Source: a phage
Strand: one strand, 5' to 3'
Sequence record: PZ296778.1
Length of the DNA stretch: 49,526 nt
Of the stretch, positions 1 to 49,526 are shown in pieces; positions within the stretch are counted from its first letter, which is position 1; every line of letters begins with the position of its first letter. The position numbers and the translations under genes were made by a program. Under the pieces are notes generated by a model. It searched no databases, was not told where the DNA came from, and saw only the letters and a program-made list of their open reading frames with translations.

Positions 1-528
1 ATGGCTAAAAACGTTGAGCCTGCTGTAAAGGCATTAAATTTCAAAGAGTTATATAATAAAACTTATGGCGATATTGTCACGCTAAACAACCGCCACAAGT
101 ACACGCCGGAACAGGTTTTTGATATGGCGATCCGCTATTTCACTTGGGCCGAAGAGAATCACATCCAGGCGGCTGAAACTGCTTCCTTTCAGGGTTACGT
201 GTACGAGAGCAGAGTTTACAAGCCTCGCGTTTTCACGGTTAACGGATTCAGCTTGTATCTCGGCGTGACTGAGGCTGCCGTAAGCAAATGGCGTAAAGAG
301 CCTGGATTCTGCGATGTGATGGAGTTTGTTGATAAAGTAATTTACGAGCAAAAATTCCAGCTTGCGGCAAATAACATGATTAATGCTGGATTTATCGGTA
401 AAGAGATCGGCGTAGAGAAGCCAGCAACAGTGAGCGTTGAAGCTAGCGCGGCAGCTAATGCAAGCATTGACGCAGTAACTGCCGATGAGGTGAAAGAGGC
501 TGTTATTGATATTCTGGAGCAACTTTAA
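1..528 (+). CDS. terminase small subunit (putative)
   Basis: 175-aa ORF immediately upstream of the large terminase with TAATG stop/start overlap; HTH-like segment (FSLYLGVTEAAVSKWRK); strong RBS contributed by the window end (aaggagga). Confidence 0.55.
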   Translation: MAKNVEPAVKALNFKELYNKTYGDIVTLNNRHKYTPEQVFDMAIRYFTWAEENHIQAAETASFQGYVYESRVYKPRVFTVNGFSLYLGVTEAAVSKWRKEPGFCDVMEFVDKVIYEQKFQLAANNMINAGFIGKEIGVEKPATVSVEASAAANASIDAVTADEVKEAVIDILEQL

Positions 529-2096
529 TGATCATATGGGAAGATTTGACGGCGGCGCAAAAGCGAGCCATTAAAGAAATCAGTGAGCATTCATTCGAAA
601 AGATGATCAGAATCTGGTTTCAGTTATTGCAGGGGCAAAAATTCCAGAGCAACTGGCATTTTAGCTTATTGTGCAGTGAGGTAGAGAAGATCATCAATGG
701 AGAGTCGCAGAATGTGATTTTCAACATTACGCCAGGTAGCGGTAAGACTGAGATTTTCTCGATCCACATGTCACCCTACGCGTCATTGAAAAGTCGGAAG
801 GTGAGAAACCTTAACCTTTCGTTTAGTGATGGACTTGTCCAGCAAAACAGCAACAGGATAAAGGAGATTATCGGTTCTCCTGAGTGGCAAGAGCTATGGC
901 CAGGAAAACTGGCAAAGGCGAGCGCAAAAGATCTCATAGTTACGGATGGCGGCAAGGTTAAATTGCAAGTTAACTCACGTTCTATTGGCGGACAGGTAAC
1001 AGGTTTGCGTGGCGGCTATATGGACGATGGTTTTACTGGTATGCTGGTTCTGGACGATCCAGACAAGCCGGATGATATGCTTTCTAAGGTCAAGCGTGAG
1101 GCGATCCACATGCGGTTAAAAAACACAGTGCGATCGCGTCGAATGAAAGACACTACGCCGATTGTTATGGTGCAACAGCGACTACACGTTAATGATTCCA
1201 CCTGGTTTATGCTTAATGGCGGGATGGGTGGTATTGAGTTTAAAGTTGTGAGTATTCCGGCGCTGGTTACGAAAGAATACCGCGAAACGCTTCCTGATTG
1301 GTTGAAGCCTGAATTTGATCGTGATGTGTTGTCAAGTAAGCCAGTGATGATAGATGGCGTTGCTCATTATTCATTTTGGCCTGCGAAGGAAAGCGCGGAG
1401 GAATTGCTTGCATTGCGCAATGCAGATCCTTATACGTTCGCCAGTCAGTACCAACAGCAACCCATCGCGCTTGGCGGCAACGTGTTTAAAACAGAGTGGT
1501 TCCAGTATTACGGCAGCGGCGAAAAATGCGCACTTCCTAAACCGGATCGCTTTGAATACACATTTATTACTGGTGATACCGCGCAGAAGGCCGGAGAGCT
1601 TAACGACTATTCAGTTTTTTGTTATTGGGGGATGTATAAGAATCGCGTTTACTTCATTGATGGCATTCGCGGAAAGTGGGAAGCGCCGGATCTTGAATTA
1701 AATTTTATTGCCTTCGTTAATCAGTGCTGGAAGCGCAATAAGGAGTGTGGCAGCTTGCGACGTATCCACATTGAGGATAAGGCCAGCGGCACGGGTTTGA
1801 TTCAGGGGGCCAAAAAGAAGATCCCGATTGATATAAATCCCGTTCAGCGAAGCAATGACAAGGTAACGCGAGCAATGGACGCCGCGCCAGTAATGAGGGC
1901 CGGACGTGTGGCACTGCCAGAAAGTCATCCCATGTTACCTGAGATACTGGCAGAGGTTGCAGCGTTCACTTTTGACGATTCTCATCCCCATGATGATATT
2001 GTCGATAATATAGTTGATGCTGTTAACGTCGAAATGAACTTGGCTGATGATCCGGTAGCAAGGATGAAAAAGCTGGCTGGTCTACGCAATAAATAG
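528..2096 (+). CDS. terminase large subunit
   Basis: 522 aa; Walker A-like PGSGKT and Walker B LVLDDPD in the N-terminal ATPase region; acidic C-terminal nuclease-like region; placed between small terminase and portal. Confidence 0.85.
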   Translation: MIIWEDLTAAQKRAIKEISEHSFEKMIRIWFQLLQGQKFQSNWHFSLLCSEVEKIINGESQNVIFNITPGSGKTEIFSIHMSPYASLKSRKVRNLNLSFSDGLVQQNSNRIKEIIGSPEWQELWPGKLAKASAKDLIVTDGGKVKLQVNSRSIGGQVTGLRGGYMDDGFTGMLVLDDPDKPDDMLSKVKREAIHMRLKNTVRSRRMKDTTPIVMVQQRLHVNDSTWFMLNGGMGGIEFKVVSIPALVTKEYRETLPDWLKPEFDRDVLSSKPVMIDGVAHYSFWPAKESAEELLALRNADPYTFASQYQQQPIALGGNVFKTEWFQYYGSGEKCALPKPDRFEYTFITGDTAQKAGELNDYSVFCYWGMYKNRVYFIDGIRGKWEAPDLELNFIAFVNQCWKRNKECGSLRRIHIEDKASGTGLIQGAKKKIPIDINPVQRSNDKVTRAMDAAPVMRAGRVALPESHPMLPEILAEVAAFTFDDSHPHDDIVDNIVDAVNVEMNLADDPVARMKKLAGLRNK

Positions 2097-2125
2097 CACT
2101 AATTGCTAAAAAGTTATATAATCAA

Positions 2126-2149
2126 GGCTGGATTTTTCCAGCCTTTTTT
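2126..2149 (+). terminator. intrinsic terminator after large terminase gene
   Basis: GGCTGGA-tttt-TCCAGCC hairpin followed by T6. Confidence 0.7.
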
Positions 2150-2166
2150 ATTATGGAGATTTGACG

Positions 2167-3459
2167 ATGAGCGAAAAAACAAGGCTAGTTAAGGCCGATG
2201 GATACAACGAGATTTTCAAGGGTAGTAAGGGCAATGGGCGTGTAGAGTTGCCTTTCTTTATGCAAGGGTTCGAATACACCACGCACGCTGATTTTTACAT
2301 TCGCGACGGCCTAGCAAAACGAATTATCGACGTTGTTCCAGAAGAAATGGTGACGCCTGGATTTAATATTGATGGCGTGGAAGATGAGGAGAGTTTTAGA
2401 TCTTTGTGGGATGAGAAGCGACTAAACGATAAAATCATTGATGCGCTTTGCTGGTCGCGTCTTTTTGGTGGCGCTGCAATCGTGGCAATCGTTCAGGATG
2501 GCAGGTCGTTAAAGTCACCTGTAGCGCCTGGTGCAATCCTTGAAGATGTTCGCGTTTACGATCGCTTTCAGGTTAGGGTAGAAAAGCGCGAAACTAATCC
2601 ACGCAAGGTAAGATATGGTGAGCCATTAATTTACACCATTTCACCTGGTGCCGACTTGCCAGAATACCAGGTTCACTATTCGCGAGTCTGTATTATCGAC
2701 GGTGAGCGGCTACCAAATCAGCGGCGTCAATCAAATGATGGGTGGGGTGAGTCGATCCTGAATAAGAGACTTGTTGAGGCTATTTGTGATTATAACTACT
2801 GCGAAAACTTAGCAACTCAATTGTTGCGACGTAAGCAACAGGCGGTATGGAAAGTTAAAGGTCTTGCTGATCTTTGTGATGATGATGATGGTGTTAGTGC
2901 CGCACGTTTGCGACTTGCTCAAGTTGATGATGAGGGTGGCGTAGGCCGTGCGATCGGCATTGATGCGGAAGATGAGGAATATGATGTTTTAAATTCTGAT
3001 ATTTCTGCCGTCGATTCGTTCTTGGAAAAGAAGATGGATCGCATTGTATCTCTTTCCGGCATCCATGAAATCATCCTCAAAAACAAGAACGTTGGCGGTG
3101 TTAGCGCGAGCCAAAACACGGCGCTTGAAACCTTCTACAAGCTGATCGACAGAAAGCGAAAGGAAGAATACAAACCAATCCTTGAATTTCTGATCCCGTT
3201 CCTTATTCAAGAGGAAGAATGGAGCATTCAGTTTGCGCCGTTAAGCGTTCCAAGCGAAAAGGACCAGGCCGAAATCTTGAACAAGAACATTGATTCTTTG
3301 AGTAAGGCTATTGACGGTCAATTCATGGATGCAGAAGAGGCGCGCGACACATTGCGAGCCATTGCGCCTAACGTTAAACTAAAAGACGGCAATGACATTA
3401 AATTACCTGAGCAAGACGTAGAGCCGGAGCCAGGAACAACAGAGGGTAGCAATCAATGA
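2167..3459 (+). CDS. portal protein
   Basis: About 430 aa, directly downstream of the large terminase; acidic C-terminus; start moved to the ATG after RBS ggag (track start 2161 is TTG). Confidence 0.7.
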   Translation: MSEKTRLVKADGYNEIFKGSKGNGRVELPFFMQGFEYTTHADFYIRDGLAKRIIDVVPEEMVTPGFNIDGVEDEESFRSLWDEKRLNDKIIDALCWSRLFGGAAIVAIVQDGRSLKSPVAPGAILEDVRVYDRFQVRVEKRETNPRKVRYGEPLIYTISPGADLPEYQVHYSRVCIIDGERLPNQRRQSNDGWGESILNKRLVEAICDYNYCENLATQLLRRKQQAVWKVKGLADLCDDDDGVSAARLRLAQVDDEGGVGRAIGIDAEDEEYDVLNSDISAVDSFLEKKMDRIVSLSGIHEIILKNKNVGGVSASQNTALETFYKLIDRKRKEEYKPILEFLIPFLIQEEEWSIQFAPLSVPSEKDQAEILNKNIDSLSKAIDGQFMDAEEARDTLRAIAPNVKLKDGNDIKLPEQDVEPEPGTTEGSNQ

Positions 3460-4211
3460 TAGTGAAAGGCGTCGTTAAACAATGGCGCTTTCCTGAAGCA
3501 AGCGAGCGGCAATTGCGCCGCTCAATTCAGGAGGCGATAAGGGATCTTGTTGTGCTGATGCGCAGCAAAACAAAGGAAATGAAATTTGACGCGGACACCG
3601 AAGAAATCAACGCCGCAGAGGATGAGATTAGTAGCTTCGCGTTAAAGCTAATAGCTGGCATCGCCGCATCACTTCCGGCTATCGGTCTTGCTGTTTATAA
3701 ATTCAACGCGAAGCAATTTATTAACGTAGCCAAATCAACGGGAGGCAAGTCAAATTCAGCCGTTATCATCCTTATGGCTATTGGGGCCAATGCGAATGAG
3801 AGTTGGTATAGGACGCTATACGGTCAATGGCATGACATGACGATCGCATCTCTTCAAAAGCTATTTGGAAACATCGTGTCTGACTGGTCAACCAATATTA
3901 GATTGGCAAACTTTCGCGGAATGAGAGATAGCCAGGTTAATGAATTGGCTGGTAAGAGGTTCGCAGTGTATAGCTCTTGGGGTAAGACAAGGGCGGAAAA
4001 CATCATAGGCGCTTGGAATAGTAGACTCATGCGCCAGCGTCTTTATGATTCAAAAGTAACTCATTATTTTTGGCATGGTATGCTTGATGACAGAGAGCGA
4101 TTGCAGCATGTACAATGGGAAGGTAAGCGCATTGCGCTAGATTCTGAACATGATTTTCCTGGTGAGCCTTTCGGTTGTCGTTGTTGGGCCATACCAGATT
4201 GGAACAGTTAA
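3456..4211 (+). CDS. head morphogenesis / minor head protein (putative)
   Basis: 251 aa, start overlaps portal stop (ATGA); position typical of SPP1 gp7 / Mu F-like minor head proteins. Call is positional. Confidence 0.45.
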   Translation: MIVKGVVKQWRFPEASERQLRRSIQEAIRDLVVLMRSKTKEMKFDADTEEINAAEDEISSFALKLIAGIAASLPAIGLAVYKFNAKQFINVAKSTGGKSNSAVIILMAIGANANESWYRTLYGQWHDMTIASLQKLFGNIVSDWSTNIRLANFRGMRDSQVNELAGKRFAVYSSWGKTRAENIIGAWNSRLMRQRLYDSKVTHYFWHGMLDDRERLQHVQWEGKRIALDSEHDFPGEPFGCRCWAIPDWNS

Positions 4212-4221
4212 GAGGTATTAA

Positions 4222-5337
4222 ATGAAGGCAAAACAAAGATTTGATAGCGCCAAAGTAAAGGCGCACTTTGATGATAACGGGTTTTTAGTTGATCGCCCTA
4301 TCGTGGCGCGAATTGGTTTACAAGTCTATCAGACTCCTTTCGGTGAGCGCCGAGAATTTCGCCCTGCGTCAGAAGTATTCAAGGCCGACTCGCTCGCCAC
4401 CTTTGCAGGGAAGCCGGTCACGGTTGGTCACGTCACGGTAACGCCAGAAAACGCCGAAAAGGTTGTAGTTGGTTCTTGTGCTGGCGCTGGTGTGCCGAAC
4501 GGGATCGGCGTAGAGGTTCCGTTAAGCATTTACTCAAAACGAGCAATCGAAAGCGCAAAGAAGCGAGACACGGCGGAAATTTCAGTTGGTTATACATCGG
4601 TTGATATTGATAAACCAGGCTGGGGCAATAATAAAACTGGTGAGTACGTTTTCGATGAGGACGTTAGCGAAGACTGGAAACCTGATTCTCCTGATTGGGT
4701 TAAGTTTGATGCAATCCAGACTGAAATCAAGGTAAACCACATCGCGTTAGTTTTCCGAGGTCGAGCTGGCATTGCAAAATTAAACCTTGATAGCCAGCAA
4801 GATTTTCCGTATAGTGACGACGTTATTAACAACAAAGAGGATCAAATCATGACTGTAAAAATTAAACTGGATGGCGCTGTAGAGTTTGACGTGCCGAAAG
4901 CGGTTGCGGATCACATTGAATCACTGAAAGCTGATACCAAAGCGCAGAAAGAAAATGCTGACAGCCTGGAAGCTGAGCGAGACGCACTGCAAACCAAAGT
5001 AGATGGCATTCAGGATCAGATTGATGCCGCAGTCAAGAAGGCCAAAAAAGATGCCGAGCAATATGCTCAATTAGTGGCGGACGCTAAAGAGTTAGGCATC
5101 AAGTGCGACGGCCTGGATGCGAAAGCAATCAAGGTTGCATACATCAAGGAAGTTATGGGCAATGACGTTTCTGATAAAACTGATGCCTATATCGAAACAG
5201 CTTTCGACATCGCCAAAAACTCTGATAAAATGGCGGCGCAGCGTAAGAGCATTAAAGGTGACTCTTTCGCGAATGAAAAGCAGGATGACGCAGGTTCTAA
5301 GCTGAATCCTAACGCTCGTTTTGAGAAACTTAAATAA
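4222..5337 (+). CDS. capsid scaffolding protein (putative)
   Basis: 371 aa; C-terminal half is alanine/lysine/glutamate-rich and coiled-coil-like (AEQYAQLVADAKELGIK...); lies between head morphogenesis and capsid genes. Confidence 0.4.
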   Translation: MKAKQRFDSAKVKAHFDDNGFLVDRPIVARIGLQVYQTPFGERREFRPASEVFKADSLATFAGKPVTVGHVTVTPENAEKVVVGSCAGAGVPNGIGVEVPLSIYSKRAIESAKKRDTAEISVGYTSVDIDKPGWGNNKTGEYVFDEDVSEDWKPDSPDWVKFDAIQTEIKVNHIALVFRGRAGIAKLNLDSQQDFPYSDDVINNKEDQIMTVKIKLDGAVEFDVPKAVADHIESLKADTKAQKENADSLEAERDALQTKVDGIQDQIDAAVKKAKKDAEQYAQLVADAKELGIKCDGLDAKAIKVAYIKEVMGNDVSDKTDAYIETAFDIAKNSDKMAAQRKSIKGDSFANEKQDDAGSKLNPNARFEKLK

Positions 5338-5349
5338 GGAGTAATTAAA

Positions 5350-5859
5350 ATGGCTAAAATTGGAGCAAGTTATTTTGACACTATGGCGCGTGCGCTTCCT
5401 GGTCAGGTATCCGATACTTCGGCGTATAACATCGACGGCGCTTGTGTTCTTGACAAGGAAGACGGCATCCCAATCCTGGTTGGCGTGGCTGTTAAGCTAA
5501 AAGGAGTTGACTCAATGGGTAATAAGCTGATCGACGCTATTTCTGGTAGTGGTGATGTTCCTTATGGCGTTGGCATCCGTTCGCACTTTCAAACTACGGC
5601 TGATAATGGACGAATGGTTTATGAGGCTGGCGGCGGAATCAACGTTATGACAGAGGGCCGCGTTTGGATGGTTGGCGATGATACCGACAAGAGCAAAAAA
5701 CCATCGTATCGTGAGCCTGTAAAAATTGATGAAAACACTGGCAAGGTGAAAAGTGCTGGCACTATCAATACCAACTGGATTTACACGGGAGATAAAACCA
5801 CATTTGGAACTGGCGATGATGTGTTGACTTTGTTTGAAGTTCAGGTCTTCCCAAGCTAA
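5350..5859 (+). CDS. virion structural protein, paralog 1 (possible decoration protein)
   Basis: 169 aa; shares motifs with the next ORF (YNIDGACV / YNIDGTGV, VGIRSHF / VAIRSNI, TEGRVWMV / TRGVVWCL); strong RBS; followed by intrinsic terminator. Confidence 0.4.
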   Translation: MAKIGASYFDTMARALPGQVSDTSAYNIDGACVLDKEDGIPILVGVAVKLKGVDSMGNKLIDAISGSGDVPYGVGIRSHFQTTADNGRMVYEAGGGINVMTEGRVWMVGDDTDKSKKPSYREPVKIDENTGKVKSAGTINTNWIYTGDKTTFGTGDDVLTLFEVQVFPS

Positions 5860-5865
5860 AATTAA

Positions 5866-5889
5866 GGCGCTCGCTTGAGCGCCTTTTTT
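5866..5889 (+). terminator. intrinsic terminator
   Basis: GGCGCTC-gctt-GAGCGCC hairpin followed by T6. Confidence 0.75.
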
Positions 5890-5909
5890 ATTATGTAAGG
5901 AGAAATGAA

Positions 5910-6692
5910 ATGGCTAAAGATTATTCATCTGTTATGGGTCTTTCTTGCCCTGGTTGTTTGGTTGATTCTACTCGCTACAATATTGATGGAACTGGCGTTT
6001 GCGGATCTGAGTCGATCATTGCTGGCAAAGTTGTTTTCTTCAAAGAGAGAGTGGAAGGTTATAACATATTTGTTGATCATAAAGAGTATGATGCTGTGGT
6101 TGCTGGTGTTGCTATAAGGAGCAATATCACGACAACGGTTAACGAGGAAGACGGATACTCTGACTATAAGGAAGGAGATTCTATCAATATTTTAACAAGA
6201 GGGGTTGTATGGTGCTTAACTCAAACGATTGAGTCTGCGCCTGAACATGGCGATCTTGTTTATGTTAACAATGATGGTTTTGTAGCAAAAAGTGATGGCG
6301 ATGAAATCGTCGATGGCTGGATTTTTACTGGTGACTTCTACAAGTTTGATGAAACAATGAACATAGTCGGAGTCAGAATAACGCCGCTTCATCATAGAAA
6401 ATACCTTCTCACTGGTGCGATCATTGAGGCCGAAAATGGCTACATAGAGGGAACAGAGACGATTAATAACGTTCAATTAAAGGTAACGGTTGTTCCTACT
6501 TGGGCTGATGACAAAACGGGTCAGTGGACAATTACAAACGAGCAAGATCCAAAGGTTGCCAGCGTTAGCCGTACAGGTCTTGTTGTTCCTACTGGTGTAG
6601 GAGGCAGAGTTAACGTCAACTGGACTGCTAATGATGGTTCTGGAGTTGCTGACCAGTTTGATATTGTATTTACGAAAACCGCTGGCGAATAA
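5910..6692 (+). CDS. virion structural protein, paralog 2 with C-terminal extension
   Basis: 260 aa; N-terminal 150 aa paralogous to 5350-5859; RBS aaggag; the overlapping 5905 ORF in another frame is judged spurious. Confidence 0.4.
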   Translation: MAKDYSSVMGLSCPGCLVDSTRYNIDGTGVCGSESIIAGKVVFFKERVEGYNIFVDHKEYDAVVAGVAIRSNITTTVNEEDGYSDYKEGDSINILTRGVVWCLTQTIESAPEHGDLVYVNNDGFVAKSDGDEIVDGWIFTGDFYKFDETMNIVGVRITPLHHRKYLLTGAIIEAENGYIEGTETINNVQLKVTVVPTWADDKTGQWTITNEQDPKVASVSRTGLVVPTGVGGRVNVNWTANDGSGVADQFDIVFTKTAGE

Positions 6693-6717
6693 CTAATAGC
6701 ATAAAAAAACATTGCAC

Positions 6718-6736
6718 GTTTAACAAAAAGTGCTAT
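6718..6736 (-). promoter_or_regulatory. conserved intergenic motif copy R1 (inverted, variant)
   Basis: GTTTAACAAAAAGTGCTAT upstream of major capsid gene; followed by hairpin plus T-run and RBS. Confidence 0.6.
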
Positions 6737-6742
6737 CATCTA

Positions 6743-6768
6743 GGCCGTTACATTTAACGGCCTTTTTT
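6743..6768 (+). terminator. intrinsic terminator upstream of major capsid gene
   Basis: GGCCGTTA-cattt-TAACGGCC hairpin followed by T6; lies directly after motif copy R1. Confidence 0.7.
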
Positions 6769-6782
6769 ATGGAGGAAGCAAA

Positions 6783-7754
6783 ATGGCTAAAAAATACGAT
6801 GAATTAGATGCTACCATTGTAGCAAATCATTTACAGGTTCAGGGCGTTAAGGGTGATGCTTTTGATATGGGTATTTGGACCGCTCAAGAGCTACACAAGA
6901 TCCGTTCAACGGCATACGAGAAAGAGTATCCGGCAGGTTCCGCACTTCGCGTATTCCCTGTAACAAACGAGCTTTCTGATACTGATAAGACTTTTGAGTA
7001 TCAGACTTTTGATAAGGTTGGCTACGCGAAAATTATCGCCGACTACACCGACGATCTGCCGACCGTGGACGCGCTGATGACTTCTGAATTTGGCAAGGTG
7101 TTCCGCCTGGGTAACGCTTTTCCGATCTCCATTGATGAGATTAAAGCAGGTCAGCGAACTGGCAAGAGCCTGTCAACTCGCAAGGCTAACGCTGCGCAAA
7201 ATGCGCATGATCAGTTGATTAACTTCCTGGTGTTCAAAGGTTCCAAGCCTCATAAGATCGTTTCCGTTTTCGATCACCCTAACCTTACGAAAATTGTTTC
7301 TAAAGGATGGATGAGCCAGGATGGAAACACCAAGTTCCCTGATGTGGCAAGCGATGAACTGGAGGCTGCAATCGAGACTATCGAGGAAGTAACAAAAGGT
7401 CAGCACCGCGCGACTAACATCCTGATCCCGCCGTCCATGCGTAAAGTCTTGACGGTTCGAATGGAAAATACCACTGAAAGTTATCTTGAATACTTCCAGA
7501 AGCAAAACGGCGGAATCACTATCGACTCTATCGCAGAGCTTGAGGATATTGACGGCAAAGGTACGAAAGGTTGCTTGGTTTACGAAAAAGATCCAATGAA
7601 CATGAGCATTGAGATTCCAGAAGCGTTTAACATGCTTCCGGCGCAGCCAAAAGACCTTCATTTCAAGGTTCCTTGCACTTCCAAGTGTACTGGCCTTACG
7701 ATTTACCGTCCGTTTACGATGGTGCTTATTACTGGCTTGAAAAAGTCAGTTTAA
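6783..7754 (+). CDS. major capsid protein
   Basis: 323 aa; strong RBS ggagga; bracketed by intrinsic terminators; size and position typical of an HK97-fold major capsid protein. Confidence 0.7.
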   Translation: MAKKYDELDATIVANHLQVQGVKGDAFDMGIWTAQELHKIRSTAYEKEYPAGSALRVFPVTNELSDTDKTFEYQTFDKVGYAKIIADYTDDLPTVDALMTSEFGKVFRLGNAFPISIDEIKAGQRTGKSLSTRKANAAQNAHDQLINFLVFKGSKPHKIVSVFDHPNLTKIVSKGWMSQDGNTKFPDVASDELEAAIETIEEVTKGQHRATNILIPPSMRKVLTVRMENTTESYLEYFQKQNGGITIDSIAELEDIDGKGTKGCLVYEKDPMNMSIEIPEAFNMLPAQPKDLHFKVPCTSKCTGLTIYRPFTMVLITGLKKSV

Positions 7755-7766
7755 TTAGATAACATG

Positions 7767-7794
7767 GGGAGCCTTAAGGGTTCCCCTTTTTTTT
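7767..7794 (+). terminator. intrinsic terminator after major capsid gene
   Basis: GGGGAGCC-ttaa-GGGTTCCCC hairpin followed by T8. Confidence 0.7.
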
Positions 7795-7812
7795 ATTTAC
7801 GGAGTACACAAA

Positions 7813-8079
7813 ATGAGCAAAACTTTAAAACTTAAAGTAACTGGCGTTTGCATGATTATTATGGACGGTAAGCGTTATCACCCTGGTGATGAGATTGAAA
7901 TTGAATCTGATCGTATTAATGATTCCGCAATTGAATACCTGATCGCTCGCGGCGATGTGGAAGTTAAAGACAATTCCGAAATTAACGAGCAAATCAAGGA
8001 GAAAGCGGAGAAGAAGCGCAAAAAAGATCCTACAGAGGGCAAGAGCCGCAAAGAGCTAGAGGATGGCGGCGAATATTAA
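7813..8079 (+). CDS. hypothetical protein (head-associated)
   Basis: 88-aa ORF with RBS after the capsid terminator; lysine/glutamate-rich C-terminus. Confidence 0.4.
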
Positions 8080-8125
8080 TAATTGGGGCGCTTATGCGCC
8101 CCTTGTCATATCTGGAGAAAACAAA

Positions 8126-8545
8126 ATGGTAGATGAATTTTACACAGACGCTGAAATCGTTCAGCAAATCGTAAAGTTGGCCCCACCAATGCAGCAGGTT
8201 GATCCCGATTTAATTGTGGCATGGATTGAGCTTGCTAAAGAATTTGTTTGCAAAAAACGGTTTAAAAACTCATACCCGAAAGCGGTTGCGCTTTACACTC
8301 TTCACCTTATGACCTTAGACGGGGCAATGAAACAGGAAGGTGAAAGCGTAGAAAGCTATTCCCGCCGCGTTGCATCGTTCACTCTGACTGGTGAGTTTAG
8401 TCAGACGTTTGATCGAATTTCTTCCGATACAAGCGGAAAGCAGATCCGACAAACGCCGTGGGGCAAAATGTACGAAGTGTTAAACCGTAAGCACGGTGGC
8501 GGCTTTGGACTTGTAACTGGATTGCGCCGGAGATGTTGCCGATGA
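8126..8545 (+). CDS. head-tail connector/adaptor protein (putative)
   Basis: Start moved to ATG after RBS ggagaaaacaaa (track start 8063 lies inside a hairpin); position between capsid and tail genes. Confidence 0.4.
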
Positions 8546-8916
8546 ATTACAATGAGATTGCAAGAATGGCTACTGCTGGGATTAACTTTTTCAGCGACGC
8601 TAACGGTATGTTTAAGTGCATCACGCAGCAGGGAGGGGTTGAGATTATCGGCGGAGAGGAAGTTACCAAGCCTGAGATTTCAGTGATGATAAAGGGGCTT
8701 GTTAGATCTCCGAGGACTAGAGAGGTTGACGGTGAAACGATCCGAGTAACCGACAAGTTGGGGGTATTCACCAATGAAACTGAGATCAAAAATGGTTATC
8801 AGATTGAAATTGATGGCGATCGTTATGTTGTCGTTGAAGCAAGACCAGTCAGACAGACTAACATCACGGCAGCTTATCGCCCGATATTAAGGAGGATTGC
8901 AGTGCATGGCGGATAA
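8533..8916 (+). CDS. head-tail joining protein (putative)
   Basis: 127 aa; overlapping start with upstream gene; positional call. Confidence 0.35.
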
Positions 8917-9349
8917 TTATAAGATCAGGGAATTTCACGGTGATATAAGCAGATGGATTGATTCAGTAAGCAGCGGCCTTGTTGATTGCGTTGAAATGTT
9001 CGCGACAAACGTCCACGAGGATCTTGTAAAGCGTTCGCCAGTTGATACGGGCCGATATAAAGCTAACTGGCAGGTAACAGCAAACAAGCCGCCGCTATAT
9101 GCTCTCAATCAATACGATCGCGATGGTAGTAAAACCATTGCAGAAGGCAAGCGAGCAATATATGCAATCATGCGGGGCGGTGGCGCGGTGCGGTCAATCT
9201 ATTTTTCAAACATGCTTATTTACGCCAATGCGCTTGAATACGGGCATTCAAAACAAGCGCCGTCCGGCGTGCTGGGAATCGTGGCGGTAAAGCTGCGATC
9301 CTATATGACTAAGGCAATAAAGGATTCGAGGGCAAAAAATGCACTATGA
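8897..9349 (+). CDS. neck/tail protein (putative)
   Basis: 150 aa; overlapping upstream gene; positional call. Confidence 0.35.
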   Translation: MQCMADNYKIREFHGDISRWIDSVSSGLVDCVEMFATNVHEDLVKRSPVDTGRYKANWQVTANKPPLYALNQYDRDGSKTIAEGKRAIYAIMRGGGAVRSIYFSNMLIYANALEYGHSKQAPSGVLGIVAVKLRSYMTKAIKDSRAKNAL

Positions 9350-9740
9350 TTTAATGTTAGCGGCAAGAAAGGCGCTGGCGGCGGAATATGAATCACGATT
9401 CAAGATCGCCTATGAAAACGTTGATTTTGTTCCGCCTGGTGATGGTTCGATGTGGTTAAAATTTGACTACATGGAAGCCGACACAGATCGCATATCTCTT
9501 GATAGAAAATGCGTTTCTTATATCGGATTGGTTCAGGTTGGAATTGTTATGCCTCCTGGCGGCGGCACTGATAAAGCGCGTTTGCTGGCTAAAGAGATTG
9601 CGAGATTTTTCTATGATGGTAGAATGTTTGAAACTGGCTATATTAGCGATGGGGCAAAGGTCCACACATTACTAAAAAGTGAAACAGGTTGGTTCTTACC
9701 GATCCGTTTCAGTGTTAGGCTTGACACAAAGGAGGAATAA
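9339..9740 (+). CDS. tail completion protein (putative)
   Basis: 133 aa; directly upstream of the putative major tail gene. Confidence 0.35.
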   Translation: MHYDLMLAARKALAAEYESRFKIAYENVDFVPPGDGSMWLKFDYMEADTDRISLDRKCVSYIGLVQVGIVMPPGGGTDKARLLAKEIARFFYDGRMFETGYISDGAKVHTLLKSETGWFLPIRFSVRLDTKEE

Positions 9741-9742
9741 TC

Positions 9743-10405
9743 ATGCACTTGCCTAATGGTTCTCAAATTTTCATCGGCGTTAATATGGGTGAGCCAATTA
9801 GCGCGACTCAAATCAGCAATGCTGATAATCCTGTTTTTACAACCAAAAACACTCAAAGCATCAAAAAAGGCGCTTATGTTCTTATTGAAATATCTTCTTG
9901 GGGCAAACTTGTTAGTCGAGTGCTTCGAGTTAAGGAAGTATCAGATAATGCAAGTGTTACTCTTGAGGGTGTTAGCACTAAAGATACAAACGTATTTCCA
10001 GAAGGACAGAACACAGCAACTTTCCGAGAAGTGAAATCTTGGGTAGAGGTTCCTTGCGTACAGGATCTTGCGCAGGACGGCGGCGAGCAACAGTATTACA
10101 CTTATCAGTGTTTGGCTGATGACCATGAGCAGCAGTTGCCGACCTACAAGAGCGCGGTTTCTCTTACCTACACTTTCGCTCATGAATATGATAACCCGAT
10201 TTATCCGATCTTGCGCGAGGCTGAGGAATCCGGCGACGTAACCGCTTTGCGTATGTACGTGCCGAAAGCTAAAGAGATGCGTTGCTGGGCTGGCGTATTG
10301 TCTTTTAATGACATTCCGCAAACAACTATGAACGAAATGGAAACTGTTTCCCTTTCTGTATCTCTGAAAGGCCGATTCACGTTCTTACCTTCCGACGTTA
10401 AGTAA
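9743..10405 (+). CDS. major tail protein (putative)
   Basis: 220 aa; very strong RBS aaggagga; followed by terminator; immediately upstream of the chaperone and tape measure genes. Confidence 0.5.
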   Translation: MHLPNGSQIFIGVNMGEPISATQISNADNPVFTTKNTQSIKKGAYVLIEISSWGKLVSRVLRVKEVSDNASVTLEGVSTKDTNVFPEGQNTATFREVKSWVEVPCVQDLAQDGGEQQYYTYQCLADDHEQQLPTYKSAVSLTYTFAHEYDNPIYPILREAEESGDVTALRMYVPKAKEMRCWAGVLSFNDIPQTTMNEMETVSLSVSLKGRFTFLPSDVK

Positions 10406-10410
10406 AACAA

Positions 10411-10431
10411 GGGGCGTTGCGCCCCTTTTTT
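10411..10431 (+). terminator. intrinsic terminator after major tail gene
   Basis: GGGGCG-ttg-CGCCCC hairpin followed by T6. Confidence 0.7.
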
Positions 10432-10470
10432 CATTCCTGTAAAATCAATCTATCAAATAAATTAATTCCA

Positions 10471-10490
10471 CTTTTAACAAAAAGTGCTAT
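10471..10490 (-). promoter_or_regulatory. conserved intergenic motif copy R2 (inverted)
   Basis: CTTTTAACAAAAAGTGCTAT directly abutting the RBS of the G-like chaperone gene. Confidence 0.6.
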
Positions 10491-10504
10491 AAGGAGATCT
10501 TAAG

Positions 10505-10822
10505 ATGGCAAAGATGAAACTAACGTTAGGCCCACTGCCTGATTTTAAGCTGCCTGTTTCTTTCGTGCTTCCAAATGGTGATGAGCAAGTTATTGTTTTT
10601 ACCGTGCGCCACAAGAAGGCAAGCGAAATTCACGAACGATACACAGCAGAAAAGCCGATGAGCGACGTAGAAATGATCACCTTCCTTGCTTCCGGTTGGG
10701 ATCTGGAAGATGAATTTAACGAGGAAAACGTTGCTAAATTGCTGGATTATTACCCGTCTGCGTCATTATCGCTGACTGGTCATTATATGAAAGCACTTGC
10801 GGGGCAGCGGGTAAAAAACTAA
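10505..10822 (+). CDS. tail assembly chaperone (G-like)
   Basis: 105 aa directly upstream of the tape measure gene; ends at a slippery A_AAA_AAC heptamer. Confidence 0.7.
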   Translation: MAKMKLTLGPLPDFKLPVSFVLPNGDEQVIVFTVRHKKASEIHERYTAEKPMSDVEMITFLASGWDLEDEFNEENVAKLLDYYPSASLSLTGHYMKALAGQRVKN

Positions 10823-11139
10823 AGCGGGCGGTTTACCTGTTTTACCTCAAGCCGCCAACTGACGCACAATTAGAGGCCGTCGGCCTATCCCGTTCAGACT
10901 ACGAAGGGGAGGAGCCGCCGGAGGTAATTTTTGATGAATCAATGTTTCAATCTTGGGATCTGTTTTGCGCTATGCAGACGCAATGGAGATCGACTAGCGG
11001 CAGTGTGTATGGGTTCGACTATAACGTTTTGCCTATGCTTTTTGACATTTACAAGATTGAGGATCGGGAGATGGCGCTAAATGATTTGCGCATCATGGAA
11101 CAAAAGGCGCTAGAAATGATTCATTCAAACAAAACATAA
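10505..11139 (+). CDS. tail assembly chaperone GT-like fusion (-1 programmed frameshift product)
   Basis: The -1 frame from 10819 is open with no stop for 120 nt and in frame with the track ORF 10942-11139; slippery site A_AAA_AAC at 10813-10819. Confidence 0.6.
10813..10819 (+). other. -1 ribosomal frameshift slippery heptamer A_AAA_AAC
   Basis: X_XXY_YYZ pattern in the zero frame of the G-like ORF, 1 nt before its stop codon. Confidence 0.6.
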
Positions 11140-11159
11140 GCGCCGCGAGGCGCTTTTTT
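11139..11159 (+). terminator. intrinsic terminator after chaperone GT region
   Basis: GCGCC-gcga-GGCGC hairpin followed by T6, just upstream of the tape measure RBS. Confidence 0.55.
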
Positions 11160-11178
11160 AATATCTGGAGGTTTTAAA

Positions 11179-13860
11179 ATGGCTGAAAAATACGCTGGCC
11201 TAACGCTAGGCGTTGACGTGTCGCAGGTCAACAATGCTGTTAAATCATTGCAGCAATTCAAGAAGGCAAACGACGACGCAAAAAAAAGCGTTAATGAATT
11301 TGTTGATTCTGAGGTTGTGGCCCGACAGCAAGCAAAACAGCTTGCCGAAGAACTGGCGCGCCAGAAAGCAGAATTTAAGAAAATCCAGGAGTCAATTGAT
11401 CCCACTGCATCAAAGATGGATAAGCTGCGAAAGGCAGCGACACAGCTTGATGCGCTATGGAAAAAGGGCGTTGTTCCTGATCAGACTTTTTTTGAGCTTG
11501 GGGCAATTCTTGAGACGCAGCAAAACAAGCTGATCGCAACCAAAAAAGCGATGACAGAGGAAGGCCGCGCGGCGCTTGAGGAATCAAAGAACAAGGCGCG
11601 TGCAGCGGAAGAGGCTAAAAAATTCGTCCAGGCTTTGCGTGAGCAGGAAGAAGCAGCAGGAAAAAGCAAGTCTGAATTGCTGGAAATGAAAGCGGCACAG
11701 CTTGGAGTTAGCCAGGAGGCAGCACCTTACATCGCAAGGCTGAAAGAGCAGGAAAAGCAGATCCAGAAACTTGGGATTTCTACAGGCCAATACAAACAAG
11801 CAATGGCGCAATTGCCAATGCAGATCACAGACGTGGTGACTTCACTTGCTTCTGGTATGCCAGTTTGGTTGGTCGCAGTCCAGCAGGGTGGGCAGATCAA
11901 GGATTCTTTTGGTGGTGCATCCAATGCTTTAAAAGCGTTGCTATCTTTCCTGAATCCGGTAAACGTGGCGTTTGGCTTGCTTTCCGGCACGCTGGCAATT
12001 GCTGCATATAATGCCTACAAAGCACAGACAGAGCTTGAGGCAATTAAAAAAACCGTTCAGGAAACAACTGGCTTGAGTGGTGAGTTTGCCGAAAAGATTG
12101 CTATAGGAATCCAGGAGCTTTCCGACAAGACAGGCGAAAGCGCCGAAGATCTGGCAAAGGCTTACATAACAACGAAAGACGGCGCGAGCGAGGCGATTAA
12201 AAAACTGGTTGACGTTGGGATGACTTATGATGACGCAAAAAAGAAAGTCAACGAGTACAAGGGCGCGTCTAGCTTTGTCAGCTTGAATAACGAAATTGCA
12301 AACCACAAAAACAAAGTCCTTGAGTTGGGCGATTCGTGGTATGAGGTTTTGAAAGCGAAGCGTGATTACGCTTCCCCGTCCGGCGGCCTGTTAGGTAAGG
12401 AGCTTGGCTATGTTAACCCTATGCTTAAGTTTGCACTTAACACTTATGAAGACATTGGAAAGGTCGTAAAAGATGCGAATAAGGACATGGCGGAACGAGC
12501 GGAGCGAATCGACAAAGAAAACCTGGCCTTAAACAGAGTGCGCGCAGCACAGGAGGCTTTAAACAAAGCCATTGAGGATCAGAAAAATGTGGCGCGTTCG
12601 GCTGATGAAGAACTGAAAAAGCGCGCGGCTGAAAACGTGGAGTTTAGGCGCAAAGAGCTTGAGGAAATCAAGAAGCAGGAGCAGAAAAAGAAAGAGGCTA
12701 AAGGGGGAATAGTTCGCGGCCCTACTGAGCAGCTTGATAAAGAGTTGTACGTTTTAAAGGCGCAACTGGAAACTCTTAAAGAGCATCGCACTGTTAACGA
12801 TGTTATTTCTCGCCAGCGTAAATCTTTATGGAGCATCGAAAAGCAGATCGAGATCCTGGAGAATGCGCAGAGCAAGCGTAAATTGACCGGAGCGGAACAG
12901 GCGCTACTAAACGAGCAAAAGGCCGTTCTTGAAATGGCAAGACAAAAAGCTGAGCTAGGGGATCAGATTGTTTTGCAGGAGCGCAAAAACAAGCTGGAGC
13001 AAGATAGTCTTAAGTTTATCCGTGAAACTGAGGCTGCTATTGATGCGATTGGCCTTAAGCAACTTGGCTACACTGAAAAGCAGATCGAGCGTGAGCTAGA
13101 GTTACGCAAGCTGCGCACCGACTACGAGGCGCAAGGCGGAAGCGTTAGCGACGAAGTTTTTCAGCAAATGGAGACGAAACTTAAGCTGTATTACCAGGCA
13201 CAAGACGAGGCGCAAGGCAACTGGTTAGCCGGAGCAAAGAACGCATGGGAGCTATTCGCGGAAGATGCAAACAATGCCTATGGCAATGTTCAGCAGATCG
13301 CAAGCGAGGCGTTAAACGGCCTTACAAACCAATTAGCGAATTTTATCGCTACTGGCAAGGCAAACTTTAAAGACTTCTCGACGGCTATCATCAAAATGAT
13401 TATCCAGATGATCACGAAAATGGTCGTCTTTAATGCGTTATCTGGCCTGATGGGTGGTCAAACCTGGACGATGGGGAGCTTGCTTAAGAATATTGGCGGA
13501 TTTGCTGGCGGTGGATACACTGGAGACGGCGGGAAGTATGAGCCAGCCGGAATTGTCCATAAAGGTGAATTTGTCATGACGAAGGAGGCGACGCAGCGTA
13601 TCGGGGTAGGAAACTTGTACCGCATGATGCGAGGCTATGCTAACGGCGGCGTTGTTGGTAGTTCCGGCTATACTGGCGGTGGCGCTGTAACTGGTGGAGC
13701 ACCTCAATTTAACATCGGCGGGATTGATGTTAGCATCACTAACGGAAACGATCCGAAGGGCATCGAAACTGGTGTTAAGATGATCTTTACTGATATGATT
13801 AAACGTTCCTGTATGCAGGGCGGCGAGGTTTACGAATTTGTTATGAGCAAGCGAGGTTGA
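11179..13860 (+). CDS. tail tape measure protein
   Basis: 893 aa; long coiled-coil-rich region; glycine-rich C-terminus; follows the G/GT pair. Confidence 0.85.
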   Translation: MAEKYAGLTLGVDVSQVNNAVKSLQQFKKANDDAKKSVNEFVDSEVVARQQAKQLAEELARQKAEFKKIQESIDPTASKMDKLRKAATQLDALWKKGVVPDQTFFELGAILETQQNKLIATKKAMTEEGRAALEESKNKARAAEEAKKFVQALREQEEAAGKSKSELLEMKAAQLGVSQEAAPYIARLKEQEKQIQKLGISTGQYKQAMAQLPMQITDVVTSLASGMPVWLVAVQQGGQIKDSFGGASNALKALLSFLNPVNVAFGLLSGTLAIAAYNAYKAQTELEAIKKTVQETTGLSGEFAEKIAIGIQELSDKTGESAEDLAKAYITTKDGASEAIKKLVDVGMTYDDAKKKVNEYKGASSFVSLNNEIANHKNKVLELGDSWYEVLKAKRDYASPSGGLLGKELGYVNPMLKFALNTYEDIGKVVKDANKDMAERAERIDKENLALNRVRAAQEALNKAIEDQKNVARSADEELKKRAAENVEFRRKELEEIKKQEQKKKEAKGGIVRGPTEQLDKELYVLKAQLETLKEHRTVNDVISRQRKSLWSIEKQIEILENAQSKRKLTGAEQALLNEQKAVLEMARQKAELGDQIVLQERKNKLEQDSLKFIRETEAAIDAIGLKQLGYTEKQIERELELRKLRTDYEAQGGSVSDEVFQQMETKLKLYYQAQDEAQGNWLAGAKNAWELFAEDANNAYGNVQQIASEALNGLTNQLANFIATGKANFKDFSTAIIKMIIQMITKMVVFNALSGLMGGQTWTMGSLLKNIGGFAGGGYTGDGGKYEPAGIVHKGEFVMTKEATQRIGVGNLYRMMRGYANGGVVGSSGYTGGGAVTGGAPQFNIGGIDVSITNGNDPKGIETGVKMIFTDMIKRSCMQGGEVYEFVMSKRG

Positions 13861-14213
13861 TAATGAAGCTGGATCAGTTTAAGTGGTGTACGCAGGTTCA
13901 GAATGGTGGCGGGGCCATGACGTCATCGAATAACGATCGAGAGATTGCATTCGGTAACGGATACACACAGGTAGCATCTGGAGGTTTTAACACAATCCGG
14001 CGAGAGTTCAGCATTGTTTACGCTGGGCTTGATTACAGAGATGTTGTCAAGTTCCTGAATGAGCACAGGCTAAAACCTTTCTTGTGGATCATGCCAGATG
14101 GAAGCCCTGGATTGTTTAGGGTGAAAAGCGGTAGCGTCGGCCTTACTCCATTGTCGCCAACCGTTCAGGAAGTAAAAGCCACTTTTACGGAACAATTTAC
14201 ATCAATGCAGTAA
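13857..14213 (+). CDS. minor tail protein (lambda M-like)
   Basis: 118 aa; start overlaps tape measure stop (ATGA); conserved order TMP-M-L-K-I-J. Confidence 0.55.
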   Translation: MIMKLDQFKWCTQVQNGGGAMTSSNNDREIAFGNGYTQVASGGFNTIRREFSIVYAGLDYRDVVKFLNEHRLKPFLWIMPDGSPGLFRVKSGSVGLTPLSPTVQEVKATFTEQFTSMQ

Positions 14214-14218
14214 TTTAA

Positions 14219-14242
14219 AGCCGCCTTTGTGCGGCTTTTTTC
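14219..14242 (+). terminator. intrinsic terminator after lambda M-like gene
   Basis: AGCCGC-ctttgt-GCGGCT hairpin followed by T6. Confidence 0.6.
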
Positions 14243-14275
14243 TTGATGTTACAATGAGCAAAAAGGAGGTAGAAA

Positions 14276-15037
14276 ATGGCTAATAAAGAATCAGGTAGAG
14301 TTGAATTTGAGAACTGCCTACAAAGTTTGTACCCAGGCGAAATTATAACGCTTGTAGAGATTGACGGGACGAAGTTCGGAGCAAATATTTACCGATTTCA
14401 CAATGAGAACATCTCTTATACTGCCGAAGAATTAATGCAAGCGCAGCAAACCGGAATATTGCCGCCGAAAGATATTATTTTTCAGGGTGAGGTTTACGGA
14501 GCGCGGCCTTTCGGTGTGAGCGGTATTAACTTCACAAGTAACGGCAGGGCAGATAAGCCTCAGCTTATAGTGTCAAACCTTGACAGCAGGGTGAGCGCCA
14601 TGATCAGAAATTACAATGGCATGATGCAAGCAAAGGTGACTTTCTGGATAACGGCAAAGGAATTTATCGGAGAAGGCGGAGCAATCAAAGATGGCGCTTA
14701 CAGAAAATTGGTTTATTACATTGAGCGCCCAAGCCAGTACAATAGAGAGATAGCGAAATTTGATCTAACATCGCCTTACGATATGGATGGACTGATGATC
14801 CCGCCGCGCATCACTCAAAGCGTTTGCTATTGGGCGCAAAGGGGATGGTACAGGAGCGGAAAGGGTTGCTCTTATAACGGATCGGCAATGTTCGATAAAG
14901 ACAATAAGCCAGTAACAGATCCATCACAAGACTATTGCGCCGGAACTGTAACGGCTTGCAAATTGAGGTTCGGTCAGCAAAACGAATTGGATTTCGGCGG
15001 TTGCGCGGTTGCTTCACTGCTACGGAGGAATCAATAA
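14276..15037 (+). CDS. minor tail protein (lambda L-like)
   Basis: 253 aa; C-terminal cysteine cluster (CYWAQ...GCSYNG...CAG...AC) as in L-type Fe-S tail tip proteins. Confidence 0.6.
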   Translation: MANKESGRVEFENCLQSLYPGEIITLVEIDGTKFGANIYRFHNENISYTAEELMQAQQTGILPPKDIIFQGEVYGARPFGVSGINFTSNGRADKPQLIVSNLDSRVSAMIRNYNGMMQAKVTFWITAKEFIGEGGAIKDGAYRKLVYYIERPSQYNREIAKFDLTSPYDMDGLMIPPRITQSVCYWAQRGWYRSGKGCSYNGSAMFDKDNKPVTDPSQDYCAGTVTACKLRFGQQNELDFGGCAVASLLRRNQ

Positions 15038-15768
15038 TGATTAGTGCAAAAATTAAACTTGAAATAATGCAGCACGTTAAAGAGGAATACCCTAAAGAGG
15101 CTTGCGGCGTCATAACTCAAAAGTCACGGGTACAGAAATATCACCGCATAACCAACGTGCATGACGATCCAGAAAATCATTTTGAAATGGACGCCGTAGA
15201 ATACGCTGAATCGCTCGACAAAGGCGAATTAATCGCGGTGGTGCATTCCCATTGCGGGGATGGTGCTAGCACGATACCGAGCGCGCACGACTCATGTATG
15301 TGCGATGAAATGGGTGTGTCGTGGATTATAGTGTCATGGCCCGAAGGTGATATGAGAATTGTCGAGCCGCAGGAGAGGCCGCTTATCGGTCGCCCGTGGT
15401 CGCTGGGGTCGTTCGATTGCTGGGGTCTTATCATGGCATGGCATAAACAGCACGGAGTAGTATTGAATGACTTCCGAAAGCCTTACGAGTGGTGGAAGTC
15501 AGAATATGGTGAAAATCTTTACCAGGATAATTATTTGAAAGAGGGATTTGTTGAAACTAACGAGCCTCCAAAACCTGGTGATATGGTGATTATGCAGCTA
15601 TCATCGCCAGTCTGGAATCATGCGGGGATTTATTTGGGTAACAATCAGCTATTACATCATGCGTTTGGAAAGCTATCTCGCATTGACTTGTATTCTGGAT
15701 GGTATCAGGAGCACACTGTAAAAATTTGCCGACATAAGGATCTGAAATATGACATTGAAAGTAATTAA
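15037..15768 (+). CDS. tail assembly protein (lambda K-like, JAB/MPN plus NlpC/P60-like)
   Basis: Start at MISAK (TAATG overlap with L-like gene); metal-binding motif HSHCGDGAS; Cys/His pattern downstream. Confidence 0.6.
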   Translation: MISAKIKLEIMQHVKEEYPKEACGVITQKSRVQKYHRITNVHDDPENHFEMDAVEYAESLDKGELIAVVHSHCGDGASTIPSAHDSCMCDEMGVSWIIVSWPEGDMRIVEPQERPLIGRPWSLGSFDCWGLIMAWHKQHGVVLNDFRKPYEWWKSEYGENLYQDNYLKEGFVETNEPPKPGDMVIMQLSSPVWNHAGIYLGNNQLLHHAFGKLSRIDLYSGWYQEHTVKICRHKDLKYDIESN

Positions 15769-16345
15769 GCTATCTGGTTCCCTGGGGCGTAGATTTGGCG
15801 TCTTTCACAAAATGGCGGTTGACTCATACCCCGAAGCAATACGCGCGCTATCTTCCCAGGTTGAAGGGTTCAAAGACTACATGCAAAGCGAAGTAGGATC
15901 GCGCATGAAGTATGCTGTATTCGTTGACGGTAAAAACGTTGGTCAGCATGATGAAAAATCATGGAAGTGCGCGCGAGAGGTTAGAATAATTCCCGTTCCA
16001 ACTGGTTCTAAGTCCGGCGGCCTGTTCAATGTTGTTTTTGGCGCTGTAATTATGGCTACTGCGTTCATTACTGGTGGTGCAAGCCTTGCGGCTATGGGCG
16101 CTTTTGCATCTTCCGCATTTATGATGGGTGGTGCTATCGCGCTGGGGGGTGTCATGCAAATGATTTCGCCGCAGCAGGGCGGAATGAAACTGCAAAGCCA
16201 ATCAGCAGAAAACAGGCCTTCTTACGCTTTCGGCGGTGCAGTAAATACCACGGCGGCAGGTTATCCGGTTCCTTTGCCATATGGATATAGGACGGTAGGC
16301 GGCGCGATCTGGTCGGCTGGAAGCTACGCAGAAGATAAAGCATAA
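15749..16345 (+). CDS. tail assembly protein (lambda I-like)
   Basis: 198 aa; glycine/alanine-rich hydrophobic C-terminal half; lies between K-like and J-like genes; terminator downstream. Confidence 0.55.
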   Translation: MTLKVIKLSGSLGRRFGVFHKMAVDSYPEAIRALSSQVEGFKDYMQSEVGSRMKYAVFVDGKNVGQHDEKSWKCAREVRIIPVPTGSKSGGLFNVVFGAVIMATAFITGGASLAAMGAFASSAFMMGGAIALGGVMQMISPQQGGMKLQSQSAENRPSYAFGGAVNTTAAGYPVPLPYGYRTVGGAIWSAGSYAEDKA

Positions 16346-16352
16346 AAAAATA

Positions 16353-16374
16353 CCCGCCTTGCGCGGGTTTTTTT
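16353..16374 (+). terminator. intrinsic terminator after lambda I-like gene
   Basis: CCCGC-cttg-GCGGG hairpin followed by T7. Confidence 0.65.
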
Positions 16375-16423
16375 GTGCCTTTATAATGTGCAAACCAAGA
16401 AACAGCACAAAAGGTTAAAAGTC

Positions 16424-19400
16424 ATGGCTAAATATATGATAAGCGGCAGTAAGGGAGGCGGTCAAAAGCCCTACGTGCCAAAAGAGATGGAAGATAACCT
16501 GATCTCGATAAACAAGATTAAAGTTTTGCTGGCTGTATCTGATGGCGAGTGCGATCCAGATTTTACGTTGCGTGATCTTTATCTTGATGATGTTCCGGTT
16601 ATTGCCAGCGATGGCACTGTTAACTACGAGGGAGTTACGGCTGAATATCGACCAGGCACGCAGACGCAAGATTACATCCAGGGTTTTACTGACACATCAA
16701 GTGAGGTTACAGTTGCCAGAGATATTACCGGAGACAATCCTTATGTTATTTCTGTTACAAATAAAAATCTATCTGCGGTAAGAATAAAGATCCTGATGCC
16801 AGTAGGCATTAAAACAGAGGATAACGGCGATCTTGTTGGCGTAAGGGTTGAGTATGCCGTAGATATGGCTGTTGATGGCGGTTCTTATAGCGAGGTTATG
16901 AGAGATGTAATTGACGGCAAGACAAGATCAGGATACGACCGCAGCAGAAGGATTGATCTTCCTAAGTTTGATGAGCGCGTTTTAATCCGAGTAAAGCGAC
17001 TGACTCCAGACAGCACATCTTCAAAGGTGACTGATAAAATCAAGCTGCAAAGTTACGCTGAGGTTGTTGATGCAAAATTCCGCTATCCTCTGACTGGACT
17101 TGTATTCGTAGAATTTGACAGCGAATTGTTTCCTACGCAAATCCCTAACATTTCTATAAAAAAGAAATGGAAGATTATTAATGTGCCAAGCAACTATGAT
17201 CCAATATCAAGAGAATATCACGGGTCATGGGATGGGACTTTTAAAAAAGCGTGGTCAAATAATCCTGCTTGGGTTCTTTATGATCTGGTGACAAATCAGC
17301 GTTATGGACTTGATCAGCGAGAGTTAGGAATACAGATCGACAAGTGGAGCTTATACGAGGCGGGCGTTTACTGCGATCAGAAAGTTCCAGACGGTAAAGG
17401 CGGCACTGAGCCTCGCTACCTATGCGATGTGGTGATTCAGAATCAAGTTGAGGCTTATCAGCTAATCCGTGACATTTGCTCAATCTTTCGCGGAATGAGT
17501 TTTTGGAATGGTGAGAGCTTATCAATCGTGATTGATAAGCCGCGCGATCCATCATACGTGTTTACTAATGAAAACGTCATCAACGGTGATTTTCAGTACA
17601 CAAACGCAAGCGAAAAAAGCATGTACACGCAGTGTAACGTGACGTTTGACGACGAACAAAACATGTATCAGCAGGACGTAGAGGGGGTTTTTGATACTGA
17701 GGCGGCATTACGATTTGGATACAACCCAACAAGCATTACAGCGATCGGGTGTACGCGCAGGAGCGAAGCGAATCGTCGCGGTCGTTGGGTTTTGAAAACA
17801 AACCTTAGAAGCACTACTGTAAACTTTGCTACCGGACTAGAGGGGATGATTCCATCAATAGGTGATGTTATTGCTATCGCTGATAATTTTCAGAGTAGCA
17901 ACCTAACGTTAAACCTATCGGGCCGAGTAATGGAAGTTTCAGGGCTGCAGGTTTTCGTTCCGTTTAAGGTTGATGCTCGCCCTGGTGATTTTATTATCAT
18001 CAACAAGCCGGACGGCAAGCCAGTTAAGCGCACGATCTCAAAGGTTAGCGCAGACGGAAAAACCATTGAGTTAAATATTGGATTTGGTTTTGATGTTAAG
18101 CCTGATACTGTTTTTGCGATTGACCGTACTGATCTTGCGTTGCAGCAATACGTTGTGACAACCATCAGCAAGGGTGATGACGAAAACGAGTTTACCTATT
18201 CAATCACGGCTGTAGAGTACGATCCGAACAAATACGACGAGATTGATTATGGAGTAAACATTGATGACAGACCGACTTCAATTGTTCAGCCTGACGTGAT
18301 GGCAGCGCCTGAGAACGTTAAGATCTCATCTTATTCTCGCGTCGTGCAGGGTGTTAGCGTTGAGACTATGGTTGTTTCATGGGATAAGGTTCCTTACGCA
18401 TCGCTTTATGAAATGCAGTGGCGAAAAGGTGATGGTAACTGGCTGAATACGCCGCAGACCGCTAACAAAGAGATAGAGGTAGAAGGGATTTACTCTGGCA
18501 ACTACCAAGTAAGGGTGAGATCCGTTTCTGCAAGCGGTAACGCTTCCCCGTGGTCAAAGATTGCAACCGCCACTCTGACAGGTAAAGTTGGCGAGCCAGG
18601 AGCGCCGATTAATCTTACGGCTTCTGATAATGAAGTTTTTGGCATTCGTGTCAAATGGGGTATGCCGGAAGGATCAGGCGATACGGCTTACATTGAGCTT
18701 CACCAATCGCCAGACGGAACGGTTGAAAACTCAAGTCTGCTTACGCTGATTCCATATCCTCAATATGAGTATTGGCATAGCACGTTACCAGCGGGGCAAG
18801 TTGTATGGTATAGAATCCGCAGCGTTGACAGAATAGGCAACGTTTCAAGCTGGACTGACTTTGTTCGCGGCATGGCGTCAGATGACGTTGAATCTGTTTT
18901 GGGCGACATTCTGGACAAGATTTTTGATACAGAAGCTGGTCAAGAAATCAAAGAGAACGCCATAGACAGTGCCAATAAAATCAAAGACCAGGCGCAATCA
19001 ATCATACAGAACGCGTTGGCAAATGATGCAGATGTGAAGTGGACACGAGTGCAAAACGGAAAGCGCAAGGCTGAATATGGTCATGCTCTTGAGCTTATCG
19101 CCAATGAAACAGAAGCGCGCGTAACTCAAATCGAAGAGTTAAGGGCTTCAATTGATGGCGAGATAACATCAAGCATCAAGACAGTGCAGGAGGCAATTGC
19201 CACTGAATCAGAGACGCGAGCGACTCAAATTCAGCAGCTTGATTCTAAATTCACAAAAGAAATCGACGGCGTGCGCAAGGATACTTCTGCAAGCATTAGC
19301 GATGTAAGGCAGACAATCACTAACGAGTCAGAAGCGCGCGCTCAGGCCGTTCAGCAGCTTGACGCTAAGTTCACGAAAGAGATAAACGACCTTGACGGAG

Positions 19401-20002
19401 TTATCAAAACAGAAGTCGAGGCTAACATCTCAGAAGTGAAACAGGCGATCGCCAATGAGACAGAGGCAAGGGTTCAGGCTGACCAGGCATTAACAGCACG
19501 ATTTGGCGACGTTGAATCTGCATTGGTTGAAAAGTTGGATTCTTGGGCGAGCGTTGATTCAGTTGGCGCTAAATACGCTATGAAACTTGGCCTTACTTAC
19601 AAAGGCCAGCAATACAGCGCAGGAATGGTGATGCAGCTTTCGCAGGGTTCATCCGGCCTTATCTCGCAAATTTTGTTTGATGCTAACAGGTTCGCCATTA
19701 TGACTAGCTCTACTGGAGGGACTTTTACTTTGCCTTTCGTGGTTGAGAATAATCAGGTTTTCATTAATAGTCTTTTGGTGAAGAACGGTTCAATCACTAA
19801 TGCGATGATTGGTAATGTGATTCAGTCAAACAACTTTGTTCAAAACCAGCAAGGATGGAGGCTTGATAAAAACGGAATCTTTGAGAATTACGGATCAACG
19901 CCAGGAGAAGGAGCTACTAAATTCACCAATGAGGGATTGAAGGTAAAAGATGCAAACGGAGTATTGAGGGTTGAAGTCGGAAGGATTACCGGAAGCTGGT
20001 AA
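16424..20002 (+). CDS. central tail fibre / host specificity protein (lambda J-like)
   Basis: About 1190 aa; recognisable similarity to lambda J (VPSNYDPISREYHGSWDGTFKKAWSNNPAWVLYDL, GVYCDQKVPDGKGGTEPRY); start moved to MAKYMISG because track start 16373 lies inside the upstream terminator. Confidence 0.9.
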   Translation: MAKYMISGSKGGGQKPYVPKEMEDNLISINKIKVLLAVSDGECDPDFTLRDLYLDDVPVIASDGTVNYEGVTAEYRPGTQTQDYIQGFTDTSSEVTVARDITGDNPYVISVTNKNLSAVRIKILMPVGIKTEDNGDLVGVRVEYAVDMAVDGGSYSEVMRDVIDGKTRSGYDRSRRIDLPKFDERVLIRVKRLTPDSTSSKVTDKIKLQSYAEVVDAKFRYPLTGLVFVEFDSELFPTQIPNISIKKKWKIINVPSNYDPISREYHGSWDGTFKKAWSNNPAWVLYDLVTNQRYGLDQRELGIQIDKWSLYEAGVYCDQKVPDGKGGTEPRYLCDVVIQNQVEAYQLIRDICSIFRGMSFWNGESLSIVIDKPRDPSYVFTNENVINGDFQYTNASEKSMYTQCNVTFDDEQNMYQQDVEGVFDTEAALRFGYNPTSITAIGCTRRSEANRRGRWVLKTNLRSTTVNFATGLEGMIPSIGDVIAIADNFQSSNLTLNLSGRVMEVSGLQVFVPFKVDARPGDFIIINKPDGKPVKRTISKVSADGKTIELNIGFGFDVKPDTVFAIDRTDLALQQYVVTTISKGDDENEFTYSITAVEYDPNKYDEIDYGVNIDDRPTSIVQPDVMAAPENVKISSYSRVVQGVSVETMVVSWDKVPYASLYEMQWRKGDGNWLNTPQTANKEIEVEGIYSGNYQVRVRSVSASGNASPWSKIATATLTGKVGEPGAPINLTASDNEVFGIRVKWGMPEGSGDTAYIELHQSPDGTVENSSLLTLIPYPQYEYWHSTLPAGQVVWYRIRSVDRIGNVSSWTDFVRGMASDDVESVLGDILDKIFDTEAGQEIKENAIDSANKIKDQAQSIIQNALANDADVKWTRVQNGKRKAEYGHALELIANETEARVTQIEELRASIDGEITSSIKTVQEAIATESETRATQIQQLDSKFTKEIDGVRKDTSASISDVRQTITNESEARAQAVQQLDAKFTKEINDLDGVIKTEVEANISEVKQAIANETEARVQADQALTARFGDVESALVEKLDSWASVDSVGAKYAMKLGLTYKGQQYSAGMVMQLSQGSSGLISQILFDANRFAIMTSSTGGTFTLPFVVENNQVFINSLLVKNGSITNAMIGNVIQSNNFVQNQQGWRLDKNGIFENYGSTPGEGATKFTNEGLKVKDANGVLRVEVGRITGSW

Positions 20003-20006
20003 AAAA

Positions 20007-20024
20007 GGGGGCATAGCCCCCTTT
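20007..20024. terminator. bidirectional terminator between convergent central fibre gene and lipoprotein operon
   Basis: GGGGG-cata-GCCCCC hairpin flanked by an A-run upstream and T-rich sequence downstream. Confidence 0.6.
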
Positions 20025-20028
20025 AATT

Positions 20029-20655
20029 TTAATCATAGTGTGATGCATTTATAACCAAAACAGATGAAGCGGTGTAAATACCAACAGGTCCAGGAGTTTG
20101 TGCAACCTGCCTAGAAAAAGAGTAGATCCCGTTACCATACGCGGCAGCTTGAGACTCAAAAATCATGAATCCACCTAAAGCCGGATTAGGAACAGAGTTT
20201 AATGCTGTCAGTGATGGCATTATGGCGCAAGGATAGCCCATGTTAACATCAAATGCGATCCCGCTTACGCCTACTTGCTTTGCATCTAGCGGCCTCATTT
20301 TTCCATGATAAACCATTTCACCATGAGCATTATAAAACGCTATGCCGTGACTACCTGGGGGAGTCACCATATTACTAAAAGCATAAACAATAACCTCACC
20401 CTGATTATCAGATCTATCAAGTCTTATTGCGTGCCTTCCACCATTGTTAAATTGCGTGAATGATATGTATGATTTAGCGGTCAATCTAACAAAGAAAAAA
20501 CATACCCTATCAACAGGAATTGACGAAGTAAAAACGGTTCCGGTATTAGCAGATATTACGGCCCGATCAATTAGATTAACTGGAGTGAAATCTGGACTTA
20601 ACCATAACGATCCGTCTGATTTTTTTATACTCATCCCGTACATTATCACCCCCAA
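20029..20655 (-). CDS. hypothetical protein (third gene of lipoprotein operon)
   Basis: 208-aa ORF; track start is a TTG inside a T5G5 run overlapping the upstream ORF by 10 nt; an ATG lies 4 codons in. Confidence 0.4.
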   Translation of the reverse strand: MGVIMYGMSIKKSDGSLWLSPDFTPVNLIDRAVISANTGTVFTSSIPVDRVCFFFVRLTAKSYISFTQFNNGGRHAIRLDRSDNQGEVIVYAFSNMVTPPGSHGIAFYNAHGEMVYHGKMRPLDAKQVGVSGIAFDVNMGYPCAIMPSLTALNSVPNPALGGFMIFESQAAAYGNGIYSFSRQVAQTPGPVGIYTASSVLVINASHYD

Positions 20656-20924
20656 AAAGTATATATATATCTTGAATCAGATCCAGAAAGCCCACTCCAT
20701 GTAACGGTGTCGCCACTAACCCCTAAGTTTGGTGCGCCAGGGTCGCCACCACGCCAGGAATTCATGCCAACATATATTGCTTTCAATGATTTACCTGGCG
20801 GCCTGTTTTGGTAAGTCTTGCTACCTGATGGCTGAGTGAATTTATCAAGGAAGAAAACAGGCGTTAAAAGTCCTGTAACTTCCCTTCCTCGATCGTCATA
20901 TATTGCATAACCATATTGCGCCAT
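20646..20924 (-). CDS. hypothetical protein
   Basis: 92 aa; start overlaps the lipoprotein stop (TAATG). Confidence 0.4.
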   Translation of the reverse strand: MAQYGYAIYDDRGREVTGLLTPVFFLDKFTQPSGSKTYQNRPPGKSLKAIYVGMNSWRGGDPGAPNLGVSGDTVTWSGLSGSDSRYIYTFWG

Positions 20925-21199
20925 TAATTACACCTCAAATCAATAAATTTACTTTCATTTTGCCAACGGTTGATAAATTTAACTTCTTTATTGTCAACGC
21001 TCAACCTGTATTGCTTTTGGCTGAATCTGTTTTCGCGGACTGCATTAATTTTGACTTCATGGAATCCGTTAACAGGGAATGTTTTAACGTTAAATTTTGC
21101 CGTGCAATCGATCTCCTTGAAGTTGCCAGTAGGCGACGCTGCGCATCCTGTCAGAGCGGCTACAGTGGCGATAACTGCGATTAACTTTTTCATCTTCAA
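20924..21199 (-). CDS. lipoprotein (candidate Cor/Llp-type superinfection exclusion protein)
   Basis: 91 aa; signal peptide plus lipobox (AALTGC); RBS aaggag; first gene of a leftward operon next to the tail genes. Confidence 0.55.
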   Translation of the reverse strand: MKMKKLIAVIATVAALTGCAASPTGNFKEIDCTAKFNVKTFPVNGFHEVKINAVRENRFSQKQYRLSVDNKEVKFINRWQNESKFIDLRCN

Positions 21200-21248
21200 T
21201 ACTCCTTAGTTGTTGTTGGATGCAACTATACACGATCTTGGGCATCGC

Positions 21249-21267
21249 GTTTAGCAAAAAGTGCTAT
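21249..21267 (-). promoter_or_regulatory. conserved intergenic motif copy R3 (variant)
   Basis: GTTTAGCAAAAAGTGCTAT about 50 nt upstream of the minus-strand lipoprotein gene. Confidence 0.55.
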
Positions 21268-21636
21268 TTGTTATTTTTTGTTTTCCGGTGTTATCGAATT
21301 TAAGACGGCGTAAATTTAGCGCAAAATTTAGACAACATAAGATCAATAAACAATCAATAAAATAGATATATACATATAAAATCAATAGTTTATTTATTTA
21401 TGTATGTATATTTGTTTTTTCTTGTTATCTGCGTTTCTTGTGGTTTTGGTTGTTTGTGGTGATTTTTCTTTCTGAGTATCTGTATGTGCCATCATTCATG
21501 TGTATGTATATAATCCGGCGTATCTGAGAGAACATGGGAACAAGAAAAATAACACACATTAATCATTAACTTATGAGTCAAATCTGTTTTCTTGCCATCT
21601 GAGAACGTTTAGAAAACAGAAAAAACAAAACAGCTA

Positions 21637-21664
21637 TTGACTAAATCAACAAAATGGCTACAAT
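21637..21664 (+). promoter_or_regulatory. sigma70-type early promoter for the exonuclease/Erf/SSB module
   Basis: -35 TTGACT, 16-bp spacer, -10 TACAAT; A-tract (gaaaacagaaaaaacaaaa) immediately upstream; about 30 nt before the exonuclease RBS. Confidence 0.6.
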
Positions 21665-21694
21665 GCACGCATAAAGCAACAAGGAGCATTAAAG

Positions 21695-22750
21695 ATGAGT
21701 GATTTTAACGCCTACACTAGCGAAGAAATGAGCAACGAGCTTTATCATGATCCTAACGCGTGGACGGCTGAATATGTCAGCGGTTCCAGCCTAGCGGAGA
21801 TTTACAGCACTTGCCCGGCGTACTGGAAGTACAAGCCGCGCCAGGAAACTAAAGCACTTGTTTTCGGTACGCAGTCGCATACCAACTTTGAAAGCAAGGA
21901 GCTATTCGAAAAAACATATCGCCGCGCACCGTCGCAGGATGATTTTAAAGATCTGATCACTAGTCAAACGGCGTTAGCATCAAAGCTGAAATCTTTTGGC
22001 CTGAAAGGTACAACGGGCAAACAATACCCTGAATTACTGGAAATGCTGTACAAGTGCGGCGAGGATCTCAATGTGTGGTGGCTTATCGAAATGATGGCAG
22101 AATGCCAGGCCGCAGCGGACGGAGTGCAGTTAATAGACGCTAAAGATTATGATGCCTGTGTAGCGATGCGGCGCGTACTTGAGGCCATACCGGAGCATAA
22201 CGCTTGCATGAACAGCCCAACCGCGCAGCGTGAAATGTCAATATTTGGGATCATCAACGGCGTAAAAGTAAAAGTGCGTCTTGATCACGTTGACGTAAAC
22301 AAGGATGTAAAGGCAACAATCATTAACGGTTACGACGAAAAAGGCAGGCCGATTTATGAAGAAGTCACCTATCCAGAAGCGGTGATTATCACTGACTACA
22401 AAACAACGGTTAGCGCAAATCCGGTTGACTTCCAGCGCCTGGCTTACAATCACGGCTATTATCTTAAAATGGCTTTGCAACATGACTTATTCAAAAAGGC
22501 TTATCCAGACGAGGAAAGGCCAGTAATTGTAAGATTGCTTGCGCAGGAGAAGAAAGAGCCTTACTTGCCGCTTGCTTTCCGCATGAATATTGAGCAATTG
22601 AAGATCGGGCGCATCCAGTACATGAGCGTGATCAACAAGTTCAACGTTTGCCAGCAGTTAGACGAATGGCCTTCGTATGCAAACGGGCAACCGGAAATTG
22701 ATCTTGATACTCCTGATTGGGTTCGTGCTCAATTCAGGCATTATCTTTGA
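21695..22750 (+). CDS. exonuclease (PD-(D/E)XK, RecE/YqaJ-like)
   Basis: 351 aa; D...(I)ITDYKT catalytic-type motif; first gene after a strong early promoter; adjacent to Erf and SSB. Confidence 0.55.
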   Translation: MSDFNAYTSEEMSNELYHDPNAWTAEYVSGSSLAEIYSTCPAYWKYKPRQETKALVFGTQSHTNFESKELFEKTYRRAPSQDDFKDLITSQTALASKLKSFGLKGTTGKQYPELLEMLYKCGEDLNVWWLIEMMAECQAAADGVQLIDAKDYDACVAMRRVLEAIPEHNACMNSPTAQREMSIFGIINGVKVKVRLDHVDVNKDVKATIINGYDEKGRPIYEEVTYPEAVIITDYKTTVSANPVDFQRLAYNHGYYLKMALQHDLFKKAYPDEERPVIVRLLAQEKKEPYLPLAFRMNIEQLKIGRIQYMSVINKFNVCQQLDEWPSYANGQPEIDLDTPDWVRAQFRHYL

Positions 22751-22825
22751 TAAACTAAACAAATAGCTAAACTTTTATAATGGTTGGTGATATAATTCGC
22801 CAACCAGATAACGGGAGAATGAGAA

Positions 22826-23083
22826 ATGACAGACAAAGACAATGCCACATTATTGCATTTAGAACGATTCATTGATCGAGTAACCATTGCAATGAAAGAA
22901 TTTATTAAGCCGATGAACATTAAAGAGTCGGAAGAAATGAAGACTTACATCAAGGACGTGGTTGCATCCATTGACAACGTTATCCTTGTTGCAACGATGA
23001 GCAAGGGAAACAAAGAGCGCGAGAGGTTGGTTGCTGAATCAACAGAAGAATTTATTAAAATGCTTGAAAGCGAGAAGGAATAA
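22826..23083 (+). CDS. hypothetical protein
   Basis: 85-aa ORF between exonuclease and Erf; RBS present. Confidence 0.4.
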   Translation: MTDKDNATLLHLERFIDRVTIAMKEFIKPMNIKESEEMKTYIKDVVASIDNVILVATMSKGNKERERLVAESTEEFIKMLESEKE

Positions 23084-23740
<657 letters not shown>

Positions 23741-23745
23741 TAAAC

Positions 23746-23766
23746 GGGGCGCTTGCGCCCCTTTTG
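23746..23766 (+). terminator. intrinsic terminator / hairpin after Erf gene
   Basis: GGGGCGC-ttg-CGCCCC hairpin followed by TTTTG; near-duplicate of the element at 8085-8104. Confidence 0.5.
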
Positions 23767-23783
23767 TCATAGGAGAAAACAAA

Positions 23784-24236
23784 ATGCACGTTATTACAGG
23801 TGAGATTCGAAAAGAGCCAAAAGTAAAGCAAATGCCTAACGGCAGCACGCTATATGTTATTGATCTTTCCGAGCGATACAAAGACCGAGAAGGAAATTGG
23901 CAGTATACAAACTATGTGTTTTTCTTTAACGCGAAAACAGACGGCCTGAATGGTTGGTATGCCGAGGCGTTCCAGGTAGGCAAGGTTGTTTCTGTTTCCT
24001 GCGATACCTTGCGAGTTGAAACGCGAGAATACAACGGAAAGATTTACAGCACCGTGCAGCCTGGCGGATTTGCAAACTTGCTATTTAGCCAGAGAGGTGA
24101 AAGCCAGCAACAATATCAGCAGCGAACGCAAGGAGGCTGGGGGCAACCACAACAGCAACAGCAACAAAATACTCAACAGCAGCCGCAGCAAAGCAATCAG
24201 CCTCCGATTGACTTTGACGATGATATACCATTCTGA
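23784..24236 (+). CDS. ssb: single-stranded DNA-binding protein
   Basis: OB-fold-like N-terminus, Gln/Gly-rich linker, C-terminal acidic tail DFDDDIPF; start at MHVITGE after RBS ggagaaaacaaa. Confidence 0.85.
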   Translation: MHVITGEIRKEPKVKQMPNGSTLYVIDLSERYKDREGNWQYTNYVFFFNAKTDGLNGWYAEAFQVGKVVSVSCDTLRVETREYNGKIYSTVQPGGFANLLFSQRGESQQQYQQRTQGGWGQPQQQQQQNTQQQPQQSNQPPIDFDDDIPF

Positions 24237-24246
24237 TAACAAAAAG

Positions 24247-24270
24247 CCCCGCATATGCGGGGCATTTTTT
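24247..24270. terminator. bidirectional terminator between SSB (+) and tail fibre (-) genes
   Basis: CCCCGC-atat-GCGGGG hairpin with A-run upstream and T-run downstream. Confidence 0.75.
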
Positions 24271-25006
24271 AGTCTAACGTGGTTGGTTTGTTTACCAGTG
24301 CCGCTACAACCGCTTTTAGCTCGTCAATTTCTTTTCTCATCTCATCGTTTTCCGCTTTCAGTTTCTTAACGTGGTGAATCAGTGGAACAGTTAGGCGGTC
24401 ATACATAACGCCTTCCGCCACCATGCCATTACTTGAAGCAATGGCAGGATCTTCTCCTTCTTGCAGCGGTCGCCAGTGAACGTACTCCGGCGCAATTTCT
24501 CCAACCTCTTCCGCGATTAGCCCGTACCATCCCCAATCTTTACGGTCGCTTTCACAGGTTGACCGATACCACACAGGACGCATTTCAAGCATCAGATCCG
24601 CATATTCATCAATAACCGATTCTACGCTGCGCTTATAACGAGAATAGGAAGTGGAGCGTAAAACTTGCGACACTCCAGCATTTGGATCAAGCCATAAGTT
24701 TGCTGATTGAGAGGTTGTGTTTAGTCTAAACAAATAAAATTTCTCGTTACCAGTCAGGGGGTAAAAACTGCCACCATACCTTCCGCTATCCAACTCGGAC
24801 GATAGATCATTTTGTTTTAGATACAACTTCAACTTATTGTCAACATCAGTAGTTGATGCTTTTCCTGCAACATCCTGTTTTAGTGTCGAAACATCACTTT
24901 TCAGCTTCGTTATATCACCAGGAATAGTAGCAACATCCTGTTTTAGTGTTGAAACGTCATTTTTCAGCTTCGTTATATCACTAGGTATAACAGTGACTGT
25001 AGCCAT
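24269..25006 (-). CDS. tail fibre protein with C-terminal intramolecular chaperone (peptidase S74-like)
   Basis: 245 aa; N-terminal 21-aa tandem repeats (DITKLKNDVSTLKQDVA twice); C-terminal SDRKDWGWYG segment resembling the autoproteolytic chaperone of fibre proteins. Confidence 0.5.
   Translation of the reverse strand: MATVTVIPSDITKLKNDVSTLKQDVATIPGDITKLKSDVSTLKQDVAGKASTTDVDNKLKLYLKQNDLSSELDSGRYGGSFYPLTGNEKFYLFRLNTTSQSANLWLDPNAGVSQVLRSTSYSRYKRSVESVIDEYADLMLEMRPVWYRSTCESDRKDWGWYGLIAEEVGEIAPEYVHWRPLQEGEDPAIASSNGMVAEGVMYDRLTVPLIHHVKKLKAENDEMRKEIDELKAVVAALVNKPTTLD
24867..24985 (-). repeat. 63-bp imperfect tandem repeat in tail fibre gene
   Basis: Two about 63-bp units encoding the 21-aa repeat DITKLK(N/S)DVSTLKQDVA. 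Confidence 0.6.
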
Positions 25007-25018
25007 TTTCCTAACTCC

Positions 25019-25342
25019 TTAAGCCCATTCTCTAATAGGCTGATCTAACTCAACCACGTATCCATTAAAAATTACGGCATCAAACTTATCATCAATGATT
25101 CGCACATTAACGAAATAGCCGTCGTTCTTTCGCGCAATCTCCTCGCCATCGTCAGATCGTGCAATTACTGTATAAGTATTGCCGATTACATCGAGCAGGA
25201 TTGCATCCTGAATGGATTCGTTATCATCCCAATTAATTTTTCCTAAAAAGGCCGAAAACTCGGCCTTGTCTGAAAATTTTAATGTTAAATCACGCATTAA
25301 ACAATTTCCCCCAATTGATGATCTGTTAGTGCCTTGTGCCAT
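25019..25342 (-). CDS. hypothetical protein (tail fibre associated)
   Basis: 107-aa ORF between the two fibre genes, overlapping the upstream gene end. Confidence 0.35.
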   Translation of the reverse strand: MAQGTNRSSIGGNCLMRDLTLKFSDKAEFSAFLGKINWDDNESIQDAILLDVIGNTYTVIARSDDGEEIARKNDGYFVNVRIIDDKFDAVIFNGYVVELDQPIREWA

Positions 25343-27252
25343 ATACGGAAGTTTCTAACGTGCCCGAAAAGATGACGTTCTCCCGTAGTTGTTTGTCCGC
25401 CAATCCTTATAGTAGCCGTCGATCTTATGTATCTCCATTCCGCTTTTGATTCGCTTGATATTATGGAATTACTTACACAACAAGTATTGTAATCACTCTT
25501 TACTCTCATTCCCATGATCATCTTTTTTAGTTTCGCATTCTCGTAAACCCTTCGGTTTGAGTTACCTATGTCGCAATAAGGGAATCCGTCATTATCGCCT
25601 TCGGCAGACCCGAAAGCAAGAATTATTGCCGCTCCGGTTTGATGGCCGGATGTATCAAAAACACGTGGCGCAGCGTTTGGCGTTATACTCCAGTTTTTAT
25701 GAGCTTCCACAAGCACTGTAAACGGCAAATTGTAAAGGTTGTTTTTTATTGGCAATGTAACCATATCGCTTGCCCTTGTTGTCGGACTTTTATTAGTTAT
25801 AATGAATGATGAAGCGCAAGATCCAACCTCTACTTGAGGAGTTGTTAAATCCATAAAGCTATTTTCATCAAAAACTTCTCCTTGTTTATTAACGACCTGT
25901 ATTACCCCCCTAATGTAAGTTGATTCATCAGTAACTTTGTAAACTATTTCTGCAAAAATCCATTCCCCGTCTATGGTAGCGTTCTTTAGCACTATGTTTT
26001 TTGCGTCAACTCCAGAAGTTGCCACCCCTAAGTTATCGCAATCAATAATAGCAGAAGCAACAGAAGATAAAGGATCTCCCTTGTCAAATCTTGCTGCAAA
26101 TCTTACATTTTTCCCCTTAGCCCTAAAAGATATTGTAACTCCATCACCCTTTACAACTGCAATCTTATTTGCAGTAGGTCCAGCTATAATAGTGTAATAG
26201 CCTACGCCACCTAAATATTCCCCTGGTTTAAATGTTGCATACTTAAACCCCCTTTCATCAGTCTTAGTTTCACCTCTTTCTAATCCTGGATTTGGATTCC
26301 ATGATTCAGGCTTATTTGAATTTACAAAATAGTTTGTTCTCTGCCCTTCAATCAAAAGACCATCCTTTTCAAATCTAGGTTCATCAATAGCAGCATCAGT
26401 AAGCAACCCAGACTTATTAATGTAAGTAGCGGTTGATGCACGTTTAAACTTAACAATATTGTCACCTGGCATCGTTATCTCATCATCACCTATGACAATC
26501 TTTTTGTATGACGGCGAGAATCCGGTGATCATATCCAGGGAATCATTAAATGGTATCCACACGTCAGGTAGAGGCTGCAATAAATCTTTGTAAGGTTCTG
26601 CGGCCTGTTTTGCGTATTCCTCCGCTTGATCTCGCGCACTTTCAGCGCCTGCCTTTGCGGTGTTCGCAGCATCACGCGCAGTTTCAGCGCCTTTTCTTGC
26701 AGTTTCAGCGCCAGTCTTTGCAGTGTTTGCAGCGTCGCGCGCGGATTCAGCGGCAGCCTTTGCAGTGTCAGCACCTTTCTTGCTATTCTCTGCATTTGTT
26801 GCGCTTGTCTTTGCGTTATTCTCGCTAGTTTTAGCTGCCTTCTGGCTTGCTGCGGCTGCGTCAGCATTTGTCTTTACGTCTTCCTGGATCTTCTGTAGCT
26901 TATCCCAATCAAAATCCTTGATGATCTCAATAAATCCAGCAAACTCCGATTCCTTCCCCTGGTAATAACGCAACGTTTCCGCTACGTCTTGCGCAAGACC
27001 GTCAACCGTTAACGAGTCATGAAGCAAGATCAGGTAATTTGTCTTCTGTACTACCGCGCCTCCAGTAGTAATTGCGCGAATGCTTGTATCGCTAATCACT
27101 TCTGTAATCACAGCAGCTTGCAAAGGTTGAGCAAGAAAGAAAATAGTTGCACCTGGGCGAATCAAGGTTAATTGCTCACGCCATTTTGTACCGTAACCAG
27201 TTACATAACCTTGCGCGTCCATAGACGCTTGGCCTTGTCTGTAAATCGCCAT
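25297..27252 (-). CDS. tail fibre protein
   Basis: About 650 aa; start moved to ATG after perfect RBS aggagg (track start is a GTG inside the motif); alanine-rich repeat block (AETARKGAETARDAANTAKAGAESARD) then a variable C-terminal domain. Confidence 0.55.
   Translation of the reverse strand: MAIYRQGQASMDAQGYVTGYGTKWREQLTLIRPGATIFFLAQPLQAAVITEVISDTSIRAITTGGAVVQKTNYLILLHDSLTVDGLAQDVAETLRYYQGKESEFAGFIEIIKDFDWDKLQKIQEDVKTNADAAAASQKAAKTSENNAKTSATNAENSKKGADTAKAAAESARDAANTAKTGAETARKGAETARDAANTAKAGAESARDQAEEYAKQAAEPYKDLLQPLPDVWIPFNDSLDMITGFSPSYKKIVIGDDEITMPGDNIVKFKRASTATYINKSGLLTDAAIDEPRFEKDGLLIEGQRTNYFVNSNKPESWNPNPGLERGETKTDERGFKYATFKPGEYLGGVGYYTIIAGPTANKIAVVKGDGVTISFRAKGKNVRFAARFDKGDPLSSVASAIIDCDNLGVATSGVDAKNIVLKNATIDGEWIFAEIVYKVTDESTYIRGVIQVVNKQGEVFDENSFMDLTTPQVEVGSCASSFIITNKSPTTRASDMVTLPIKNNLYNLPFTVLVEAHKNWSITPNAAPRVFDTSGHQTGAAIILAFGSAEGDNDGFPYCDIGNSNRRVYENAKLKKMIMGMRVKSDYNTCCVSNSIISSESKAEWRYIRSTATIRIGGQTTTGERHLFGHVRNFRIWHKALTDHQLGEIV
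26600..26870 (-). repeat. short-period repeat block encoding an alanine-rich region of the tail fibre
   Basis: Reiterated tttcagcgcc / tttgcagtgt units; encodes repeated AETAR/DAANTAK-type peptide units. Confidence 0.55.
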
Positions 27253-27269
27253 TTGTAAAATCCTCCTAA

Positions 27270-27289
27270 ATAGCACTTTTTGCTAATGA
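27270..27289 (+). promoter_or_regulatory. conserved intergenic motif copy F1 (variant)
   Basis: ATAGCACTTTTTGCTAATGA abutting the RBS of the minus-strand tail fibre gene. Confidence 0.55.
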
Positions 27290-27317
27290 CAATGCAGATA
27301 ATAGCATTTTCAAGTGC

Positions 27318-27342
27318 AAAAAAAAACCCCGCATAAGCGGGG
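27318..27342 (-). terminator. intrinsic terminator after primase gene
   Basis: On the minus strand, CCCCGC-ttat-GCGGGG hairpin followed by T9. Confidence 0.75.
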
Positions 27343-27358
27343 CAATACTAGCGGAGTT

Positions 27359-28288
27359 TTATAGCAGTGATTCGGGCTTGTAGAGTTTTCTTTCTACTCC
27401 CTGTTTAAAATTATCGTTAACAGGCATCATTATGTCAAGCCCTCTTTCCTCTGCCGCGATTATCACATCACGATCATCTTTCCGGCAGACTACGCGCATT
27501 CTTCTTTCTCCTTTATATCTATGCGCAACCATTTCAAGATTTGAAGGAGTAAAACAGGCCCACACCTCTTGACCAGTTGATAAATGAACATGCTGAGAAT
27601 CAACCCAATCAAGGCACAAATAGATCGTCTTATCTGTACTACCTGTTTTAACAACAGATCCGCGCGTGTAGTCGCGAGCTAAAAACCAATCCTTTCCATC
27701 CTCATCAATGAAAAGCACGTTACACATTTCATCATCCAGCCCGTCATCATGCACCAGGTGACAAGGTAGCGCGTGAATGTATCGACCATCCTTGACGCCG
27801 CAATCATAATGACAATCTTCCGGCGGATATATCCCCTCATAAACGCTTAAAGGTGTGCGATCGAATTTTAATGTTTTTGCCATCACTTTTTCGCAACATT
27901 CATGACTTGCCTGTTTCCCGAACGAGTAACCAGAAGAACGCGAAGCGCGTTTGTTTGCTCTGATCCTGTAATCTTGTGGCACTTTTCCGAGGAAGCGGCC
28001 CAAAATGTTTATGGCCTCGCTGTAAGGTTCGCCAGTTAATTTCATTAACCAACCGATCCCCGTGTCGTTGCCGCACACGTTGCAGATCGCGCCGCCGTCG
28101 CCCTCTTCATTTAGCTTATCAGTCCATCTAAAACGATCCTTACCGCCGCAGTGTGGGCAAGGTTGATGCTTTTTGTTGAAAACATCGCTATGCAGCCCGC
28201 AAATGCTTTGTAGTGCTTCACGCCATAACCCCTTCATATATGGCAAAACATCTTCTTTCTGATAGGTCATAAAGTTTTCAGTATTCAT
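27359..28288 (-). CDS. DNA primase (zinc-ribbon type, putative)
   Basis: Zinc-binding CPHCGG...CNVCG; start moved to MNTENF after RBS gagg; intrinsic terminator separates it from the upstream HTH gene; co-located with the helicase. Confidence 0.5.
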   Translation of the reverse strand: MNTENFMTYQKEDVLPYMKGLWREALQSICGLHSDVFNKKHQPCPHCGGKDRFRWTDKLNEEGDGGAICNVCGNDTGIGWLMKLTGEPYSEAINILGRFLGKVPQDYRIRANKRASRSSGYSFGKQASHECCEKVMAKTLKFDRTPLSVYEGIYPPEDCHYDCGVKDGRYIHALPCHLVHDDGLDDEMCNVLFIDEDGKDWFLARDYTRGSVVKTGSTDKTIYLCLDWVDSQHVHLSTGQEVWACFTPSNLEMVAHRYKGERRMRVVCRKDDRDVIIAAEERGLDIMMPVNDNFKQGVERKLYKPESLL

Positions 28289-28301
28289 GGCAAACCTCAA
28301 T

Positions 28302-28337
28302 AAAAAAGCCCAGCAAATATTATCATTTCGCTGGGCC
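28302..28337 (-). terminator. intrinsic terminator after HTH gene
   Basis: On the minus strand, GCCCAGC...GCTGGGC hairpin followed by T6, then the primase RBS. Confidence 0.6.
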
Positions 28338-28343
28338 TTATCA

Positions 28344-28820
28344 TTAGCTATTCGTGCTGTTATCACCTTTGTAGAATCTTCCGCCTGGTTCGTAGTCTGA
28401 ATTTTTGACTACGCGCAACATTTCGTATTTGTCGCAACGGGTAGTAAGAGGCTTGCCGTTAGAATCAAACCGCAGATCTGGACGACAAAACGAGGCGCGG
28501 TATCCTTTGCATCCATTATATTTGTAGTCGTTATGCACCTTTTGTGCTCCAGCGGCTGAAATCATACCACGCTTTCGCCATTGGTTAACGACTTGCTGAG
28601 ATACGCGCAGACGTCGAGCCATAGCAGGAACGCCGCCGTAATACTCGATCAGAATGTCAAGGCGAGATTTCAGGCTTGCTTTTACCTCATCTCGCAGGAT
28701 AAGAAATCCGGTTCGGTGTTTTCGTGGTTTTTTGTCTTTACCTCGTCGCGTTCCGTTGTTACCGTTAATAGTGCGCTTGTCGATCTCACCCGTAGATACT
28801 GCAATTCGTGCATCTTTCAT
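28344..28820 (-). CDS. HTH DNA-binding protein (putative regulator)
   Basis: 158 aa; Xre-like helix-turn-helix (ARRLRVSQQVVNQWRKRG); RBS gaggtg; transcribed divergently from the helicase. Confidence 0.45.
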   Translation of the reverse strand: MKDARIAVSTGEIDKRTINGNNGTRRGKDKKPRKHRTGFLILRDEVKASLKSRLDILIEYYGGVPAMARRLRVSQQVVNQWRKRGMISAAGAQKVHNDYKYNGCKGYRASFCRPDLRFDSNGKPLTTRCDKYEMLRVVKNSDYEPGGRFYKGDNSTNS

Positions 28821-28831
28821 CTAGTCACCTC

Positions 28832-28851
28832 ATAGCATTTTTTGTTAAAAC
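28832..28851 (+). promoter_or_regulatory. conserved intergenic motif copy F2 (variant)
   Basis: ATAGCATTTTTTGTTAAAAC in the divergent region upstream of the helicase gene. Confidence 0.55.
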
Positions 28852-28907
28852 AGTTTATTGTAATGAGTATATTATATACTCCAAATGGCATTTTTTAAAG
28901 GTTTAAG

Positions 28908-30905
28908 ATGATTCCAAATATCGAAAAACAAATATCAGCATTAGGCGAGGCAGTAATAAAAAGCATCCAAGAGCGATTCACGGTTGGCAATATAGTGCCT
29001 TATCCTTATCAGTGCGTTGCGTATGCAGAGATCGCAAAGCGCATGAAAAACTATGAGCATCCTTTCTTTGTTAAGGCTTCTGTATCGGCTGGCAAAACAT
29101 TGATGTTTGCGATGGTTGCGGCGCAATGCCGCAAAATGGGATTGAAAATGATGGTCCTTGCTCGCCAGGCTGAAATTGTTGATCAGGATTCGGAGGAGAT
29201 CAGCAATCTTGGCGTGCCAAACTCAATCTATTGCGCCGGACTGAAAACAAAAAGCGCATACTTTCCGATCGTAGTCGGTTCTGAGGGCACTGTAGTAAAC
29301 GGATTGTTTAAGTCGTTAGGTGATTATGTTCCGCACGTTATCGGTATTGATGAATGTCACCAGGTGGATTGGGAGGATCTCGCGGACGCGATAGAAAATA
29401 ATGAATCTTACCAGCAGATGACCACTAAGAAGGATTTGCCTGTACTGATTGGAGAAGAACAGCAATTTGATTCCAATGGCGATCCAATGTTCGGAACAGG
29501 GCGCACACAGTACACCGTAATAATCATGGAAATGATGCGTAGGTGTCGCGAGGCATACGGGCACGAATTGCGAATATTCGGCATGACTGGATCTGAGTTT
29601 CGCGGCGTGGTTCCAATACTGGTTGAAGATAAGAACAAAAAGGGATTCTGGCGTGAGCAGGTGACTAACATAGACACAAACTACTTAATCAAATTCGGTT
29701 CGGTAGTGCCAACAAACTTCGGCGACGTAGGCGACCTGGGTTATGACCTTTCAGAGTTCGAAGCCAGTAGCGAGGATGGCGTTTCAGACTTTGACGCTAA
29801 AACATTGCGCAAGATGGAAGAAAAGATCCATCAAGACGCAACAATGACACAGAAAATCATGGCTAAAGTCCATGAGATATGCAAAGACAGGAACGGAGTT
29901 TTAGTTACATGCGCAGGGGAAAGGCACTGCAAGGAGGCCGCCGCCGCACTGCCGCCAGGCGTTGAATACAGGATCATAACTGGCAAGACTGGAGATAATC
30001 AGCGTAAAGAGTGGCTGAGGGAGGCATACGAGGGAAAAGTAAAATACATCTTCCAGGTACAGGCGCTTACCACTGGCGTTAACGTTCCGTTTTGGGATAC
30101 TTCGGTAATACTGAGAAAGATAGGATCTCTAACATTGCTTATCCAGCTTTTGGGGCGCGGCATGCGACTGCTTAAGCAATGGCACATTGAACAGGGATTC
30201 AAGAAAAAAGATCATCTTGTATTGGATTTTGCAGGTACTATGGATGAGTTAGGTGATTTGTATTTCGATCCAATCCTTGAGCAAGCGCAATTCCAAAAGA
30301 GATTTACAAACGGGAAAGAGCCTAAGACTTGTCCGATATGTGGAACGCTAAACAGCTTTTACGCTCGCCGATGTATGCACGTAGACGATAACGGGAAGCG
30401 ATGTGAGCATTTTTGGACTTACAGAATTTGCGAGGACCAGGTAGATCCGAGAACGAAAAAGATAATCAAGCGCGGTTGTGGAACAAAAAACGACGTAGTG
30501 GCGAGAGTATGCCGTTGTTGCGATATTTCTCTTGTCGATCCTAACGAGAAGTTAAGCGGTAAGCACTACACCAAAAACGATTGGTGCAACGTTAAATCTT
30601 TCCGCGTTGATATGACGAAAAACCAGAAAGGAATTATTTTTTGCTATGAGCTTGAGGCCAACGGCGACACGTTCAAGGCATACGAAAGATTTTTCCCTGA
30701 GTCAGAAAGCAACATTTGCCGGACGATATGGAGAAAAATAGCATTGCAGCACATACCGGATCGCAAGATTGCTGGTATGGTGGCGAGCTATAGAAATGCT
30801 CGTAAAATAATGTCATACGCTCATCACATCATGCCGCCTGTACGCGTAACGCATCGCAAAAACGGCAAAGGTGAGGATAACATTGCAAAACGGGAGTTTG
30901 TTTAA
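28908..30905 (+). CDS. superfamily 2 DNA helicase
   Basis: 665 aa; motif I SAGKT, motif II DECH, motif VI QLLGRGMR; C-terminal Cys-rich zinc-ribbon-like region. Confidence 0.8.
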   Translation: MIPNIEKQISALGEAVIKSIQERFTVGNIVPYPYQCVAYAEIAKRMKNYEHPFFVKASVSAGKTLMFAMVAAQCRKMGLKMMVLARQAEIVDQDSEEISNLGVPNSIYCAGLKTKSAYFPIVVGSEGTVVNGLFKSLGDYVPHVIGIDECHQVDWEDLADAIENNESYQQMTTKKDLPVLIGEEQQFDSNGDPMFGTGRTQYTVIIMEMMRRCREAYGHELRIFGMTGSEFRGVVPILVEDKNKKGFWREQVTNIDTNYLIKFGSVVPTNFGDVGDLGYDLSEFEASSEDGVSDFDAKTLRKMEEKIHQDATMTQKIMAKVHEICKDRNGVLVTCAGERHCKEAAAALPPGVEYRIITGKTGDNQRKEWLREAYEGKVKYIFQVQALTTGVNVPFWDTSVILRKIGSLTLLIQLLGRGMRLLKQWHIEQGFKKKDHLVLDFAGTMDELGDLYFDPILEQAQFQKRFTNGKEPKTCPICGTLNSFYARRCMHVDDNGKRCEHFWTYRICEDQVDPRTKKIIKRGCGTKNDVVARVCRCCDISLVDPNEKLSGKHYTKNDWCNVKSFRVDMTKNQKGIIFCYELEANGDTFKAYERFFPESESNICRTIWRKIALQHIPDRKIAGMVASYRNARKIMSYAHHIMPPVRVTHRKNGKGEDNIAKREFV

Positions 30906-31324
30906 TGGCTATAACTGATAAAGGAGATTATCTTGAGTTTTACGAAAGAGATCCAACCGACACGAGAAAGGAAGTTAATCACCAGATAGATAGCTTTCAG
31001 TGGTTGACTTATGCTCATCCTTATTTGCTAGCGTGGCATACGGTAAACGAGAATGAGAAGTCGAAAGTAACGGCGATGATTGATCAGCAGTCCGGCTTGG
31101 TTAAGGGGGTAAGCGATTTCATCATCCTGATTGGTTCAAACGGAAAATACCCCTTTGCAGCGATTGAGATCAAACGAGTTAATAAATCAGGCAAGGGGAA
31201 AGCATCACCAGTCAGCGATGAACAAAAGGCTTTTTTGCGTCGCGTTCGCAGCTTAGGAGGATTCGCTGCGGTCGCCTACGGATTTAATCAGTTTAAGTTA
31301 GCTATTGAATACATGCTTAAATAG
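30905..31324 (+). CDS. VRR-NUC family nuclease (putative)
   Basis: 139 aa; PD-(D/E)XK-like GVSDFIIL...AIEIKR; start overlaps helicase stop; stop TAG is part of a motif copy. Confidence 0.55.
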   Translation: MAITDKGDYLEFYERDPTDTRKEVNHQIDSFQWLTYAHPYLLAWHTVNENEKSKVTAMIDQQSGLVKGVSDFIILIGSNGKYPFAAIEIKRVNKSGKGKASPVSDEQKAFLRRVRSLGGFAAVAYGFNQFKLAIEYMLK

Positions 31325-31340
31325 CACTTTTTGTTAAAAC
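31321..31340 (+). promoter_or_regulatory. conserved intergenic motif copy F3
   Basis: ATAGCACTTTTTGTTAAAAC; its TAG is the VRR-NUC stop codon; followed by hairpin TGGCGC...GCGCCA. Confidence 0.65.
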
Positions 31341-31404
31341 TGGCGCGATGGATTGCGCCATAATTCAATAACACGAGATGGCTTTTAATAGCGGAGAAAT
31401 GAAA

Positions 31405-32130
31405 ATGGCTAAAGATATTTTAGATAAAGACACACATGACGCATTCGTTAGCTTTGAGCAGTTGGAGAGAGAAACGTTTATAGGAAATGCTCTTGCAACT
31501 GGAGGCCATTACCAGGCAGTAAAGCCAAATCAATATTATAAGGTAAGCGGCAACCGATACGCTGGAAGCACTACGCCGGACGTTGTGCGCGATATGTGGA
31601 GCACACCTCAAGAGATCGTGGAGTGGATGGAATCAGAATTTGGCGAATACGATCTCGACGCGGCAGCAAGCCATGAAAACGCAGTTTGCGAGAAGTTCTA
31701 TAGCAAGGAAACAAACTGCTTAAAGCGTTGGTGGGGTAGCAACAAGCACGTATGGCTTAACCCGCCGTACAGCAACCCAACGCCATTTATCAAGAAAGCA
31801 ATTGAGCAAATGGAGCACAACAACCAAATTGATGTTTTGCTGCCTGCCGACAATTCCACGGCCTGGTTTTATGAGGCGCAGAAAAACGCGGCTGAAATCA
31901 TCTGGATCACTGGAGAAGTTTACGAAGAGGGGGGAGTGGAATATTCCCGCACCGGAAGAATCGCCTTTGTGTCTGGATTGACTGGCGAGCCTGTACAGGG
32001 CAACAATAAGGGAAGCGTGATTTTTGTCATGCGCAAACTTAAAGAAGGCGAGGAGCAGAAAACGCGATACGTTAAGATCAGCGATATTTGCCCCTCTGTA
32101 ACCGAACGCCGCGCGCGCAAACGGAGCTAA
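31405..32130 (+). CDS. DNA N6-adenine methyltransferase (phage Dam-like)
   Basis: NPPY catalytic motif (WLNPPYSN); start at MAKDIL after RBS ggag. Confidence 0.75.
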   Translation: MAKDILDKDTHDAFVSFEQLERETFIGNALATGGHYQAVKPNQYYKVSGNRYAGSTTPDVVRDMWSTPQEIVEWMESEFGEYDLDAAASHENAVCEKFYSKETNCLKRWWGSNKHVWLNPPYSNPTPFIKKAIEQMEHNNQIDVLLPADNSTAWFYEAQKNAAEIIWITGEVYEEGGVEYSRTGRIAFVSGLTGEPVQGNNKGSVIFVMRKLKEGEEQKTRYVKISDICPSVTERRARKRS

Positions 32131-32134
32131 CACG

Positions 32135-32392
32135 ATGAAAAAAGAGAGAAGCGTTTATTTAAATGAAACTGGCGAGTGGTTGTTATTTCGCGCTATGGTG
32201 TGCGATGCACTTGATAAAAACCCTAACGTGAAAAAGATGATTGATTGCGATCCGTGGGAATTTTCAAGCGCATTAGATATGAGCTTTGATGAGACAAGAA
32301 AACTCCCTCTTGAAAAATGGCACGAACAAATCAGAAATGATATGCAAGAGTTTGTAGATTCGTGGAATTTTCAGAACGGAATGATCCACTAA
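32135..32392 (+). CDS. hypothetical protein
   Basis: 85-aa ORF; stop abuts a motif copy. Confidence 0.45.
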   Translation: MKKERSVYLNETGEWLLFRAMVCDALDKNPNVKKMIDCDPWEFSSALDMSFDETRKLPLEKWHEQIRNDMQEFVDSWNFQNGMIH

Positions 32393-32411
32393 TAGCACTT
32401 TTTGTTAAAAC
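32392..32411 (+). promoter_or_regulatory. conserved intergenic motif copy F4
   Basis: Exact 20-mer immediately after stop TAA; followed by a hairpin. Confidence 0.65.
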
Positions 32412-32461
32412 GCCCGGCATTTTGTCGGGAATAATTATTTCATCGAAACGAACGTGAGGAA

Positions 32462-32647
32462 ATGAAAATGGTAGTATATAGCAAGAAAGCATTTGACCAG
32501 GCGCAACAAGCCGCACGAGAGGCGGTAAAAGGTGGAACGAAAAACAATATGCAGCTTGATTGGGGCGCTGCAATGATTCTACTTCGCGTTGCATATGGTC
32601 ACTACCCATTAGAATTTTCGGAGGCATATTATAAGCATGAAGGTTGA
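32462..32647 (+). CDS. hypothetical protein
   Basis: 61-aa ORF with RBS gagg downstream of motif plus hairpin. Confidence 0.4.
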   Translation: MKMVVYSKKAFDQAQQAAREAVKGGTKNNMQLDWGAAMILLRVAYGHYPLEFSEAYYKHEG

Positions 32648-32879
32648 ACAAGGTAGAGAGGCGGTATGGAATCACGCTAAAGAATGCGGAATAGCCGACG
32701 ATATAAAGAAGATCGCGCAATACTTTGATATTGCAGATGTGAGCATAATTAGCGGCGATAAGATGACTTTCCTCAAGGAAAGGCCGCGAAAAATGGTAAG
32801 AGTTCCAGCAGTTCCAACAAAAATTGATTTCAAAGAGGCAATGGCTAAAATCCGAGAGCCTCGCAAATATTATAAATGA
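32637..32879 (+). CDS. hypothetical protein
   Basis: 80-aa ORF overlapping the upstream stop. Confidence 0.4.
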   Translation: MKVEQGREAVWNHAKECGIADDIKKIAQYFDIADVSIISGDKMTFLKERPRKMVRVPAVPTKIDFKEAMAKIREPRKYYK

Positions 32880-32973
32880 GGATAGTTATCATGTGGCGCT
32901 TGTTTGTTCTACCGTTACCCGTTATCATCGCTGTTACAGTTATGTACCATATAGTGATGAGATAGGTGGCAGA

Positions 32974-34089
32974 ATGAAAAATGTAAAAATTACAGATGAG
33001 CAATTCAAGATCGAACGGGCGGCGGGTAAGACATATAAACAGATCGCTCAAGAGTACGGAATGAATGTGAGAAGCGTCGAGCGTCGCGCGGCGCGACTTG
33101 CAAAGCAAGGCCAGGTATCCACCATTGGAGCGCCTGGTTTTGGCGTTCATGGTGAGTCAGTAATGACTGACAAAGAAGGCAACATAATCCTAAAGTGGAC
33201 TAAAACCAGCAAGGATAAAGAGCAATTAGAAGCATTAATGCGCGCAGCAATGGAGGCATTTAGCGAGGAAGTGCCGCGATTAGATCCGGTTCCATTACAG
33301 GAGCGCGACTATAACGAAACGCTTTCCTTGTATCCGATCTTTGACATGCACTTAGGCGCTATGGCCCATAAGCACGAATGCGGCGAAAATTGGGATACTG
33401 CCACGGCAGAGCGCGTTATGAATAACTTTATCGACTATGCTTTAATGTGCGCGCCGGATAGCGAAAAGGCTGTCATCCTGATTGGTGGCGATATGCTGCA
33501 TAGCGACGGCCTGGAGGCGGTTACACCTGCAAGCGGTCACGTACTGGATCAAGATAGTCGATATGCAAAATTGGTTTACGTTGCCATCCGTGCAATGCGA
33601 CGCGCAATCAATAAAATGTTGTTAAAGCATAAACATGTTGAAGTCCAGATCGTAGAGGGCAATCATGACCAATCAGGAATGATTTGGCTGCGCGCAGCAA
33701 TGGCGGCAGCATATGAAAACGAGCCGCGCGTTTACGTTGATGTTTCACCTCGCGTTGTGCACCACACGCAATACGGAAAAACTTTCCTTGCGTACCATCA
33801 CGGGCACACAGTGCGTAAACCGGAGACTTTGCTAATGATGTGCGCGTCAGATTGGCGGGAGGACTTCGGAAACTCAAAAACGATGTATGCGCACGTAGGG
33901 CACTGGCATCACCAGACCGTAACGGAAACGTCGCTTGGCATCGTGGAAGTACATAGCACCCTGGCGGCAAAAGACGCATACGCAGCGCGCGGTGGCTGGC
34001 GATCTCGACGCCGTGCGGCGGTTATCATTTACGACAAAGAGCATGGAGAGGTTGGGCGATTTGTTCACTATCCAGAAATGATGAATTGA
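32974..34089 (+). CDS. HTH-domain metallophosphoesterase (calcineurin-like)
   Basis: Start at MKNVKIT after RBS aggtgg; N-terminal HTH (KTYKQIAQEYGMNVRSVERRAARL); phosphoesterase motifs DMHLG, GGDMLHSDG, GNHDQ, HHGH, GHWHH. Confidence 0.6.
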   Translation: MKNVKITDEQFKIERAAGKTYKQIAQEYGMNVRSVERRAARLAKQGQVSTIGAPGFGVHGESVMTDKEGNIILKWTKTSKDKEQLEALMRAAMEAFSEEVPRLDPVPLQERDYNETLSLYPIFDMHLGAMAHKHECGENWDTATAERVMNNFIDYALMCAPDSEKAVILIGGDMLHSDGLEAVTPASGHVLDQDSRYAKLVYVAIRAMRRAINKMLLKHKHVEVQIVEGNHDQSGMIWLRAAMAAAYENEPRVYVDVSPRVVHHTQYGKTFLAYHHGHTVRKPETLLMMCASDWREDFGNSKTMYAHVGHWHHQTVTETSLGIVEVHSTLAAKDAYAARGGWRSRRRAAVIIYDKEHGEVGRFVHYPEMMN

Positions 34090-34234
34090 TGAATTTTTAT
34101 TTAAATCAATGACAAATTAAATCAAAAACTTGCAAAGGGGCGGCGTTTGTCGCCTCTTTTTTTTGTTTAATTTTTTACCATGTACGTTTATCATGCGGTC
34201 AATATATTGACTTTAATTAATATGGAGAATAAAA

Positions 34235-34450
34235 ATGAAAGATTTTATTAACGCAGCTACCGCTGGATCTGGCGGTTCATCTATCGCAAGCGCCGCTACA
34301 GGGCAGTTAACCATTGCTATTGCCAGCTTTGTTTTAATGGCTGCATTCGGTGCATGGGGCGCTTACCTTCGCTGGCGTGATAGTAAAAAATTCCACGAAG
34401 CGATCGAAAAAGGTGATATTCAAAAAGCTATTGAAATCAGGGGCAAGTAA
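34235..34450 (+). CDS. holin
   Basis: 71 aa; central hydrophobic transmembrane segment; charged C-terminus; immediately upstream of the endolysin with ATGA overlap. Confidence 0.6.
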
Positions 34451-34941
34451 TGAGCATAAAGAACAGGGTAGCGGCTGCGGCCTTTGGCGTTGCGGTTGCC
34501 TTGACTTCTCCACTTCTTGAAGAGATCGAAGGGGTAAGATACAAGCCATACAAAGATATTGCTGGAGTATGGACGGTTTGCGCAGGAATCACCGGACCAG
34601 ATGTTATCCTGGGGAAAACGTACACTAAAAAAGAGTGTGATGCTTTGTTGGCTAAGCATATCCAGGTTGCTAAAAAGGAAGTTGACAAGCAAGTTAAGGT
34701 TGATATTCCTGATAGTATGCGTGCAGCAATGTACTCATTCACTTACAATGCAGGTGTGGGAGCTTTCAGAAATTCAACAATGCTGAAACTCATCAACCAG
34801 GGGAAATTAAACGAGGCTTGCGATCAGCTTTATCGTTGGACTTATTACCATAACCCAAAAACAGGAAAGCGCGAGAAGTCTAAAGGCTTACTTAACAGGC
34901 GCAAGGTCGAATACAAATATTGCACAATGGATCTGAAATGA
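34450..34941 (+). CDS. endolysin (GH24 lysozyme)
   Basis: 163 aa; catalytic-triad spacing E-x8-D-x5-T ([16 protein letters not shown]) as in T4 lysozyme. Confidence 0.85.
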
Positions 34942-35333
34942 TGAAGAATTTTTTACTTACACCAATCGCAATGGCGGTGATCTTGTCTGGATGTTCAAGC
35001 GTTACGCCACTGACCGGATTAATCGGCAGTAAGCCGGAAATCACAGCACAGGCTGGAGCGGAGAACGTGAAGCAGACAGTTGGCATTACAGCAAAGCAGG
35101 ACGCCAGCACAAAACAGGAAACCACAATAAAGGAATCTGCGGTTGACAAGGTGGACACGTCCAGCAAGAAGGATTTCACAACATCAACCATTCAGGCCAA
35201 TACCATCAAGGCAGACAAAATTCAGGTCGTGCAGGGTAATAACGGCAGATGGTACGATCCAGTAATCATATGCGTGGTTGTGTTTCTTGTGCTGATTTGT
35301 CTTTACTGGAGAGAAAAGAAAAAGGAGGCTTAA
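34938..35333 (+). CDS. unimolecular spanin (T1 gp11-like)
   Basis: N-terminal lipoprotein signal with lipobox (ILSGCSS) plus C-terminal transmembrane helix ([16 protein letters not shown]); last gene of the lysis cassette. Confidence 0.65.
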
Positions 35334-35350
35334 TGCCTCCTTTATTTTTA
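35323..35350. terminator. terminator after lysis cassette (likely bidirectional)
   Basis: AGGAGGC-ttaat-GCCTCCT hairpin overlapping the spanin stop, followed by a T-rich run; convergent minus-strand gene ends here. Confidence 0.6.
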
Positions 35351-35572
35351 TGCGTCGGGCCACATATGAGTTTCGTTTGTTGGCTTGTTCGATTCGTCGT
35401 ACTGCCTTACTTCAATGCTGCAAGTGTCGCCGTACATTTCTGCAATCTTGCGCTCATTTTCAACCGCCGATTGCTCACTCCAGCCTGAATCCTTATCGTA
35501 AACTGTCGGAATTTCAGAAGAAGATCCATTTGCATGATTGTATACGCGAACTACTAAAAACTTGCTGGACAT
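35348..35572 (-). CDS. hypothetical protein
   Basis: Start moved to MSSKFLVV after RBS aagga; downstream of motif copy R4. Confidence 0.4.
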   Translation of the reverse strand: MSSKFLVVRVYNHANGSSSEIPTVYDKDSGWSEQSAVENERKIAEMYGDTCSIEVRQYDESNKPTNETHMWPDA

Positions 35573-35633
35573 AATTTTTCCTTTTTGGTTGGTTCGTTTC
35601 GATGAAACAAATATACCCGACACAAGATCGGGA

Positions 35634-35653
35634 GTTTTAACAAAAAATGCTAT
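35634..35653 (-). promoter_or_regulatory. conserved intergenic motif copy R4 (variant)
   Basis: GTTTTAACAAAAAATGCTAT on the + strand; forward-oriented relative to the minus-strand early operon. Confidence 0.55.
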
Positions 35654-35770
35654 TCCATACGCTTTACTGTAACCAATAACACACCATCATCATTGCATAA
35701 AACGTGTTCAGTGGTGCTAAAAGCTCGCATATCTGAATAAAGTAGCGTAAGTAAAGCATGAATAAAATCA

Positions 35771-36166
35771 TCATGTGATATTGAATTTACGGCGCAGTGC
35801 TTCAAGATCTTGTCTATTAGCTTTTGCCTGGAACAATTCATCATCGCCCATCTCCCCTATTCTAGCTATATCCCTGATCCAGTCGTTGCGCATACCATCC
35901 AGGCTATACAATTCGAATCCGAAAGGCCGCTTTGACGATCCTTTGGACCAGTATTTTCCGCATACTCCATCTATATAACCAGCCGTCATCATTCTTGCGC
36001 AAAATTCCTTAGATGCAAGGCTGGCGAACATTCGCGGCGTAAGTCCGGCGGCCCGTGCGAGCCGCTCACATTCTCTATGCTGATAGATAAATTTGGCTAT
36101 GTGCTGCCTGTTAAACCAATCGTATGACTCACACCATTTATACAGATCAAGCAAAAACATAATCAT
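35771..36166 (-). CDS. hypothetical protein
   Basis: 131-aa ORF; start overlaps stop of the upstream P-loop gene (ATGA). Confidence 0.45.
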   Translation of the reverse strand: MIMFLLDLYKWCESYDWFNRQHIAKFIYQHRECERLARAAGLTPRMFASLASKEFCARMMTAGYIDGVCGKYWSKGSSKRPFGFELYSLDGMRNDWIRDIARIGEMGDDELFQAKANRQDLEALRRKFNIT

Positions 36167-37854
36167 CCCAGCAGTATTGGATTGACAAAAATAACACCAT
36201 TAATCACACAAACATAATTTCTTTCTTCCAGCATTGGCAGTAAGTGCCCTTCTATCCTTTTCATTACGCCAGCCTGACCAACGAAAGGTTTTACCTTTCT
36301 CGCTGATTCGTACAGGGCGCGGATATTCAGAATCCCTTTATTAGCCTTGCCGTGCCTCGTGATCAATTCAATCAATTTACCCATTTCAGCATCATCACCA
36401 GCATAACCAGAAGCATTGGCGGCGCTAATGTATGTTTTGCTCAATTCCTGAAACATGATCAACGCCTCTTGCATTGTTTCCACGTCGATCTCTTTCGACT
36501 TCTGCGGGTATCCGGCAGGATTAAACCAGTTACGGATAACATGCAGGACGGAAGCAAGCCTGATCACCTGTTTATCCATTTTACCCAGCGCACCGCGTAA
36601 CATTGTATGAGAATACTTTCCTCCGTCTGCAAGATGCGGTTCCATATCCTGGCGAGCAATGTTGAGCACTCGCATAGCTGAACGGCTTATTTTCAGCGAT
36701 ATATTTGATTCGCTCATGATGTTATGCACCAATTGATAATATTGGGCTTTCAATTCAGAATCCACCGCCTCATAGGTAGAATCACCATTTTCATCAATGA
36801 ATGAGCGACGGCCTAAGAATGATTCCTCGCGGACCAACAAAAAACGCTCACTAACACCGATGCCTCGCGATCCAGCGTCCATGATTCCGCTTATCGTTTC
36901 ATCCTGGGCTATAACGCTCATACATCCAAGCGCGCGAAAACTCATATTATTGTCAGCATTAGCGCGGGCAATTGATACGTGACCATTATCCCACGCCTTA
37001 AGCACTAACTCACTGTTAGTCTTCCTTTCGCTATTTGCATAGGTCAAGCCTAACAGACTGTTAATACTTGTTGCTTCATCAGATATTACGGCAAAGTTAC
37101 CTTGCTTGTTGTTGATTTTCGCCAAGCCTTCTGGAGTTGTATCTGAGACAGGAAAAGTTATATCACACATTTTTTCCAGTTTTTCCTCCAGATCCTCTTT
37201 TTCCTGGTATAGAGATTCCATATCAGCGCCGGATCTTTCGCTTTTCATCTCCTTTGCAAGACCTGCCAGCTTTGCCTGTATTTTCTTTCTTTCCTTGCGG
37301 CGTTGCTCGTTGATCTTCTCAACTTCCGCAATCATCGGAGCAATAGCCATGCTGTTGATCGCAGATTTACCAGTTGACGGCGGCTGGCTTGTAACGACGT
37401 AAAGCGCAGTCGGCTGATCGGTTCCGTGATAGTCAACCGTAAAGCGTCCAAGCATAGCGGCAGAAATGCAGCCGATAAAGTGCATGTAAGCCGATGATTC
37501 AGGGAATTGAACGGATCGCGCAATGCTGCGTGATAACTTGCCGACAACATCAATATCATTACCAAGAGAAATAACGGGGTAGCGATCGTGACCGCTATTC
37601 ACATCCGATTCAGGGAATTGAACGGATCGCGCAATGCTGCGTGATAACTTGCCGACAACATCAATATCATTACCAAGAGAAATAACGGGGTAGCGATCGT
37701 GACCGCTATTCACATCCTTTACGTCGCCCCAAAAGCTGGACGACTGGCGATAGCCGTTAGCCTGAATTGATACGCGAACTGGCGAAAGGTTCTGGCTTTC
37801 AGCCATAGCGATTATTTGTTGTGGAGTTAATTTGTTCGTTTCTAATGAAAACAT
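36163..37854 (-). CDS. P-loop NTPase of unknown function (DUF3987-like?)
   Basis: 563 aa; Walker A-like PSTGKS and Walker B-like FAVISDEAT; N-terminus carries a perfect 37-aa tandem duplication; RBS aaggag. Confidence 0.5.
   Translation of the reverse strand: MFSLETNKLTPQQIIAMAESQNLSPVRVSIQANGYRQSSSFWGDVKDVNSGHDRYPVISLGNDIDVVGKLSRSIARSVQFPESDVNSGHDRYPVISLGNDIDVVGKLSRSIARSVQFPESSAYMHFIGCISAAMLGRFTVDYHGTDQPTALYVVTSQPPSTGKSAINSMAIAPMIAEVEKINEQRRKERKKIQAKLAGLAKEMKSERSGADMESLYQEKEDLEEKLEKMCDITFPVSDTTPEGLAKINNKQGNFAVISDEATSINSLLGLTYANSERKTNSELVLKAWDNGHVSIARANADNNMSFRALGCMSVIAQDETISGIMDAGSRGIGVSERFLLVREESFLGRRSFIDENGDSTYEAVDSELKAQYYQLVHNIMSESNISLKISRSAMRVLNIARQDMEPHLADGGKYSHTMLRGALGKMDKQVIRLASVLHVIRNWFNPAGYPQKSKEIDVETMQEALIMFQELSKTYISAANASGYAGDDAEMGKLIELITRHGKANKGILNIRALYESARKVKPFVGQAGVMKRIEGHLLPMLEERNYVCVINGVIFVNPILLG
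37496..37717 (-). repeat. perfect 111-bp in-frame tandem duplication inside the P-loop gene
   Basis: Two identical adjacent 111-bp units (37496-37606 and 37607-37717) encoding a duplicated 37-aa segment. Confidence 0.85.
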
Positions 37855-37906
37855 TCGTTAGCTTCTCCTTTGTGGGCCGTAAATTTTAACGGCCCAATAC
37901 TACCCC

Positions 37907-37926
37907 GTTTTGTCAAAAAGTGCTAT
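37907..37926 (-). promoter_or_regulatory. conserved intergenic motif copy R5 (variant)
   Basis: GTTTTGTCAAAAAGTGCTAT; followed on the minus strand by hairpin GGGCCGT...ACGGCCC, RBS aaggag and the P-loop gene start. Confidence 0.6.
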
Positions 37927-38144
37927 TTGATCCGCTCTATTGCAACCAGAAGTCGATCAGGCTGGCGGTCGCTGTAGCATTCTCCTGTAATCCCATCCTT
38001 AAACGTAAAGTAAAGCGCCTTATGATATGAAAAACCAATCAGCCAACCTACCGCCGTTTTTTTGATGGGCCTGACTATATCGCCAGGCTTGAAAGTCTTT
38101 GTGGTAGAATGCGTTACTTTGTAACGGTTTTCACTGTTTATCAC
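37923..38144 (-). CDS. hypothetical protein
   Basis: 73-aa ORF whose stop TAG lies within motif copy R5. Confidence 0.4.
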   Translation of the reverse strand: MINSENRYKVTHSTTKTFKPGDIVRPIKKTAVGWLIGFSYHKALYFTFKDGITGECYSDRQPDRLLVAIERIK

Positions 38145-38527
38145 AGATATTTGCCCTCAAACAGATAACAGCCGCCAGCAGAGAATCCGACCTCTTCACG
38201 GTACAGGTTCCAGCGGTCGCCGCACTCATCAAAAACATAACCCGCAACGCTTCCAAGCGGTCGCCCTTTCTCGATCTGGTATCGCTTGCCCTGCTTAAAG
38301 TGCTTTTTGCACGGCATGTTATGATCTACAAACGTGCAAAGAACGGTCTTTGTGTTAATGGCGCGGTAATCATCTCGGTTTGCTGGAAGCCAACGGCTAC
38401 CCTTAACAAGCGTCTTAACCTGGAACTCTTCCACCTCGATCACATCATTACTTCCTGCAATCTTCTGATAAACCGTTTTAAAACGGCCTTTCATCAATAC
38501 GTTGGTTTCATTACAGATAACATTCAT
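38141..38527 (-). CDS. hypothetical protein
   Basis: 128-aa ORF; overlapping start/stop with the downstream gene. Confidence 0.45.
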   Translation of the reverse strand: MNVICNETNVLMKGRFKTVYQKIAGSNDVIEVEEFQVKTLVKGSRWLPANRDDYRAINTKTVLCTFVDHNMPCKKHFKQGKRYQIEKGRPLGSVAGYVFDECGDRWNLYREEVGFSAGGCYLFEGKYL

Positions 38528-38580
38528 GATTAGATCTCCTTTGTTTGTTCGATGTGATTATGCCAGGTTTTTACACCTGG

Positions 38581-38600
38581 CTTTTAACAAAAAGTGCTAT
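38581..38600 (-). promoter_or_regulatory. conserved intergenic motif copy R6
   Basis: CTTTTAACAAAAAGTGCTAT; contains the stop TAG of the methyltransferase gene on the minus strand. Confidence 0.6.
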
Positions 38601-39314
38601 TTTGAGTTTGACTCAAAGACGGCGCGAGCAAAGCCGCGCGGAGTGAGGGAGCGGATCATCTTTGTGCGCGATGACTTGCCGCCAGTTTTGGCCCAGCCTG
38701 GATTATCTTTGTCTTCCTCTTTCGGCAGGATTAAAGCGCGTGGAGGAATAACAAAGCCGTTGCCAGTCCAGAGGCACGTTTTCTTAAAATAGCGATCACG
38801 CGCCGGAATAATATCAGGGAAGTCGGGATGTTTATCATCTTCCGGCAGATAGCCAGCGTAATCGCACGGATGGAACGTATAATCAGGCTTACGCCATAAC
38901 GTTGACAACTTGCCAACCGGATTTTCGATCATGTAAGGAACACCGAAATAATCAGCTATATCAGCCGCGATTCTGCAAGTGTCGGCGGCCTCATCCTGGA
39001 ACGATGGATTCTCAAGGCGTTTTTTGGCCCAATGGCGAGATCCGCTATTTGCAAGGTCGGTGCACGGCGGAAATGCCATAATAAAATCAGGATTGCCCCA
39101 CTCATTATTGATTGCCTTAACATAAAAAGCATCGTCAATCCAGACGTTAACGTATTCGATATTCTCATGCTGTATGCGCACTGACTGGTAATCACCGTGA
39201 TCGCCACCGTCAGCATTAAAGCAAATGCACTTATAGCCATTATCAGCCCAATCTTTAACGGCTTTACCAGATCCATCAAATAGGGAGAATATTAAACCTT
39301 TATACATCGTCATT
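38597..39314 (-). CDS. DNA cytosine-5 methyltransferase (small, putative)
   Basis: Motif I LFDGSG, catalytic PC motif AFPPCTD, ENV-like motif MIENPVG; start at MTMYKG after RBS gagg; stop TAG within motif copy R6. Confidence 0.6.
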
Positions 39315-39317
39315 ACC

Positions 39318-39542
39318 TCAAAACGGAAAACAGCGCGGACAACCAGGATCGAAATCGCATCCACAATCATTAACAATCATAGTGGGATCTGCAAATATTG
39401 CGCTTGATTCAAGATCCATATCCATATCACCTAAAGCCTCATCAAGAGTCTTAATTTTATATGCCACTTCAAGAGCCGCCTCTTTATTTAGTCCGGCATC
39501 TTCTGCCATTTGAAGGCGCTCAAAAAATCCGTCTTGACTCAT
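39318..39542 (-). CDS. acidic Cys-rich small protein
   Basis: 74 aa; highly acidic; C-terminal CGCDFDPGCPRC; immediately upstream of the methyltransferase. Confidence 0.4.
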   Translation of the reverse strand: MSQDGFFERLQMAEDAGLNKEAALEVAYKIKTLDEALGDMDMDLESSAIFADPTMIVNDCGCDFDPGCPRCFPF

Positions 39543-39656
39543 CGCATAATCCCCTTAATAACAGCCAAGATAATAGCCATGCCAGCAGCAGTAACCAAAA
39601 AGCCAACCGCGCCAATAATCGAATAAAAAAAGAAATCAATAGCCTTATCTATCATT
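39540..39656 (-). CDS. small hydrophobic protein (ORF below track threshold)
   Basis: About 38 codons read by eye (MIDKAIDFFFYSIIGAVGFLVTAAGMAIILAVIKGIMR); RBS gaggtg; stop overlaps the next start (ATGA). Coordinates approximate. Confidence 0.3.
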
Positions 39657-39696
39657 TCCACCTCATTTAAAAGGCGGCAAAACGCCGCCATATTAA

Positions 39697-39924
39697 TTAA
39701 AGAGCACGCCAACTTTGAATATAGAAAGCGTTTTCTTCCAGTAATTCTTTTAACTGATCTTTATTGTATTTGCGCACCTTACCGCCTGGATGGATACCAA
39801 TAAGATAGCCGCCTTTGCCCTCGGTGATAGTGATTTGGCTAATTCCACAAGACTTATCAAGTTTTACAGCCACGCGGTGATGAGCGTCAATAGTTGACAT
39901 AATGTTTAAAACTTTTGCTTTCAT
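39697..39924 (-). CDS. hypothetical protein
   Basis: 75-aa ORF followed by a hairpin plus T-run. Confidence 0.4.
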   Translation of the reverse strand: MKAKVLNIMSTIDAHHRVAVKLDKSCGISQITITEGKGGYLIGIHPGGKVRKYNKDQLKELLEENAFYIQSWRAL

Positions 39925-40032
39925 TTAAATATCCTCAATTGAAATATGAATGGCGTCGTGCTCTTTTTCCGTCGCCGCCGTAATGGTCATTTGCAACCGC
40001 TACCATCCAGGCATTTTTGAAAATAAATAGCC

Positions 40033-40245
40033 TCATTTCTTATTTTTCATCTTAAATTTATGGCCTAGAACACCAGCACCAATATAGCCATCGTTGTATT
40101 CCATTAAATAAAGGTGAAGGCCATTATCTGAAATTACATGAGGATCTTCTTTGAGATTTCCCATTAGCGGGTATTCTTTTCCGCGCGTAAATCTCCAAGT
40201 TGAGTCATAAGTTTCTACGCATTTAAGTTTTAATTGCTTTGCCAT
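40033..40245 (-). CDS. hypothetical protein
   Basis: 70-aa ORF; overlapping start/stop with the upstream gene. Confidence 0.4.
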   Translation of the reverse strand: MAKQLKLKCVETYDSTWRFTRGKEYPLMGNLKEDPHVISDNGLHLYLMEYNDGYIGAGVLGHKFKMKNKK

Positions 40246-40442
40246 TAGATGATCTCCATGTATGTTTCAAAGCCATTTAACTTGAACAGGCCGTTTTCAC
40301 ATTTGCGAACGTTCCAAGTTAGCCCTGAGTGGTACGCCTCCATATCATCAAGGTCAATGGTGATTTCAGCACCTTTCTTAAACAAACCTTTTTCGTGAGA
40401 CTTGTCGCGCTTAACAACTTTAACATCAACCTGATTTTCCAT
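40245..40442 (-). CDS. hypothetical protein (first gene of leftward early operon)
   Basis: Start moved to MENQVDV after RBS gagga; the track start at 40565 would read through motif copy R7 and its hairpin. Confidence 0.4.
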   Translation of the reverse strand: MENQVDVKVVKRDKSHEKGLFKKGAEITIDLDDMEAYHSGLTWNVRKCENGLFKLNGFETYMEII

Positions 40443-40496
40443 CTTTAAATCCTCGTTTGTTGTCGATGCGCTTACTATACCAATCAGCAGCGCATC

Positions 40497-40517
40497 GTTT
40501 TTAACAAAAAGTGCTAT
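40497..40517 (-). promoter_or_regulatory. conserved intergenic motif copy R7
   Basis: GTTTTTAACAAAAAGTGCTAT at the head of the leftward early operon; followed on the minus strand by hairpin GATGCGCT...AGCGCATC, RBS and ATG. Confidence 0.6.
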
Positions 40518-40565
40518 TTGACGGTTAGCACCAGGATTGTGATCGAAATAATCAAAAGTAATCAT

Positions 40566-41131
40566 TCGTAATCAAATCGCGTCAAAATGATGATTGCCTT
40601 TGCAAATTTGATGAGAAAAGCAATCACGTTTAATCATTGGTTGCAGGGGAGATAGTGAAACCTTCCCCTCTTGCCTCACTTTTCCGCCTGGCTGTCAGCG
40701 GTTGTTGTCTTTTGTTCACCCCTGTTACCGATTTCAGGCGGCGTGTTTCCGCGCGGTTTTCCGGTGTATCGAAAACGGAAAAAACAAAAAAAATCCTTTA
40801 TAATACATTGAAAATAAAGATTATTTATTTATATATATCTATAATGTTTTCTTTTTGTTCTCACTGTTACAGTGCTTTTTGTTGGGTGTGGTGTTGTTGT
40901 GTGTTGGTATATATGGATAGTTGCGCGCGCGGCGGATTGCATATGTATATATACTTTTTCCGGCGGATTGCGTTAACAGCGTGAACAGAAAAATAACAGC
41001 CCTGAAATCAATAACTTGCGCATGATTTTGTAGTTTTTCGATATTGGTAACGTTTTGAATACAACAAAAACATTGACACGCACCAAATAGCTTTTATAAT
41101 GCGCCAACAGTCAACAACTGGAGGAAAGGAA
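40566..41131. promoter_or_regulatory. AT-rich non-coding control region between divergent early operons
   Basis: About 565 bp; A-tracts shared with 21200-21694, direct repeat CGGCGGATTGC twice, GT-rich tract, consensus promoter at 41073; the track ORF 40637-40984 is judged spurious. Confidence 0.5.
41073..41100 (+). promoter_or_regulatory. consensus sigma70 early promoter for the rightward early gene array
   Basis: -35 TTGACA, 16-bp spacer, -10 TATAAT; A-rich upstream tract; about 30 nt before RBS ggagga and ATG at 41132. Confidence 0.65.
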
Positions 41132-41596
41132 ATGGAACAGAAGACCACTAAGGACTATTGCGATTGGCTTCGCGAACTTGGTCGCCGCCTGGCTAGTGGC
41201 GATATTGAAGAGTATAAAATGTCACTAATTGACCTGGCCGGAATGTTAAGCGGTGACGACTGCTACAAGATCACGCGCAGTTCATCCTACAGCCGGACCA
41301 TTATCAACCGCGTTCCAGAAGTAAGGGCCGCAGGTCGGGTAAGCATCAAGGTAGAGGAAACGGAAGATGATAAATTTTACGTTTTCCGCATGGTCCGCGA
41401 ATCGAAAAGGAAAATCATCACACCCGAAGAATTGCCAGCCATCAAGGCAAGGGCGATCAAAAAGTTTGCCGATCGCATACTGGCAGCAATCCCGAATATC
41501 GTTGACCTGGAAGGGGATAAACTGGCTGGGGCTTGCGAGGGCGTAAGCCGCTACCAGGATATGATCCGCGAAATCATCAAAGAGGAAGAGCAATGA
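41132..41596 (+). CDS. hypothetical protein (first rightward early gene)
   Basis: Start at MEQKTT after RBS ggagga, about 30 nt downstream of a consensus sigma70 promoter. Confidence 0.5.
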   Translation: MEQKTTKDYCDWLRELGRRLASGDIEEYKMSLIDLAGMLSGDDCYKITRSSSYSRTIINRVPEVRAAGRVSIKVEETEDDKFYVFRMVRESKRKIITPEELPAIKARAIKKFADRILAAIPNIVDLEGDKLAGACEGVSRYQDMIREIIKEEEQ

Positions 41597-41865
41597 AAAA
41601 GGCATTAATCAGCGTTTTGGCGGCAATGGCATTCCTGACCGGATGCAAAGAAGATGGCGCGCATGTTGGCAATGTGCAGATGGCTAACCCTGGCGATGAC
41701 TACAGCGTAAGGGAGCTATTCACCGCTGACGGTTGCACCGTTTACCGATTCTATGACGATCGCACTGTTTACTTCACCAACTGCAAGGGCACTACTAGCT
41801 GGGAAGTGTCGAAAAGCAATGGCAAAGGCACGAAGACAGAACATATGACCGTCGAGACAAAATAG
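41593..41865 (+). CDS. lipoprotein
   Basis: Start at MKKALIS (ATGA overlap); signal peptide plus lipobox LTGC; 90 aa; stop TAG is the start of motif copy F5. Confidence 0.55.
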   Translation: MKKALISVLAAMAFLTGCKEDGAHVGNVQMANPGDDYSVRELFTADGCTVYRFYDDRTVYFTNCKGTTSWEVSKSNGKGTKTEHMTVETK

Positions 41866-41881
41866 CACTTTTTGTTAAAAC
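41862..41881 (+). promoter_or_regulatory. conserved intergenic motif copy F5
   Basis: Exact 20-mer; TAG is the lipoprotein stop; followed by hairpin GCCAGGC...GCCTGGC. Confidence 0.65.
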
Positions 41882-41937
41882 GCCAGGCGCAAAGCCTGGC
41901 ATAATAGCCTCATCGAAACGAGATTGAGGAAACAAAA

Positions 41938-42123
41938 ATGGCACGTCGCATCACCAAAGACCTTAAAGTCCTGAACAAAGAAAACGTAGTTAAAATCCTT
42001 GTTATCTGGGGCTACAACGAAGAAACAGCAAAGCAGAAGGTAGAGGCAGGTTATGACCTGGCTGTAAAAGCAATGCCAAACGATGACGCCAAAGGCATTG
42101 CAAACTATGTAGCGTTCTTTTAA
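41938..42123 (+). CDS. hypothetical protein
   Basis: 61-aa ORF preceded by motif, hairpin and RBS gagga. Confidence 0.4.
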   Translation: MARRITKDLKVLNKENVVKILVIWGYNEETAKQKVEAGYDLAVKAMPNDDAKGIANYVAFF

Positions 42124-42138
42124 TTAGCAGGTGAATAG

Positions 42139-42324
42139 ATGAAAACGAAACTAGTCCATAAGTCAGAAATCAAGATCGGCGATACTGTGATTCACAACGG
42201 CGAGCTTAGAACGGTTGGCAAGGAGTCAATAAGCCACGATGAATTTATGGGGATCTTGTTGTTCGGTGACTCTTATCGTCTTGGTTACAAGATGGTTGAG
42301 CTTGTGGAAGAGGTCAAATTCTAA
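42139..42324 (+). CDS. hypothetical protein
   Basis: 61-aa ORF; stop TAA abuts motif copy F6. Confidence 0.4.
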   Translation: MKTKLVHKSEIKIGDTVIHNGELRTVGKESISHDEFMGILLFGDSYRLGYKMVELVEEVKF

Positions 42325-42344
42325 ATAGCACTTTTTGTTAAAAC
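42325..42344 (+). promoter_or_regulatory. conserved intergenic motif copy F6
   Basis: Exact 20-mer immediately after stop TAA. Confidence 0.65.
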
Positions 42345-42422
42345 TCGAAAACGATAACCAGGCATAATAAATCACATAGGGCGGCACGGCGTCGCCCACA
42401 AAACCAATCAGGAGAAAGCACC

Positions 42423-43316
42423 ATGTTAAAACTTGCTGACATTAAATTCCCGATCACCTTCGAATCTCGCGGCATTGGTCATTACATTTTTACCGATGAA
42501 AAAACATGCCATAAGGTTGATATGAATAGCGACAAACTAAGCCCATCAGACATGGAGATTGAACACTTTATTGATGCGCACAATACGCAGTACAACGCAC
42601 TTAAAGACTATGGCTATGCAATGCCAGGATATACCAGCTTCCACTACAAGCCATATAAAGGCCAGGTGTTGCCAGTGCGCTCACCGGAACGCGCAGAGAT
42701 TCCGATGGTCGAGATGAAAACATGCGACTATAAAAAGCTGTGGTGCTTAAGTGTTGACAATATCAAGTATCCGATCACGTTCTACACGGTTGGTAATTCA
42801 ACGATTCGATTCACATCGCGCGACAATGGCGTTTATAGCGATGGTACGAAATCAGAGTTGAAAGTTGATTTCTTTGTCAACGGTCACAATAGATACAATC
42901 CGCACAACGAAAAAGATAAAGTGTATTACGTGGAAGATATTACAAAACACTTATTTGGAGAAACTCCATTCGGCGGCGGTAAGACGTCAATTCAAAAAAT
43001 CATTGGCGATGAGATCCACAAAGCGGCTGCCGAAATGAAAGCGCCTGGAGGCTGGCGTATTGACAAGAGCGCCTTTGCCTATCAAGAAATCGTAACGCAG
43101 GGCGCAATTGAAGATATGCCAGTTGCAGCCACGCTAAAAGGAGTCCGGCTTGATGACGGCACCTGGTATGAAGTAACGGCTACGCCAAAGACGATCGAGA
43201 TTCATGATGACGTTGTTATCCTTCTGCTTCACTACGGCGGCTATAAAAACCGGACGATTGCAGGTGAGATCAGCATTAAGCGCGGAACGATGGTTAAGTG
43301 GAAGGTCAAAGTGTAA
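42423..43316 (+). CDS. hypothetical protein with internal domain duplication
   Basis: 297 aa; two related segments (LADIKFPITFESRGIGHYIFTD / VDNIKYPITFYTVGNSTIRFTS); RBS ggaga. Confidence 0.5.
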   Translation: MLKLADIKFPITFESRGIGHYIFTDEKTCHKVDMNSDKLSPSDMEIEHFIDAHNTQYNALKDYGYAMPGYTSFHYKPYKGQVLPVRSPERAEIPMVEMKTCDYKKLWCLSVDNIKYPITFYTVGNSTIRFTSRDNGVYSDGTKSELKVDFFVNGHNRYNPHNEKDKVYYVEDITKHLFGETPFGGGKTSIQKIIGDEIHKAAAEMKAPGGWRIDKSAFAYQEIVTQGAIEDMPVAATLKGVRLDDGTWYEVTATPKTIEIHDDVVILLLHYGGYKNRTIAGEISIKRGTMVKWKVKV

Positions 43317-43336
43317 ATAGCACGAATTGTTAAAAC
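43317..43336 (+). promoter_or_regulatory. conserved intergenic motif copy F7 (variant)
   Basis: ATAGCACGAATTGTTAAAAC after stop TAA; followed by hairpin GTGGGGCC...GGCCCCAC. Confidence 0.6.
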
Positions 43337-43389
43337 TCAAATGTGGGGCCAGGTATAATGGCCCCACTTTCAACGAAGGAGATAAAACG

Positions 43390-43611
43390 ATGTACATTAA
43401 AAAGAAGATGAAATGCATTTCCGTTAACTATGCTTGCTCTGGCATGTTCAATCCTGGCGAAATCTATACGGCGCAAAAACTGAAATCATCAACCGGATCT
43501 TTTTACGTGAGCAATAGTAAGGGGCATCGCATGTTCCTGAACGGCGGCGAAGGCACTAAGGTTATGGCACACGCTATGGTAATGGCTGAATTTGAGGAAG
43601 TGAAACAATGA
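43390..43611 (+). CDS. hypothetical small protein, paralog A
   Basis: Start at MYIKKK after RBS aaggag; shares FxPGxxY...FYLNG...AEFEE pattern with the next ORF. Confidence 0.45.
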   Translation: MYIKKKMKCISVNYACSGMFNPGEIYTAQKLKSSTGSFYVSNSKGHRMFLNGGEGTKVMAHAMVMAEFEEVKQ

Positions 43612-43853
43612 TCATTGAAAACAATTTTCTTTGCGTTAAGAGCAATAGACCATTCTTCACGCCTGGCAAGGTGTACCAGGGCAAGAAGGACACAAGAGAT
43701 GGTCACTCTTATCATGTTCACTGCAACAACGGATACAAGTTTTACCTTAACGGCGAGAATGGAACAGAGATCGTTGCGTTTGAAAACGTAGTTGCCGAGT
43801 TTGAGCAGATTACAGACGCGGAATTTGAGGAAGTGAAAGATGAAAACAAATAA
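43608..43853 (+). CDS. hypothetical small protein, paralog B
   Basis: 81 aa; ATGA overlap with paralog A. Confidence 0.45.
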   Translation: MIIENNFLCVKSNRPFFTPGKVYQGKKDTRDGHSYHVHCNNGYKFYLNGENGTEIVAFENVVAEFEQITDAEFEEVKDENK

Positions 43854-44061
43854 GCGCGTCAAGCACAGGTTTACTGATAACCACGGCGACGCGATTGATG
43901 TATACAAGTTTGGCGATCGAGTTTTTATTGATGGCACGTTTGAAGGTGGGCGTAGGCCGGATTTTAGGTCGATACTTACCGTTGACCAAGTGCGCAAGCT
44001 GGCAGATAAGTTAAATGATCTGGCAGATGAAATAGAATACAAGCAAATCCATTTTAATTGA
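43840..44061 (+). CDS. hypothetical protein
   Basis: 73-aa ORF overlapping the upstream stop. Confidence 0.4.
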   Translation: MKTNKRVKHRFTDNHGDAIDVYKFGDRVFIDGTFEGGRRPDFRSILTVDQVRKLADKLNDLADEIEYKQIHFN

Positions 44062-44072
44062 TAGGTTTTATA

Positions 44073-44612
44073 ATGAAAAAATACACTTTCGAACTATGGG
44101 GCAAGAAGTACGAATTAATCACCAGCAAGCCGATTGTTATCGTTGACCTGGACGGCACACTATCGGACGGATCGCATCGTTTGCATTTGCTGCCAACTGA
44201 AAACTTGCACCTTACGGAATCGTGGAGCGAATTTAACAGGGCCGCCGCCGGAGATTCACCGATTAAAAGCACGATCGCGGTTATTAACGGTTTGTGGGTG
44301 TCGGGATTTGCCATCGTCATCTTGACCGGACGCAGCGACGAGGTGCGCTATGAAACCTGCAAATGGTTGAATGAGAGCGGCGTGAAGTTTGACGAAATCA
44401 TCATGCGCCGCCAGGAGGACAACCGAAAGGATACGGTTATTAAAGAAGAAGCCTTGCGCGCTATTGGCCTGGAAAATATTGTTTGCGCCTTTGACGATTC
44501 GCCGAACGTTGTTAAGCACTTCCGCAGCCTGGGAATCACAACCTATCAGGTCACGGAATACGACAAGCCGCACGCTCACCTGCAATCTCACGGCGTGGAG
44601 TGTTTAAAATGA
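44073..44612 (+). CDS. HAD-superfamily phosphatase (polynucleotide 3'-phosphatase / nucleotidase-like)
   Basis: HAD motif I VDLDGTL, motif II VILTGR, motif IV AFDDSPNVV; start at MKKYTF (track start is TTG). Confidence 0.55.
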   Translation: MKKYTFELWGKKYELITSKPIVIVDLDGTLSDGSHRLHLLPTENLHLTESWSEFNRAAAGDSPIKSTIAVINGLWVSGFAIVILTGRSDEVRYETCKWLNESGVKFDEIIMRRQEDNRKDTVIKEEALRAIGLENIVCAFDDSPNVVKHFRSLGITTYQVTEYDKPHAHLQSHGVECLK

Positions 44613-44770
44613 CTTGGTTGCTTTTAATCTTTGTCACAAGTTACAACTCCGCAGCTATTGAGTCGCAGGAGTTCCACGGCGAATCAAGATGCCAGGAAGC
44701 GCGAAAGCAAGTTGTTCTCCACATGTCAGATAGTGGGAAGGATGTAACAGCGTTATGCGTTCGTAAATAG
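44609..44770 (+). CDS. small membrane protein (ORF below track threshold)
   Basis: About 53 codons read by eye (MTWLLLIFVTSYNSAAIES...); ATGA overlap with HAD gene stop; stop TAG is part of motif copy F8. Coordinates approximate. Confidence 0.3.
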   Translation: MTWLLLIFVTSYNSAAIESQEFHGESRCQEARKQVVLHMSDSGKDVTALCVRK

Positions 44771-44787
44771 CACTTTTTGCAAAAAAC
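44767..44787 (+). promoter_or_regulatory. conserved intergenic motif copy F8 (variant)
   Basis: ATAGCACTTTTTGCAAAAAAC; followed by hairpin GGGCTT...AAGCCC and RBS. Confidence 0.55.
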
Positions 44788-44842
44788 AGATCATCGGGCT
44801 TGCTGTATAGTAAGCCCATCAACAACAAACGAGGATTAAATC

Positions 44843-45106
44843 ATGGCTAACAAGATCGAGTTTTTTAAAGCTGTAGACATTATCGACGGCGCGCCTAGCT
44901 TCTTTGCTATCCATTCTATTGACGGCAATGATATTGGGTACAACGTTATCCGTCGAGATGGAATATCAAAAATTAGTGACCTGGTAGGCCATATTGTGTC
45001 AAACGGGAAATGCGCATGGCCCGATTCGCCACGAGAGCCGCGCCGCCGCGACATGGTAGAGCCTGTTCTGCTTTACACTCTGGTAGTAGAGGGAGAAAAT
45101 AAATGA
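44843..45106 (+). CDS. hypothetical protein
   Basis: 87-aa ORF preceded by motif, hairpin and RBS gagga. Confidence 0.4.
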   Translation: MANKIEFFKAVDIIDGAPSFFAIHSIDGNDIGYNVIRRDGISKISDLVGHIVSNGKCAWPDSPREPRRRDMVEPVLLYTLVVEGENK

Positions 45107-45288
45107 TTTTGTTACTTGCTTTTTTGGTTGTTTTTCTTTACATTTCAGGCTTATTCACGTTCCGCGCGTTTGTGAAATATTCTGGCACGACAGACAAGGA
45201 CGATAAAATCGTTCTCGCTTTCTGGTTTGTTTGGGTGTGGTTAGCAATTTACGAGATCATCAGAGACAAACAGAAATTTGAGTGGTGA
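45103..45288 (+). CDS. small membrane protein (two predicted TM helices)
   Basis: 61 aa; two hydrophobic segments; ATGA overlap with upstream gene. Confidence 0.4.
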   Translation: MILLLAFLVVFLYISGLFTFRAFVKYSGTTDKDDKIVLAFWFVWVWLAIYEIIRDKQKFEW

Positions 45289-45347
45289 TTCTTGCTATGG
45301 CGCATTCATGCAGTGCGCCATGTTGAGAAAACCTAAAGGGGGAGACG

Positions 45348-45497
45348 ATGCGTAACTTTGAAAAAATCATTACCAAAAAGAAGCGTCGCGGGTACGATGA
45401 GCATGTGGAGCTTGTGAAAAAGCAACGCAAGAAGCGCAACGAAGACAAGAAGCGCGGGAAAAAATTTAATGCGATTTTTCGCTATGGAGATCATTAA
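45348..45497 (+). CDS. small basic protein (ORF below track threshold)
   Basis: About 49 codons read by eye (MRNFEKIITKKKRRGYDEHVELVKKQRKKRNEDKKRGKKF...); RBS aaagggggag; ends just before the kinase start. Coordinates approximate. Confidence 0.35.
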   Translation: MRNFEKIITKKKRRGYDEHVELVKKQRKKRNEDKKRGKKFNAIFRYGDH

Positions 45498-45499
45498 TC

Positions 45500-46090
45500 A
45501 TGAAACGAGACATTATCATCCTTAATGGGCCGCCAGGTTGCGGGAAGGACACTATTGCAGCTTACCTAACGGGCCATCGTTACCCAGCGGTTAAGGCGTC
45601 ATTCAAACAGCCGATGTTCGATATTGCGTTTTCCATGCTTGGCCCGACTCGATATGATGAGTTTATTGACCTGTACAACGACCGAGATCAAAAAGAAAAG
45701 CCTCAAGTTATCTTAGGCGGCAAGTCACCTCGACAATTCATGATCTGGATTAGCGAGGATGTAATGAAGCCAGTCTTTGGGGATCACTATTTCGGGCGTC
45801 GAATGGTTGAAGAGATTCACGAGATGTACCGAGATTTAGCGGTTGTGATCAGCGATGGAGGATTCCCCGAAGAAGTCAAGCCGCTTGTTAAGGCAGGGCA
45901 TGAGGTGCATATTTGCCGATTGCATCGCGACGGCTTCACGTTTGCTGGCGATTCGAGAGACTACATTGACCTGAGCGGTTATCACTATCGAATCCATCAC
46001 TATGACTTCCACTTGCAGGACGGCAAGCCGGAACTGGCTGTAAGCGAGATCGTCAATGCAGTCAAATGGAAGCACACACAGATTAAATAG
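45500..46090 (+). CDS. P-loop kinase, dNMP-kinase-like
   Basis: 196 aa; Walker A GPPGCGKDT with GKDT as in T4-type dNMP kinases; stop TAG is part of motif copy F9. Confidence 0.5.
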   Translation: MKRDIIILNGPPGCGKDTIAAYLTGHRYPAVKASFKQPMFDIAFSMLGPTRYDEFIDLYNDRDQKEKPQVILGGKSPRQFMIWISEDVMKPVFGDHYFGRRMVEEIHEMYRDLAVVISDGGFPEEVKPLVKAGHEVHICRLHRDGFTFAGDSRDYIDLSGYHYRIHHYDFHLQDGKPELAVSEIVNAVKWKHTQIK

Positions 46091-46105
46091 CACGAATTGC
46101 TAAAC
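46087..46105 (+). promoter_or_regulatory. conserved intergenic motif copy F9 (variant)
   Basis: ATAGCACGAATTGCTAAAC; its TAG is the kinase stop codon. Confidence 0.55.
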
Positions 46106-46160
46106 GCGGGGCGCAATGCCTCGCTATAATGCAAACACCAATCAACGAGAGGAAACAATC

Positions 46161-46562
46161 ATGGTGGAGTTAAACGACATTCGCGTTGGAACAAAATTTC
46201 GCGTAACCTGGGCAGATAAATATTGTGGCGTTAGCAAGGGCCAGGTTGTTGCGGTGGATAGTATTTATCGTGGTGTTAGTGGTGACTTTCGCCGTCCGCG
46301 CATCAATAATGGCTATATCATTACTCGCCGTATTGGCTTTGATAATTATTGCGTAGTGGCGACTCAAGGAGTTTTGATTGAGCTTAAGAGAATCAGCGAT
46401 CATCGCGGTCGTCATGTTAAGGCAATGAAAACACCATTTCAGCGAGCGAGATACGATGCGCGACGTATGCGCCGACTTGCGCGAAATGCGATCAAGTTCA
46501 AAAAGCCTGGCGATGATTTTTACGGCATGTATAAGGGGATTGCTCGCAATGCTGGGAAATAA
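46161..46562 (+). CDS. hypothetical protein
   Basis: Start at MVELND after RBS gagagga (track start 46116 lacks an RBS); basic C-terminal half. Confidence 0.45.
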   Translation: MVELNDIRVGTKFRVTWADKYCGVSKGQVVAVDSIYRGVSGDFRRPRINNGYIITRRIGFDNYCVVATQGVLIELKRISDHRGRHVKAMKTPFQRARYDARRMRRLARNAIKFKKPGDDFYGMYKGIARNAGK

Positions 46563-46680
46563 CAATAACGCAACGAATCCTAAGCCACCTTTTGATTTTC
46601 ATTCCGCAATGATTGCGGTATTATCAATGCTACTTTTTCTTTATAGCATGAGGGCGCTACTATGGTTTTTAACGCATTGA
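46549..46680 (+). CDS. small membrane protein (putative)
   Basis: 43-aa ORF from an internal Met of the track ORF 46456-46680; hydrophobic C-terminus; overlaps upstream stop. Uncertain. Confidence 0.3.
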   Translation: MLGNNNNATNPKPPFDFHSAMIAVLSMLLFLYSMRALLWFLTH

Positions 46681-46910
46681 AACGACTGTTTAAGCCGGAA
46701 TACCGGATCGTATTTTGCCGAGACTGTTCTACTTATCATGTGCAGCGACGCAGCTTAGGCGGCAATTGGCACTATGTTACAGATGACTTTTTCGGCATCA
46801 TTGCCACTGAATTTAAGTGTTATAGCGATGCTTATATGTACGTCAAGAAGCGCCACCGCTTACGCAAGTGTCGTTTTTCCGCACTGATTCACTTTAATGA
46901 TTGTTACTGA
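46662..46910 (+). CDS. hypothetical Cys-rich protein
   Basis: 82 aa with CRDC...C...C pattern. Confidence 0.4.
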   Translation: MVFNALKRLFKPEYRIVFCRDCSTYHVQRRSLGGNWHYVTDDFFGIIATEFKCYSDAYMYVKKRHRLRKCRFSALIHFNDCY

Positions 46911-46917
46911 GGTGAAA

Positions 46918-47100
46918 ATGAAAACTGGTGTTATTATTCTTTTTCTGATCCTTTTCGGCAGCCATTTAACCATTAACTATGAGGGCATTATGGCCTTTTG
47001 GGGCAACTTGATGATGTTTGCCGCTGGTTCAATTGCTGGCTACTCTGACGGGAAAAAGGATGGTGTGCGCAAGATGCTGATGGGGCTTAAACAAAAATAA
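46918..47100 (+). CDS. small membrane protein
   Basis: Start at MKTGVIILF after RBS gaggtg; two hydrophobic segments. Confidence 0.4.
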   Translation: MKTGVIILFLILFGSHLTINYEGIMAFWGNLMMFAAGSIAGYSDGKKDGVRKMLMGLKQK

Positions 47101-47111
47101 GGGGATATGAA

Positions 47112-47402
47112 ATGGCAAACAAAACTTACCGCAAACTACTGGTTAACGCTTTTGAAAACATCGCGCAGTGTAACAAGTGGAACGACTCTAAACACTCGCC
47201 AATCACAATGAAGCGCGCCGGATTCAAAAATGCTCGTTCATGGGCGCGAGCTTTCGCAGCTTGCTATATGCCGGATGGCGGACTAGGGGTGATGAACGAT
47301 TTTTTGATCAACATGATAGAGGAAGCGGCGCGAGAGGATCGACCGCTGACACAGCGAGATTTTGACGGCTTCGCGCGCGATGAGCTTTACTATCTGAGCT
47401 AA
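47112..47402 (+). CDS. hypothetical protein
   Basis: 96-aa ORF; stop TAA abuts motif copy F10. Confidence 0.45.
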   Translation: MANKTYRKLLVNAFENIAQCNKWNDSKHSPITMKRAGFKNARSWARAFAACYMPDGGLGVMNDFLINMIEEAAREDRPLTQRDFDGFARDELYYLS

Positions 47403-47421
47403 TAGCACTTTTTGTTAAAAC
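47402..47421 (+). promoter_or_regulatory. conserved intergenic motif copy F10
   Basis: Exact 20-mer after stop TAA; followed by hairpin AAGGGCA...TGCCCTT. Confidence 0.65.
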
Positions 47422-47477
47422 TTCCGCAAGGGCATTTGGTAAAGTGCCCTTATTGAAGCGAAACAGAGGAAAGCGCA

Positions 47478-47690
47478 ATGAAAATCAAAATCACCAAAAT
47501 CGACACTATCAACGGCGACGGATCAATCACTCTTGAGCAATGTGGCTTGGTTGTTGGTGATGTGCTGGAAGTTGACGGACATTTCAGCGACGGATCTTAT
47601 TGTGTTATTGCGCCGCGTAACAGCGAGTTTATCAAGGCTGGCGACAATATTAGTGTTAACCATGACGAATGCGAGGTAGTAGAAGAATGA
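47478..47690 (+). CDS. hypothetical protein
   Basis: 70-aa acidic ORF preceded by motif, hairpin and RBS. Confidence 0.4.
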   Translation: MKIKITKIDTINGDGSITLEQCGLVVGDVLEVDGHFSDGSYCVIAPRNSEFIKAGDNISVNHDECEVVEE

Positions 47691-47950
47691 TCACGATTAA
47701 CCTGTCAGAGCAGCAAGCGCGCATTATATTAGCTGCCTTTGGCTGGCGAGATGATGACGGCATCCAGGCAACGGTTAAAATTCCTGAGCCAGTGGCGCGT
47801 GAAGTTTTCAGCCAGCTAGAACACGCATTTGATCCTGCTGGCACTGAGCAAGCGGAAACTGCCGCATGGTTCGGAGAGAACGGATACAGAGATCAGCAAG
47901 TCGAAAACTGGAAGCGCATAAACGAGACTATGGAGGAATCAGGTTTATGA
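47687..47950 (+). CDS. hypothetical protein
   Basis: Start at MITINLS (ATGA overlap). Confidence 0.4.
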   Translation: MITINLSEQQARIILAAFGWRDDDGIQATVKIPEPVAREVFSQLEHAFDPAGTEQAETAAWFGENGYRDQQVENWKRINETMEESGL

Positions 47951-48261
47951 TTTATATTCACTACTACCAAATAGGAACTAACGAGAACAAGAAAGAGCAT
48001 CGTTTCATCCATGATGATTTGGACAAGGCAAAGGCACAGCAACAGGTTTTAGGCGGTGTCATTCAGGCTTTTGAGCCTGTAGAAGATATTGAGTACCGCG
48101 AGCATTTAAAAGATGTTGTTATTGATGAGATCTCTTGCTTGATTGATGATATGACAAATCACGGCCCTGGTTCCCCGTGGGAAGATGCAGGATCTGTAAC
48201 GTGGGATAAGGCCAAAGTTAAGACGCTAAACAACTTTCGAGAGATTCTCGACGGTTTTTAA
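47947..48261 (+). CDS. hypothetical protein
   Basis: Start at MIYIHYY (ATGA overlap). Confidence 0.4.
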   Translation: MIYIHYYQIGTNENKKEHRFIHDDLDKAKAQQQVLGGVIQAFEPVEDIEYREHLKDVVIDEISCLIDDMTNHGPGSPWEDAGSVTWDKAKVKTLNNFREILDGF

Positions 48262-48330
48262 TTAAAAACGCATAGCCGTTAGAGCGCCTAAATCGCATTC
48301 TAACGAGCTATTTTTCTGGTAAGGTGATTT

Positions 48331-48459
48331 AATGGATGAGTACAAACAACCCTCGCAATGGTGCAAAGAGAAGCAGGAGGAAGCACTTGAGCGCGGAGAT
48401 GTAGAAGAAGCTATGAACTATTTCAAACTTGCGGAAGAATGGAAGGGGAGAGGATACTG
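48331..48459 (+). CDS. small protein (ORF below track threshold)
   Basis: About 42 codons read by eye (MDEYKQPSQWCKEKQEEALERGDVEEAMNYFKLAEEWKGRGY); RBS aaggtg; stop overlaps the next start. Coordinates approximate. Confidence 0.3.
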
Positions 48460-48690
48460 ATGTTCGGCATGAACGAGGCGCAATTCAACGCAGCTAAACG
48501 CCAGGCTAAAAAGTGCGGCGAGGCAATGAAAGCGGATGTGGAAAAGCGCGGGAAGTATGTTGATGAAGTAATGAAGGGCATCATTGCAGAACACTACCAG
48601 CCAATCGCGCCAATGTTGACGATCACTCAATTCATTTGGCTATGTGGTTACTTGCGCGGACGTTGGGGGAACGCTTTCGACAGGGAATGA
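48460..48690 (+). CDS. hypothetical protein
   Basis: Start at MFGMNEAQ, coupled to the upstream small ORF. Confidence 0.4.
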   Translation: MFGMNEAQFNAAKRQAKKCGEAMKADVEKRGKYVDEVMKGIIAEHYQPIAPMLTITQFIWLCGYLRGRWGNAFDRE

Positions 48691-48851
48691 TTGACAACTC
48701 TTTCCTGATTGGTTAGCATGGCGTCGTTTACATAAGAGCGGCTTTGTCCGAACGCGTGACGCGATAGTCACACAACAACGGCGATATGCAGGAGGTTTTT
48801 GCAATGCAAAATAATCCGTAAGACGTATCGCCTTTTTAATGGAGATCCAAA

Positions 48852-49085
48852 ATGATTAAATACAAATTAACCGTTTCTTTCCGTGATACCGTTATTCATC
48901 CTTTCTACAATAGCTTTGTTAACAGCTTTACAGTAGAAGCGACAAATGATCAGCTTGGAGGTGACGAAACTTGCATTTCTATCGGCAATGTTGCTTATCC
49001 GATTCACAACATTACCAGCATTAAGCGTGAGGTTGTCGCTGATGAATTACAAAGTGAAGATGACGATCCGGCGAATGGGGCGTAA
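48852..49085 (+). CDS. hypothetical protein
   Basis: 77-aa ORF with RBS ggaga. Confidence 0.4.
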   Translation: MIKYKLTVSFRDTVIHPFYNSFVNSFTVEATNDQLGGDETCISIGNVAYPIHNITSIKREVVADELQSEDDDPANGA

Positions 49086-49227
49086 CTGCCAATCATGCAA
49101 ACAGGAATATGAATGCGTAGTTGATGCTCTTGATGAACTGGAAGCAGTAGAAAAAGCAAAAGAGCAATCGGGCGCTAATCCTGAAACACATCAATTTTCA
49201 ATTAACCTTGTGAGGGCTTTACAATGA
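49042..49227 (+). CDS. hypothetical Cys-containing protein
   Basis: Start at MNYKVKM after RBS gaggttg; overlaps the 3' end of the previous ORF in another frame, so one of the two may be shorter. Confidence 0.35.
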   Translation: MNYKVKMTIRRMGRNCQSCKQEYECVVDALDELEAVEKAKEQSGANPETHQFSINLVRALQ

Positions 49228-49448
49228 TCGCATTATCTTTCTGCATTGGTTTTATCATGGCTATCATTATCTTTTCCGTTGTCATGCGCTTTGCTTATAA
49301 GTTCGTGATTAATAAAGGTTGGTACGCTTCTGCAATCTGGAGCGAAAAACAAAAGAAATGGCTTGTCCGTGGTCAATACCTGATGATCGGCAGCAAGATT
49401 CTAAATTCCATTCGAGCCAAAGATGGAAAAGTAAAATATACAGCTTAA
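49224..49448 (+). CDS. small membrane protein
   Basis: 74 aa with N-terminal TM helix; ATGA overlap; followed by a strong intrinsic terminator. Confidence 0.45.
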   Translation: MIALSFCIGFIMAIIIFSVVMRFAYKFVINKGWYASAIWSEKQKKWLVRGQYLMIGSKILNSIRAKDGKVKYTA

Positions 49449-49454
49449 AAATTA

Positions 49455-49476
49455 CCCGCCGCACGGCGGGTTTTTT
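49455..49476 (+). terminator. intrinsic terminator at window end
   Basis: CCCGCCG-cac-GGCGGG hairpin followed by T6. Confidence 0.75.
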
Positions 49477-49526
49477 ATTGCCCGTTGTCTGGTATAATCA
49501 GGCATCTAACCAAAGGAGGATTAACA

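What the first reader, a model, noticed from the sequence alone, without database searches (positions are those of the whole stretch)
39540..48459. Several plausible small genes below the 60-aa threshold of the ORF track
By eye there are additional short ORFs with RBSs and translational coupling: about 39540-39656 (-, hydrophobic), 44609-44770 (+, hydrophobic N-terminus, stop on a motif TAG), 45348-45497 (+, highly basic) and 48331-48459 (+). The ORF 35650-35844 (-) also ends on a motif TAG but overlaps the 3' end of 35771-36166. Small membrane and basic proteins are typical host-takeover factors and are often missed.
Basis: seen in the sequence. Interest (0 to 1): 0.4.

Follow-up and report, generated by a model that had tools for sequence, protein, structure and literature searches.

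The report
Small conserved genes of a T1-like phage
The short open reading frames flagged in this T1-like coliphage genome are genuine, evolutionarily conserved small protein genes, but every one is already annotated in closely related phages and their functions remain unknown, so the finding is correct but ordinary.

Summary
The window is almost a whole genome of a Warwickvirus (Drexlerviridae, T1-like), 99% identical to Escherichia phage tinuso. All four flagged short ORFs and the fifth, overlapping one exist as described; two coordinates are off by one base. True coordinates: A 39539-39655(-), B 44609-44770(+), C 45348-45497(+), D 48332-48460(+), E 35650-35844(-).

Each has a Shine-Dalgarno sequence and, except E, start/stop coupling to a neighbour. 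Each stays open at nearly the same length in another genus and shows a significant excess of synonymous change in its own frame only.

They are not missed genes. All five exact protein sequences are in public collections, and B, C and D are annotated in tinuso.

- D belongs to the T7 gene 1.8 family (phrog_1312) and is a predicted helical hairpin.
- C is a remote relative of T7 gp1.1.
- B belongs to the T1 gp69 family; it has a hydrophobic N-terminus and two invariant cysteines.
- A is a 38-aa single-pass membrane protein limited to two genera.
- E is found in 690 phage records. It shares a conserved 74-nt dual-coding overlap with the upstream gene and is unannotated in the T1 reference.

Two more small genes (F, G) were found. 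The host-takeover role is untested.

The parts
39539..39655 (-). ORF A: 38-aa single-pass membrane protein (MIDKAIDFFFYSIIGAVGFLVTAAGMAIILAVIKGIMR), the short form
   Evidence: SD GAGGTGG and an ATGA overlap with the downstream gene. Intact at 37-38 aa in Warwickvirus and Hanrivervirus. The longer 50/57-aa forms are excluded by in-frame stops upstream in 5 relatives. tblastn hits in 64 phage records, most aligning only from residue 12 of the 50-aa form. pN/pS 0.50, P=0.015. Kyte-Doolittle 2.41 over residues 13-31. Annotated as 117 nt in PeterMerian, vB_EcoS-95 and atuna. Absent from T1 and Klebsiella K50. No PHROG match.
39673..39689 (-). Terminator-like hairpin GGCGGCGTTTTGCCGCC + TTTT immediately upstream of A's ribosome-binding site
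   Evidence: Hanrivervirus relatives carry a different hairpin sequence (GGGAGG...CCTCCC + T-run) at the same place.
39318..39542 (-). 74-aa acidic, Cys-rich protein translationally coupled to A (phrog_9323)
   Evidence: Homologues are T1 ST6 and Klebsiella K50.
44609..44770 (+). ORF B: 53-aa protein with a short hydrophobic N-terminus and two invariant Cys (C28, C50); T1 gp69 family (phrog_5579)
   Evidence: ATGA overlap with the PNK stop; its own stop is the motif TAG. phrog_5579 at 3.1e-9; T1 ST69 hits the same PHROG at 1.6e-26; hhalign 77%, E 1.9e-5. 51 phage records. pN/pS 0.25, P=1.8e-7. Cys and the QEF..SRC..AR core are invariant in Tlsvirus and Salmonella-phage relatives. One cluster member is named 'Secreted protein' by UniRef. 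Annotated as tinuso_21.
44073..44612 (+). Polynucleotide kinase/phosphatase gene whose stop overlaps B's start
45348..45497 (+). ORF C: 49-aa highly basic protein, a remote relative of T7 gp1.1
   Evidence: SD GGGGGAG; stop 2 nt before the dNMP kinase ATG. Pfam PF08200 Phage_1_1 at 18.4 bits against a cut-off of 21. PF08200 is the top Pfam hit for all 15 family members, best 3.6e-5. hhalign against T7 gp1.1: 77%, E 2e-5, with MRNFEK shared. 70 phage records. pN/pS 0.49, P=2.9e-3. Annotated as tinuso_24.
45500..46090 (+). P-loop dNMP kinase gene immediately downstream of C
48332..48460 (+). ORF D: 42-aa acidic helical-hairpin protein, T7 gene 1.8 family (phrog_1312; relatives carry PF26839)
   Evidence: phrog_1312 at 1.5e-17. 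T7 gp1.8 (6.3e-15) and Vi06 gp1.8 (4e-20) hit the same PHROG. Pairwise E 1e-11 to Vi06 and 1e-7 to T7. 343 phage records, including T7-like phages. 7-8 synonymous and 0 non-synonymous changes against three Warwickvirus relatives. P=3.7e-5 against damhaus. AlphaFold pLDDT 84, helices 7-21 and 24-39. Annotated as tinuso_33.
48460..48690 (+). 76-aa protein (phrog_303) whose ATG overlaps D's stop (TGATG)
35650..35844 (-). ORF E: 64-aa protein (phrog_9539), found throughout the Drexlerviridae relatives searched; overlaps the upstream gene by 74 nt
   Evidence: phrog_9539 at 7e-26. 690 phage records. pN/pS 0.20, P=2e-11. The 74-nt overlap is conserved in Warwickvirus, Hanrivervirus and Klebsiella phage, and is 89 nt in T1. 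E's third codon positions are 75-79% identical to the Hanrivervirus relatives inside the overlap and 35-40% outside it. E is retained in BEK1-23, where an HNH gene replaces the upstream neighbour. Annotated in PeterMerian.
35771..36166 (-). 131-aa protein (phrog_2794, labelled 'YdbL' in some records) whose last 74 nt are also read in E's frame
46549..46680 (+).
   Evidence: Annotated in Tuinin, PeterMerian, KarlJaspers and vB_EcoS-95. Intact in both genera. pN/pS 0.38, P=2.6e-3. Kyte-Doolittle 2.0 over residues 20-38.
39935..40036 (-).
   Evidence: phrog_32259 at 3e-20. pN/pS 0.20, P=1.7e-5. Annotated in Tuinin and PeterMerian. Carries a nonsense codon in slyngel.
44767..44785 (+). Copy of the repeated motif ATAGCACTTTTTGCAAAAA; its TAG is B's stop codon
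35635..35653 (-). Copy of the repeated motif ATAGCATTTTTTGTTAAAA; its TAG is E's stop codon

Best explanation
The flagged ORFs are real, independently translated small protein genes in the two divergent non-structural (presumed early) gene blocks of a Warwickvirus, a T1-like coliphage.

Shown:
- Each has its own Shine-Dalgarno sequence.
- A, B, C and D are start/stop-coupled to a neighbouring gene.
- Each frame is kept open and is under purifying selection across genera.
- All are already annotated as hypothetical proteins in relatives.

Inferred protein classes:
- A is a 38-aa single-pass inner-membrane protein. Positive charges at the C-terminus suggest an N-out/C-in topology, and the helix is Gly/Ala-rich. 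It is made together with the acidic Cys-rich 74-aa protein that follows it.
- B (T1 gp69 family) most likely carries a Sec-type signal peptide. The roughly 37-aa mature peptide would be held by one disulfide (C28-C50) and act in the periplasm.
- C is a gp1.1-like, highly basic peptide. It probably binds nucleic acid or an acidic host factor, and is made just ahead of the dNMP kinase.
- D is a gp1.8-family, TPR-like two-helix hairpin that probably acts by binding another protein.
- E is a 64-aa soluble protein found in all Drexlerviridae relatives searched. It is translated from its own start inside the 3' end of the upstream gene.

None of the biochemical functions is known. A role as accessory host-interaction factors is an inference from size, position and variable presence between relatives.
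For: Identity of the phage.

Annotation in relatives. The exact sequences are in public collections.

Family assignments: phrog_5579 (B), phrog_1312 (D), phrog_9539 (E), a weak phrog_8176 and PF08200 (C).

ORF integrity across genera.

Selection: NG86 dN/dS is 0.08-0.67. The synonymous excess is frame-specific, with P from 1.5e-2 to 2e-11, and shifted frames are non-significant and contain stops.

Coding potential: a 3-periodic Markov model trained on the window's long genes ranks the proposed frame best of six for every candidate.

RBS and coupling are conserved in relatives.

Specific points:
- E's dual-coding overlap.
- D's structure: pLDDT 84, helical hairpin.
- B's invariant cysteines and variable but always hydrophobic N-terminus.
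- Negative control.
Against: There is no direct expression evidence. I found no ribosome profiling or proteomics of Drexlerviridae non-structural proteins.

A has the weakest selection signal (pN/pS 0.5, P=0.015) and no PHROG or Pfam family.

B, E, F and G score between spurious ORFs and long genes in the composition model.

A terminator-like hairpin sits directly upstream of A, so its transcription would need read-through.

B's signal peptide lacks a positively charged n-region. The T1 homologue has no obvious AxA cleavage site.

C is below Pfam's gathering score and is not in T7 gp1.1's PHROG.

The AlphaFold model of E is unreliable, at pLDDT 55.
Confidence: 0.9

Rival explanations
1. The ORFs are chance open frames in non-coding spacers that hold promoters, terminators and other regulatory elements. 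Their conservation would then reflect constraint on DNA or RNA signals, not on proteins.
For: The ORFs sit in short gaps next to repeated promoter-like cassettes and hairpins. A 38-64 codon open frame is not rare by chance. B, E, F and G have only intermediate composition scores.
Against: Substitutions are concentrated at synonymous sites of the proposed frame only, and shifted frames are non-significant and contain stops. Against three Warwickvirus relatives D shows 7-8 synonymous and 0 non-synonymous changes. Length and start/stop positions are conserved at 60-79% nucleotide identity. HMM families exist for B, C, D and E, and reach other subfamilies and T7-like phages. A truly non-coding ORF in the same genome, 40637-40984, fails the same test.
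Confidence: 0.03
2. ORF A is really the longer 50-aa protein (ATG at 39691, as annotated in Tuinin, EC125 and KMB46) or the 57-aa protein (TTG at 39712).
For: The frame is open upstream in the window and in Tuinin. 50-aa versions exist in public annotation.
Against: vB_EcoS-95, PeterMerian, atuna, SECphi27 and tinuso have in-frame stops just upstream of the short start. The extension would be translated from the terminator hairpin. Hanrivervirus homologues start at the equivalent short ATG. The strong SD precedes the short start. 38 of 64 tblastn hits align only from residue 12.
Confidence: 0.05
3. ORF E is not an independent gene. It would be reached by a programmed +1 frameshift from the upstream phrog_2794 gene, giving a fusion protein. 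That would explain the conserved 74-nt overlap.
For: The overlap length is conserved across three genera, and is 89 nt in T1. E lies in the +1 frame relative to the upstream gene (window coordinates: 36166-35844 = 322, remainder 1).
Against: E has its own conserved ATG preceded by GGGGAG or GGAGAA. The upstream protein's C-terminal tail (..ELF....ANRQ..E.LRRKFN.T) is itself conserved up to its own stop. E is retained, with a new N-terminus, in BEK1-23, where an HNH endonuclease gene replaces the upstream gene. No slippery motif was identified.
Confidence: 0.05
4. B is not secreted. Its short hydrophobic N-terminus would be a buried helix or strand of a small cytoplasmic protein, or an uncleaved membrane-associated segment, and the two cysteines would bind a metal or stay reduced.
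For: The n-region has no positive charge. The hydrophobic run is only about 9-12 residues. The T1 homologue has 'SKGPDH' after it, with no AxA-like site. No signal-peptide predictor was available.
Against: The N-terminal segment varies in sequence but stays hydrophobic, while the downstream part is conserved. This is the usual pattern for signal peptides. S-A-A precedes the conserved part in Warwickvirus and Hanrivervirus. There are exactly two invariant Cys. One member is named 'Secreted protein' in UniRef.
Confidence: 0.35

Closest known systems
Annotated hypothetical proteins of Escherichia phage tinuso (tinuso_21, _24, _33; MN850634) and PeterMerian/Bas05 (bas05_0045, _0053, _0066, _0076; MZ501101)
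   Same: Same genes at the same positions with identical or near-identical sequences.
   Different: Nothing of substance. tinuso lacks an annotation for A, whose start there is GTG, and lacks G and F.
Bacteriophage T7 gene 1.8 protein family (T7 NP_041968, Vi06 gp1.8, T3 P20312; phrog_1312)
   Same: D matches the same PHROG profile as T7 and Vi06 gp1.8. It shares the W-C...Y/F...W..RG pattern, the 42-48 aa size and a predicted helical hairpin. The function is unknown in both, and the gene is non-essential in T7 (PMC9825161; note).
   Different: The host phage is a T1-like siphovirus, not a podovirus. The gene context differs: in T7, 1.8 lies between the nucleotide kinase 1.7 and the RNAP inhibitor gene 2, whereas here D precedes a phrog_303 protein. 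No other T7 class II protein has a homologue in the window.
Bacteriophage T7 gene 1.1 protein (Pfam PF08200 Phage_1_1)
   Same: Identical N-terminal MRNFEK, very basic composition and 42-49 aa size. In both phages the stop lies 1-2 nt before the start of the next gene. PF08200 is the best Pfam hit for all 15 members of C's family.
   Different: C scores below Pfam's gathering threshold (18.4 against 21 bits). Similarity is confined to about the first 19 residues. T7 gp1.1 is in phrog_2490, whereas C hits phrog_8176 only weakly. The downstream gene is a dNMP kinase here and the dGTPase inhibitor 1.2 in T7.
Coliphage T1 gene product 69 (ST69, YP_003875; phrog_5579)
   Same: B and ST69 match the same PHROG. 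Both are about 50 aa with a hydrophobic N-terminus and two aligned cysteines.
   Different: Only about 22% identity in the hhalign alignment. In T1 the gene follows ST70, not the polynucleotide kinase.
Small hydrophobic early proteins of other lytic coliphages (for example T7 gp1.4 and gp1.5)
   Same: A and F are, like these, very small single-helix hydrophobic products of early or middle operons with no known function (one search shows the T7 sequences; the analogy itself is from general knowledge).
   Different: No sequence similarity. This is an analogy only.

Membership tests
T7 gene 1.8 protein family (phrog_1312 / PF26839) - ORF D | Significant match to the family profile that also captures bona fide T7-group gp1.8 proteins | tested here: met
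   D hits phrog_1312 at 1.5e-17. T7 gp1.8 hits it at 6.3e-15 and Vi06 gp1.8 at 4e-20. Near-identical relatives of D carry a precomputed PF26839 assignment.
T7 gene 1.8 protein family (phrog_1312 / PF26839) - ORF D | Direct pairwise similarity over most of the length, with the shared W-C ... W-x-x-R-G motif | tested here: met
   BLASTP E 1e-11 to Vi06 gp1.8 (41% identity over 39 aa) and 1e-7 to T7 gp1.8.
T7 gene 1.8 protein family (phrog_1312 / PF26839) - ORF D | Gene position between nucleotide kinase 1.7 and RNAP inhibitor gene 2 | tested here: not met
   D lies between 47947-48261 and a phrog_303 gene. No gp1.7 or gp2 homologue is in the window. Synteny is not part of the sequence-family definition.
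T7 gene 1.1 protein family (Pfam PF08200) - ORF C | Score at or above Pfam's gathering threshold (21 bits) | tested here: not met
   18.4 bits, E 0.003.
T7 gene 1.1 protein family (Pfam PF08200) - ORF C | Consistent best-family assignment across C's own relatives, and profile-level similarity to T7 gp1.1 | tested here: met
   15 of 15 members have PF08200 as top hit, best 3.6e-5. hhalign probability 77%, E 2e-5 over 19 columns.
T7 gene 1.1 protein family (Pfam PF08200) - ORF C | Same PHROG as T7 gp1.1 (phrog_2490) | tested here: not met
   T7 gp1.1 hits phrog_2490 at 8.7e-19. C hits only phrog_8176, at 0.003.
T1 gp69 family (phrog_5579) - ORF B | Match to the profile that contains T1 ST69; two conserved cysteines; hydrophobic N-terminus | tested here: met
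   B at 3.1e-9 and T1 ST69 at 1.6e-26. Cysteines aligned.
Sec-type signal peptide - ORF B | Positively charged n-region, hydrophobic h-region of 7-15 residues, small residues at -3 and -1 | tested here: inconclusive
   The h-region (WLLLIFV) and S-A-A are present, but the n-region carries no charge. The T1 homologue lacks an AxA-like site. No dedicated predictor was available.
phrog_9539 - ORF E | Full-length match to the family profile | tested here: met
   7e-26 over residues 5-64. The T1 homologue scores 1.3e-31. 690 phage records by tblastn.
Single-pass membrane protein - ORF A | One hydrophobic stretch of about 19-21 residues with flanking charges | tested here: met
   Kyte-Doolittle mean 2.41 over residues 13-31, with K34 and R38 on the C-terminal side. 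vB_EcoS-95's record notes a TM domain by Phobius and TMHMM for the homologue. Membrane insertion itself is not testable here.
Tetratricopeptide (TPR) repeat - ORF D | Match to TPR profiles; helix-turn-helix of about 34 aa | tested here: inconclusive
   No Pfam TPR hit at E<=1. Weak sequence match to designed consensus TPR proteins (E 0.004). Foldseek PDB hits include TPR proteins, but all have E>1. This is a resemblance only.

The most novel reading that the evidence does not exclude
Two of these mini-proteins, C (gp1.1-like) and D (gp1.8 family), belong to families shared between T7-like podoviruses and T1-like siphoviruses. These phages otherwise have unrelated early programmes.

The most novel reading not excluded is that they are portable effectors aimed at conserved host targets:
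- C would be a basic peptide that helps shut off host gene expression, as hinted for T7 gp1.1 co-expressed with Ocr (PMC7064336).
- D would be a one-repeat TPR-like hairpin that blocks a host protein or a defence system.
- A, B and F would be envelope-targeted accessory factors.
Probability: 0.2. Interest if true: 0.5.

Novelty: already known. Interest (0 to 1): 0.15.

Why it matters
It matters mainly for annotation quality. A 60-aa ORF cut-off hides at least seven real genes in 14 kb of this genome, while a 115-aa ORF that passes the cut-off (40637-40984) is probably spurious.

Minor additions beyond existing annotation:
- The correct 38-aa form of A is settled against the 50-aa form used in some records.
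- D is linked explicitly to T7 gene 1.8, and C (weakly) to T7 gene 1.1.
- E is shown to occur throughout the Drexlerviridae relatives searched and to share a conserved 74-nt dual-coding overlap with the upstream gene. Its homologue is missing from the T1 reference annotation.

None of this answers a long-standing question. The functions of these small proteins remain open and would need experiments.

Tried and rejected
- Word-indexed homologue searches for B, C and D returned only close Tempevirinae relatives and no informative names.
- NCBIfam gave no hit for any of the seven proteins. Pfam gave only the sub-threshold PF08200 for C and a chance-level hit for E.
- PDB sequence searches found nothing for B and E, a chance-level ribosomal protein hit for C, and weak consensus-TPR matches for D.
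- The AlphaFold model of E was too poor to search (pLDDT 55).
- Foldseek of the D model against PDB gave only unspecific helical-hairpin matches (E>1). Against BFVD it recovered only uncharacterised small proteins, mostly of T7-like phages.
- tblastn of all T7 and Vi06 class II small proteins against the window found only gp1.8/D. gp1.1/C was top-ranked but weak.
- A similarity between T7 Gp2 and the 74-aa protein downstream of A (E 0.68) was rejected as chance.
- The generic sigma-70 promoter and terminator scan was not enriched over shuffles.
- Literature searches found no transcriptomic, ribosome-profiling or proteomic data on Drexlerviridae non-structural genes and no function for gp1.8.
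- The name 'translocation/assembly module TamB' attached to A in some records was rejected as an annotation artefact for a 38-aa hydrophobic peptide.
- The search of protein representatives was not used, because at these lengths distant relatives would fall below its significance threshold.

Full report
**What the window is.** A 10-kb query from the region hits 266 phage records. The best is Escherichia phage tinuso (MN850634) at 99.1% identity over 99% of the query. tinuso is a Warwickvirus (Drexlerviridae, Tempevirinae), a T1-like siphovirus of about 51 kb. The 49.5-kb window is therefore nearly a whole genome. The flagged region covers the two divergently transcribed blocks of mostly small non-structural genes: leftward from about 40565 and rightward from about 41100.

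**Checking the observation.** All five ORFs exist.

|---|---|---|---|
| A | 39539-39655(-) | 38 aa | one base off |
| B | 44609-44770(+) | 53 aa | exact |
| C | 45348-45497(+) | 49 aa | exact |
| D | 48332-48460(+) | 42 aa | one base off |
| E | 35650-35844(-) | 64 aa | exact |

Each has a Shine-Dalgarno sequence 2-9 nt upstream of its ATG.

- A's stop overlaps the next start (ATGA).
- B's start overlaps the polynucleotide kinase stop (ATGA).
- C ends 2 nt before the dNMP kinase ATG.
- D's stop overlaps the next ATG (TGATG).

The 'motif TAG' is also real. B and E end on the TAG of a repeated element, ATAGCACTTTTTGTTAAAA, which has at least 17 copies oriented with local transcription.

The physico-chemical descriptions hold.

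**Are they genes?** I fetched the homologous regions of 14 Drexlerviridae genomes and located each ORF by tblastn.

- Every candidate is intact, with the same start and the same or nearly the same length, in Warwickvirus and in the sister genus Hanrivervirus at 60-79% nucleotide identity. E is also intact in a Klebsiella phage and in T1.
- Nei-Gojobori dN/dS against Hanrivervirus is 0.37-0.67 (A), 0.13-0.15 (B), 0.15-0.23 (C), 0.14-0.30 (D) and 0.08-0.09 (E).
- Against three Warwickvirus relatives, D shows 7-8 synonymous and no non-synonymous differences.
- In a frame control, the synonymous excess is significant only in the proposed frame. Fisher P is 1.5e-2, 1.8e-7, 2.9e-3, 3.7e-5 and 2.1e-11 for A to E. 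The two shifted frames are non-significant and carry 2-10 stops.
- A 3-periodic Markov model trained on the window's 33 long ORFs ranks the proposed frame best of six for every candidate. A, C and D score like real genes; B and E score between real and spurious.
- As a negative control, the 115-aa ORF 40637-40984 in the large intergenic region is broken by stops in atuna and PeterMerian.

**They are not missed genes.** B, C and D are tinuso_21, _24 and _33, each with a pVOG assignment. A (as 117 nt), E, C and D are annotated in the BASEL phage PeterMerian. A is also annotated in vB_EcoS-95, with a note of a predicted TM domain, and in atuna. All exact protein sequences are already in public collections. 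D's sequence occurs on 664 contigs and C's on 385.

Both pass the same tests:
- F, 46549-46680(+), 43 aa, with a C-terminal TM segment.
- G, 39935-40036(-), 33 aa, phrog_32259.

**ORF A.** Some records annotate a 50-aa form starting in the terminator hairpin. This is excluded. Five relatives have in-frame stops directly upstream of the short ATG. Hanrivervirus homologues start at the equivalent ATG. Most tblastn hits align only from residue 12 of the 50-aa form.

A is a hydrophobic helix (Kyte-Doolittle 2.41 over residues 13-31) with K34 and R38 at the C-terminus. By the positive-inside rule this implies N-out/C-in.

It is confined to Warwickvirus and Hanrivervirus, with 64 records. It is absent from T1 and a Klebsiella relative, where its two neighbours are adjacent. 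It has no PHROG or Pfam family.

A terminator-like hairpin lies immediately upstream. Hanrivervirus has a different hairpin sequence at the same place. Expression therefore presumably depends on read-through.

**ORF B.** B matches phrog_5579 (3.1e-9). T1's annotated 49-aa gp69 matches the same family at 1.6e-26, and hhalign gives 77% probability with both cysteines aligned.

In distant relatives (Tlsvirus and a Salmonella phage, 37-39% identity) three things hold:
- The N-terminal segment differs in sequence but stays hydrophobic.
- The core QEF..SRC..AR..V..H is conserved.
- Both cysteines are invariant.

This pattern, the S-A-A before the conserved part, and a UniRef name 'Secreted protein' for one member favour a cleaved signal peptide and a disulfide-bonded periplasmic mini-protein. 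The uncharged n-region and the T1 sequence leave that open.

The slot after the kinase is variable. SECphi27, atuna and slyngel carry an unrelated acidic 59-63-aa protein there (phrog_11551), and in vB_EcoS-95 that protein is fused to the kinase.

**ORF C.** Its best Pfam match is PF08200, 'Bacteriophage 1.1 protein', at 18.4 bits, below the 21-bit cut-off.

I read T7 gp1.1 from the T7 record. It shares the N-terminal MRNFEK and the basic character. Pairwise E is 4e-4 and hhalign gives 77% at E 2e-5 over 19 columns. All 15 members of C's family have PF08200 as their best Pfam hit.

T7 gp1.1 falls in a different PHROG, so I call C 'gp1.1-like', not a member.

The C-terminal half varies between relatives. 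T7 gp1.1 has no known function. One paper notes that co-expressing it with Ocr effectively shut down host protein synthesis (PMC7064336).

**ORF D.** D matches phrog_1312 at 1.5e-17. tblastn finds it in 343 phage records, including T7-like phages in which the hit is annotated as gene 1.8.

T7 gp1.8 and Vi06 gp1.8 match the same PHROG and align with D at E 1e-7 and 1e-11. D is therefore a member of the gene 1.8 family.

AlphaFold predicts a two-helix hairpin at pLDDT 84. Fold searches give two results:
- PDB: only unspecific TPR-like hairpins, all with E>1.
- BFVD: uncharacterised small proteins, mostly of T7-like phages, among them T3 gene 1.8.

A weak sequence match to designed consensus TPR proteins (E 0.004) fits a single TPR-like repeat.

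The family's function is unknown, and gene 1.8 is regarded as non-essential in T7 (PMC9825161; PMC4283147). No other T7 class II protein has a homologue in the window.

**ORF E.** E matches phrog_9539 at 7e-26 and occurs in 690 phage records, including Klebsiella, Escherichia, Shigella and Salmonella phages.

Its 74-nt overlap with the upstream phrog_2794 gene is conserved in Warwickvirus, Hanrivervirus and a Klebsiella phage, and is 89 nt in T1. Both reading frames are conserved in the overlap. Against the Hanrivervirus relatives, E's third codon positions are 75-79% identical inside it and 35-40% outside it. This is the signature of dual coding.

E has its own SD and ATG. It survives in BEK1-23, where a homing endonuclease gene replaces the upstream gene. 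This argues for independent initiation rather than frameshifting.

The T1 reference genome has an intact but unannotated homologue at 44002-44202(-).

**Mechanism.**

Shown:
- These are conserved coding sequences with ribosome-binding sites.
- A to D are coupled to neighbours.
- They lie in compact operons in which repeated promoter-like cassettes abut the stop codons.

Inferred:
- A and F insert in the inner membrane.
- B is exported.
- C binds nucleic acid or an acidic partner.
- D binds a protein partner.

Speculative: they serve host takeover or counter-defence. The patchy distribution of A, B and C among close relatives fits accessory roles. E's presence throughout the family suggests a more basic role next to the helicase module.

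**Verdict.** The gene interpretation is right but already known, and the functional interpretation is untested. Interest is low.

Noticed in passing
window: + strand 2093, 27270, 28832, 31321, 32392, 41862, 42325, 43317, 44767, 47402 (and a weaker copy near 46087); - strand 6736, 10490, 21267, 35653, 37926, 38600, 40517: A 19-nt motif, ATAGCACTTTTTGTTAAAA, has at least 17 copies with 4 or fewer mismatches, always oriented with local transcription. About 19 nt further on lies a TATAAT-like hexamer, and often a conserved CATCGAAACGA leader. The space between usually holds a GC-rich hairpin that either ends at the -10 hexamer or carries it in its loop. Upstream genes typically stop on or just before the motif's TAG. 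It looks like a phage-specific promoter cassette with an embedded stem-loop, but the generic sigma-70 scan does not pick most copies up.
   Followed up: partly
window 37496-37717 (-strand gene 36163-37854): A perfect 111-nt tandem duplication (2 x 37 aa, in frame) lies inside the helicase-like DUF3987 gene. The gene is 1692 nt here against 1581-1584 nt in all relatives examined. It could be a real recent duplication or an assembly artefact.
   Followed up: no
window 40637-40984 (+): A 115-aa ORF in the 530-bp divergent intergenic region is annotated in vB_EcoS-95 as a hypothetical protein with two predicted transmembrane domains. It is interrupted by stops in atuna and PeterMerian, so it is probably not a gene, although it passes a 60-aa cut-off.
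   Followed up: yes
L009 (T1, NC_005833) 44002-44202 (-): The T1 reference genome has an intact 66-aa homologue of ORF E (phrog_9539, 1.3e-31). It overlaps the 3' end of ST10 and is not annotated in the record.
   Followed up: yes
window 44609-44770; L004 11234-11425; L015 10863-11054; L013 10710-11420: The slot after the polynucleotide kinase holds alternative cargo: ORF B in some phages, and an unrelated acidic 59-63-aa protein (phrog_11551) in others. In vB_EcoS-95 the latter is fused in frame to the kinase, giving a 237-aa product.
   Followed up: partly
window 45348-45497 and 46549-46680; proteins P0008, P0086: A metagenomic protein (P0008, 77 aa) joins the N-terminal half of C to the C-terminal part of F. 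This implies a deletion of the dNMP kinase region between two short similar stretches (..MLHNIN.. / MLGNNNN..). Phage tuinn annotates a 172-aa protein in F's cluster; from its length I infer a fusion of the 133-aa gene 46161-46562 with F, whose sequence was not examined.
   Followed up: no
L005 (slyngel) 5878-5976 (-): ORF G carries a premature stop codon (TAG at codon 10) in Salmonella phage slyngel, so it is dispensable in at least one relative.
   Followed up: no
window 39432-39488 (-), within gene 39318-39542: The 74-aa acidic protein coupled to A shares EV....K.TLDEAL with T7 Gp2, the RNA polymerase inhibitor (9 of 19 identical, E 0.68). This is not significant and was treated as chance.
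   Followed up: partly
window 47687-47950 (+): This gene is 30 nt longer than in tinuso (264 against 234 nt) and matches the PeterMerian and atuna length. It is one of the few indels relative to the closest relative, besides a larger replacement in the leftward block (window 40245-40565 against tinuso_8-11).
   Followed up: no

What the first reader, a model, noticed from the sequence alone, without database searches (positions are those of the whole stretch)
40566..41131. 565-bp divergent control region with a perfect-consensus sigma70 promoter and shared upstream elements
The region lies between the leftward and rightward early operons. It holds TTGACA-16-TATAAT about 30 nt upstream of the corrected start of the first rightward gene, a CGGCGGATTGC direct repeat, a GT-rich tract and A-tracts resembling those at 21523-21634. 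The long track ORF at 40637-40984 is low-complexity and almost certainly not coding. This looks like the main immediate-early promoter hub.
Basis: seen in the sequence. Interest (0 to 1): 0.5.

Follow-up and report, generated by a model that had tools for sequence, protein, structure and literature searches.

The report
T1-like phage promoter, pac and origin-like locus

Summary
TTGACA-16-TATAAT at 41073-41100 is the only 12/12 sigma-70 match in the window. It is conserved in relatives and corresponds to the predicted promoter P01 of phage TLS. The 115-aa ORF is not coding.

Three corrections:
- **Left boundary.** The leftward gene is a 65-aa Gp54 homologue starting at 40442, so the gap is 40443-41131.
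- **Leftward promoter.** It is not sigma-70-like. It is a copy of the T1-family 21-nt repeat (40499-40519) followed 22 nt later by a -10 hexamer.
- **More than promoters.**
  - By position, 40580-40690 corresponds to the mapped packaging ends of T1, TLS, MSK and SU57. It holds the genome's densest cluster of 10-bp-phased AATCA repeats.
  - Positions 40779-41072 are a collinear paralogue of 21345-21627 (z about 23).

In this phage, T1, TLS and Rtp, the AT-rich cores of these two modules are the two least stable 60- and 100-bp duplex stretches of the genome. They are flanked by lineage-specific short repeats, a G/T-only tract and an IHF-like site.

My reading is a composite locus: early promoter (likely), pac (moderately likely), candidate replication origin (about 0.35, inferred only). 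The promoter claim is ordinary; the paired modules are a new, testable lead.

The parts
40248..40442 (-). First leftward gene, a 65-aa Gp54-family protein. Its true start, ATG at 40442 with RBS GAGGA, sets the left edge of the non-coding gap.
   Evidence: Pfam PF25180, positions 1-65 of 65, E = 1.7e-38; sequence.
40464..40519 (-). Leftward promoter of the T1-family direct-repeat (DR) class. The DR AAATAGCACTTTTTGTTAAAA lies at 40519-40499. After 22 nt comes the -10 hexamer TATAGT (40479-40474), preceded by TGg. The -10 sits in the loop of the hairpin 40464-40472 / 40489-40497. The predicted start is near 40467.
   Evidence: (I18). The DR motif is described for TLS in PMC11447400. Homology with 43 relatives begins exactly at 40499.
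40532..40690 (.). Probable pac (packaging initiation) region. AATCA occurs at 40550, 40560, 40570, 40622 and 40632 in 10-bp register, with TGATT at 40591. By position this corresponds to the mapped left genome ends of T1, TLS, MSK and SU57.
   Evidence: 6 sites in 130 bp, the genome-wide maximum (mean 0.67).. The XY3 record starts at the equivalent of window 40655.
40700..40768 (+). Left repeat block: TGTTG, TGTTCAC (40713-40719) and TGTTAC (40723-40728), then TTTCCGCGCGG and TTTTCCGG. The TGTTC-type repeats are in the opposite orientation to the GAACA repeats at 40972-40999.
   Evidence: (D1, D6, D8).
40770..40875 (+). AT-rich core. An A-rich arm (40774-40802) and a T-rich arm (40840-40868) form an imperfect 29-nt inverted repeat around TATAATACATTGAAAATAAAGATTATTTATTTATATATAT. 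This is the most conserved block of the gap. Positions 40786-40845 are one of the two least stable 60-bp duplex stretches of the genome. A conserved -10-like TATAAT box lies at 40799-40804, with no -35.
   Evidence: I1; z = 4.7.
40876..40908 (+). G/T-only tract of 33 nt, the longest in the genome.
40909..40971 (+). Second TATATA block, including the palindrome GTATATATAC at 40945-40954, bracketed by the CGGCGGATTGC direct repeat (40930-40940 and 40961-40971, 31 bp apart). Only the second CCGGCG is conserved across the family.
40972..40999 (+). Three direct repeats 9 and 11 bp apart: GTTAACAG, GTGAACAG and TAACAG. They are conserved as GTGAACA..GAACA..AACA in both modules across Tempevirinae.
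41006..41018 (+). IHF-like site AATCAATAACTTG, an exact match to WATCAANNNNTTR, centred about 95 nt upstream of the predicted start. The same position in 12 other A and B modules has 0-1 mismatch.
   Evidence: with the consensus taken from my own knowledge. Binding was not tested.
41047..41072 (+). A-rich block resembling an UP element, GTAACGTTTTGAATACAACAAAAACA, directly upstream of the -35. It is conserved in both modules.
41073..41100 (+). Rightward sigma-70 promoter TTGACA-16-TATAAT, with a predicted start near 41107. It drives the DUF7174 gene (41132-41596) and downstream small genes.
   Evidence: The TLS orthologue is P01.
21345..21664 (+). Paralogous module A, with the same order of blocks: AT core 21353-21412, G/T tract 21438-21461, GAACA repeats, an IHF-like site and an A-rich block. 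It ends in promoter TTGACT-16-TACAAT (21637-21664) ahead of the exonuclease gene at 21695.

Best explanation
The gap 40443-41131 is a composite cis-acting locus of a T1-like (Drexlerviridae, Warwickvirus-type) phage. I read four parts from left to right.

1. A leftward promoter of the family's direct-repeat class (DR 40499-40519, -10 at 40474-40479). It transcribes the Gp54-type gene and the small genes behind it.
2. The packaging initiation (pac) region, at about 40580-40690. Here terminase would make the first cut and package rightward. Phased AATCA repeats are the likely small-terminase binding sites.
3. A module of about 300 bp (40700-41072) that also exists at 21345-21627. It is built around the most easily melted DNA of the genome. 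Short repeats flank it in opposed orientation, and it carries a G/T-only strand, an IHF-like site and an A-rich block.
4. A consensus sigma-70 promoter (41073-41100). Unmodified host RNA polymerase should use it as soon as the DNA enters, making the DUF7174 protein and its neighbours.

I think the module most likely has two roles. Its promoter-proximal part (A-rich block, IHF-like bend) boosts the early promoter. Its AT core with flanking repeats is a DNA-unwinding element at which replication starts, so the phage would have two paralogous origins, each coupled to an early promoter.

Shown: the sequence features, their conservation, the paralogy, and the duplex-stability ranking.
Inferred: promoter use and timing, the position of pac in this particular phage, IHF binding, and all of the origin function.
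For: Promoter:
- It is the only 12/12 match in the window.
- It is conserved in Warwickvirus relatives, W011D and TLS.
- Its TLS orthologue, P01, is one of three sigma-70-type promoters predicted in TLS.

Leftward DR promoter:
- The 18-nt core occurs 15 times in the window, against 0.14 expected.
- In four genomes, 69 of 87 DR matches carry a -10-like hexamer 22 +/- 1 nt downstream, against a 6-7% background.
- The Gp54 Pfam match fixes the gene start at 40442.

pac:
- TLS record position 1 is the restriction-mapped pac end. HindIII at 5876 and EcoRV at 2733 agree with the paper.
- The T1 record annotates the terminal repeat as 1..2800, starting 538 nt before the first rightward gene.
- PhageTerm puts the MSK forward terminus at 36,862. 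That is 145 nt right of its DR and about 120 nt left of its AT core.
- The SU57 end maps to the same place.
- The AATCA cluster is the genome-wide maximum and is phased at 10 bp.

Module:
- The A/B alignment has z of about 23.
- A/B paralogy is also present in T1 (z 17), TLS (z 15) and Rtp (z 52). For T1 and Rtp it exceeds every A-to-A similarity to the other genomes.
- The two AT cores are the two least stable 60- and 100-bp stretches in all four genomes, z 4.3-5.9 against 3.8 or less for the next stretch.
- The two longest G/T runs are in the two modules.
- Module-enriched short repeats differ by lineage. In Rtp all 6 genome copies of TCCGCGG are in the modules. In TLS 4 of 8 copies of GTGAACA are. 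GTATATA is enriched in all four genomes.
- The core-to-promoter distance varies from about 60 to 250 bp, and in Rtp the shared 123 nt exclude the promoter.
- The origin of T1-like phages is unmapped, and the TLS authors found no iterons.
- The phage encodes its own primase and helicases.
Against: - There are no transcript, terminus or replication data for this phage or a close relative. Everything about function is inference.
- The pac position is transferred by position from other genera. The sequence there aligns poorly between genera, and the estimates spread over about 110 bp.
- The modules are not next to the primase or helicase genes, unlike many phage origins.
- No initiator protein has been identified.
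- The short repeats are degenerate. TGTTCAC itself is not enriched genome-wide (4 found, 5.9 expected).
- An AT-rich upstream region with an IHF site can activate a promoter without any role in replication.
- Both modules sit directly upstream of strong promoters in every genome examined, which a purely transcriptional role would also explain.
Confidence: 0.6

Rival explanations
1. Transcription only. The whole module is an upstream activating region for a strong early promoter. The easily melted AT core takes up superhelical stress. IHF bound about 95 nt upstream, together with the A-rich block, passes that destabilisation and the polymerase alpha-subunit contacts on to the promoter, as described for ilvPG, lambda pL and Mu Pe. 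The second copy does the same for the recombination operon. No replication role.
For: - Both modules end in a conserved sigma-70 promoter in every genome examined.
- The IHF-like site and A-rich block keep a fixed relation to the -35 within Tempevirinae.
- The AT cores are the least stable DNA in the genome.
- Unit 40766-40804 is an internal repeat of 41052-41100 that lacks the -35 (D2 and D5). This suggests the module grew by duplication of a promoter.
Against: - The core-to-promoter distance is not conserved across subfamilies (about 60 to 250 bp).
- In Rtp the near-identical A/B segment excludes the promoters.
- Between subfamilies the promoters stay conserved while the core repeats change together within a genome. 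This pattern fits sites read by a phage-specific protein.
- 300 bp of conserved upstream DNA is far more than known UP, IHF or Fis arrangements need.
Confidence: 0.3
2. The AT core is itself transcribed. The conserved TATAAT box (40799-40804) would be a weak or activator-dependent promoter whose G/U-rich transcript acts as a small RNA, or forms an R-loop that primes replication, as at phage T4 oriF/oriG or ColE1.
For: - A TATAAT-like hexamer sits at the left edge of the AT core in at least seven of eight modules from four genomes.
- The non-template strand downstream is G/T-only for 33 nt. From my own knowledge, this favours stable RNA-DNA hybrids.
Against: - There is no -35, no TG extension and no DR upstream of the box.
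- TATAAT arises easily in TATATA-rich DNA.
- The predicted + strand RNA has no excess structure (z = -0.2).
- The small hairpin at 40862-40874 is not conserved.
- There is no Rfam match.
Confidence: 0.1
3. The region encodes a protein: the 115-aa ORF at 40637-40984, or a short hydrophobic peptide in the T-rich tract.
For: An uninterrupted 115-codon ORF exists in the window and in FritzSarasin. Some GenBank records annotate hypothetical proteins here.
Against: - The frame is broken by indels of 1, 2, 4, 8 and 19 nt in relatives that keep the DNA blocks.
- The longest ORFs in tiwna, PeterMerian, WaterSpirit, W011D, TLS and T1 are in different frames or on the other strand.
- The start is TTG with no ribosome-binding site, and the product is low-complexity.
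Confidence: 0.02

Closest known systems
Phage TLS promoter P01 and the left-end untranslated region of T1, TLS and Rtp (PMC11447400; GenBank AY308796, NC_005833, NC_007603)
   Same: Same position: between the last leftward and first rightward small genes. Same order of parts: DR element, GATT/AATC-rich stretch, AT-rich core, sigma-70 promoter. The first gene is homologous with TLS gp01 (compare). The promoter was predicted in silico for TLS at 523..549.
   Different: The published descriptions list the promoter and the DRs. In the passages of the TLS paper that I searched, I found no mention of the paralogous module or its duplex instability. That paper states that no iteron-like repeats were found. 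Here the promoter is a perfect consensus with a 16-nt spacer.
Phage SPP1 oriL / oriR (two distant origins with the same initiator boxes next to an AT-rich stretch; my own knowledge, mentioned in PMC5737612)
   Same: Two paralogous non-coding or cis-acting copies per genome, tens of kilobases apart. Each has short repeats beside an AT-rich unwinding region, in a lytic pac-type siphophage that borrows the host polymerase.
   Different: In SPP1 the initiator (G38P) and its binding are shown experimentally, and oriL lies inside the initiator gene. Here no initiator is known, the modules are not near the replication genes, and nothing has been tested.
Satellite phage P4 ori and crr (type 1 iteron TGTTCACC bound by the alpha primase-helicase)
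   Same: Two separated cis regions carry the same octamer in direct and inverted copies. P4 ori has GGTGAACAG three times at 10-11-bp spacing. The window has GTTAACAG, GTGAACAG and TAACAG at 9-11-bp spacing, and TGTTCAC on the other side of the core. The phage primase is homologous to the N-terminal primase domain of P4 alpha (E = 5e-14).
   Different: The overall alignment of P4 ori or crr with any module is not significant (z of 2.8 or less). No window ORF resembles the alpha helicase or its DNA-binding domain. The T1 and Rtp lineages use different repeats. This is a resemblance of motif and layout, not membership.
IHF-dependent upstream activation of sigma-70 promoters (ilvPG UAS1, lambda pL, Mu Pe; my own knowledge)
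   Same: An IHF consensus lies 80-95 nt upstream of the start. Upstream of it is AT-rich, supercoil-destabilised DNA, and beside the -35 is an A-rich element.
   Different: Here the AT core lies about 200 bp beyond the IHF-like site, and the whole unit is duplicated and co-evolving. IHF binding was not tested.
Phage T4 PeSL cassettes (early promoter plus stem-loop between small early genes; my own knowledge)
   Same: The DR promoters are repeated between nearly every small early gene, carry a hairpin, and coincide with mosaic boundaries. Homology with 43 relatives starts exactly at the DR, position 40499.
   Different: The sequences are unrelated. The DR replaces the -35 and lies 22 nt from the -10, and the -10 sits inside the hairpin loop.

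Membership tests
Sigma-70 (housekeeping) promoter | -35 and -10 hexamers close to TTGACA / TATAAT, with a 16-18 nt spacer | tested here: met
   12/12 match with a 16-nt spacer at 41073-41100. It is unique in the window; 0.05 expected.
Sigma-70 (housekeeping) promoter | Placed upstream of a gene, with a leader and ribosome-binding site, and conserved in relatives | tested here: met
   It ends 31 nt before the ATG at 41132, with GGAGGA at 41120-41125. It is conserved in six Warwickvirus-type phages and TLS.
Sigma-70 (housekeeping) promoter | Transcripts start there, early and without phage proteins | not testable with these tools
   I found no transcript data for T1-like phages in the library.
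T1-family 21-nt direct repeat (aaATAGCACnnnTTGnTAAAA, PMC11447400) | Sequence match, intergenic, oriented with transcription, about 76 nt before the start codon | tested here: met
   AAATAGCACTTTTTGTTAAAA on the - strand at 40519-40499, 78 nt from its 5' end to the ATG at 40442.
T1-family 21-nt direct repeat as a promoter | A -10 element at a fixed distance | tested here: met
   69 of 87 repeats in four genomes have a hexamer with A2, T6 and at least 4/6 matches, 22 +/- 1 nt after TTGnTA. Background is 6-7%. Here it is TATAGT with a TG extension.
pac site of T1-like headful packaging | Position homologous to experimentally mapped first-cut ends | tested here: met
   The TLS, T1, MSK and SU57 ends all fall between the leftward DR and the AT core of their region B.
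pac site of T1-like headful packaging | Recognisable conserved pac sequence | tested here: inconclusive
   GATT/AATC-rich repeats are present in all, but this stretch does not align between genera. The TLS authors picked 'AGATTT' by analogy with P22.
pac site of T1-like headful packaging | Virion DNA ends or a submolar pac fragment in this phage | not testable with these tools
   No reads or virion DNA are available.
Iteron-plus-unwinding-element replication origin | AT-rich region of exceptionally low duplex stability | tested here: met
   40786-40845 and 21353-21412 are the two least stable 60-bp stretches (z 4.7 each). The same holds in T1, TLS and Rtp.
Iteron-plus-unwinding-element replication origin | Arrays of a repeated short binding motif flanking the AT region | tested here: inconclusive
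   TGTTC-type repeats lie to the left and GAACA-type repeats to the right, conserved across Tempevirinae. Lineage-specific module-restricted repeats occur in Rtp and TLS. However, the motifs are short and degenerate, and TGTTCAC is not enriched genome-wide.
Iteron-plus-unwinding-element replication origin | A cognate initiator protein that binds the repeats; origin often in or beside its gene | tested here: not met
   No homologue of the P4 alpha DNA-binding domain was found. The modules lie 7-12 kb from the primase and helicase genes. The HTH protein (28347-28820) is only a candidate.
Iteron-plus-unwinding-element replication origin | Replication initiates there | not testable with these tools
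   I found no replication mapping for any T1-like phage.
P4 ori / crr | Clusters of the octamer TGTTCACC, and sequence similarity to ori or crr | tested here: not met
   There is one TGTTCACC (40713-40720) and one inverted TGTTCAC. Alignment to P4 ori or crr gives z of 2.8 or less.
Structured non-coding RNA | Rfam match or excess folding energy on the transcribed strand | tested here: not met
   No Rfam hit at gathering score, and only chance-level hits at E of 1 or less. No tRNA. The + strand fold has z = -0.2. The - strand z of -3.3 reflects the DNA-level inverted repeat around the AT core.
Protein-coding gene (ORF 40637-40984) | Reading frame conserved in relatives | tested here: not met
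   Frame-breaking indels are present, and relatives have different longest ORFs.

The most novel reading that the evidence does not exclude
Drexlerviridae carry two paralogous, co-evolving replication origins: 'oriB' beside pac at about 40.8 kb and 'oriA' ahead of the recombination genes at about 21.4 kb. Each would be the genome's most meltable DNA, flanked by opposed arrays of a lineage-specific repeat read by a phage protein not yet identified, and each would be coupled to one of the few host-type early promoters. This would be the first origin assignment for T1, the one classical T-phage whose origin was never mapped.
Probability: 0.35. Interest if true: 0.65.

Novelty: new member of a known kind. 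Interest (0 to 1): 0.45.

Why it matters
T1-like phages are common laboratory and fermentation contaminants, generalized transducers, and members of widely used reference collections. The TLS reannotation of 2024 states that no origin-like repeats were found and that the function of the 21-nt repeats is unknown.

This analysis gives three concrete coordinates to test in one small locus: an early promoter, a packaging start, and a candidate origin with a twin elsewhere in the genome. If the modules are origins, they explain why this gap is conserved while the genes around it are shuffled. They would also give handles for engineering, such as minimal replicons, packaging signals and strong early promoters. 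If they are only promoter enhancers, they are an unusually long and elaborate example. The promoter itself is ordinary.

Tried and rejected
- **Structured RNA.** Rfam on the whole window at gathering score, and on 40300-41300 at E of 1 or less, gave nothing meaningful. There are no tRNA or tmRNA genes. RNA folding of the + strand module showed no excess structure. The - strand signal comes from the DNA inverted repeat.
- **Coding.** Rejected for the 115-aa ORF.
- **Homology with P4 ori or crr.** Alignment is not significant in either orientation for all eight modules. A search of all window ORFs with P4 alpha found only the primase domain. The motif resemblance is kept as a lead only.
- **Module on plasmids or in E. 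coli chromosomes** (as a possible borrowed origin). No match.
- **Literature.** Searches for transcript maps, origin mapping or pac sequences of T1-like phages gave only in-silico promoter lists, the TLS restriction mapping and two PhageTerm reports. The Rtp genome paper is not held. A search for the P4 octamer returned only primer noise.
- **First rightward gene as a search handle.** It found only two IMG/VR loci, so region B was compared using GenBank records instead.
- **A-tract phasing as evidence of curvature.** The A runs at 40772-40793 are about 8 bp apart, not in helical phase. I did not pursue curvature.
- **GC skew as an origin indicator.** It follows gene orientation, and gene orientation is confounded with position relative to both modules, so it is not informative.
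Full report
**What the window is.** The region around the finding is 98-99% identical to Escherichia phages EC195, tonn, swan01 and FritzSarasin (Bas04). These are Drexlerviridae, subfamily Tempevirinae, genus Warwickvirus, that is, T1-like siphophages. The window starts at the small terminase gene. Gene orientation switches at three divergent junctions, near 21.2-21.7 kb, 28.8-28.9 kb and 40.4-41.1 kb. The finding is the third.

**Checking the observation.**
- TTGACA-16-TATAAT at 41073-41100 is a 12/12 match. It is the only one in the window, and shuffles give 0.05 on average.
- It ends 31 nt before the ATG at 41132, with GGAGGA at 41120-41125.
- CGGCGGATTGC is present twice, 31 bp apart. That is not beyond chance on its own, and only the second copy is conserved in relatives.
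- The G/T tract at 40876-40908 is the longest G/T-only run in the genome. The second longest is at 21438-21461.
- The 115-aa ORF is open only in near-identical relatives and is broken by indels of 1, 2, 4, 8 and 19 nt elsewhere.
- The left boundary is wrong. The 106-aa ORF ending at 40565 is an over-extension. The 65-aa product starting at ATG 40442 matches Pfam PF25180 ('phage antiviral trigger protein Gp54') end to end, E = 1.7e-38. The gap is therefore 40443-41131.

**The leftward promoter.**
- Just inside the corrected gap lies AAATAGCACTTTTTGTTAAAA, on the - strand at 40519-40499. Its 18-nt core occurs 15 times in the window against 0.14 expected.
- It is the 21-nt direct repeat reported for TLS, T1, Rtp and Rogue1. 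Its function was left open; stoperator, enhancer and UP-like element were the suggestions.
- Aligning the copies shows a fixed layout on the sense strand: repeat, 22 nt that usually form a hairpin, a -10-like hexamer, then 20-30 nt, a ribosome-binding site and ATG.
- Across this phage, T1, TLS and Rtp, 69 of 87 repeats have a hexamer with A2, T6 and at least 4/6 matches at 22 +/- 1 nt. The background is 6-7%.
- The repeat therefore occupies roughly -57 to -31 and replaces a -35 element. Whether host polymerase alone uses it is unknown.
- Here the -10 is TATAGT (40479-40474) with a TG extension, in the loop of the hairpin 40464-40472 / 40489-40497.
- There is no sigma-70-type leftward promoter in the gap.
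- Homology with 43 relatives begins exactly at 40499 and the gene to the left differs. The repeat is therefore also a mosaic joint.

**The packaging end.**
- The reference records of T1, TLS and Rtp all begin inside the homologous gap, 538, 588 and 545 nt before their first rightward gene.
- For TLS this is experimental. The paper maps a submolar pac-HindIII fragment of about 5,882 bp and an EcoRV fragment of about 2.7 kb. The record has HindIII at 5876 and EcoRV at 2733.
- The T1 record annotates 1..2800 as the terminal repeat.
- Two sequencing-based determinations in Rtp-like phages agree. PhageTerm places the forward terminus of MSK at 36,862. That is 145 nt right of its leftward repeat and about 120 nt left of its AT core.
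- The SU57 end was chosen from PhageTerm plus a coverage step. It maps about 107 nt right of Rtp position 1.
- Transferred by position, the cut in this phage should lie at about 40,580-40,690.
- This stretch holds AATCA at 40550, 40560, 40570, 40622 and 40632, in 10-bp register, plus one inverted copy. That is the densest such cluster in the genome.
- The stretch does not align well between genera, so the transfer rests on position, not sequence.

**The paralogous module.**
- Positions 40779-41072 align collinearly with 21345-21627: score 88 against 22.8 +/- 2.8 for dinucleotide shuffles.
- The same within-genome paralogy exists in T1 (z 17), TLS (z 15) and Rtp (z 52, 123 nt nearly identical). 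For T1 and Rtp it exceeds every A-to-A similarity to the other genomes. The two copies therefore change together.
- Thirteen A and B modules from Tempevirinae share one block order (42 distinct region-A loci):
  1. TGTTC-type repeats.
  2. A CCGGCG / TTTCCGCG block.
  3. An A-rich arm.
  4. A TATAAT box.
  5. TTATTTATTTATATATAT.
  6. A T-rich arm with TTGTT repeats.
  7. A G/T tract.
  8. A second TATATA block.
  9. CCGGCG(T/C)AAAT.
  10. GTGAACA..GAACA..AACA.
  11. An IHF-like WATCAANNNNTTR site (41006-41018 here, an exact match).
  12. An A-rich block.
  13. The -35 and -10 hexamers.
- With nearest-neighbour energies, the two AT cores are the two least stable 60- and 100-bp stretches in all four genomes, z 4.3-5.9 against 3.8 or less for the next stretch.
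- An unbiased k-mer comparison finds GTATATA/TGTATAT enriched in the modules of all four genomes, plus lineage-specific repeats. In Rtp all six TCCGCGG of the genome are in the modules. In TLS four of eight GTGAACA are.
- The distance from the core to the promoter ranges from about 60 to 250 bp, and the Rtp A/B identity stops short of the promoters.

**What the module could be.**
- *Origin reading.* An unwinding element flanked by opposed repeat arrays, an IHF-like site, a neighbouring strong promoter, two copies per genome and co-evolution of the copies together make the layout of an iteron-type replication origin. SPP1 oriL/oriR and P4 ori/crr are the closest analogues. The phage has its own primase and helicases but no mapped origin.
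- *The P4 lead.* The phage primase is homologous to the primase domain of P4 alpha. The P4 iteron TGTTCACC, present as GGTGAACAG three times in ori, resembles GTGAACAG here. But the alignments are not significant, and no homologue of the alpha DNA-binding domain exists in the window. I do not file the module under P4.
- *Transcription-only reading.* An upstream activating region would explain the fixed promoter-proximal blocks and the instability. It fits the variable core distance and the co-evolving repeats less well.
- *Transcribed-core reading.* This has little support: no -35, no RNA structure, no Rfam hit.
- None of these readings can be settled from sequence.

**Comparison with what is known.** The rightward promoter is the orthologue of TLS P01. 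The TLS authors predict only three sigma-70-type promoters: P01, P51 ahead of the exonuclease gene, and P57 ahead of the HTH regulator gene. The window has the same three. The promoter and the 21-nt repeats are therefore already described for the family. In the literature I could read, I found no description of the paired modules, their duplex instability, the fixed 22-nt relation of the repeat to a -10 hexamer, or the phased AATCA cluster at the packaging end.

**Verdict.** The interpretation as a promoter region is partly right but too narrow. The locus most likely combines a leftward repeat-class promoter, the packaging start, and a rightward consensus early promoter. The conserved module upstream of that promoter is a credible but unproven candidate for one of two replication origins.

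Confidence by part:

| Part | Confidence |
|---|---|
| Rightward promoter | about 0.8 |
| Leftward repeat-class promoter | about 0.7 |
| pac in this gap | about 0.6 |
| Origin function | about 0.35 |

Noticed in passing
window-wide, e.g. 31321, 32392, 41862, 42325, 43317, 44767, 46087, 47402 (+); 40517, 38600, 37926, 35653, 21267 (-): The T1-family 21-nt repeat is the upstream half of a promoter class. A -10-like hexamer follows TTGnTA at 22 +/- 1 nt in 69 of 87 copies in four genomes. The -10 usually sits in the loop or 3' arm of a hairpin. The repeat replaces a -35, which suggests a phage factor or an unusual polymerase contact.
   Followed up: partly
window 6722-6739 and 10476-10493 (repeat sense on the - strand): Two repeat copies point antisense to the late structural genes, just upstream of the major capsid gene (6783) and of the gene at about 10505. 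The same antisense copies exist in TLS (DR7, 15044..15024) and T1 (15086-, 18850-), so the arrangement is conserved. Their -10 hexamers are weaker.
   Followed up: no
window 40245-40565 (-): The 106-aa ORF is an over-extension. The real gene is a 65-aa homologue of Gp54 (Pfam PF25180, 'phage antiviral trigger protein'), starting at 40442.
   Followed up: yes
window 28820-28908: The third divergent junction lies between the HTH regulator gene and the helicase gene. It holds a sigma-70-like promoter for the regulator (TTTAAA-17-TATAAT, 28899-28871; orthologue of TLS P57) and a repeat-class promoter pointing at the helicase (28832+, -10 TATTAT). It is the third least stable 60-bp stretch of the genome.
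   Followed up: partly
window 40448-40480 and 44805-44837: A 33-nt stretch covering hairpin, -10 and leader is 94% identical between two repeat-class promoters on opposite strands. The promoter-leader cassettes appear to be exchanged as units.
   Followed up: no
window 40766-40804 versus 41052-41100: There is an internal repeat within the gap. The A-rich block plus TATAAT box upstream of the AT core looks like a copy of the main promoter lacking the 12 nt that carry the -35 (repeat families D2 and D5, spacing 286 and 296). This suggests the module grew by tandem duplication of a promoter unit.
   Followed up: partly
L008 (Rtp) 27990-28230 and 100-500; L006 (T1) regions A and B: The repeats flanking the AT core differ by lineage: TCCGCGGAAA and TTACGC in Rtp, GTGTAACAG / GATTAACAC in T1, GTGAACA in TLS and this phage. 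They are shared by the two modules of each genome.
   Followed up: partly
window 41132-41596: The first gene served by the consensus promoter encodes a DUF7174 protein (Pfam PF23796, E = 4e-51) of unknown function. It is followed by a small lipoprotein-like ORF. As the likely first product of infection, it is a candidate regulator.
   Followed up: no

What the first reader, a model, noticed from the sequence alone, without database searches (positions are those of the whole stretch)
41593..41865. Second small lipoprotein in the rightward early array
A 90-aa ORF with signal peptide and lipobox LTGC is translationally coupled to the first early gene and ends on the TAG of a motif copy. An early-expressed lipoprotein separate from the tail-adjacent one could be a second exclusion factor or an envelope modifier.
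Basis: partly seen in the sequence, partly recalled or inferred. Interest (0 to 1): 0.4.

Follow-up and report, generated by a model that had tools for sequence, protein, structure and literature searches.

The report
Early phage lipoprotein of unknown function
The 90-codon gene is real and very probably makes a small lipid-anchored periplasmic protein early in infection by a T1-like coliphage, but it belongs to a catalogued, never-studied family (DUF4884), so its job is unknown.

Summary
The window is a T1-like coliphage (Drexlerviridae, Warwickvirus; 99.5% identical to phage tinuso). ORF 41593..41865 (+) encodes MKKALISVLAAMAFLTGC|KEDG..., a textbook lipoprotein signal peptide. Its ATG overlaps the stop of the upstream DUF7174 gene (ATGA). 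Its TAG lies inside a copy of the 22-nt repeat AAATAGCACTTTTTGTTAAAAC. The two-gene unit sits behind the only perfect sigma-70 consensus promoter in the 49.5-kb window.

The protein is a member of Pfam DUF4884. That family has about 1,800 clusters at 50% identity, nearly all 80-95 aa with a lipobox. It occurs in phages of diderm bacteria and in Pseudomonas chromosomes (one locus inspected looks like a mobile element). The identical protein is already in GenBank as "hypothetical" or "DUF4884 domain-containing".

A confident AlphaFold model (pLDDT 89.7) shows a five-strand beta-meander, and cysteine co-variation points to disulfide clamps. It matches no solved structure.

It is unrelated to the tail-adjacent Cor-like lipoprotein beyond the signal peptide. 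Its alleles do not track the cor cassette. Homologues also occur in LptD-targeting phages that have their own exclusion lipoprotein. No gene neighbour is conserved across phage groups.

So it is an accessory, mosaic, early periplasmic effector. A receptor-specific "second Cor" is unlikely, and the actual function is untested. Interest is modest.

The parts
41073..41100 (+). Sigma-70 consensus promoter TTGACA-16 nt-TATAAT upstream of the two-gene unit
   Evidence: 12/12 match. It is the only 12/12 match on either strand of the whole window. Activity is not measured.
41132..41596 (+). First gene of the rightward array: DUF7174 protein, 154 aa, no signal peptide noticed (not tested with a predictor)
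   Evidence: Pfam PF23796, E=4.3e-51. It is the first rightward gene of this operon in Rtp, JeanPiccard and MatMar as well. Homologues occur in 233 phage records.
41582..41586 (+). Shine-Dalgarno GAGGA, 6 nt before the ATG, inside the 3' end of the upstream gene
   Evidence: Read directly from the sequence.
41593..41865 (+). DUF4884 lipoprotein gene (90 aa plus TAG). The ATG overlaps the upstream TGA (ATGA at 41593..41596).
   Evidence: Pfam PF16225, E=1.2e-7, 31.8 bits against a cut-off of 30. PHROG 6360 and 902, both of unknown function. dN/dS 0.13-0.6 among Drexlerviridae alleles. The identical protein is in GenBank.
41593..41643 (+). Signal peptide (residues 1-17): MKK, hydrophobic core, lipobox L-T-G
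   Evidence: Passes the PS51257-type rule. Modelled as a helix, residues 3-16. It is the only part that resembles the Cor-like lipoprotein.
41644..41646 (+). Cys18 codon: predicted lipid-modified first residue of the mature protein. Residue +2 is Lys (not Asp), which by the E. coli sorting rule predicts the outer membrane.
   Evidence: The Cys column is at least 90% conserved in A1 and A2. +2 residues across the family: Asp in only 9 of 152. Lipidation and sorting are inferred, not shown.
41647..41862 (+). Mature domain: a roughly 20-residue variable tether, then a five-strand antiparallel beta-meander (residues 40-45, 48-54, 58-62, 66-75, 80-89) with the conserved core LFTxDGCTVYRFxD...YFTNCxG and the Cys48/Cys64 pair
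   Evidence: AF2 model with 137 sequences, pLDDT 89.7. Conservation profile and Cys co-variation.
41860..41881 (+). Copy of the 22-nt direct repeat AAATAGCACTTTTTGTTAAAAC that contains the gene's stop codon
   Evidence: Exact copy, one of 14 in the window. The same repeat is described in phage TLS with unknown function (PMC11447400).
41882..41905 (+). Hairpin GCCAGGC-GCAAA-GCCTGGC (41882..41900) running into a -10-like CATAAT (41900..41905). Together with the repeat this is the putative promoter of the next gene (41938..42123).
   Evidence: MFE -15.9 kcal/mol, z=-4.5. The architecture of repeat, 16-18 nt spacer and -10-like hexamer is shared by the other copies. No T-tract follows, so it is not a canonical terminator.

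Best explanation
The gene encodes a small prolipoprotein of the DUF4884 family.

Shown by sequence: a canonical type-II signal peptide, translational coupling to the first gene of the rightward array, and a position directly behind the one perfect host-type promoter of the genome.

Inferred: host RNA polymerase transcribes it immediately after DNA entry. It is exported by Sec, lipid-modified at Cys18 by Lgt/LspA/Lnt, and sent by Lol to the inner leaflet of the outer membrane, because Lys rather than Asp follows the Cys. There a roughly 20-residue tether holds a disulfide-clamped five-strand beta-sheet domain of about 50 residues in the periplasm.

The conserved core is shared by phages with different terminal receptors, different morphologies and different hosts. 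The gene is also an optional, recombining, stand-alone cassette. From this I infer that it binds a conserved component of the diderm cell envelope, not the phage's own receptor FhuA. I further infer that it serves a conflict or protection function for the infected cell. Examples are receptor-independent exclusion of other phages or bacteriocins at a post-adsorption step, or protection of the envelope from outside attack.

The compartment and the timing are the well-supported part. The target and the phenotype are inference.
For: Gene and lipoprotein:
- ORF, ATGA overlap and Shine-Dalgarno.
- The lipobox rule is met by only three plausible genes in the window.
- The lipobox Cys is conserved in at least 90% of 137 diverse relatives.
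- dN/dS 0.13-0.6.

Periplasmic fold:
- Cys48 and Cys64 are present together in 135 of 137 sequences.
- A second CxxxC pair is present in 91, absent in 42 and single in only 1. That is the pattern expected of disulfides.
- AF2 model pLDDT 89.7.

Early expression:
- Only 12/12 sigma-70 promoter, at 41073..41100.
- The gene occupies the same operon position in Tempevirinae and Braunvirinae.
- In distant phages it sits in arrays of small non-structural genes.

Not receptor-cognate:
- hhalign against the Cor-like protein matches only the signal peptide.
- Phages with 98.6% identical cor-cassette protein carry 45-47% identical DUF4884 alleles (tiwna, atuna, mar001J1), and tonijn shows the reverse.
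- Homologues occur in LptD-targeting JeanPiccard and in Rtp beside its LptDE-specific exclusion lipoprotein Rtp45.

Accessory and mosaic:
- 119 phage records carry DUF4884 against 233 with the upstream DUF7174 gene.
- The slot holds unrelated small genes in Stevie, DanielBernoulli and K50.
- The Fulano1 allele is a hybrid of two allele types.

Stand-alone:
- In 85 phage loci, no neighbour family recurs in more than 8.
Against: - No experiment on any DUF4884 protein was found.
- Early timing is not measured.
- The outer-membrane sorting rule is an E. coli rule.
- Allelic diversity and optional presence fit many accessory functions, not only exclusion.
- Strong conservation of the core across phyla could equally mean a structural scaffold, with specificity lying in the variable tether and C-terminal strands.
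Confidence: 0.45

Rival explanations
1. It is a second receptor-specific superinfection-exclusion lipoprotein in the manner of Llp, Cor or Rtp45. It would bind the periplasmic face of one particular outer-membrane protein, a second receptor, and block adsorption of phages that use it.
For: It is a small, beta-rich, disulfide-containing outer-membrane-type lipoprotein made early, like Llp, Cor and Rtp45. Several divergent alleles exist within one genus, as expected for a specificity determinant. The variable tether and C-terminal strands could carry specificity.
Against: - There is no sequence or fold relation to Cor or to any solved chain.
- The gene is not next to the receptor-binding locus.
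- Alleles are unlinked to the cor cassette.
- The same conserved core occurs in phages of Serratia, Erwinia, Pseudomonas and Xanthomonas, in a large T4-like contig, and in a phage with queuosine genes. Known receptor-specific blockers are narrow, fast-evolving families.
Confidence: 0.15
2. It is a periplasmic inhibitor of an enzyme. The target could be a peptidoglycan hydrolase carried by incoming phage tails, or a host autolysin or protease. It would work like T4 Spackle or the MliC/PliC lysozyme inhibitors and guard the infected cell wall until programmed lysis.
For: The compartment, small size, lipid anchor and early timing fit. A conserved, aromatic-rich core shared across many phage and host groups suits a conserved enzyme target.
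Against: There is no Pfam, NCBIfam or structural similarity to Ivy, MliC/PliC, PliI, PliG or Spackle. No enzyme partner is encoded nearby.
Confidence: 0.1
3. It is an anti-defence or host-takeover factor aimed at an envelope-associated host system. Candidates are a membrane-anchored defence system, the Rcs or sigma-E stress sensors, or the TonB/Tol energy-transducing systems.
For: It lies in the immediate-early unit, next to divergent early genes that include a Gp54 'antiviral trigger' family member. Optional, mosaic cassette behaviour is typical of conflict genes. The family was seen only in phages of diderm hosts and in diderm genomes among the records sampled.
Against: No match in PADLOC and no conserved partner gene. 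Nothing ties the gene to any particular host system.
Confidence: 0.1
4. It is a lysis accessory (spanin-like) protein.
For: Spanin components are outer-membrane lipoproteins (established knowledge).
Against: The phage already has a u-spanin-like lipoprotein at 34941..35333. This gene is about 6 kb away from it, behind an early promoter. It has no C-terminal transmembrane segment and no partner i-spanin.
Confidence: 0.03

Closest known systems
Pfam DUF4884 (PF16225); PHROG 6360 and 902
   Same: This protein is a member. It scores above the Pfam gathering threshold. 21 of 23 nearest homologue clusters carry PF16225. It shares the core LFTxDGCTVYRFxD...YFTNCxG and the N-terminal lipobox. The identical sequence is labelled 'DUF4884 domain-containing protein' by UniRef and in some GenBank records.
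   Different: The Drexlerviridae clade, including this protein, has lost the second Cys pair (CGKxC) that 91 of 137 sampled members keep. The family has no known function, so membership explains nothing mechanistically.
Receptor-specific exclusion lipoproteins: T5 Llp (FhuA), T1/phi80 Cor (FhuA), Rtp45 (LptDE)
   Same: It is a small lipoprotein with a short mature domain, predicted to sit at the periplasmic face of the outer membrane, is probably made early, and is beta-rich (PMC9586334 and PMC12685063).
   Different: - Similarity to the phage's own Cor-like protein is confined to the signal peptide.
- No structural match was found in the PDB.
- The gene lies in the early operon, not beside the receptor-binding genes.
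- It is not linked to receptor type.
- Its distribution is far wider.
T4 Spackle (Sp) and other periplasmic exclusion factors such as P1 Sim
   Same: Early, exported to the periplasm, and protective of the infected cell against a second infection (established knowledge).
   Different: From my knowledge of Spackle, not tested here: it is a soluble, helical, non-lipidated protein specific for the T4 gp5 lysozyme. No sequence or fold similarity was found for the DUF4884 protein.
Phage 'moron' lipoproteins (lambda Bor, TraT-like) and spanins (Rz1, T1 gp11 u-spanin)
   Same: Phage-encoded outer-membrane lipoproteins.
   Different: Bor is a lysogenic-conversion gene of temperate phages, whereas this gene is in a virulent phage's early operon. 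Spanins sit in lysis cassettes and have partner or transmembrane segments, which are absent here.

Membership tests
Bacterial-type lipoprotein (signal peptidase II substrate; PROSITE PS51257) | Positively charged N-region (K/R within the first 7 residues) | tested here: met
   K2 and K3.
Bacterial-type lipoprotein (signal peptidase II substrate; PROSITE PS51257) | Uncharged hydrophobic core followed by the lipobox [LVI][ASTVI][GAS]C, with Cys at position 15-35 | tested here: met
   ALISVLAAMAF followed by L-T-G-C18. The rule is met by only 3 plausible genes in the window. The Cys column is at least 90% conserved.
Bacterial-type lipoprotein (signal peptidase II substrate; PROSITE PS51257) | Actual diacylglyceryl modification, LspA cleavage and membrane localisation | not testable with these tools
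   Needs globomycin or palmitate labelling, a C18A mutant and membrane fractionation. Outer-membrane sorting is only inferred from Lys at +2.
Pfam DUF4884 (PF16225) | Score above the curated gathering threshold | tested here: met
   31.8 bits against a cut-off of 30, E=1.2e-7, on residues 35-64. A profile of homologues finds 1,795 clusters at E<=1e-3 and 752 at E<=1e-10.
Pfam DUF4884 (PF16225) | Conserved core DGC-VYRF-D...YF-C and a length of about 80-95 aa | tested here: met
   F53 and D55 invariant. L42, F43, G47, C48, Y51, R52, Y60, C64, G77 and K78 are at least 90% conserved in 137 sequences.
Cor / Llp / Rtp45-type receptor-cognate exclusion lipoprotein | Sequence or fold homology of the mature domain to Cor, Llp or Rtp45 | tested here: not met
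Cor / Llp / Rtp45-type receptor-cognate exclusion lipoprotein | Gene placed beside the receptor-binding / tail-tip locus | tested here: not met
   The gene is at 41.6 kb. The J-like gene and cor cassette are at 16.4-21.2 kb. The position in the early operon is the same in 7 Drexlerviridae examined.
Cor / Llp / Rtp45-type receptor-cognate exclusion lipoprotein | Allele or presence tracks the terminal receptor | tested here: not met
   Alleles are unlinked to the cor cassette. The gene is present in FhuA-type phages, in LptD-type phages (JeanPiccard, Rtp) and in non-siphoviral phages.
Cor / Llp / Rtp45-type receptor-cognate exclusion lipoprotein | Expression blocks adsorption or infection by phages using the cognate receptor | not testable with these tools
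   Needs plating and adsorption assays.
Spanin (o-spanin or u-spanin) | Located in the lysis cassette, with a partner i-spanin or a C-terminal transmembrane segment | tested here: not met
   A separate u-spanin-like lipoprotein lies at 34941..35333. This protein ends in a polar beta-strand (...EHMTVETK) and lies in the early operon.
Single blade of a PQQ-type beta-propeller (lead from designer 'Cake' proteins) | Significant profile match to propeller repeats | tested here: not met
   With the 24-sequence profile, Cake chains scored E=2e-9 only by summing 8-9 identical repeats of about 3.5 bits each. With the 137-sequence profile no propeller is found even at E<=10. The AF2 model is a five-strand meander.

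The most novel reading that the evidence does not exclude
DUF4884 proteins are a widespread, so far unrecognised class of early phage effectors that act in the periplasm. In this reading, a lipid-tethered, disulfide-clamped mini beta-sheet binds a conserved envelope machine of diderm bacteria. Candidate targets are a component of the Lpt, Bam, Lol, Tol or TonB systems, or peptidoglycan. Binding would give receptor-independent exclusion or envelope protection. The variable tether and C-terminal strands would tune specificity, and the cassette would be exchanged freely among unrelated phages.
Probability: 0.3. Interest if true: 0.6.

Novelty: already known. Interest (0 to 1): 0.3.

Why it matters
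If the family turns out to have a defined envelope target, it would add a receptor-independent class to the few known periplasmic phage effectors (Llp/Cor/Rtp45, Spackle, Sim). It would also give a small, portable binder of a conserved outer-membrane or periplasmic machine, and it would annotate roughly 1,800 protein clusters at once. As it stands, the finding only confirms that an annotated hypothetical gene of T1-like phages is a probable early lipoprotein. That is useful for annotation and as a candidate for a simple plasmid-expression screen, but it is not surprising to a phage biologist.

Tried and rejected
1. Homology to the tail-adjacent Cor-like lipoprotein. hhalign matched only the signal peptide. 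Rejected.

2. Propeller-blade origin or a homo-oligomeric propeller. The Cake hits came from summing identical weak repeats and vanished with the deeper profile. Rejected.

4. Other libraries. NCBIfam returned only signal-peptide-level hits, and PADLOC returned nothing.

5. A conserved two-gene module with DUF7174. This holds only within Drexlerviridae as synteny. The upstream genes in Serratia, Pseudomonas and Xanthomonas phages are unrelated, and many DUF7174 phages lack DUF4884.

6. Guilt by association in 85 phage loci from IMG/VR and GenBank. No neighbour family occurs in more than 8 loci. ORF calling was naive and weak in GC-rich loci, where the antisense ORF displaced the gene in 12 loci.

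7. Literature. DUF4884 appears only in two gene tables. Searches for phage-encoded lipoproteins, T1-like early lipoproteins and SECphi27 plus lipoprotein found nothing relevant. A search for Drexlerviridae transcriptomes gave no time course for a T1-like phage.

8. Terminator after the gene. None by the consensus scan. The hairpin at 41882..41900 lacks a T-tract.

Full report
**What the window is.** A 2.5-kb stretch around the finding is 99.5% identical to Escherichia phage tinuso and 95-99% identical to dozens of other T1-like phages (Drexlerviridae, Tempevirinae, Warwickvirus). These include SECphi27 and BASEL phage FritzSarasin. The window therefore covers nearly a whole T1-like genome of about 50 kb.

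**The observation.** ORF 41593..41865 (+) encodes 90 aa: MKKALISVLAAMAFLTGCKEDGAHVGNVQMANPGDDYSVRELFTADGCTVYRFYDDRTVYFTNCKGTTSWEVSKSNGKGTKTEHMTVETK.
- The ATG at 41593 overlaps the TGA (41594..41596) of the upstream gene 41132..41596, and a GAGGA lies 6 nt upstream.
- The N-terminus has two lysines, a 12-residue hydrophobic core and the lipobox L-T-G-C18.
- A PROSITE-PS51257-type rule applied to all 1,294 start/ORF combinations of at least 40 aa in the window hits 7 distinct ORFs. Only three are plausible genes: this one, the tail-adjacent lipoprotein 20924..21193(-), and a u-spanin-like protein 34941..35333(+). The other four are out-of-frame or antisense ORFs inside larger genes.
- The stop codon TAG (41863..41865) lies inside an exact copy of AAATAGCACTTTTTGTTAAAAC (41860..41881). 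There are 14 copies with at most 3 mismatches in the window against 0 expected.

The only correction is that the phage has three predicted lipoproteins, not two.

**Is it a real gene?** The exact protein is in GenBank for phages tonn, swan01 and others, as 'hypothetical protein' or 'DUF4884 domain-containing protein'. Homologous genes occupy the same operon position in Warwickvirus, Hanrivervirus, Rtp (rtp3) and JeanPiccard. Pairwise dN/dS among eight Drexlerviridae alleles is 0.13-0.6, although dS is saturated for the distant pairs. The coding sequence is therefore under purifying selection.

**Family.**
- Pfam DUF4884 (PF16225) is matched above its gathering threshold (31.8 bits against 30, E=1.2e-7). 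PHROG 6360 and 902 are also matched, and both are of unknown function.
- The word-indexed search found 23 homologue clusters, 21 of them carrying PF16225.
- A profile search of 1.84 billion representatives found 1,795 clusters at E<=1e-3 and 752 at E<=1e-10. Nearly all are 78-120 aa.
- A strict lipobox regex is met by 152 of 171 collected sequences, with the Cys at position 14-20 in most. The misses mostly carry variant lipoboxes such as LFGC, LYGC, FFGC or CSC.
- In an alignment of 137 diverse members, F53 and D55 are invariant. L42, F43, G47, C48, Y51, R52, Y60, C64, G77, K78 and the lipid Cys18 are at least 90% conserved. The roughly 19-residue segment after Cys18 and the C-terminal 10 residues are variable.

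**Cysteines.** Cys48 and Cys64 occur together in 135 of 137 sequences and are both replaced in the other two. A second pair, CxxxC in the last hairpin turn, is present in 91 sequences, absent in 42, and single in only one. This all-or-none behaviour is what disulfide partners show, and it fits a domain that folds in the periplasm. All Drexlerviridae alleles examined, including this one, belong to the subgroup that has lost the second pair.

**Expression context.**
- The two-gene unit of DUF7174 (41132..41596, PF23796, E=4e-51) and DUF4884 follows TTGACA-16-TATAAT at 41073..41100. This is the only 12/12 sigma-70 consensus match on either strand of the window.
- The 566-bp region upstream (40566..41131) separates leftward and rightward arrays of small genes.
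- Every later gene start in the array that I inspected is preceded instead by the 22-nt repeat, a 16-18-nt spacer and a -10-like hexamer. This repeat has been described for phage TLS, with unknown function (PMC11447400).
- No terminator-like site follows the lipoprotein gene.

I therefore infer that host RNA polymerase transcribes the pair first, immediately after DNA entry. This is inference, because I found no time-course data for a T1-like phage.

**Relation to the tail-adjacent lipoprotein.** Downstream of the J-like tail-tip gene (16373..20002) lie three leftward genes at 20029..21199. Homologues are annotated 'membrane associated protein' and 'outer membrane protein', and they occur in T1-like and Stx phages. 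The third gene is a 91-aa lipoprotein with a weak, full-length, sub-threshold match to NCBIfam 'phage exclusion lipoprotein Cor' (E=1e-3). This is the cor cassette associated with FhuA-using phages (PMC13164509). A profile-sequence comparison of the DUF4884 alignment with this Cor-like protein aligns only residues 1-22, the signal peptides.

**Is it tied to a receptor? No.**
- Phages whose cor-cassette protein is 98.6% identical to the window's (tiwna, atuna, mar001J1, Kalemo) carry DUF4884 alleles only 45-47% identical. MatMar, BEBK14 and Jahat are at 95-98% (cassette) against 56% (DUF4884). Conversely, tonijn is at 86.5% against 97.8%.
- JeanPiccard, whose terminal receptor is LptD (PMC8594841), has a DUF4884 gene.
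- Rtp has rtp3, a DUF4884 member, in addition to Rtp45. Rtp45 is the exclusion lipoprotein shown by cryo-EM to bind LptDE (PMC12685063).
- Members also occur in 68-kb Serratia and Erwinia myoviruses, Pseudomonas phage Dolphis, the 200-kb Xanthomonas phage X1, a 124-kb contig with T4-type RNA ligase, a 71-kb phage with queuosine genes, and Pseudomonas chromosomes. In the one chromosomal locus inspected (L009), the ORF translations suggested a reverse transcriptase, a cytosine methylase and an AlpA-like regulator; I did not run these through a family search.
- In all the phage cases the gene sits in arrays of small non-structural genes.

**Accessory and mosaic nature.** DUF7174 is found in 233 phage records and DUF4884 in 119. 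In Stevie, DanielBernoulli and Klebsiella phage K50 the slot after DUF7174 holds unrelated small proteins, none of them a lipoprotein. Within otherwise 95%-identical genomes at least four allele types exist. The Fulano1 allele joins the N-terminal half of the JLBYU26/tiwna type to the C-terminal half of the window type. In 85 phage loci (80 from IMG/VR) clustered by all-against-all BLASTP, no neighbour family occurs in more than 8 loci. ORF calling there was naive, but the result indicates that the gene acts without a conserved phage-encoded partner.

**Mechanism.**
- Shown: the coding potential, the signal peptide and lipobox, coupling to the first early gene, the consensus promoter, family membership, paired cysteines, the confident beta-meander model, and independence from the receptor locus.
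- Inferred from established lipoprotein biogenesis: Sec export, Lgt/LspA/Lnt processing at Cys18, and Lol-dependent transfer to the outer membrane because residue +2 is Lys rather than Asp. The domain would then hang into the periplasm on a roughly 20-residue tether.
- Inferred from distribution: the partner is a conserved envelope component of diderm bacteria, and the role is a conflict or protection function of the infected cell.

I put about 0.9 on 'exported lipoprotein', about 0.75 on 'early', and about 0.4 on 'receptor-independent envelope-level exclusion or protection'. The rivals are listed separately: a receptor-specific second exclusion factor, a periplasmic enzyme inhibitor, an anti-defence or stress-sensor blocker, and a lysis accessory.

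**Novelty and verdict.** The gene is already annotated, the identical protein is public, and the family is in Pfam and PHROGs. What is not known is any function, since no paper in the searchable library studies a DUF4884 protein. The finding is correct as an observation and ordinary as biology. It is a reasonable, cheap candidate for a plasmid-expression screen, but not a surprise. Interest 0.3.

Noticed in passing
window: 14 sites, e.g. 31319..31340(+), 38581..38602(-), 40498..40519(-), 41860..41881(+), 42323..42344(+), 43315..43336(+), 47400..47421(+): The 22-nt repeat AAATAGCACTTTTTGTTAAAAC always points in the direction of the gene downstream of it. It is followed after 16-18 nt by a -10-like hexamer, and about 25-35 nt later by an RBS and ATG. 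12 of the 14 copies are followed at once by a stable hairpin whose sequence differs from copy to copy and often spans the -10-like hexamer. For the 36 nt after the repeat, mean z is -3.0 against +0.18 for control 36-mers. The repeat is published for phage TLS with unknown function (PMC11447400). I did not see the hairpin association in the passages I read.
   Followed up: partly
window 40245..40565 (-): The listed 106-aa ORF matches Pfam PF25180 'phage antiviral trigger protein Gp54' (E=7e-38) only over residues 42-106. A repeat copy with a -10-like hexamer lies inside its 5' part. The real gene is therefore probably 40245..40442(-), 65 aa, starting MENQVDV.
   Followed up: partly
window 41073..41100 (+): This is the only perfect TTGACA-N16-TATAAT in the 49.5-kb window. 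The two 11/12 matches, at 23685(+) and 27438(-), lie inside long ORFs. It suggests that the DUF7174-DUF4884 pair is the one unit fully served by an unaided host-type promoter.
   Followed up: partly
window 20029..21199 (-): A three-gene cor-type cassette lies downstream of the J-like tail-tip gene. [quoted passage not shown] It also encodes a 91-aa lipoprotein with a weak full-length match to NCBIfam Cor (E=1e-3, below cut-off).
   Followed up: partly
window 34941..35333 (+): A third predicted lipoprotein ([18 protein letters not shown]..., 130 aa). By position it is probably the T1-type unimolecular spanin. I did not examine it further.
   Followed up: no
L013 1501..1767 (phage Fulano1) compared with window 41593..41865 and L015 1501..1761 (tiwna): The Fulano1 DUF4884 allele is a hybrid. 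Its residues up to about position 64 are of the tiwna/JLBYU26 type, and the C-terminal 'TTSWEVSKSNGK.T.TEHMTVETK' is of the window type, which implies recombination inside the gene. The upstream DUF7174 gene is also mosaic: the tiwna and atuna versions are only 30% identical to the window's.
   Followed up: partly
phage records labelled 'Campylobacter phage' (e.g. MG065643, MG065657, MG065681; about 50 kb): Several records deposited as Campylobacter jejuni phages match this T1-like coliphage region at the DNA level (18 records) and carry DUF4884 and DUF7174. They look like T1-like phages, so the host label may be doubtful.
   Followed up: no

What the first reader, a model, noticed from the sequence alone, without database searches (positions are those of the whole stretch)
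43390..43853. Tandem paralogous small genes and other duplications in the early array
ORFs 43390-43611 and 43608-43853 are paralogs (shared FxPGxxY, FYLNG and AEFEE segments) and are translationally coupled. The 297-aa protein at 42423-43316 contains an internal two-domain duplication, and the structural proteins at 5350-5859 and 5910-6692 are also paralogs. Recurrent local duplication suggests these loci are diversifying.
Basis: seen in the sequence. Interest (0 to 1): 0.35.

Follow-up and report, generated by a model that had tools for sequence, protein, structure and literature searches.

The report
Optional paralog cassette in T1-like phage
Two adjacent small early genes of a T1-like coliphage are real but old paralogs with one small beta-barrel fold, and the second is an optional cassette gained or lost by recombination at a 21-base repeat, which is ordinary phage mosaicism and not active local duplication.

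Summary
The window is a Warwickvirus (Drexlerviridae), 99.8% identical to Escherichia phage tinuso over the 2.8 kb compared.

All three paralogies are real:
- A (43390-43611) vs B (43608-43853): 32% identity, E 3e-14.
- The 297-aa protein repeats an N-terminal module of about 55 residues (E 2e-5).
- 5350-5859 and 5910-6692 are both Phage_cement capsid decoration proteins. Homologues of both (158 and 255 aa) are chains of a solved capsid (PDB 9kmh, 9kzj).

A and B are small six-stranded beta-barrels of unknown function. They belong to a Drexlerviridae family of uncharacterised early proteins (phrog_9122). They sit in one operon, A-B-C-phosphatase, behind a sigma-70-like promoter.

The shared "AEFEE" tail is also a 21-nt direct repeat (20/21 identical). 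It carries the Shine-Dalgarno sequence of the next gene and brackets B exactly. Relatives carry A only (about 71 of 101 records), both (26) or B only (4). A-only alleles equal a clean 233-nt deletion between the repeats.

dN/dS is 0.08-0.17, so selection is purifying. Diversification is by cassette exchange, not by recent duplication or fast point evolution. Only the 297-aa gene shows copy-number change (2-3 repeats, plus an extra gene copy).

Function is inferred only. Interest is low to moderate.

The parts
43315..43367 (+). Promoter-like module of the A-B-C-phosphatase operon. It holds the 22-nt motif AAATAGCACGAATTGTTAAAAC (43315-43336), a -35-like TTAAAA (43330-43335), a -10 TATAAT (43354-43359), and a 9-bp inverted repeat GTGGGGCCA/TGGCCCCAC (43343-43367) bracketing the -10.
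   Evidence: Promoter scan scores 10/12. The motif occurs 16 times in the window against 0.03 expected. Layout; hairpin statistics. Function is inferred.
43376..43381 (+). Shine-Dalgarno AAGGAG, 8 nt upstream of the ATG of A. It shows that the longer TTG-initiated ORF from 43327 is an over-call that runs through the promoter.
   Evidence: Sequence; tinuso_17 annotation starts at the same ATG.
43390..43611 (+). Gene A, 73 aa, a small beta-barrel early protein of unknown function.
   Evidence: phrog_9122 E 8.5e-5. dN/dS 0.13. The BFVD model of its phage tonn homologue superposes on the B model at TM 0.79/0.87, rmsd 1.3 A.
43585..43605 (+). Junction repeat R1, GCTGAATTTGAGGAAGTGAAA. It encodes AEFEEVK, the last strand of A, and contains GAGGA, the Shine-Dalgarno sequence for B.
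   Evidence: Repeat family D5. The 18-nt core occurs exactly twice against 0.01 expected.
43608..43853 (+). Gene B, 81 aa, a paralog of A. It is a complete barrel with its own AEFEQI terminal strand, followed by an extra tail TD-AEFEEVKDENK that is predicted helical. B is an optional cassette.
   Evidence: AlphaFold2 pLDDT 88.8, pTM 0.77, six strands and a C-terminal helix. phrog_9122 E 2.6e-10. dN/dS 0.08.
43818..43838 (+). Junction repeat R2, GCGGAATTTGAGGAAGTGAAA, 20/21 identical to R1 and 233 nt downstream of it. It contains the Shine-Dalgarno sequence for gene C.
   Evidence: In A-only phages the 233-nt indel ends inside this repeat.
43840..44061 (+). Gene C, 73 aa, unknown function (phrog_14011). 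It overlaps the end of B by 14 nt. In relatives it is replaced by a 52%-identical allele (XY3), absent (L008, L012), or fused to A (tonnikala).
   Evidence: dN/dS 0.09.
44073..44612 (+). Last conserved gene of the operon, 179 aa. Relatives annotate it as polynucleotide kinase/phosphatase; here only HAD-phosphatase family matches were found.
42423..43316 (+). 297-aa protein of unknown function. It has an internal repeat of an N-terminal module of about 55 residues (nt 42426-42596 and 42741-42902). PHROG 7116 covers only residues 108-296.
   Evidence: A three-repeat variant P0032 exists, and L012 has an extra partial gene copy. The AlphaFold2 model is poor, pLDDT 46.5.
5350..5859 (+). Capsid cement/decoration protein, 169 aa (Pfam Phage_cement PF22758).
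   Evidence: 85.4 bits against a cutoff of 27. PDB 9kmg_a 'Decoration protein | cement protein II', E 1.9e-37.
5910..6692 (+). Second cement/decoration paralog, 260 aa: Phage_cement domain (residues 4-156) plus a C-terminal Big_2 Ig-like domain (residues 186-246).
   Evidence: PDB 9kzj_H 'BIG2 domain-containing protein' and 9kmh 'Decoration protein gp29'.
40033..40245 (-). Possible third, distant member of the A/B family, 70 aa, directly downstream of the Gp54 homologue on the left arm.
   Evidence: Weak. hmmsearch with the A/B profile gives E 0.0016 among window ORFs. hhalign probability 31%, E 5e-4. It hits phrog_10169, as do A and B. Shuffle z is only about 3.

Best explanation
**What A and B are.** A and B are two old paralogs of a Drexlerviridae family of small soluble proteins of about 65-80 aa. 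They share one six-stranded beta-barrel fold. They are transcribed with C and a HAD phosphatase from one sigma-70-like promoter-like site in what is taken to be the early gene array. They are read by coupled translation.

**The junction.** Each barrel ends in the strand A-x-F-E-x-V. In this lineage the codons for FEEVK (TTTGAGGAAGTGAAA) also carry the Shine-Dalgarno sequence of the next gene. The same 18-21 nt therefore sit at every gene junction of the locus.

**B is an optional cassette.** B is bracketed by two copies of this junction. Recombination between the copies, or between co-infecting phages at them, adds, removes or swaps cassettes without disturbing the start of the next gene. This gives the observed alleles A-C, A'-C', B-C, A-B-C and A'-B-C.

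**How B probably arose.** B has its own terminal strand followed by a second, A-type tail. This suggests that a complete B barrel was placed upstream of a pre-existing A-type junction.

**Shown:** paralogy, fold, junction repeat, allele series, purifying selection.

**Inferred:** early transcription, translational coupling, the recombination mechanism, and function. The most likely function is a non-essential protein-binding module that modulates a host factor or defence system, as proposed for other small accessory early proteins of these phages.
For: **Identity of the phage.** The window is 99.8% identical to Escherichia phage tinuso over window 41900-44700.

**Paralogy.**

**Fold.**
- The B model is confident (pLDDT 88.8).
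- It matches BFVD models of A homologues (TM 0.79-0.87, rmsd 1.2-1.3 A) and of many uncharacterised small phage proteins, several of them from named T1-like phages.

**Wider family.**
- A full HMMER scan of 1.84 billion proteins found full-length relatives only among small phage-type proteins (P0167, P0201) and a 348-aa protein with two tandem copies (P0205).
- These relatives also end in FE-x-VE. The terminal strand is therefore a protein feature.

**Junction repeat.**

**Census in 50,697 phage records.**
- 101 records have a family member.
- 30 have B at 80% identity or more.
- 26 have two places (A and B).
- Henu8, MatMar and Jahat_MG145 have B only.

**Architectures.** Fourteen loci were compared. 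There is a clean 233-nt indel with ends inside the repeat.

**Shuffling.** B is 97.5-100% identical next to either A or the 56%-identical A'. P0010 is an A'/A chimera.

**Selection.** dN/dS is A 0.13, A' 0.17, B 0.08, C 0.09, against 0.10 for the phosphatase.

**Promoter.**
Against: **Function.**
- No function is demonstrated.
- There is no Pfam, NCBIfam or PADLOC hit.
- No PDB fold match has E below 1.

**Direction and mechanism of the event.**
- Gain versus loss of B is not resolved.
- The repeat could be kept identical by selection on the Shine-Dalgarno sequence and start region, rather than marking a recombination event.
- Only 14 loci were inspected base by base. The wider census rests on tblastn tables.

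**Expression.** Early timing and translational coupling are inferred from sequence layout only.
Confidence: 0.62

Rival explanations
1. Recent in-situ tandem duplication followed by rapid diversifying (positive) selection.
For: The two genes are adjacent, on the same strand, similar in size and homologous. They share an identical 18-nt tail segment.
Against: - Identity is only 32% at protein level, with no DNA similarity outside the 21-nt junction.
- dN/dS is 0.08-0.17 within each lineage.
- B is nearly invariant across phages with different A alleles.
- B-only and A-only genomes exist.
Confidence: 0.07
2. An ancient tandem duplication in the common ancestor of these Tempevirinae. Both copies were retained in some lineages, and one or the other was later lost by deletion between the junction repeats. 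B was never acquired horizontally.
For: - A and B are each other's closest relatives outside their own orthologues.
- Deletion between direct repeats is the simplest event and gives exactly the A-only allele.
- A tandem two-domain relative, P0205, shows that the domain does duplicate in tandem.
Against: - B carries a complete barrel ending in AEFEQI plus an extra A-type tail, in B-only phages too. This looks like insertion upstream of an existing junction rather than a plain duplication.
- B pairs with two very different A alleles.
- Most genomes lack B, which would need many independent losses.
Confidence: 0.25
3. A and B are two subunits that must act together, as a hetero-oligomer, which would explain the coupled translation.
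For: The ATGA overlap and shared operon fit stoichiometric co-expression. The A-C fusion in tonnikala suggests that neighbours in this operon may cooperate.
Against: About 75 of 101 related genomes carry only one of the two. Each therefore functions without the other.
Confidence: 0.05
4. The similarity is chance or compositional, or the ORFs are not genes.
For: The ORFs are short, no curated family matches them, and a 179-aa antisense ORF overlaps them.
Against: - E 3e-14 and shuffle z 20.
- The ORFs are conserved in about 100 genomes with dN/dS near 0.1.
- The fold prediction is confident and shared.
- A Shine-Dalgarno sequence precedes each start.
Confidence: 0.01

Closest known systems
PHROG 9122 / phage TLS gp15-type small proteins (Tlsvirus and related Drexlerviridae; uncharacterised)
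   Same: They have the same length class (64-65 aa) and the same conserved pattern: an N-terminal K-C, F/T-x-G-x-I-Y, N-G and a terminal A-E-F-E-x-V-E. B scores E 2.6e-10 and A 8.5e-5 against the profile. The FSL SP-126 member matches the B model at TM 0.69/0.85. They lie in the same small-gene array, on the same strand as pnkP.
   Different: They are single-copy in the 49 phage records found and sit at another position in the array, after pnkP and dmk in TLS. They lack the extra tail of B. Their function is equally unknown.
DUF7244 (Pfam PF23896, SH3 clan): standalone SH3-like domain next to the Drexlerviridae lysis cassette (PMC13164509)
   Same: It is a small all-beta domain of T1-like phages. 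The distant relative P0205 of the A/B profile reaches the DUF7244 gathering score (29.5 bits). A DUF7244 protein appears among the weaker BFVD fold matches.
   Different: A and B, and 12 of their homologues, give no DUF7244 hit even at E 10. The genomic position differs: early array rather than lysis module. No PDB SH3 domain matches the model with E below 1.
Gp54 of phage Bas11 (Pfam PF25180; PDB 9axb, 9erv), a trigger of the CapRel-SJ46 defence protein (PMC11578894)
   Same: [quoted passage not shown] The window encodes a homologue at 40245-40442, followed by a possible third A/B-like gene.
   Different: There is no sequence similarity to A or B. 9axb and 9erv are not among the 50 PDB matches listed for the B model. 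No defence system is known to sense A or B.
Mosaic exchange at conserved gene-boundary ('linker') sequences in lambdoid and other tailed phages
   Same: Short conserved sequences at gene junctions act as crossover points, so whole genes are swapped, gained or lost while expression signals stay intact.
   Different: Here the junction lies inside coding sequence. It serves at once as the last beta-strand of the upstream protein and as the ribosome-binding site of the next gene.
Paired cement/decoration proteins of a solved T1-like capsid (PDB 9kmg, 9kmh, 9kzj; Pfam Phage_cement PF22758, E217 gp24 / Pam3 gp6)
   Same: It has the same two-paralog set: a chain of about 158 aa and a 255-aa chain with a Big_2 domain. 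Its major capsid protein matches the window's at E 3e-155.
   Different: Nothing essential differs. The window proteins are ordinary members. The small paralog is variable among phages whose early region is close (55-60% identity in swan01 and pSf-1).

Membership tests
PHROG 9122 (uncharacterised small Drexlerviridae proteins) | Significant full-length match to the family profile | tested here: met
   B: E 2.6e-10, residues 9-68 on profile positions 5-63 of 64. A: E 8.5e-5, residues 6-71 on positions 2-63 of 64. A is marginal.
DUF7244 (PF23896, SH3 clan) | Pfam HMM score at or above the gathering score (27 bits) | tested here: not met
   A and B give no hit at E up to 1. None of the 14 family members gives a hit at E up to 10. 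Only the distant relative P0205 passes, at 29.5 bits.
SH3-like small beta-barrel fold | Significant structural match of the model to solved SH3-type domains | tested here: inconclusive
   Foldseek against the PDB gave no hit with E below 1. SH3 domains and FeoA appear at TM 0.31-0.45 with probability 0.28 or less.
Recent tandem gene duplicate | Nucleotide-level similarity along the two copies | tested here: not met
   Only one 21-nt repeat is shared. Protein identity is 32%.
Translationally coupled gene pair | Stop and start codons overlap or abut, with a ribosome-binding site inside the upstream gene | tested here: met
   The A/B junction is ATGA, with GAGGA 9 nt upstream of the ATG. B and C overlap by 14 nt, with GAGGA 8 nt upstream.
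Translationally coupled gene pair | Downstream translation depends on upstream translation | not testable with these tools
   This needs reporter fusions with premature stops in A.
Phage_cement (PF22758) capsid decoration proteins | Pfam score above the gathering score; homologue present in a solved capsid | tested here: met
   5350-5859 scores 85.4 bits and 5910-6692 scores 79.1 bits, against a cutoff of 27. Big_2 scores 28.3 bits against 22.8. PDB 9kmg, 9kmh and 9kzj match.
Internal domain repeat in the 297-aa protein | Significant self-similarity that holds at profile level | tested here: met
   BLASTP E 2e-5. hhalign probability 87.5%, E 3.6e-6. Shuffle z 7.0. A three-copy variant exists. 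Structural confirmation failed because the model is poor, pLDDT 46.5.
Anti-defence or defence-trigger protein | Experimental effect on a defence system, or homology to a known one | not testable with these tools
   There is no PADLOC hit, and that library holds defence proteins, not counter-defence proteins. No anti-defence library was available.

The most novel reading that the evidence does not exclude
A and B, and perhaps 40033-40245, belong to a Drexlerviridae-wide set of interchangeable small beta-barrel 'binder' cassettes. Each would neutralise, or be sensed by, a different host defence system, in the way Gp54 of Bas11 is sensed by CapRel-SJ46. The dual-purpose FEEVK/Shine-Dalgarno junction would have been selected as a plug-in site, letting phages stack or swap such cassettes while keeping the operon translated.
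Probability: 0.18. Interest if true: 0.5.

Novelty: new member of a known kind. Interest (0 to 1): 0.24.

Why it matters
About half of T1-like phage genes are small ORFs of unknown function. This analysis does three things:
- It groups two of them, and relatives such as TLS gp15, into one confidently predicted fold family.
- It shows that they are maintained by selection.
- It gives a base-level picture of how one such gene is gained or lost.

This marks A and B as reasonable candidates for host-range or counter-defence screens in the well-studied BASEL and SECphi27 group of phages.

It does not reveal a new mechanism. Cassette mosaicism at gene boundaries and paired capsid decoration proteins are both familiar.

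Tried and rejected
**Family searches**
- Pfam, NCBIfam and PADLOC scans of A, B, C and the 297-aa protein gave nothing meaningful.
- The profile search of 1.84 billion representatives mostly returned giant repeat proteins. They match only profile positions 39-59, an N-G-x-K-M-F-x-x-G hairpin motif, many times over. I treat these as motif matches, not homologues.

**Structure**
- Foldseek of the B model against the PDB gave no hit with E below 1. An SH3 assignment is not justified.
- The AlphaFold2 model of the 297-aa protein was too poor (pLDDT 46.5) to confirm its repeat. It was not sent to fold search.

**More family members in the window**
- 38141-38527 and 37923-38144 are too weak (hhalign probability 7% and 1%).
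- 40033-40245 stays only 'possible'.

**Related loci and literature**
- The IMG/VR scan gave only 8 loci.
- Searches for the solved T1-like capsid entry (9KMG, 'cement protein II') and for functional work on Drexlerviridae early genes found nothing usable.
- The Structure 2025 paper on a T1-like siphophage is not held.

**RNA**
- Rfam and tRNA scans of the window were empty.

Full report
**What the window is.** A megablast of 41900-44700 finds 163 phage records. The best is Escherichia phage tinuso (MN850634; Drexlerviridae, Tempevirinae, Warwickvirus) at 99.8% identity. The two ORFs of the finding are tinuso_17 and tinuso_18, both 'hypothetical protein'.

**Checking the observations.**
- A (43390-43611, 73 aa) and B (43608-43853, 81 aa) align at 32% identity over 71 residues, E 3e-14.
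- In an all-against-all BLASTP of the 326 window ORFs of 40 aa or more, this pair and the structural pair are the only gene pairs below 1e-3.
- Against 2000 shuffles the A/B score has z = 20, and z = 14.9 after the AEFE tails are removed. The homology therefore does not rest on the tail.
- A's TGA overlaps B's ATG (ATGA), and B overlaps the next gene C (43840-44061) by 14 nt.
- The longer TTG ORF from 43327 runs through a promoter-like site (TTAAAA-18-TATAAT, 43330-43359) and is an over-call. AAGGAG lies 8 nt before the ATG at 43390.
- The 297-aa protein repeats an N-terminal module of about 55 residues: residues 2-58 against 107-160, 32% identity, E 2e-5. hhalign gives probability 87.5% and the shuffle z is 7.
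- 5350-5859 and 5910-6692 align at 31% identity over 171 residues, E 1e-14.

**The structural pair is ordinary.**
- Both proteins are Pfam Phage_cement (85 and 79 bits). The second adds a Big_2 Ig-like domain.
- PDB entries 9kmh and 9kzj hold both a 158-aa 'Decoration protein / cement protein II' and a 255-aa 'BIG2 domain-containing / Decoration protein gp29'. The major capsid protein of this capsid (9kmg, 9kmh, 9kzj) matches the window's at E 3e-155.
- The family occurs in 828 phage records.
- This is an old, widespread duplication whose homologues are both chains of one solved capsid.

**What A and B are.**
- No curated family matches them.
- Both hit PHROG 9122, an uncharacterised 64-residue family.
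- The 5.8-billion-protein search found only close relatives on contigs of about 50 kb.
- A full HMMER pass over 1.84 billion representatives added three things: two small proteins of TLS-gp15 type (P0167, P0201), a 348-aa protein with two tandem copies of the domain (P0205), and many giant repeat proteins. The giant proteins match only a 20-residue hairpin motif, and I discount them.
- P0201-type genes are single-copy in 49 Tlsvirus-like phage records and lie elsewhere in the small-gene array next to pnkP.
- AlphaFold2 on a 14-sequence alignment gives a confident model of B: pLDDT 88.8, pTM 0.77, six beta-strands, then a helix formed by the extra tail.
- No PDB structure matches it with E below 1.
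- In BFVD it matches models of A homologues (TM 0.79-0.87, rmsd 1.2-1.3 A) and dozens of uncharacterised small phage proteins, several of them from named T1-like phages.
- So A and B share a fold and belong to a Drexlerviridae-centred family of small barrels. A link to the SH3-clan DUF7244 domain (PMC13164509) is at best remote, and the membership test fails.

**The junction repeat and the allele series.**
- The 'AEFEE' segment is two things at once.
- As protein, A-x-F-E-x-V is the conserved last strand of the barrel. It is present even in the distant relatives, which end there.
- As DNA, GC(T/G)GAATTTGAGGAAGTGAAA occurs twice, 233 nt apart. It closes A (43585-43605) and closes B (43818-43838). 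The 18-nt core is exact and is expected 0.01 times by chance.
- It contains GAGGA, placed 8-9 nt before the start codon of the following gene.
- B first ends its own barrel with AEFEQI. It then adds TD-AEFEEVKDENK, a second tail of A type.
- In 14 loci read base by base the arrangements are:
  - 297-A-B-C (window, tinuso)
  - A'-B-C (NorthRox, L013)
  - A'-C' (XY3)
  - B-C (Henu8)
  - A-C (tonnikala, L006, L007, L009-L011)
  - A alone (L008, L012)
- Every junction carries TTTGAGGAAGT(G/A)AAA just before the next start.
- A-only alleles differ from the window by one clean 233-nt gap whose ends fall inside the repeat.
- tblastn over 50,697 phage records gives 101 records with a family member. 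B at 80% identity or more is in 30 of them, both genes are in 26, and B alone is in Henu8 (two records), MatMar and Jahat_MG145. That leaves about 71 records with A or A' only.
- B is 97.5-100% identical whether it sits beside A or beside the 56%-identical A'. P0010 is an A'/A chimera. The cassettes are therefore shuffled among backbones.

**Selection.** Nei-Gojobori dN/dS over the available orthologues is 0.13 (A), 0.17 (A'), 0.08 (B) and 0.09 (C), against 0.10 for the neighbouring phosphatase. These are real genes under purifying selection. There is no sign of rapid diversifying point evolution.

**Interpretation.**
- The best-supported account is that A and B are old paralogs kept as exchangeable cassettes. 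The dual-use junction, last strand plus ribosome-binding site, lets recombination add or remove a cassette without breaking expression of the next gene.
- B's extra tail suggests that a complete B barrel was once set down upstream of an existing A-type junction.
- Whether the two-gene state arose by ancient duplication and later loss, or by acquisition, is not settled.
- Function is unknown. Three features point to an accessory role that modulates a host factor or defence system: position in the presumed early array behind a sigma-70-like promoter, dispensability across relatives, and a small binder-like fold. The same role was proposed for Gp54 of Bas11, a small non-essential barrel protein of a T1-like phage (PMC11578894). 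This last step is inference only.

**The 297-aa gene.**
- This is the one locus where copy number does change.
- PHROG 7116 covers only residues 108-296, which suggests one-module forms exist.
- The window has two modules. P0032 has three.
- Shigella phage 2019SD1 carries an extra partial gene copy next to the full one.
- Its structure could not be predicted reliably.

**Verdict.**
- The observations are confirmed.
- The finding is an ordinary case of phage gene-cassette mosaicism, with a clear junction mechanism, in a protein family that is uncharacterised but not new.

Noticed in passing
window 37496-37717 (inside the 563-aa putative helicase gene 36163-37854, minus strand): A perfect 111-bp tandem duplication (2.0 copies, 100% identity) adds 37 in-frame residues. 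All 12 listed close relatives, tinuso included, span this 511-nt query in 400 nt, so they have one copy. It is either a very recent private duplication or an assembly artefact.
   Followed up: partly
window, 16 sites: 2091, 10471(-), 21248(-), 28830, 31319, 32390, 35634(-), 37907(-), 38581(-), 40498(-), 41860, 42323, 43315, 44765, 46085, 47400: A 22-nt motif AAATAGCACTTTTTGTTAAAAC (3 mismatches or fewer; 0.03 expected) always points toward the downstream genes. A -10-like hexamer and then SD+ATG follow at most copies. In 9 of 16 copies the next 40 nt hold a perfect inverted repeat of 6 bp or more, against about 1 expected. The repeat lies in the spacer or brackets the -10, and the stem sequence differs between copies. 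The role of these hairpins in a promoter-like module is unexplained.
   Followed up: partly
window 40245-40565 (-), probably 40245-40442: This is a homologue of Gp54 of phage Bas11, a direct trigger of the CapRel-SJ46 defence protein: Pfam PF25180 E 7e-38, PDB 9axb E 4e-17. The promoter motif at 40498-40519 lies inside the 106-aa ORF. The real gene therefore most likely starts at the internal ATG (65 aa). The next gene downstream, 40033-40245, is the possible third A/B-like gene.
   Followed up: partly
B/C (or A/C) overlap, window 43836-43853, GATGAAAACAAATAAG; L004 2205-2240: Single-base length changes in this A-rich overlap change the products. Tonnikala lacks one A and fuses A to C in frame, giving 145 aa. 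The P0003/P0004 variants (121 aa; P0003 on 275 contigs) read on past B's usual stop for about 40 further residues that are not the C protein. I infer a one-base insertion from the protein sequence alone; it would truncate C.
   Followed up: partly
L004 1779-1931, L005 1770-1922, and L006, L007, L013 (between the 297-aa gene and A): An optional 50-aa ORF (MATWILLILMIDGG..., with a hydrophobic N-terminus) is present in five of 14 related loci and absent from the window. It is another presence/absence cassette in the same array.
   Followed up: no
L012 (Shigella phage 2019SD1) 982-2426; protein P0032: The 297-aa gene family varies in copy number. 2019SD1 has a full copy followed by a second copy of residues 112-297. 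P0032 (374 aa) has three N-terminal repeat modules.
   Followed up: partly
window 5350-5859: The small cement/decoration paralog is only 55-60% identical in swan01 and pSf-1. The early region of these phages is 98% and 90% identical to the window. This suggests allelic replacement of a surface-exposed capsid protein.
   Followed up: no
window 44073-44612: The gene annotated 'polynucleotide kinase' in relatives is 179 aa here and matches only HAD-phosphatase families. In tonnikala and NorthRox the annotated gene is 711-717 nt rather than 540 nt.
   Followed up: no
A/B family profile positions 39-59: The N-G-x-[KR]-[MF]-[FY]-L-N-G-x-x-G hairpin of the family matches, many times per protein, the FNxDGTKMFV-type repeats of very large repeat proteins in metagenomes. 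This is probably a convergent beta-hairpin motif, not homology.
   Followed up: no
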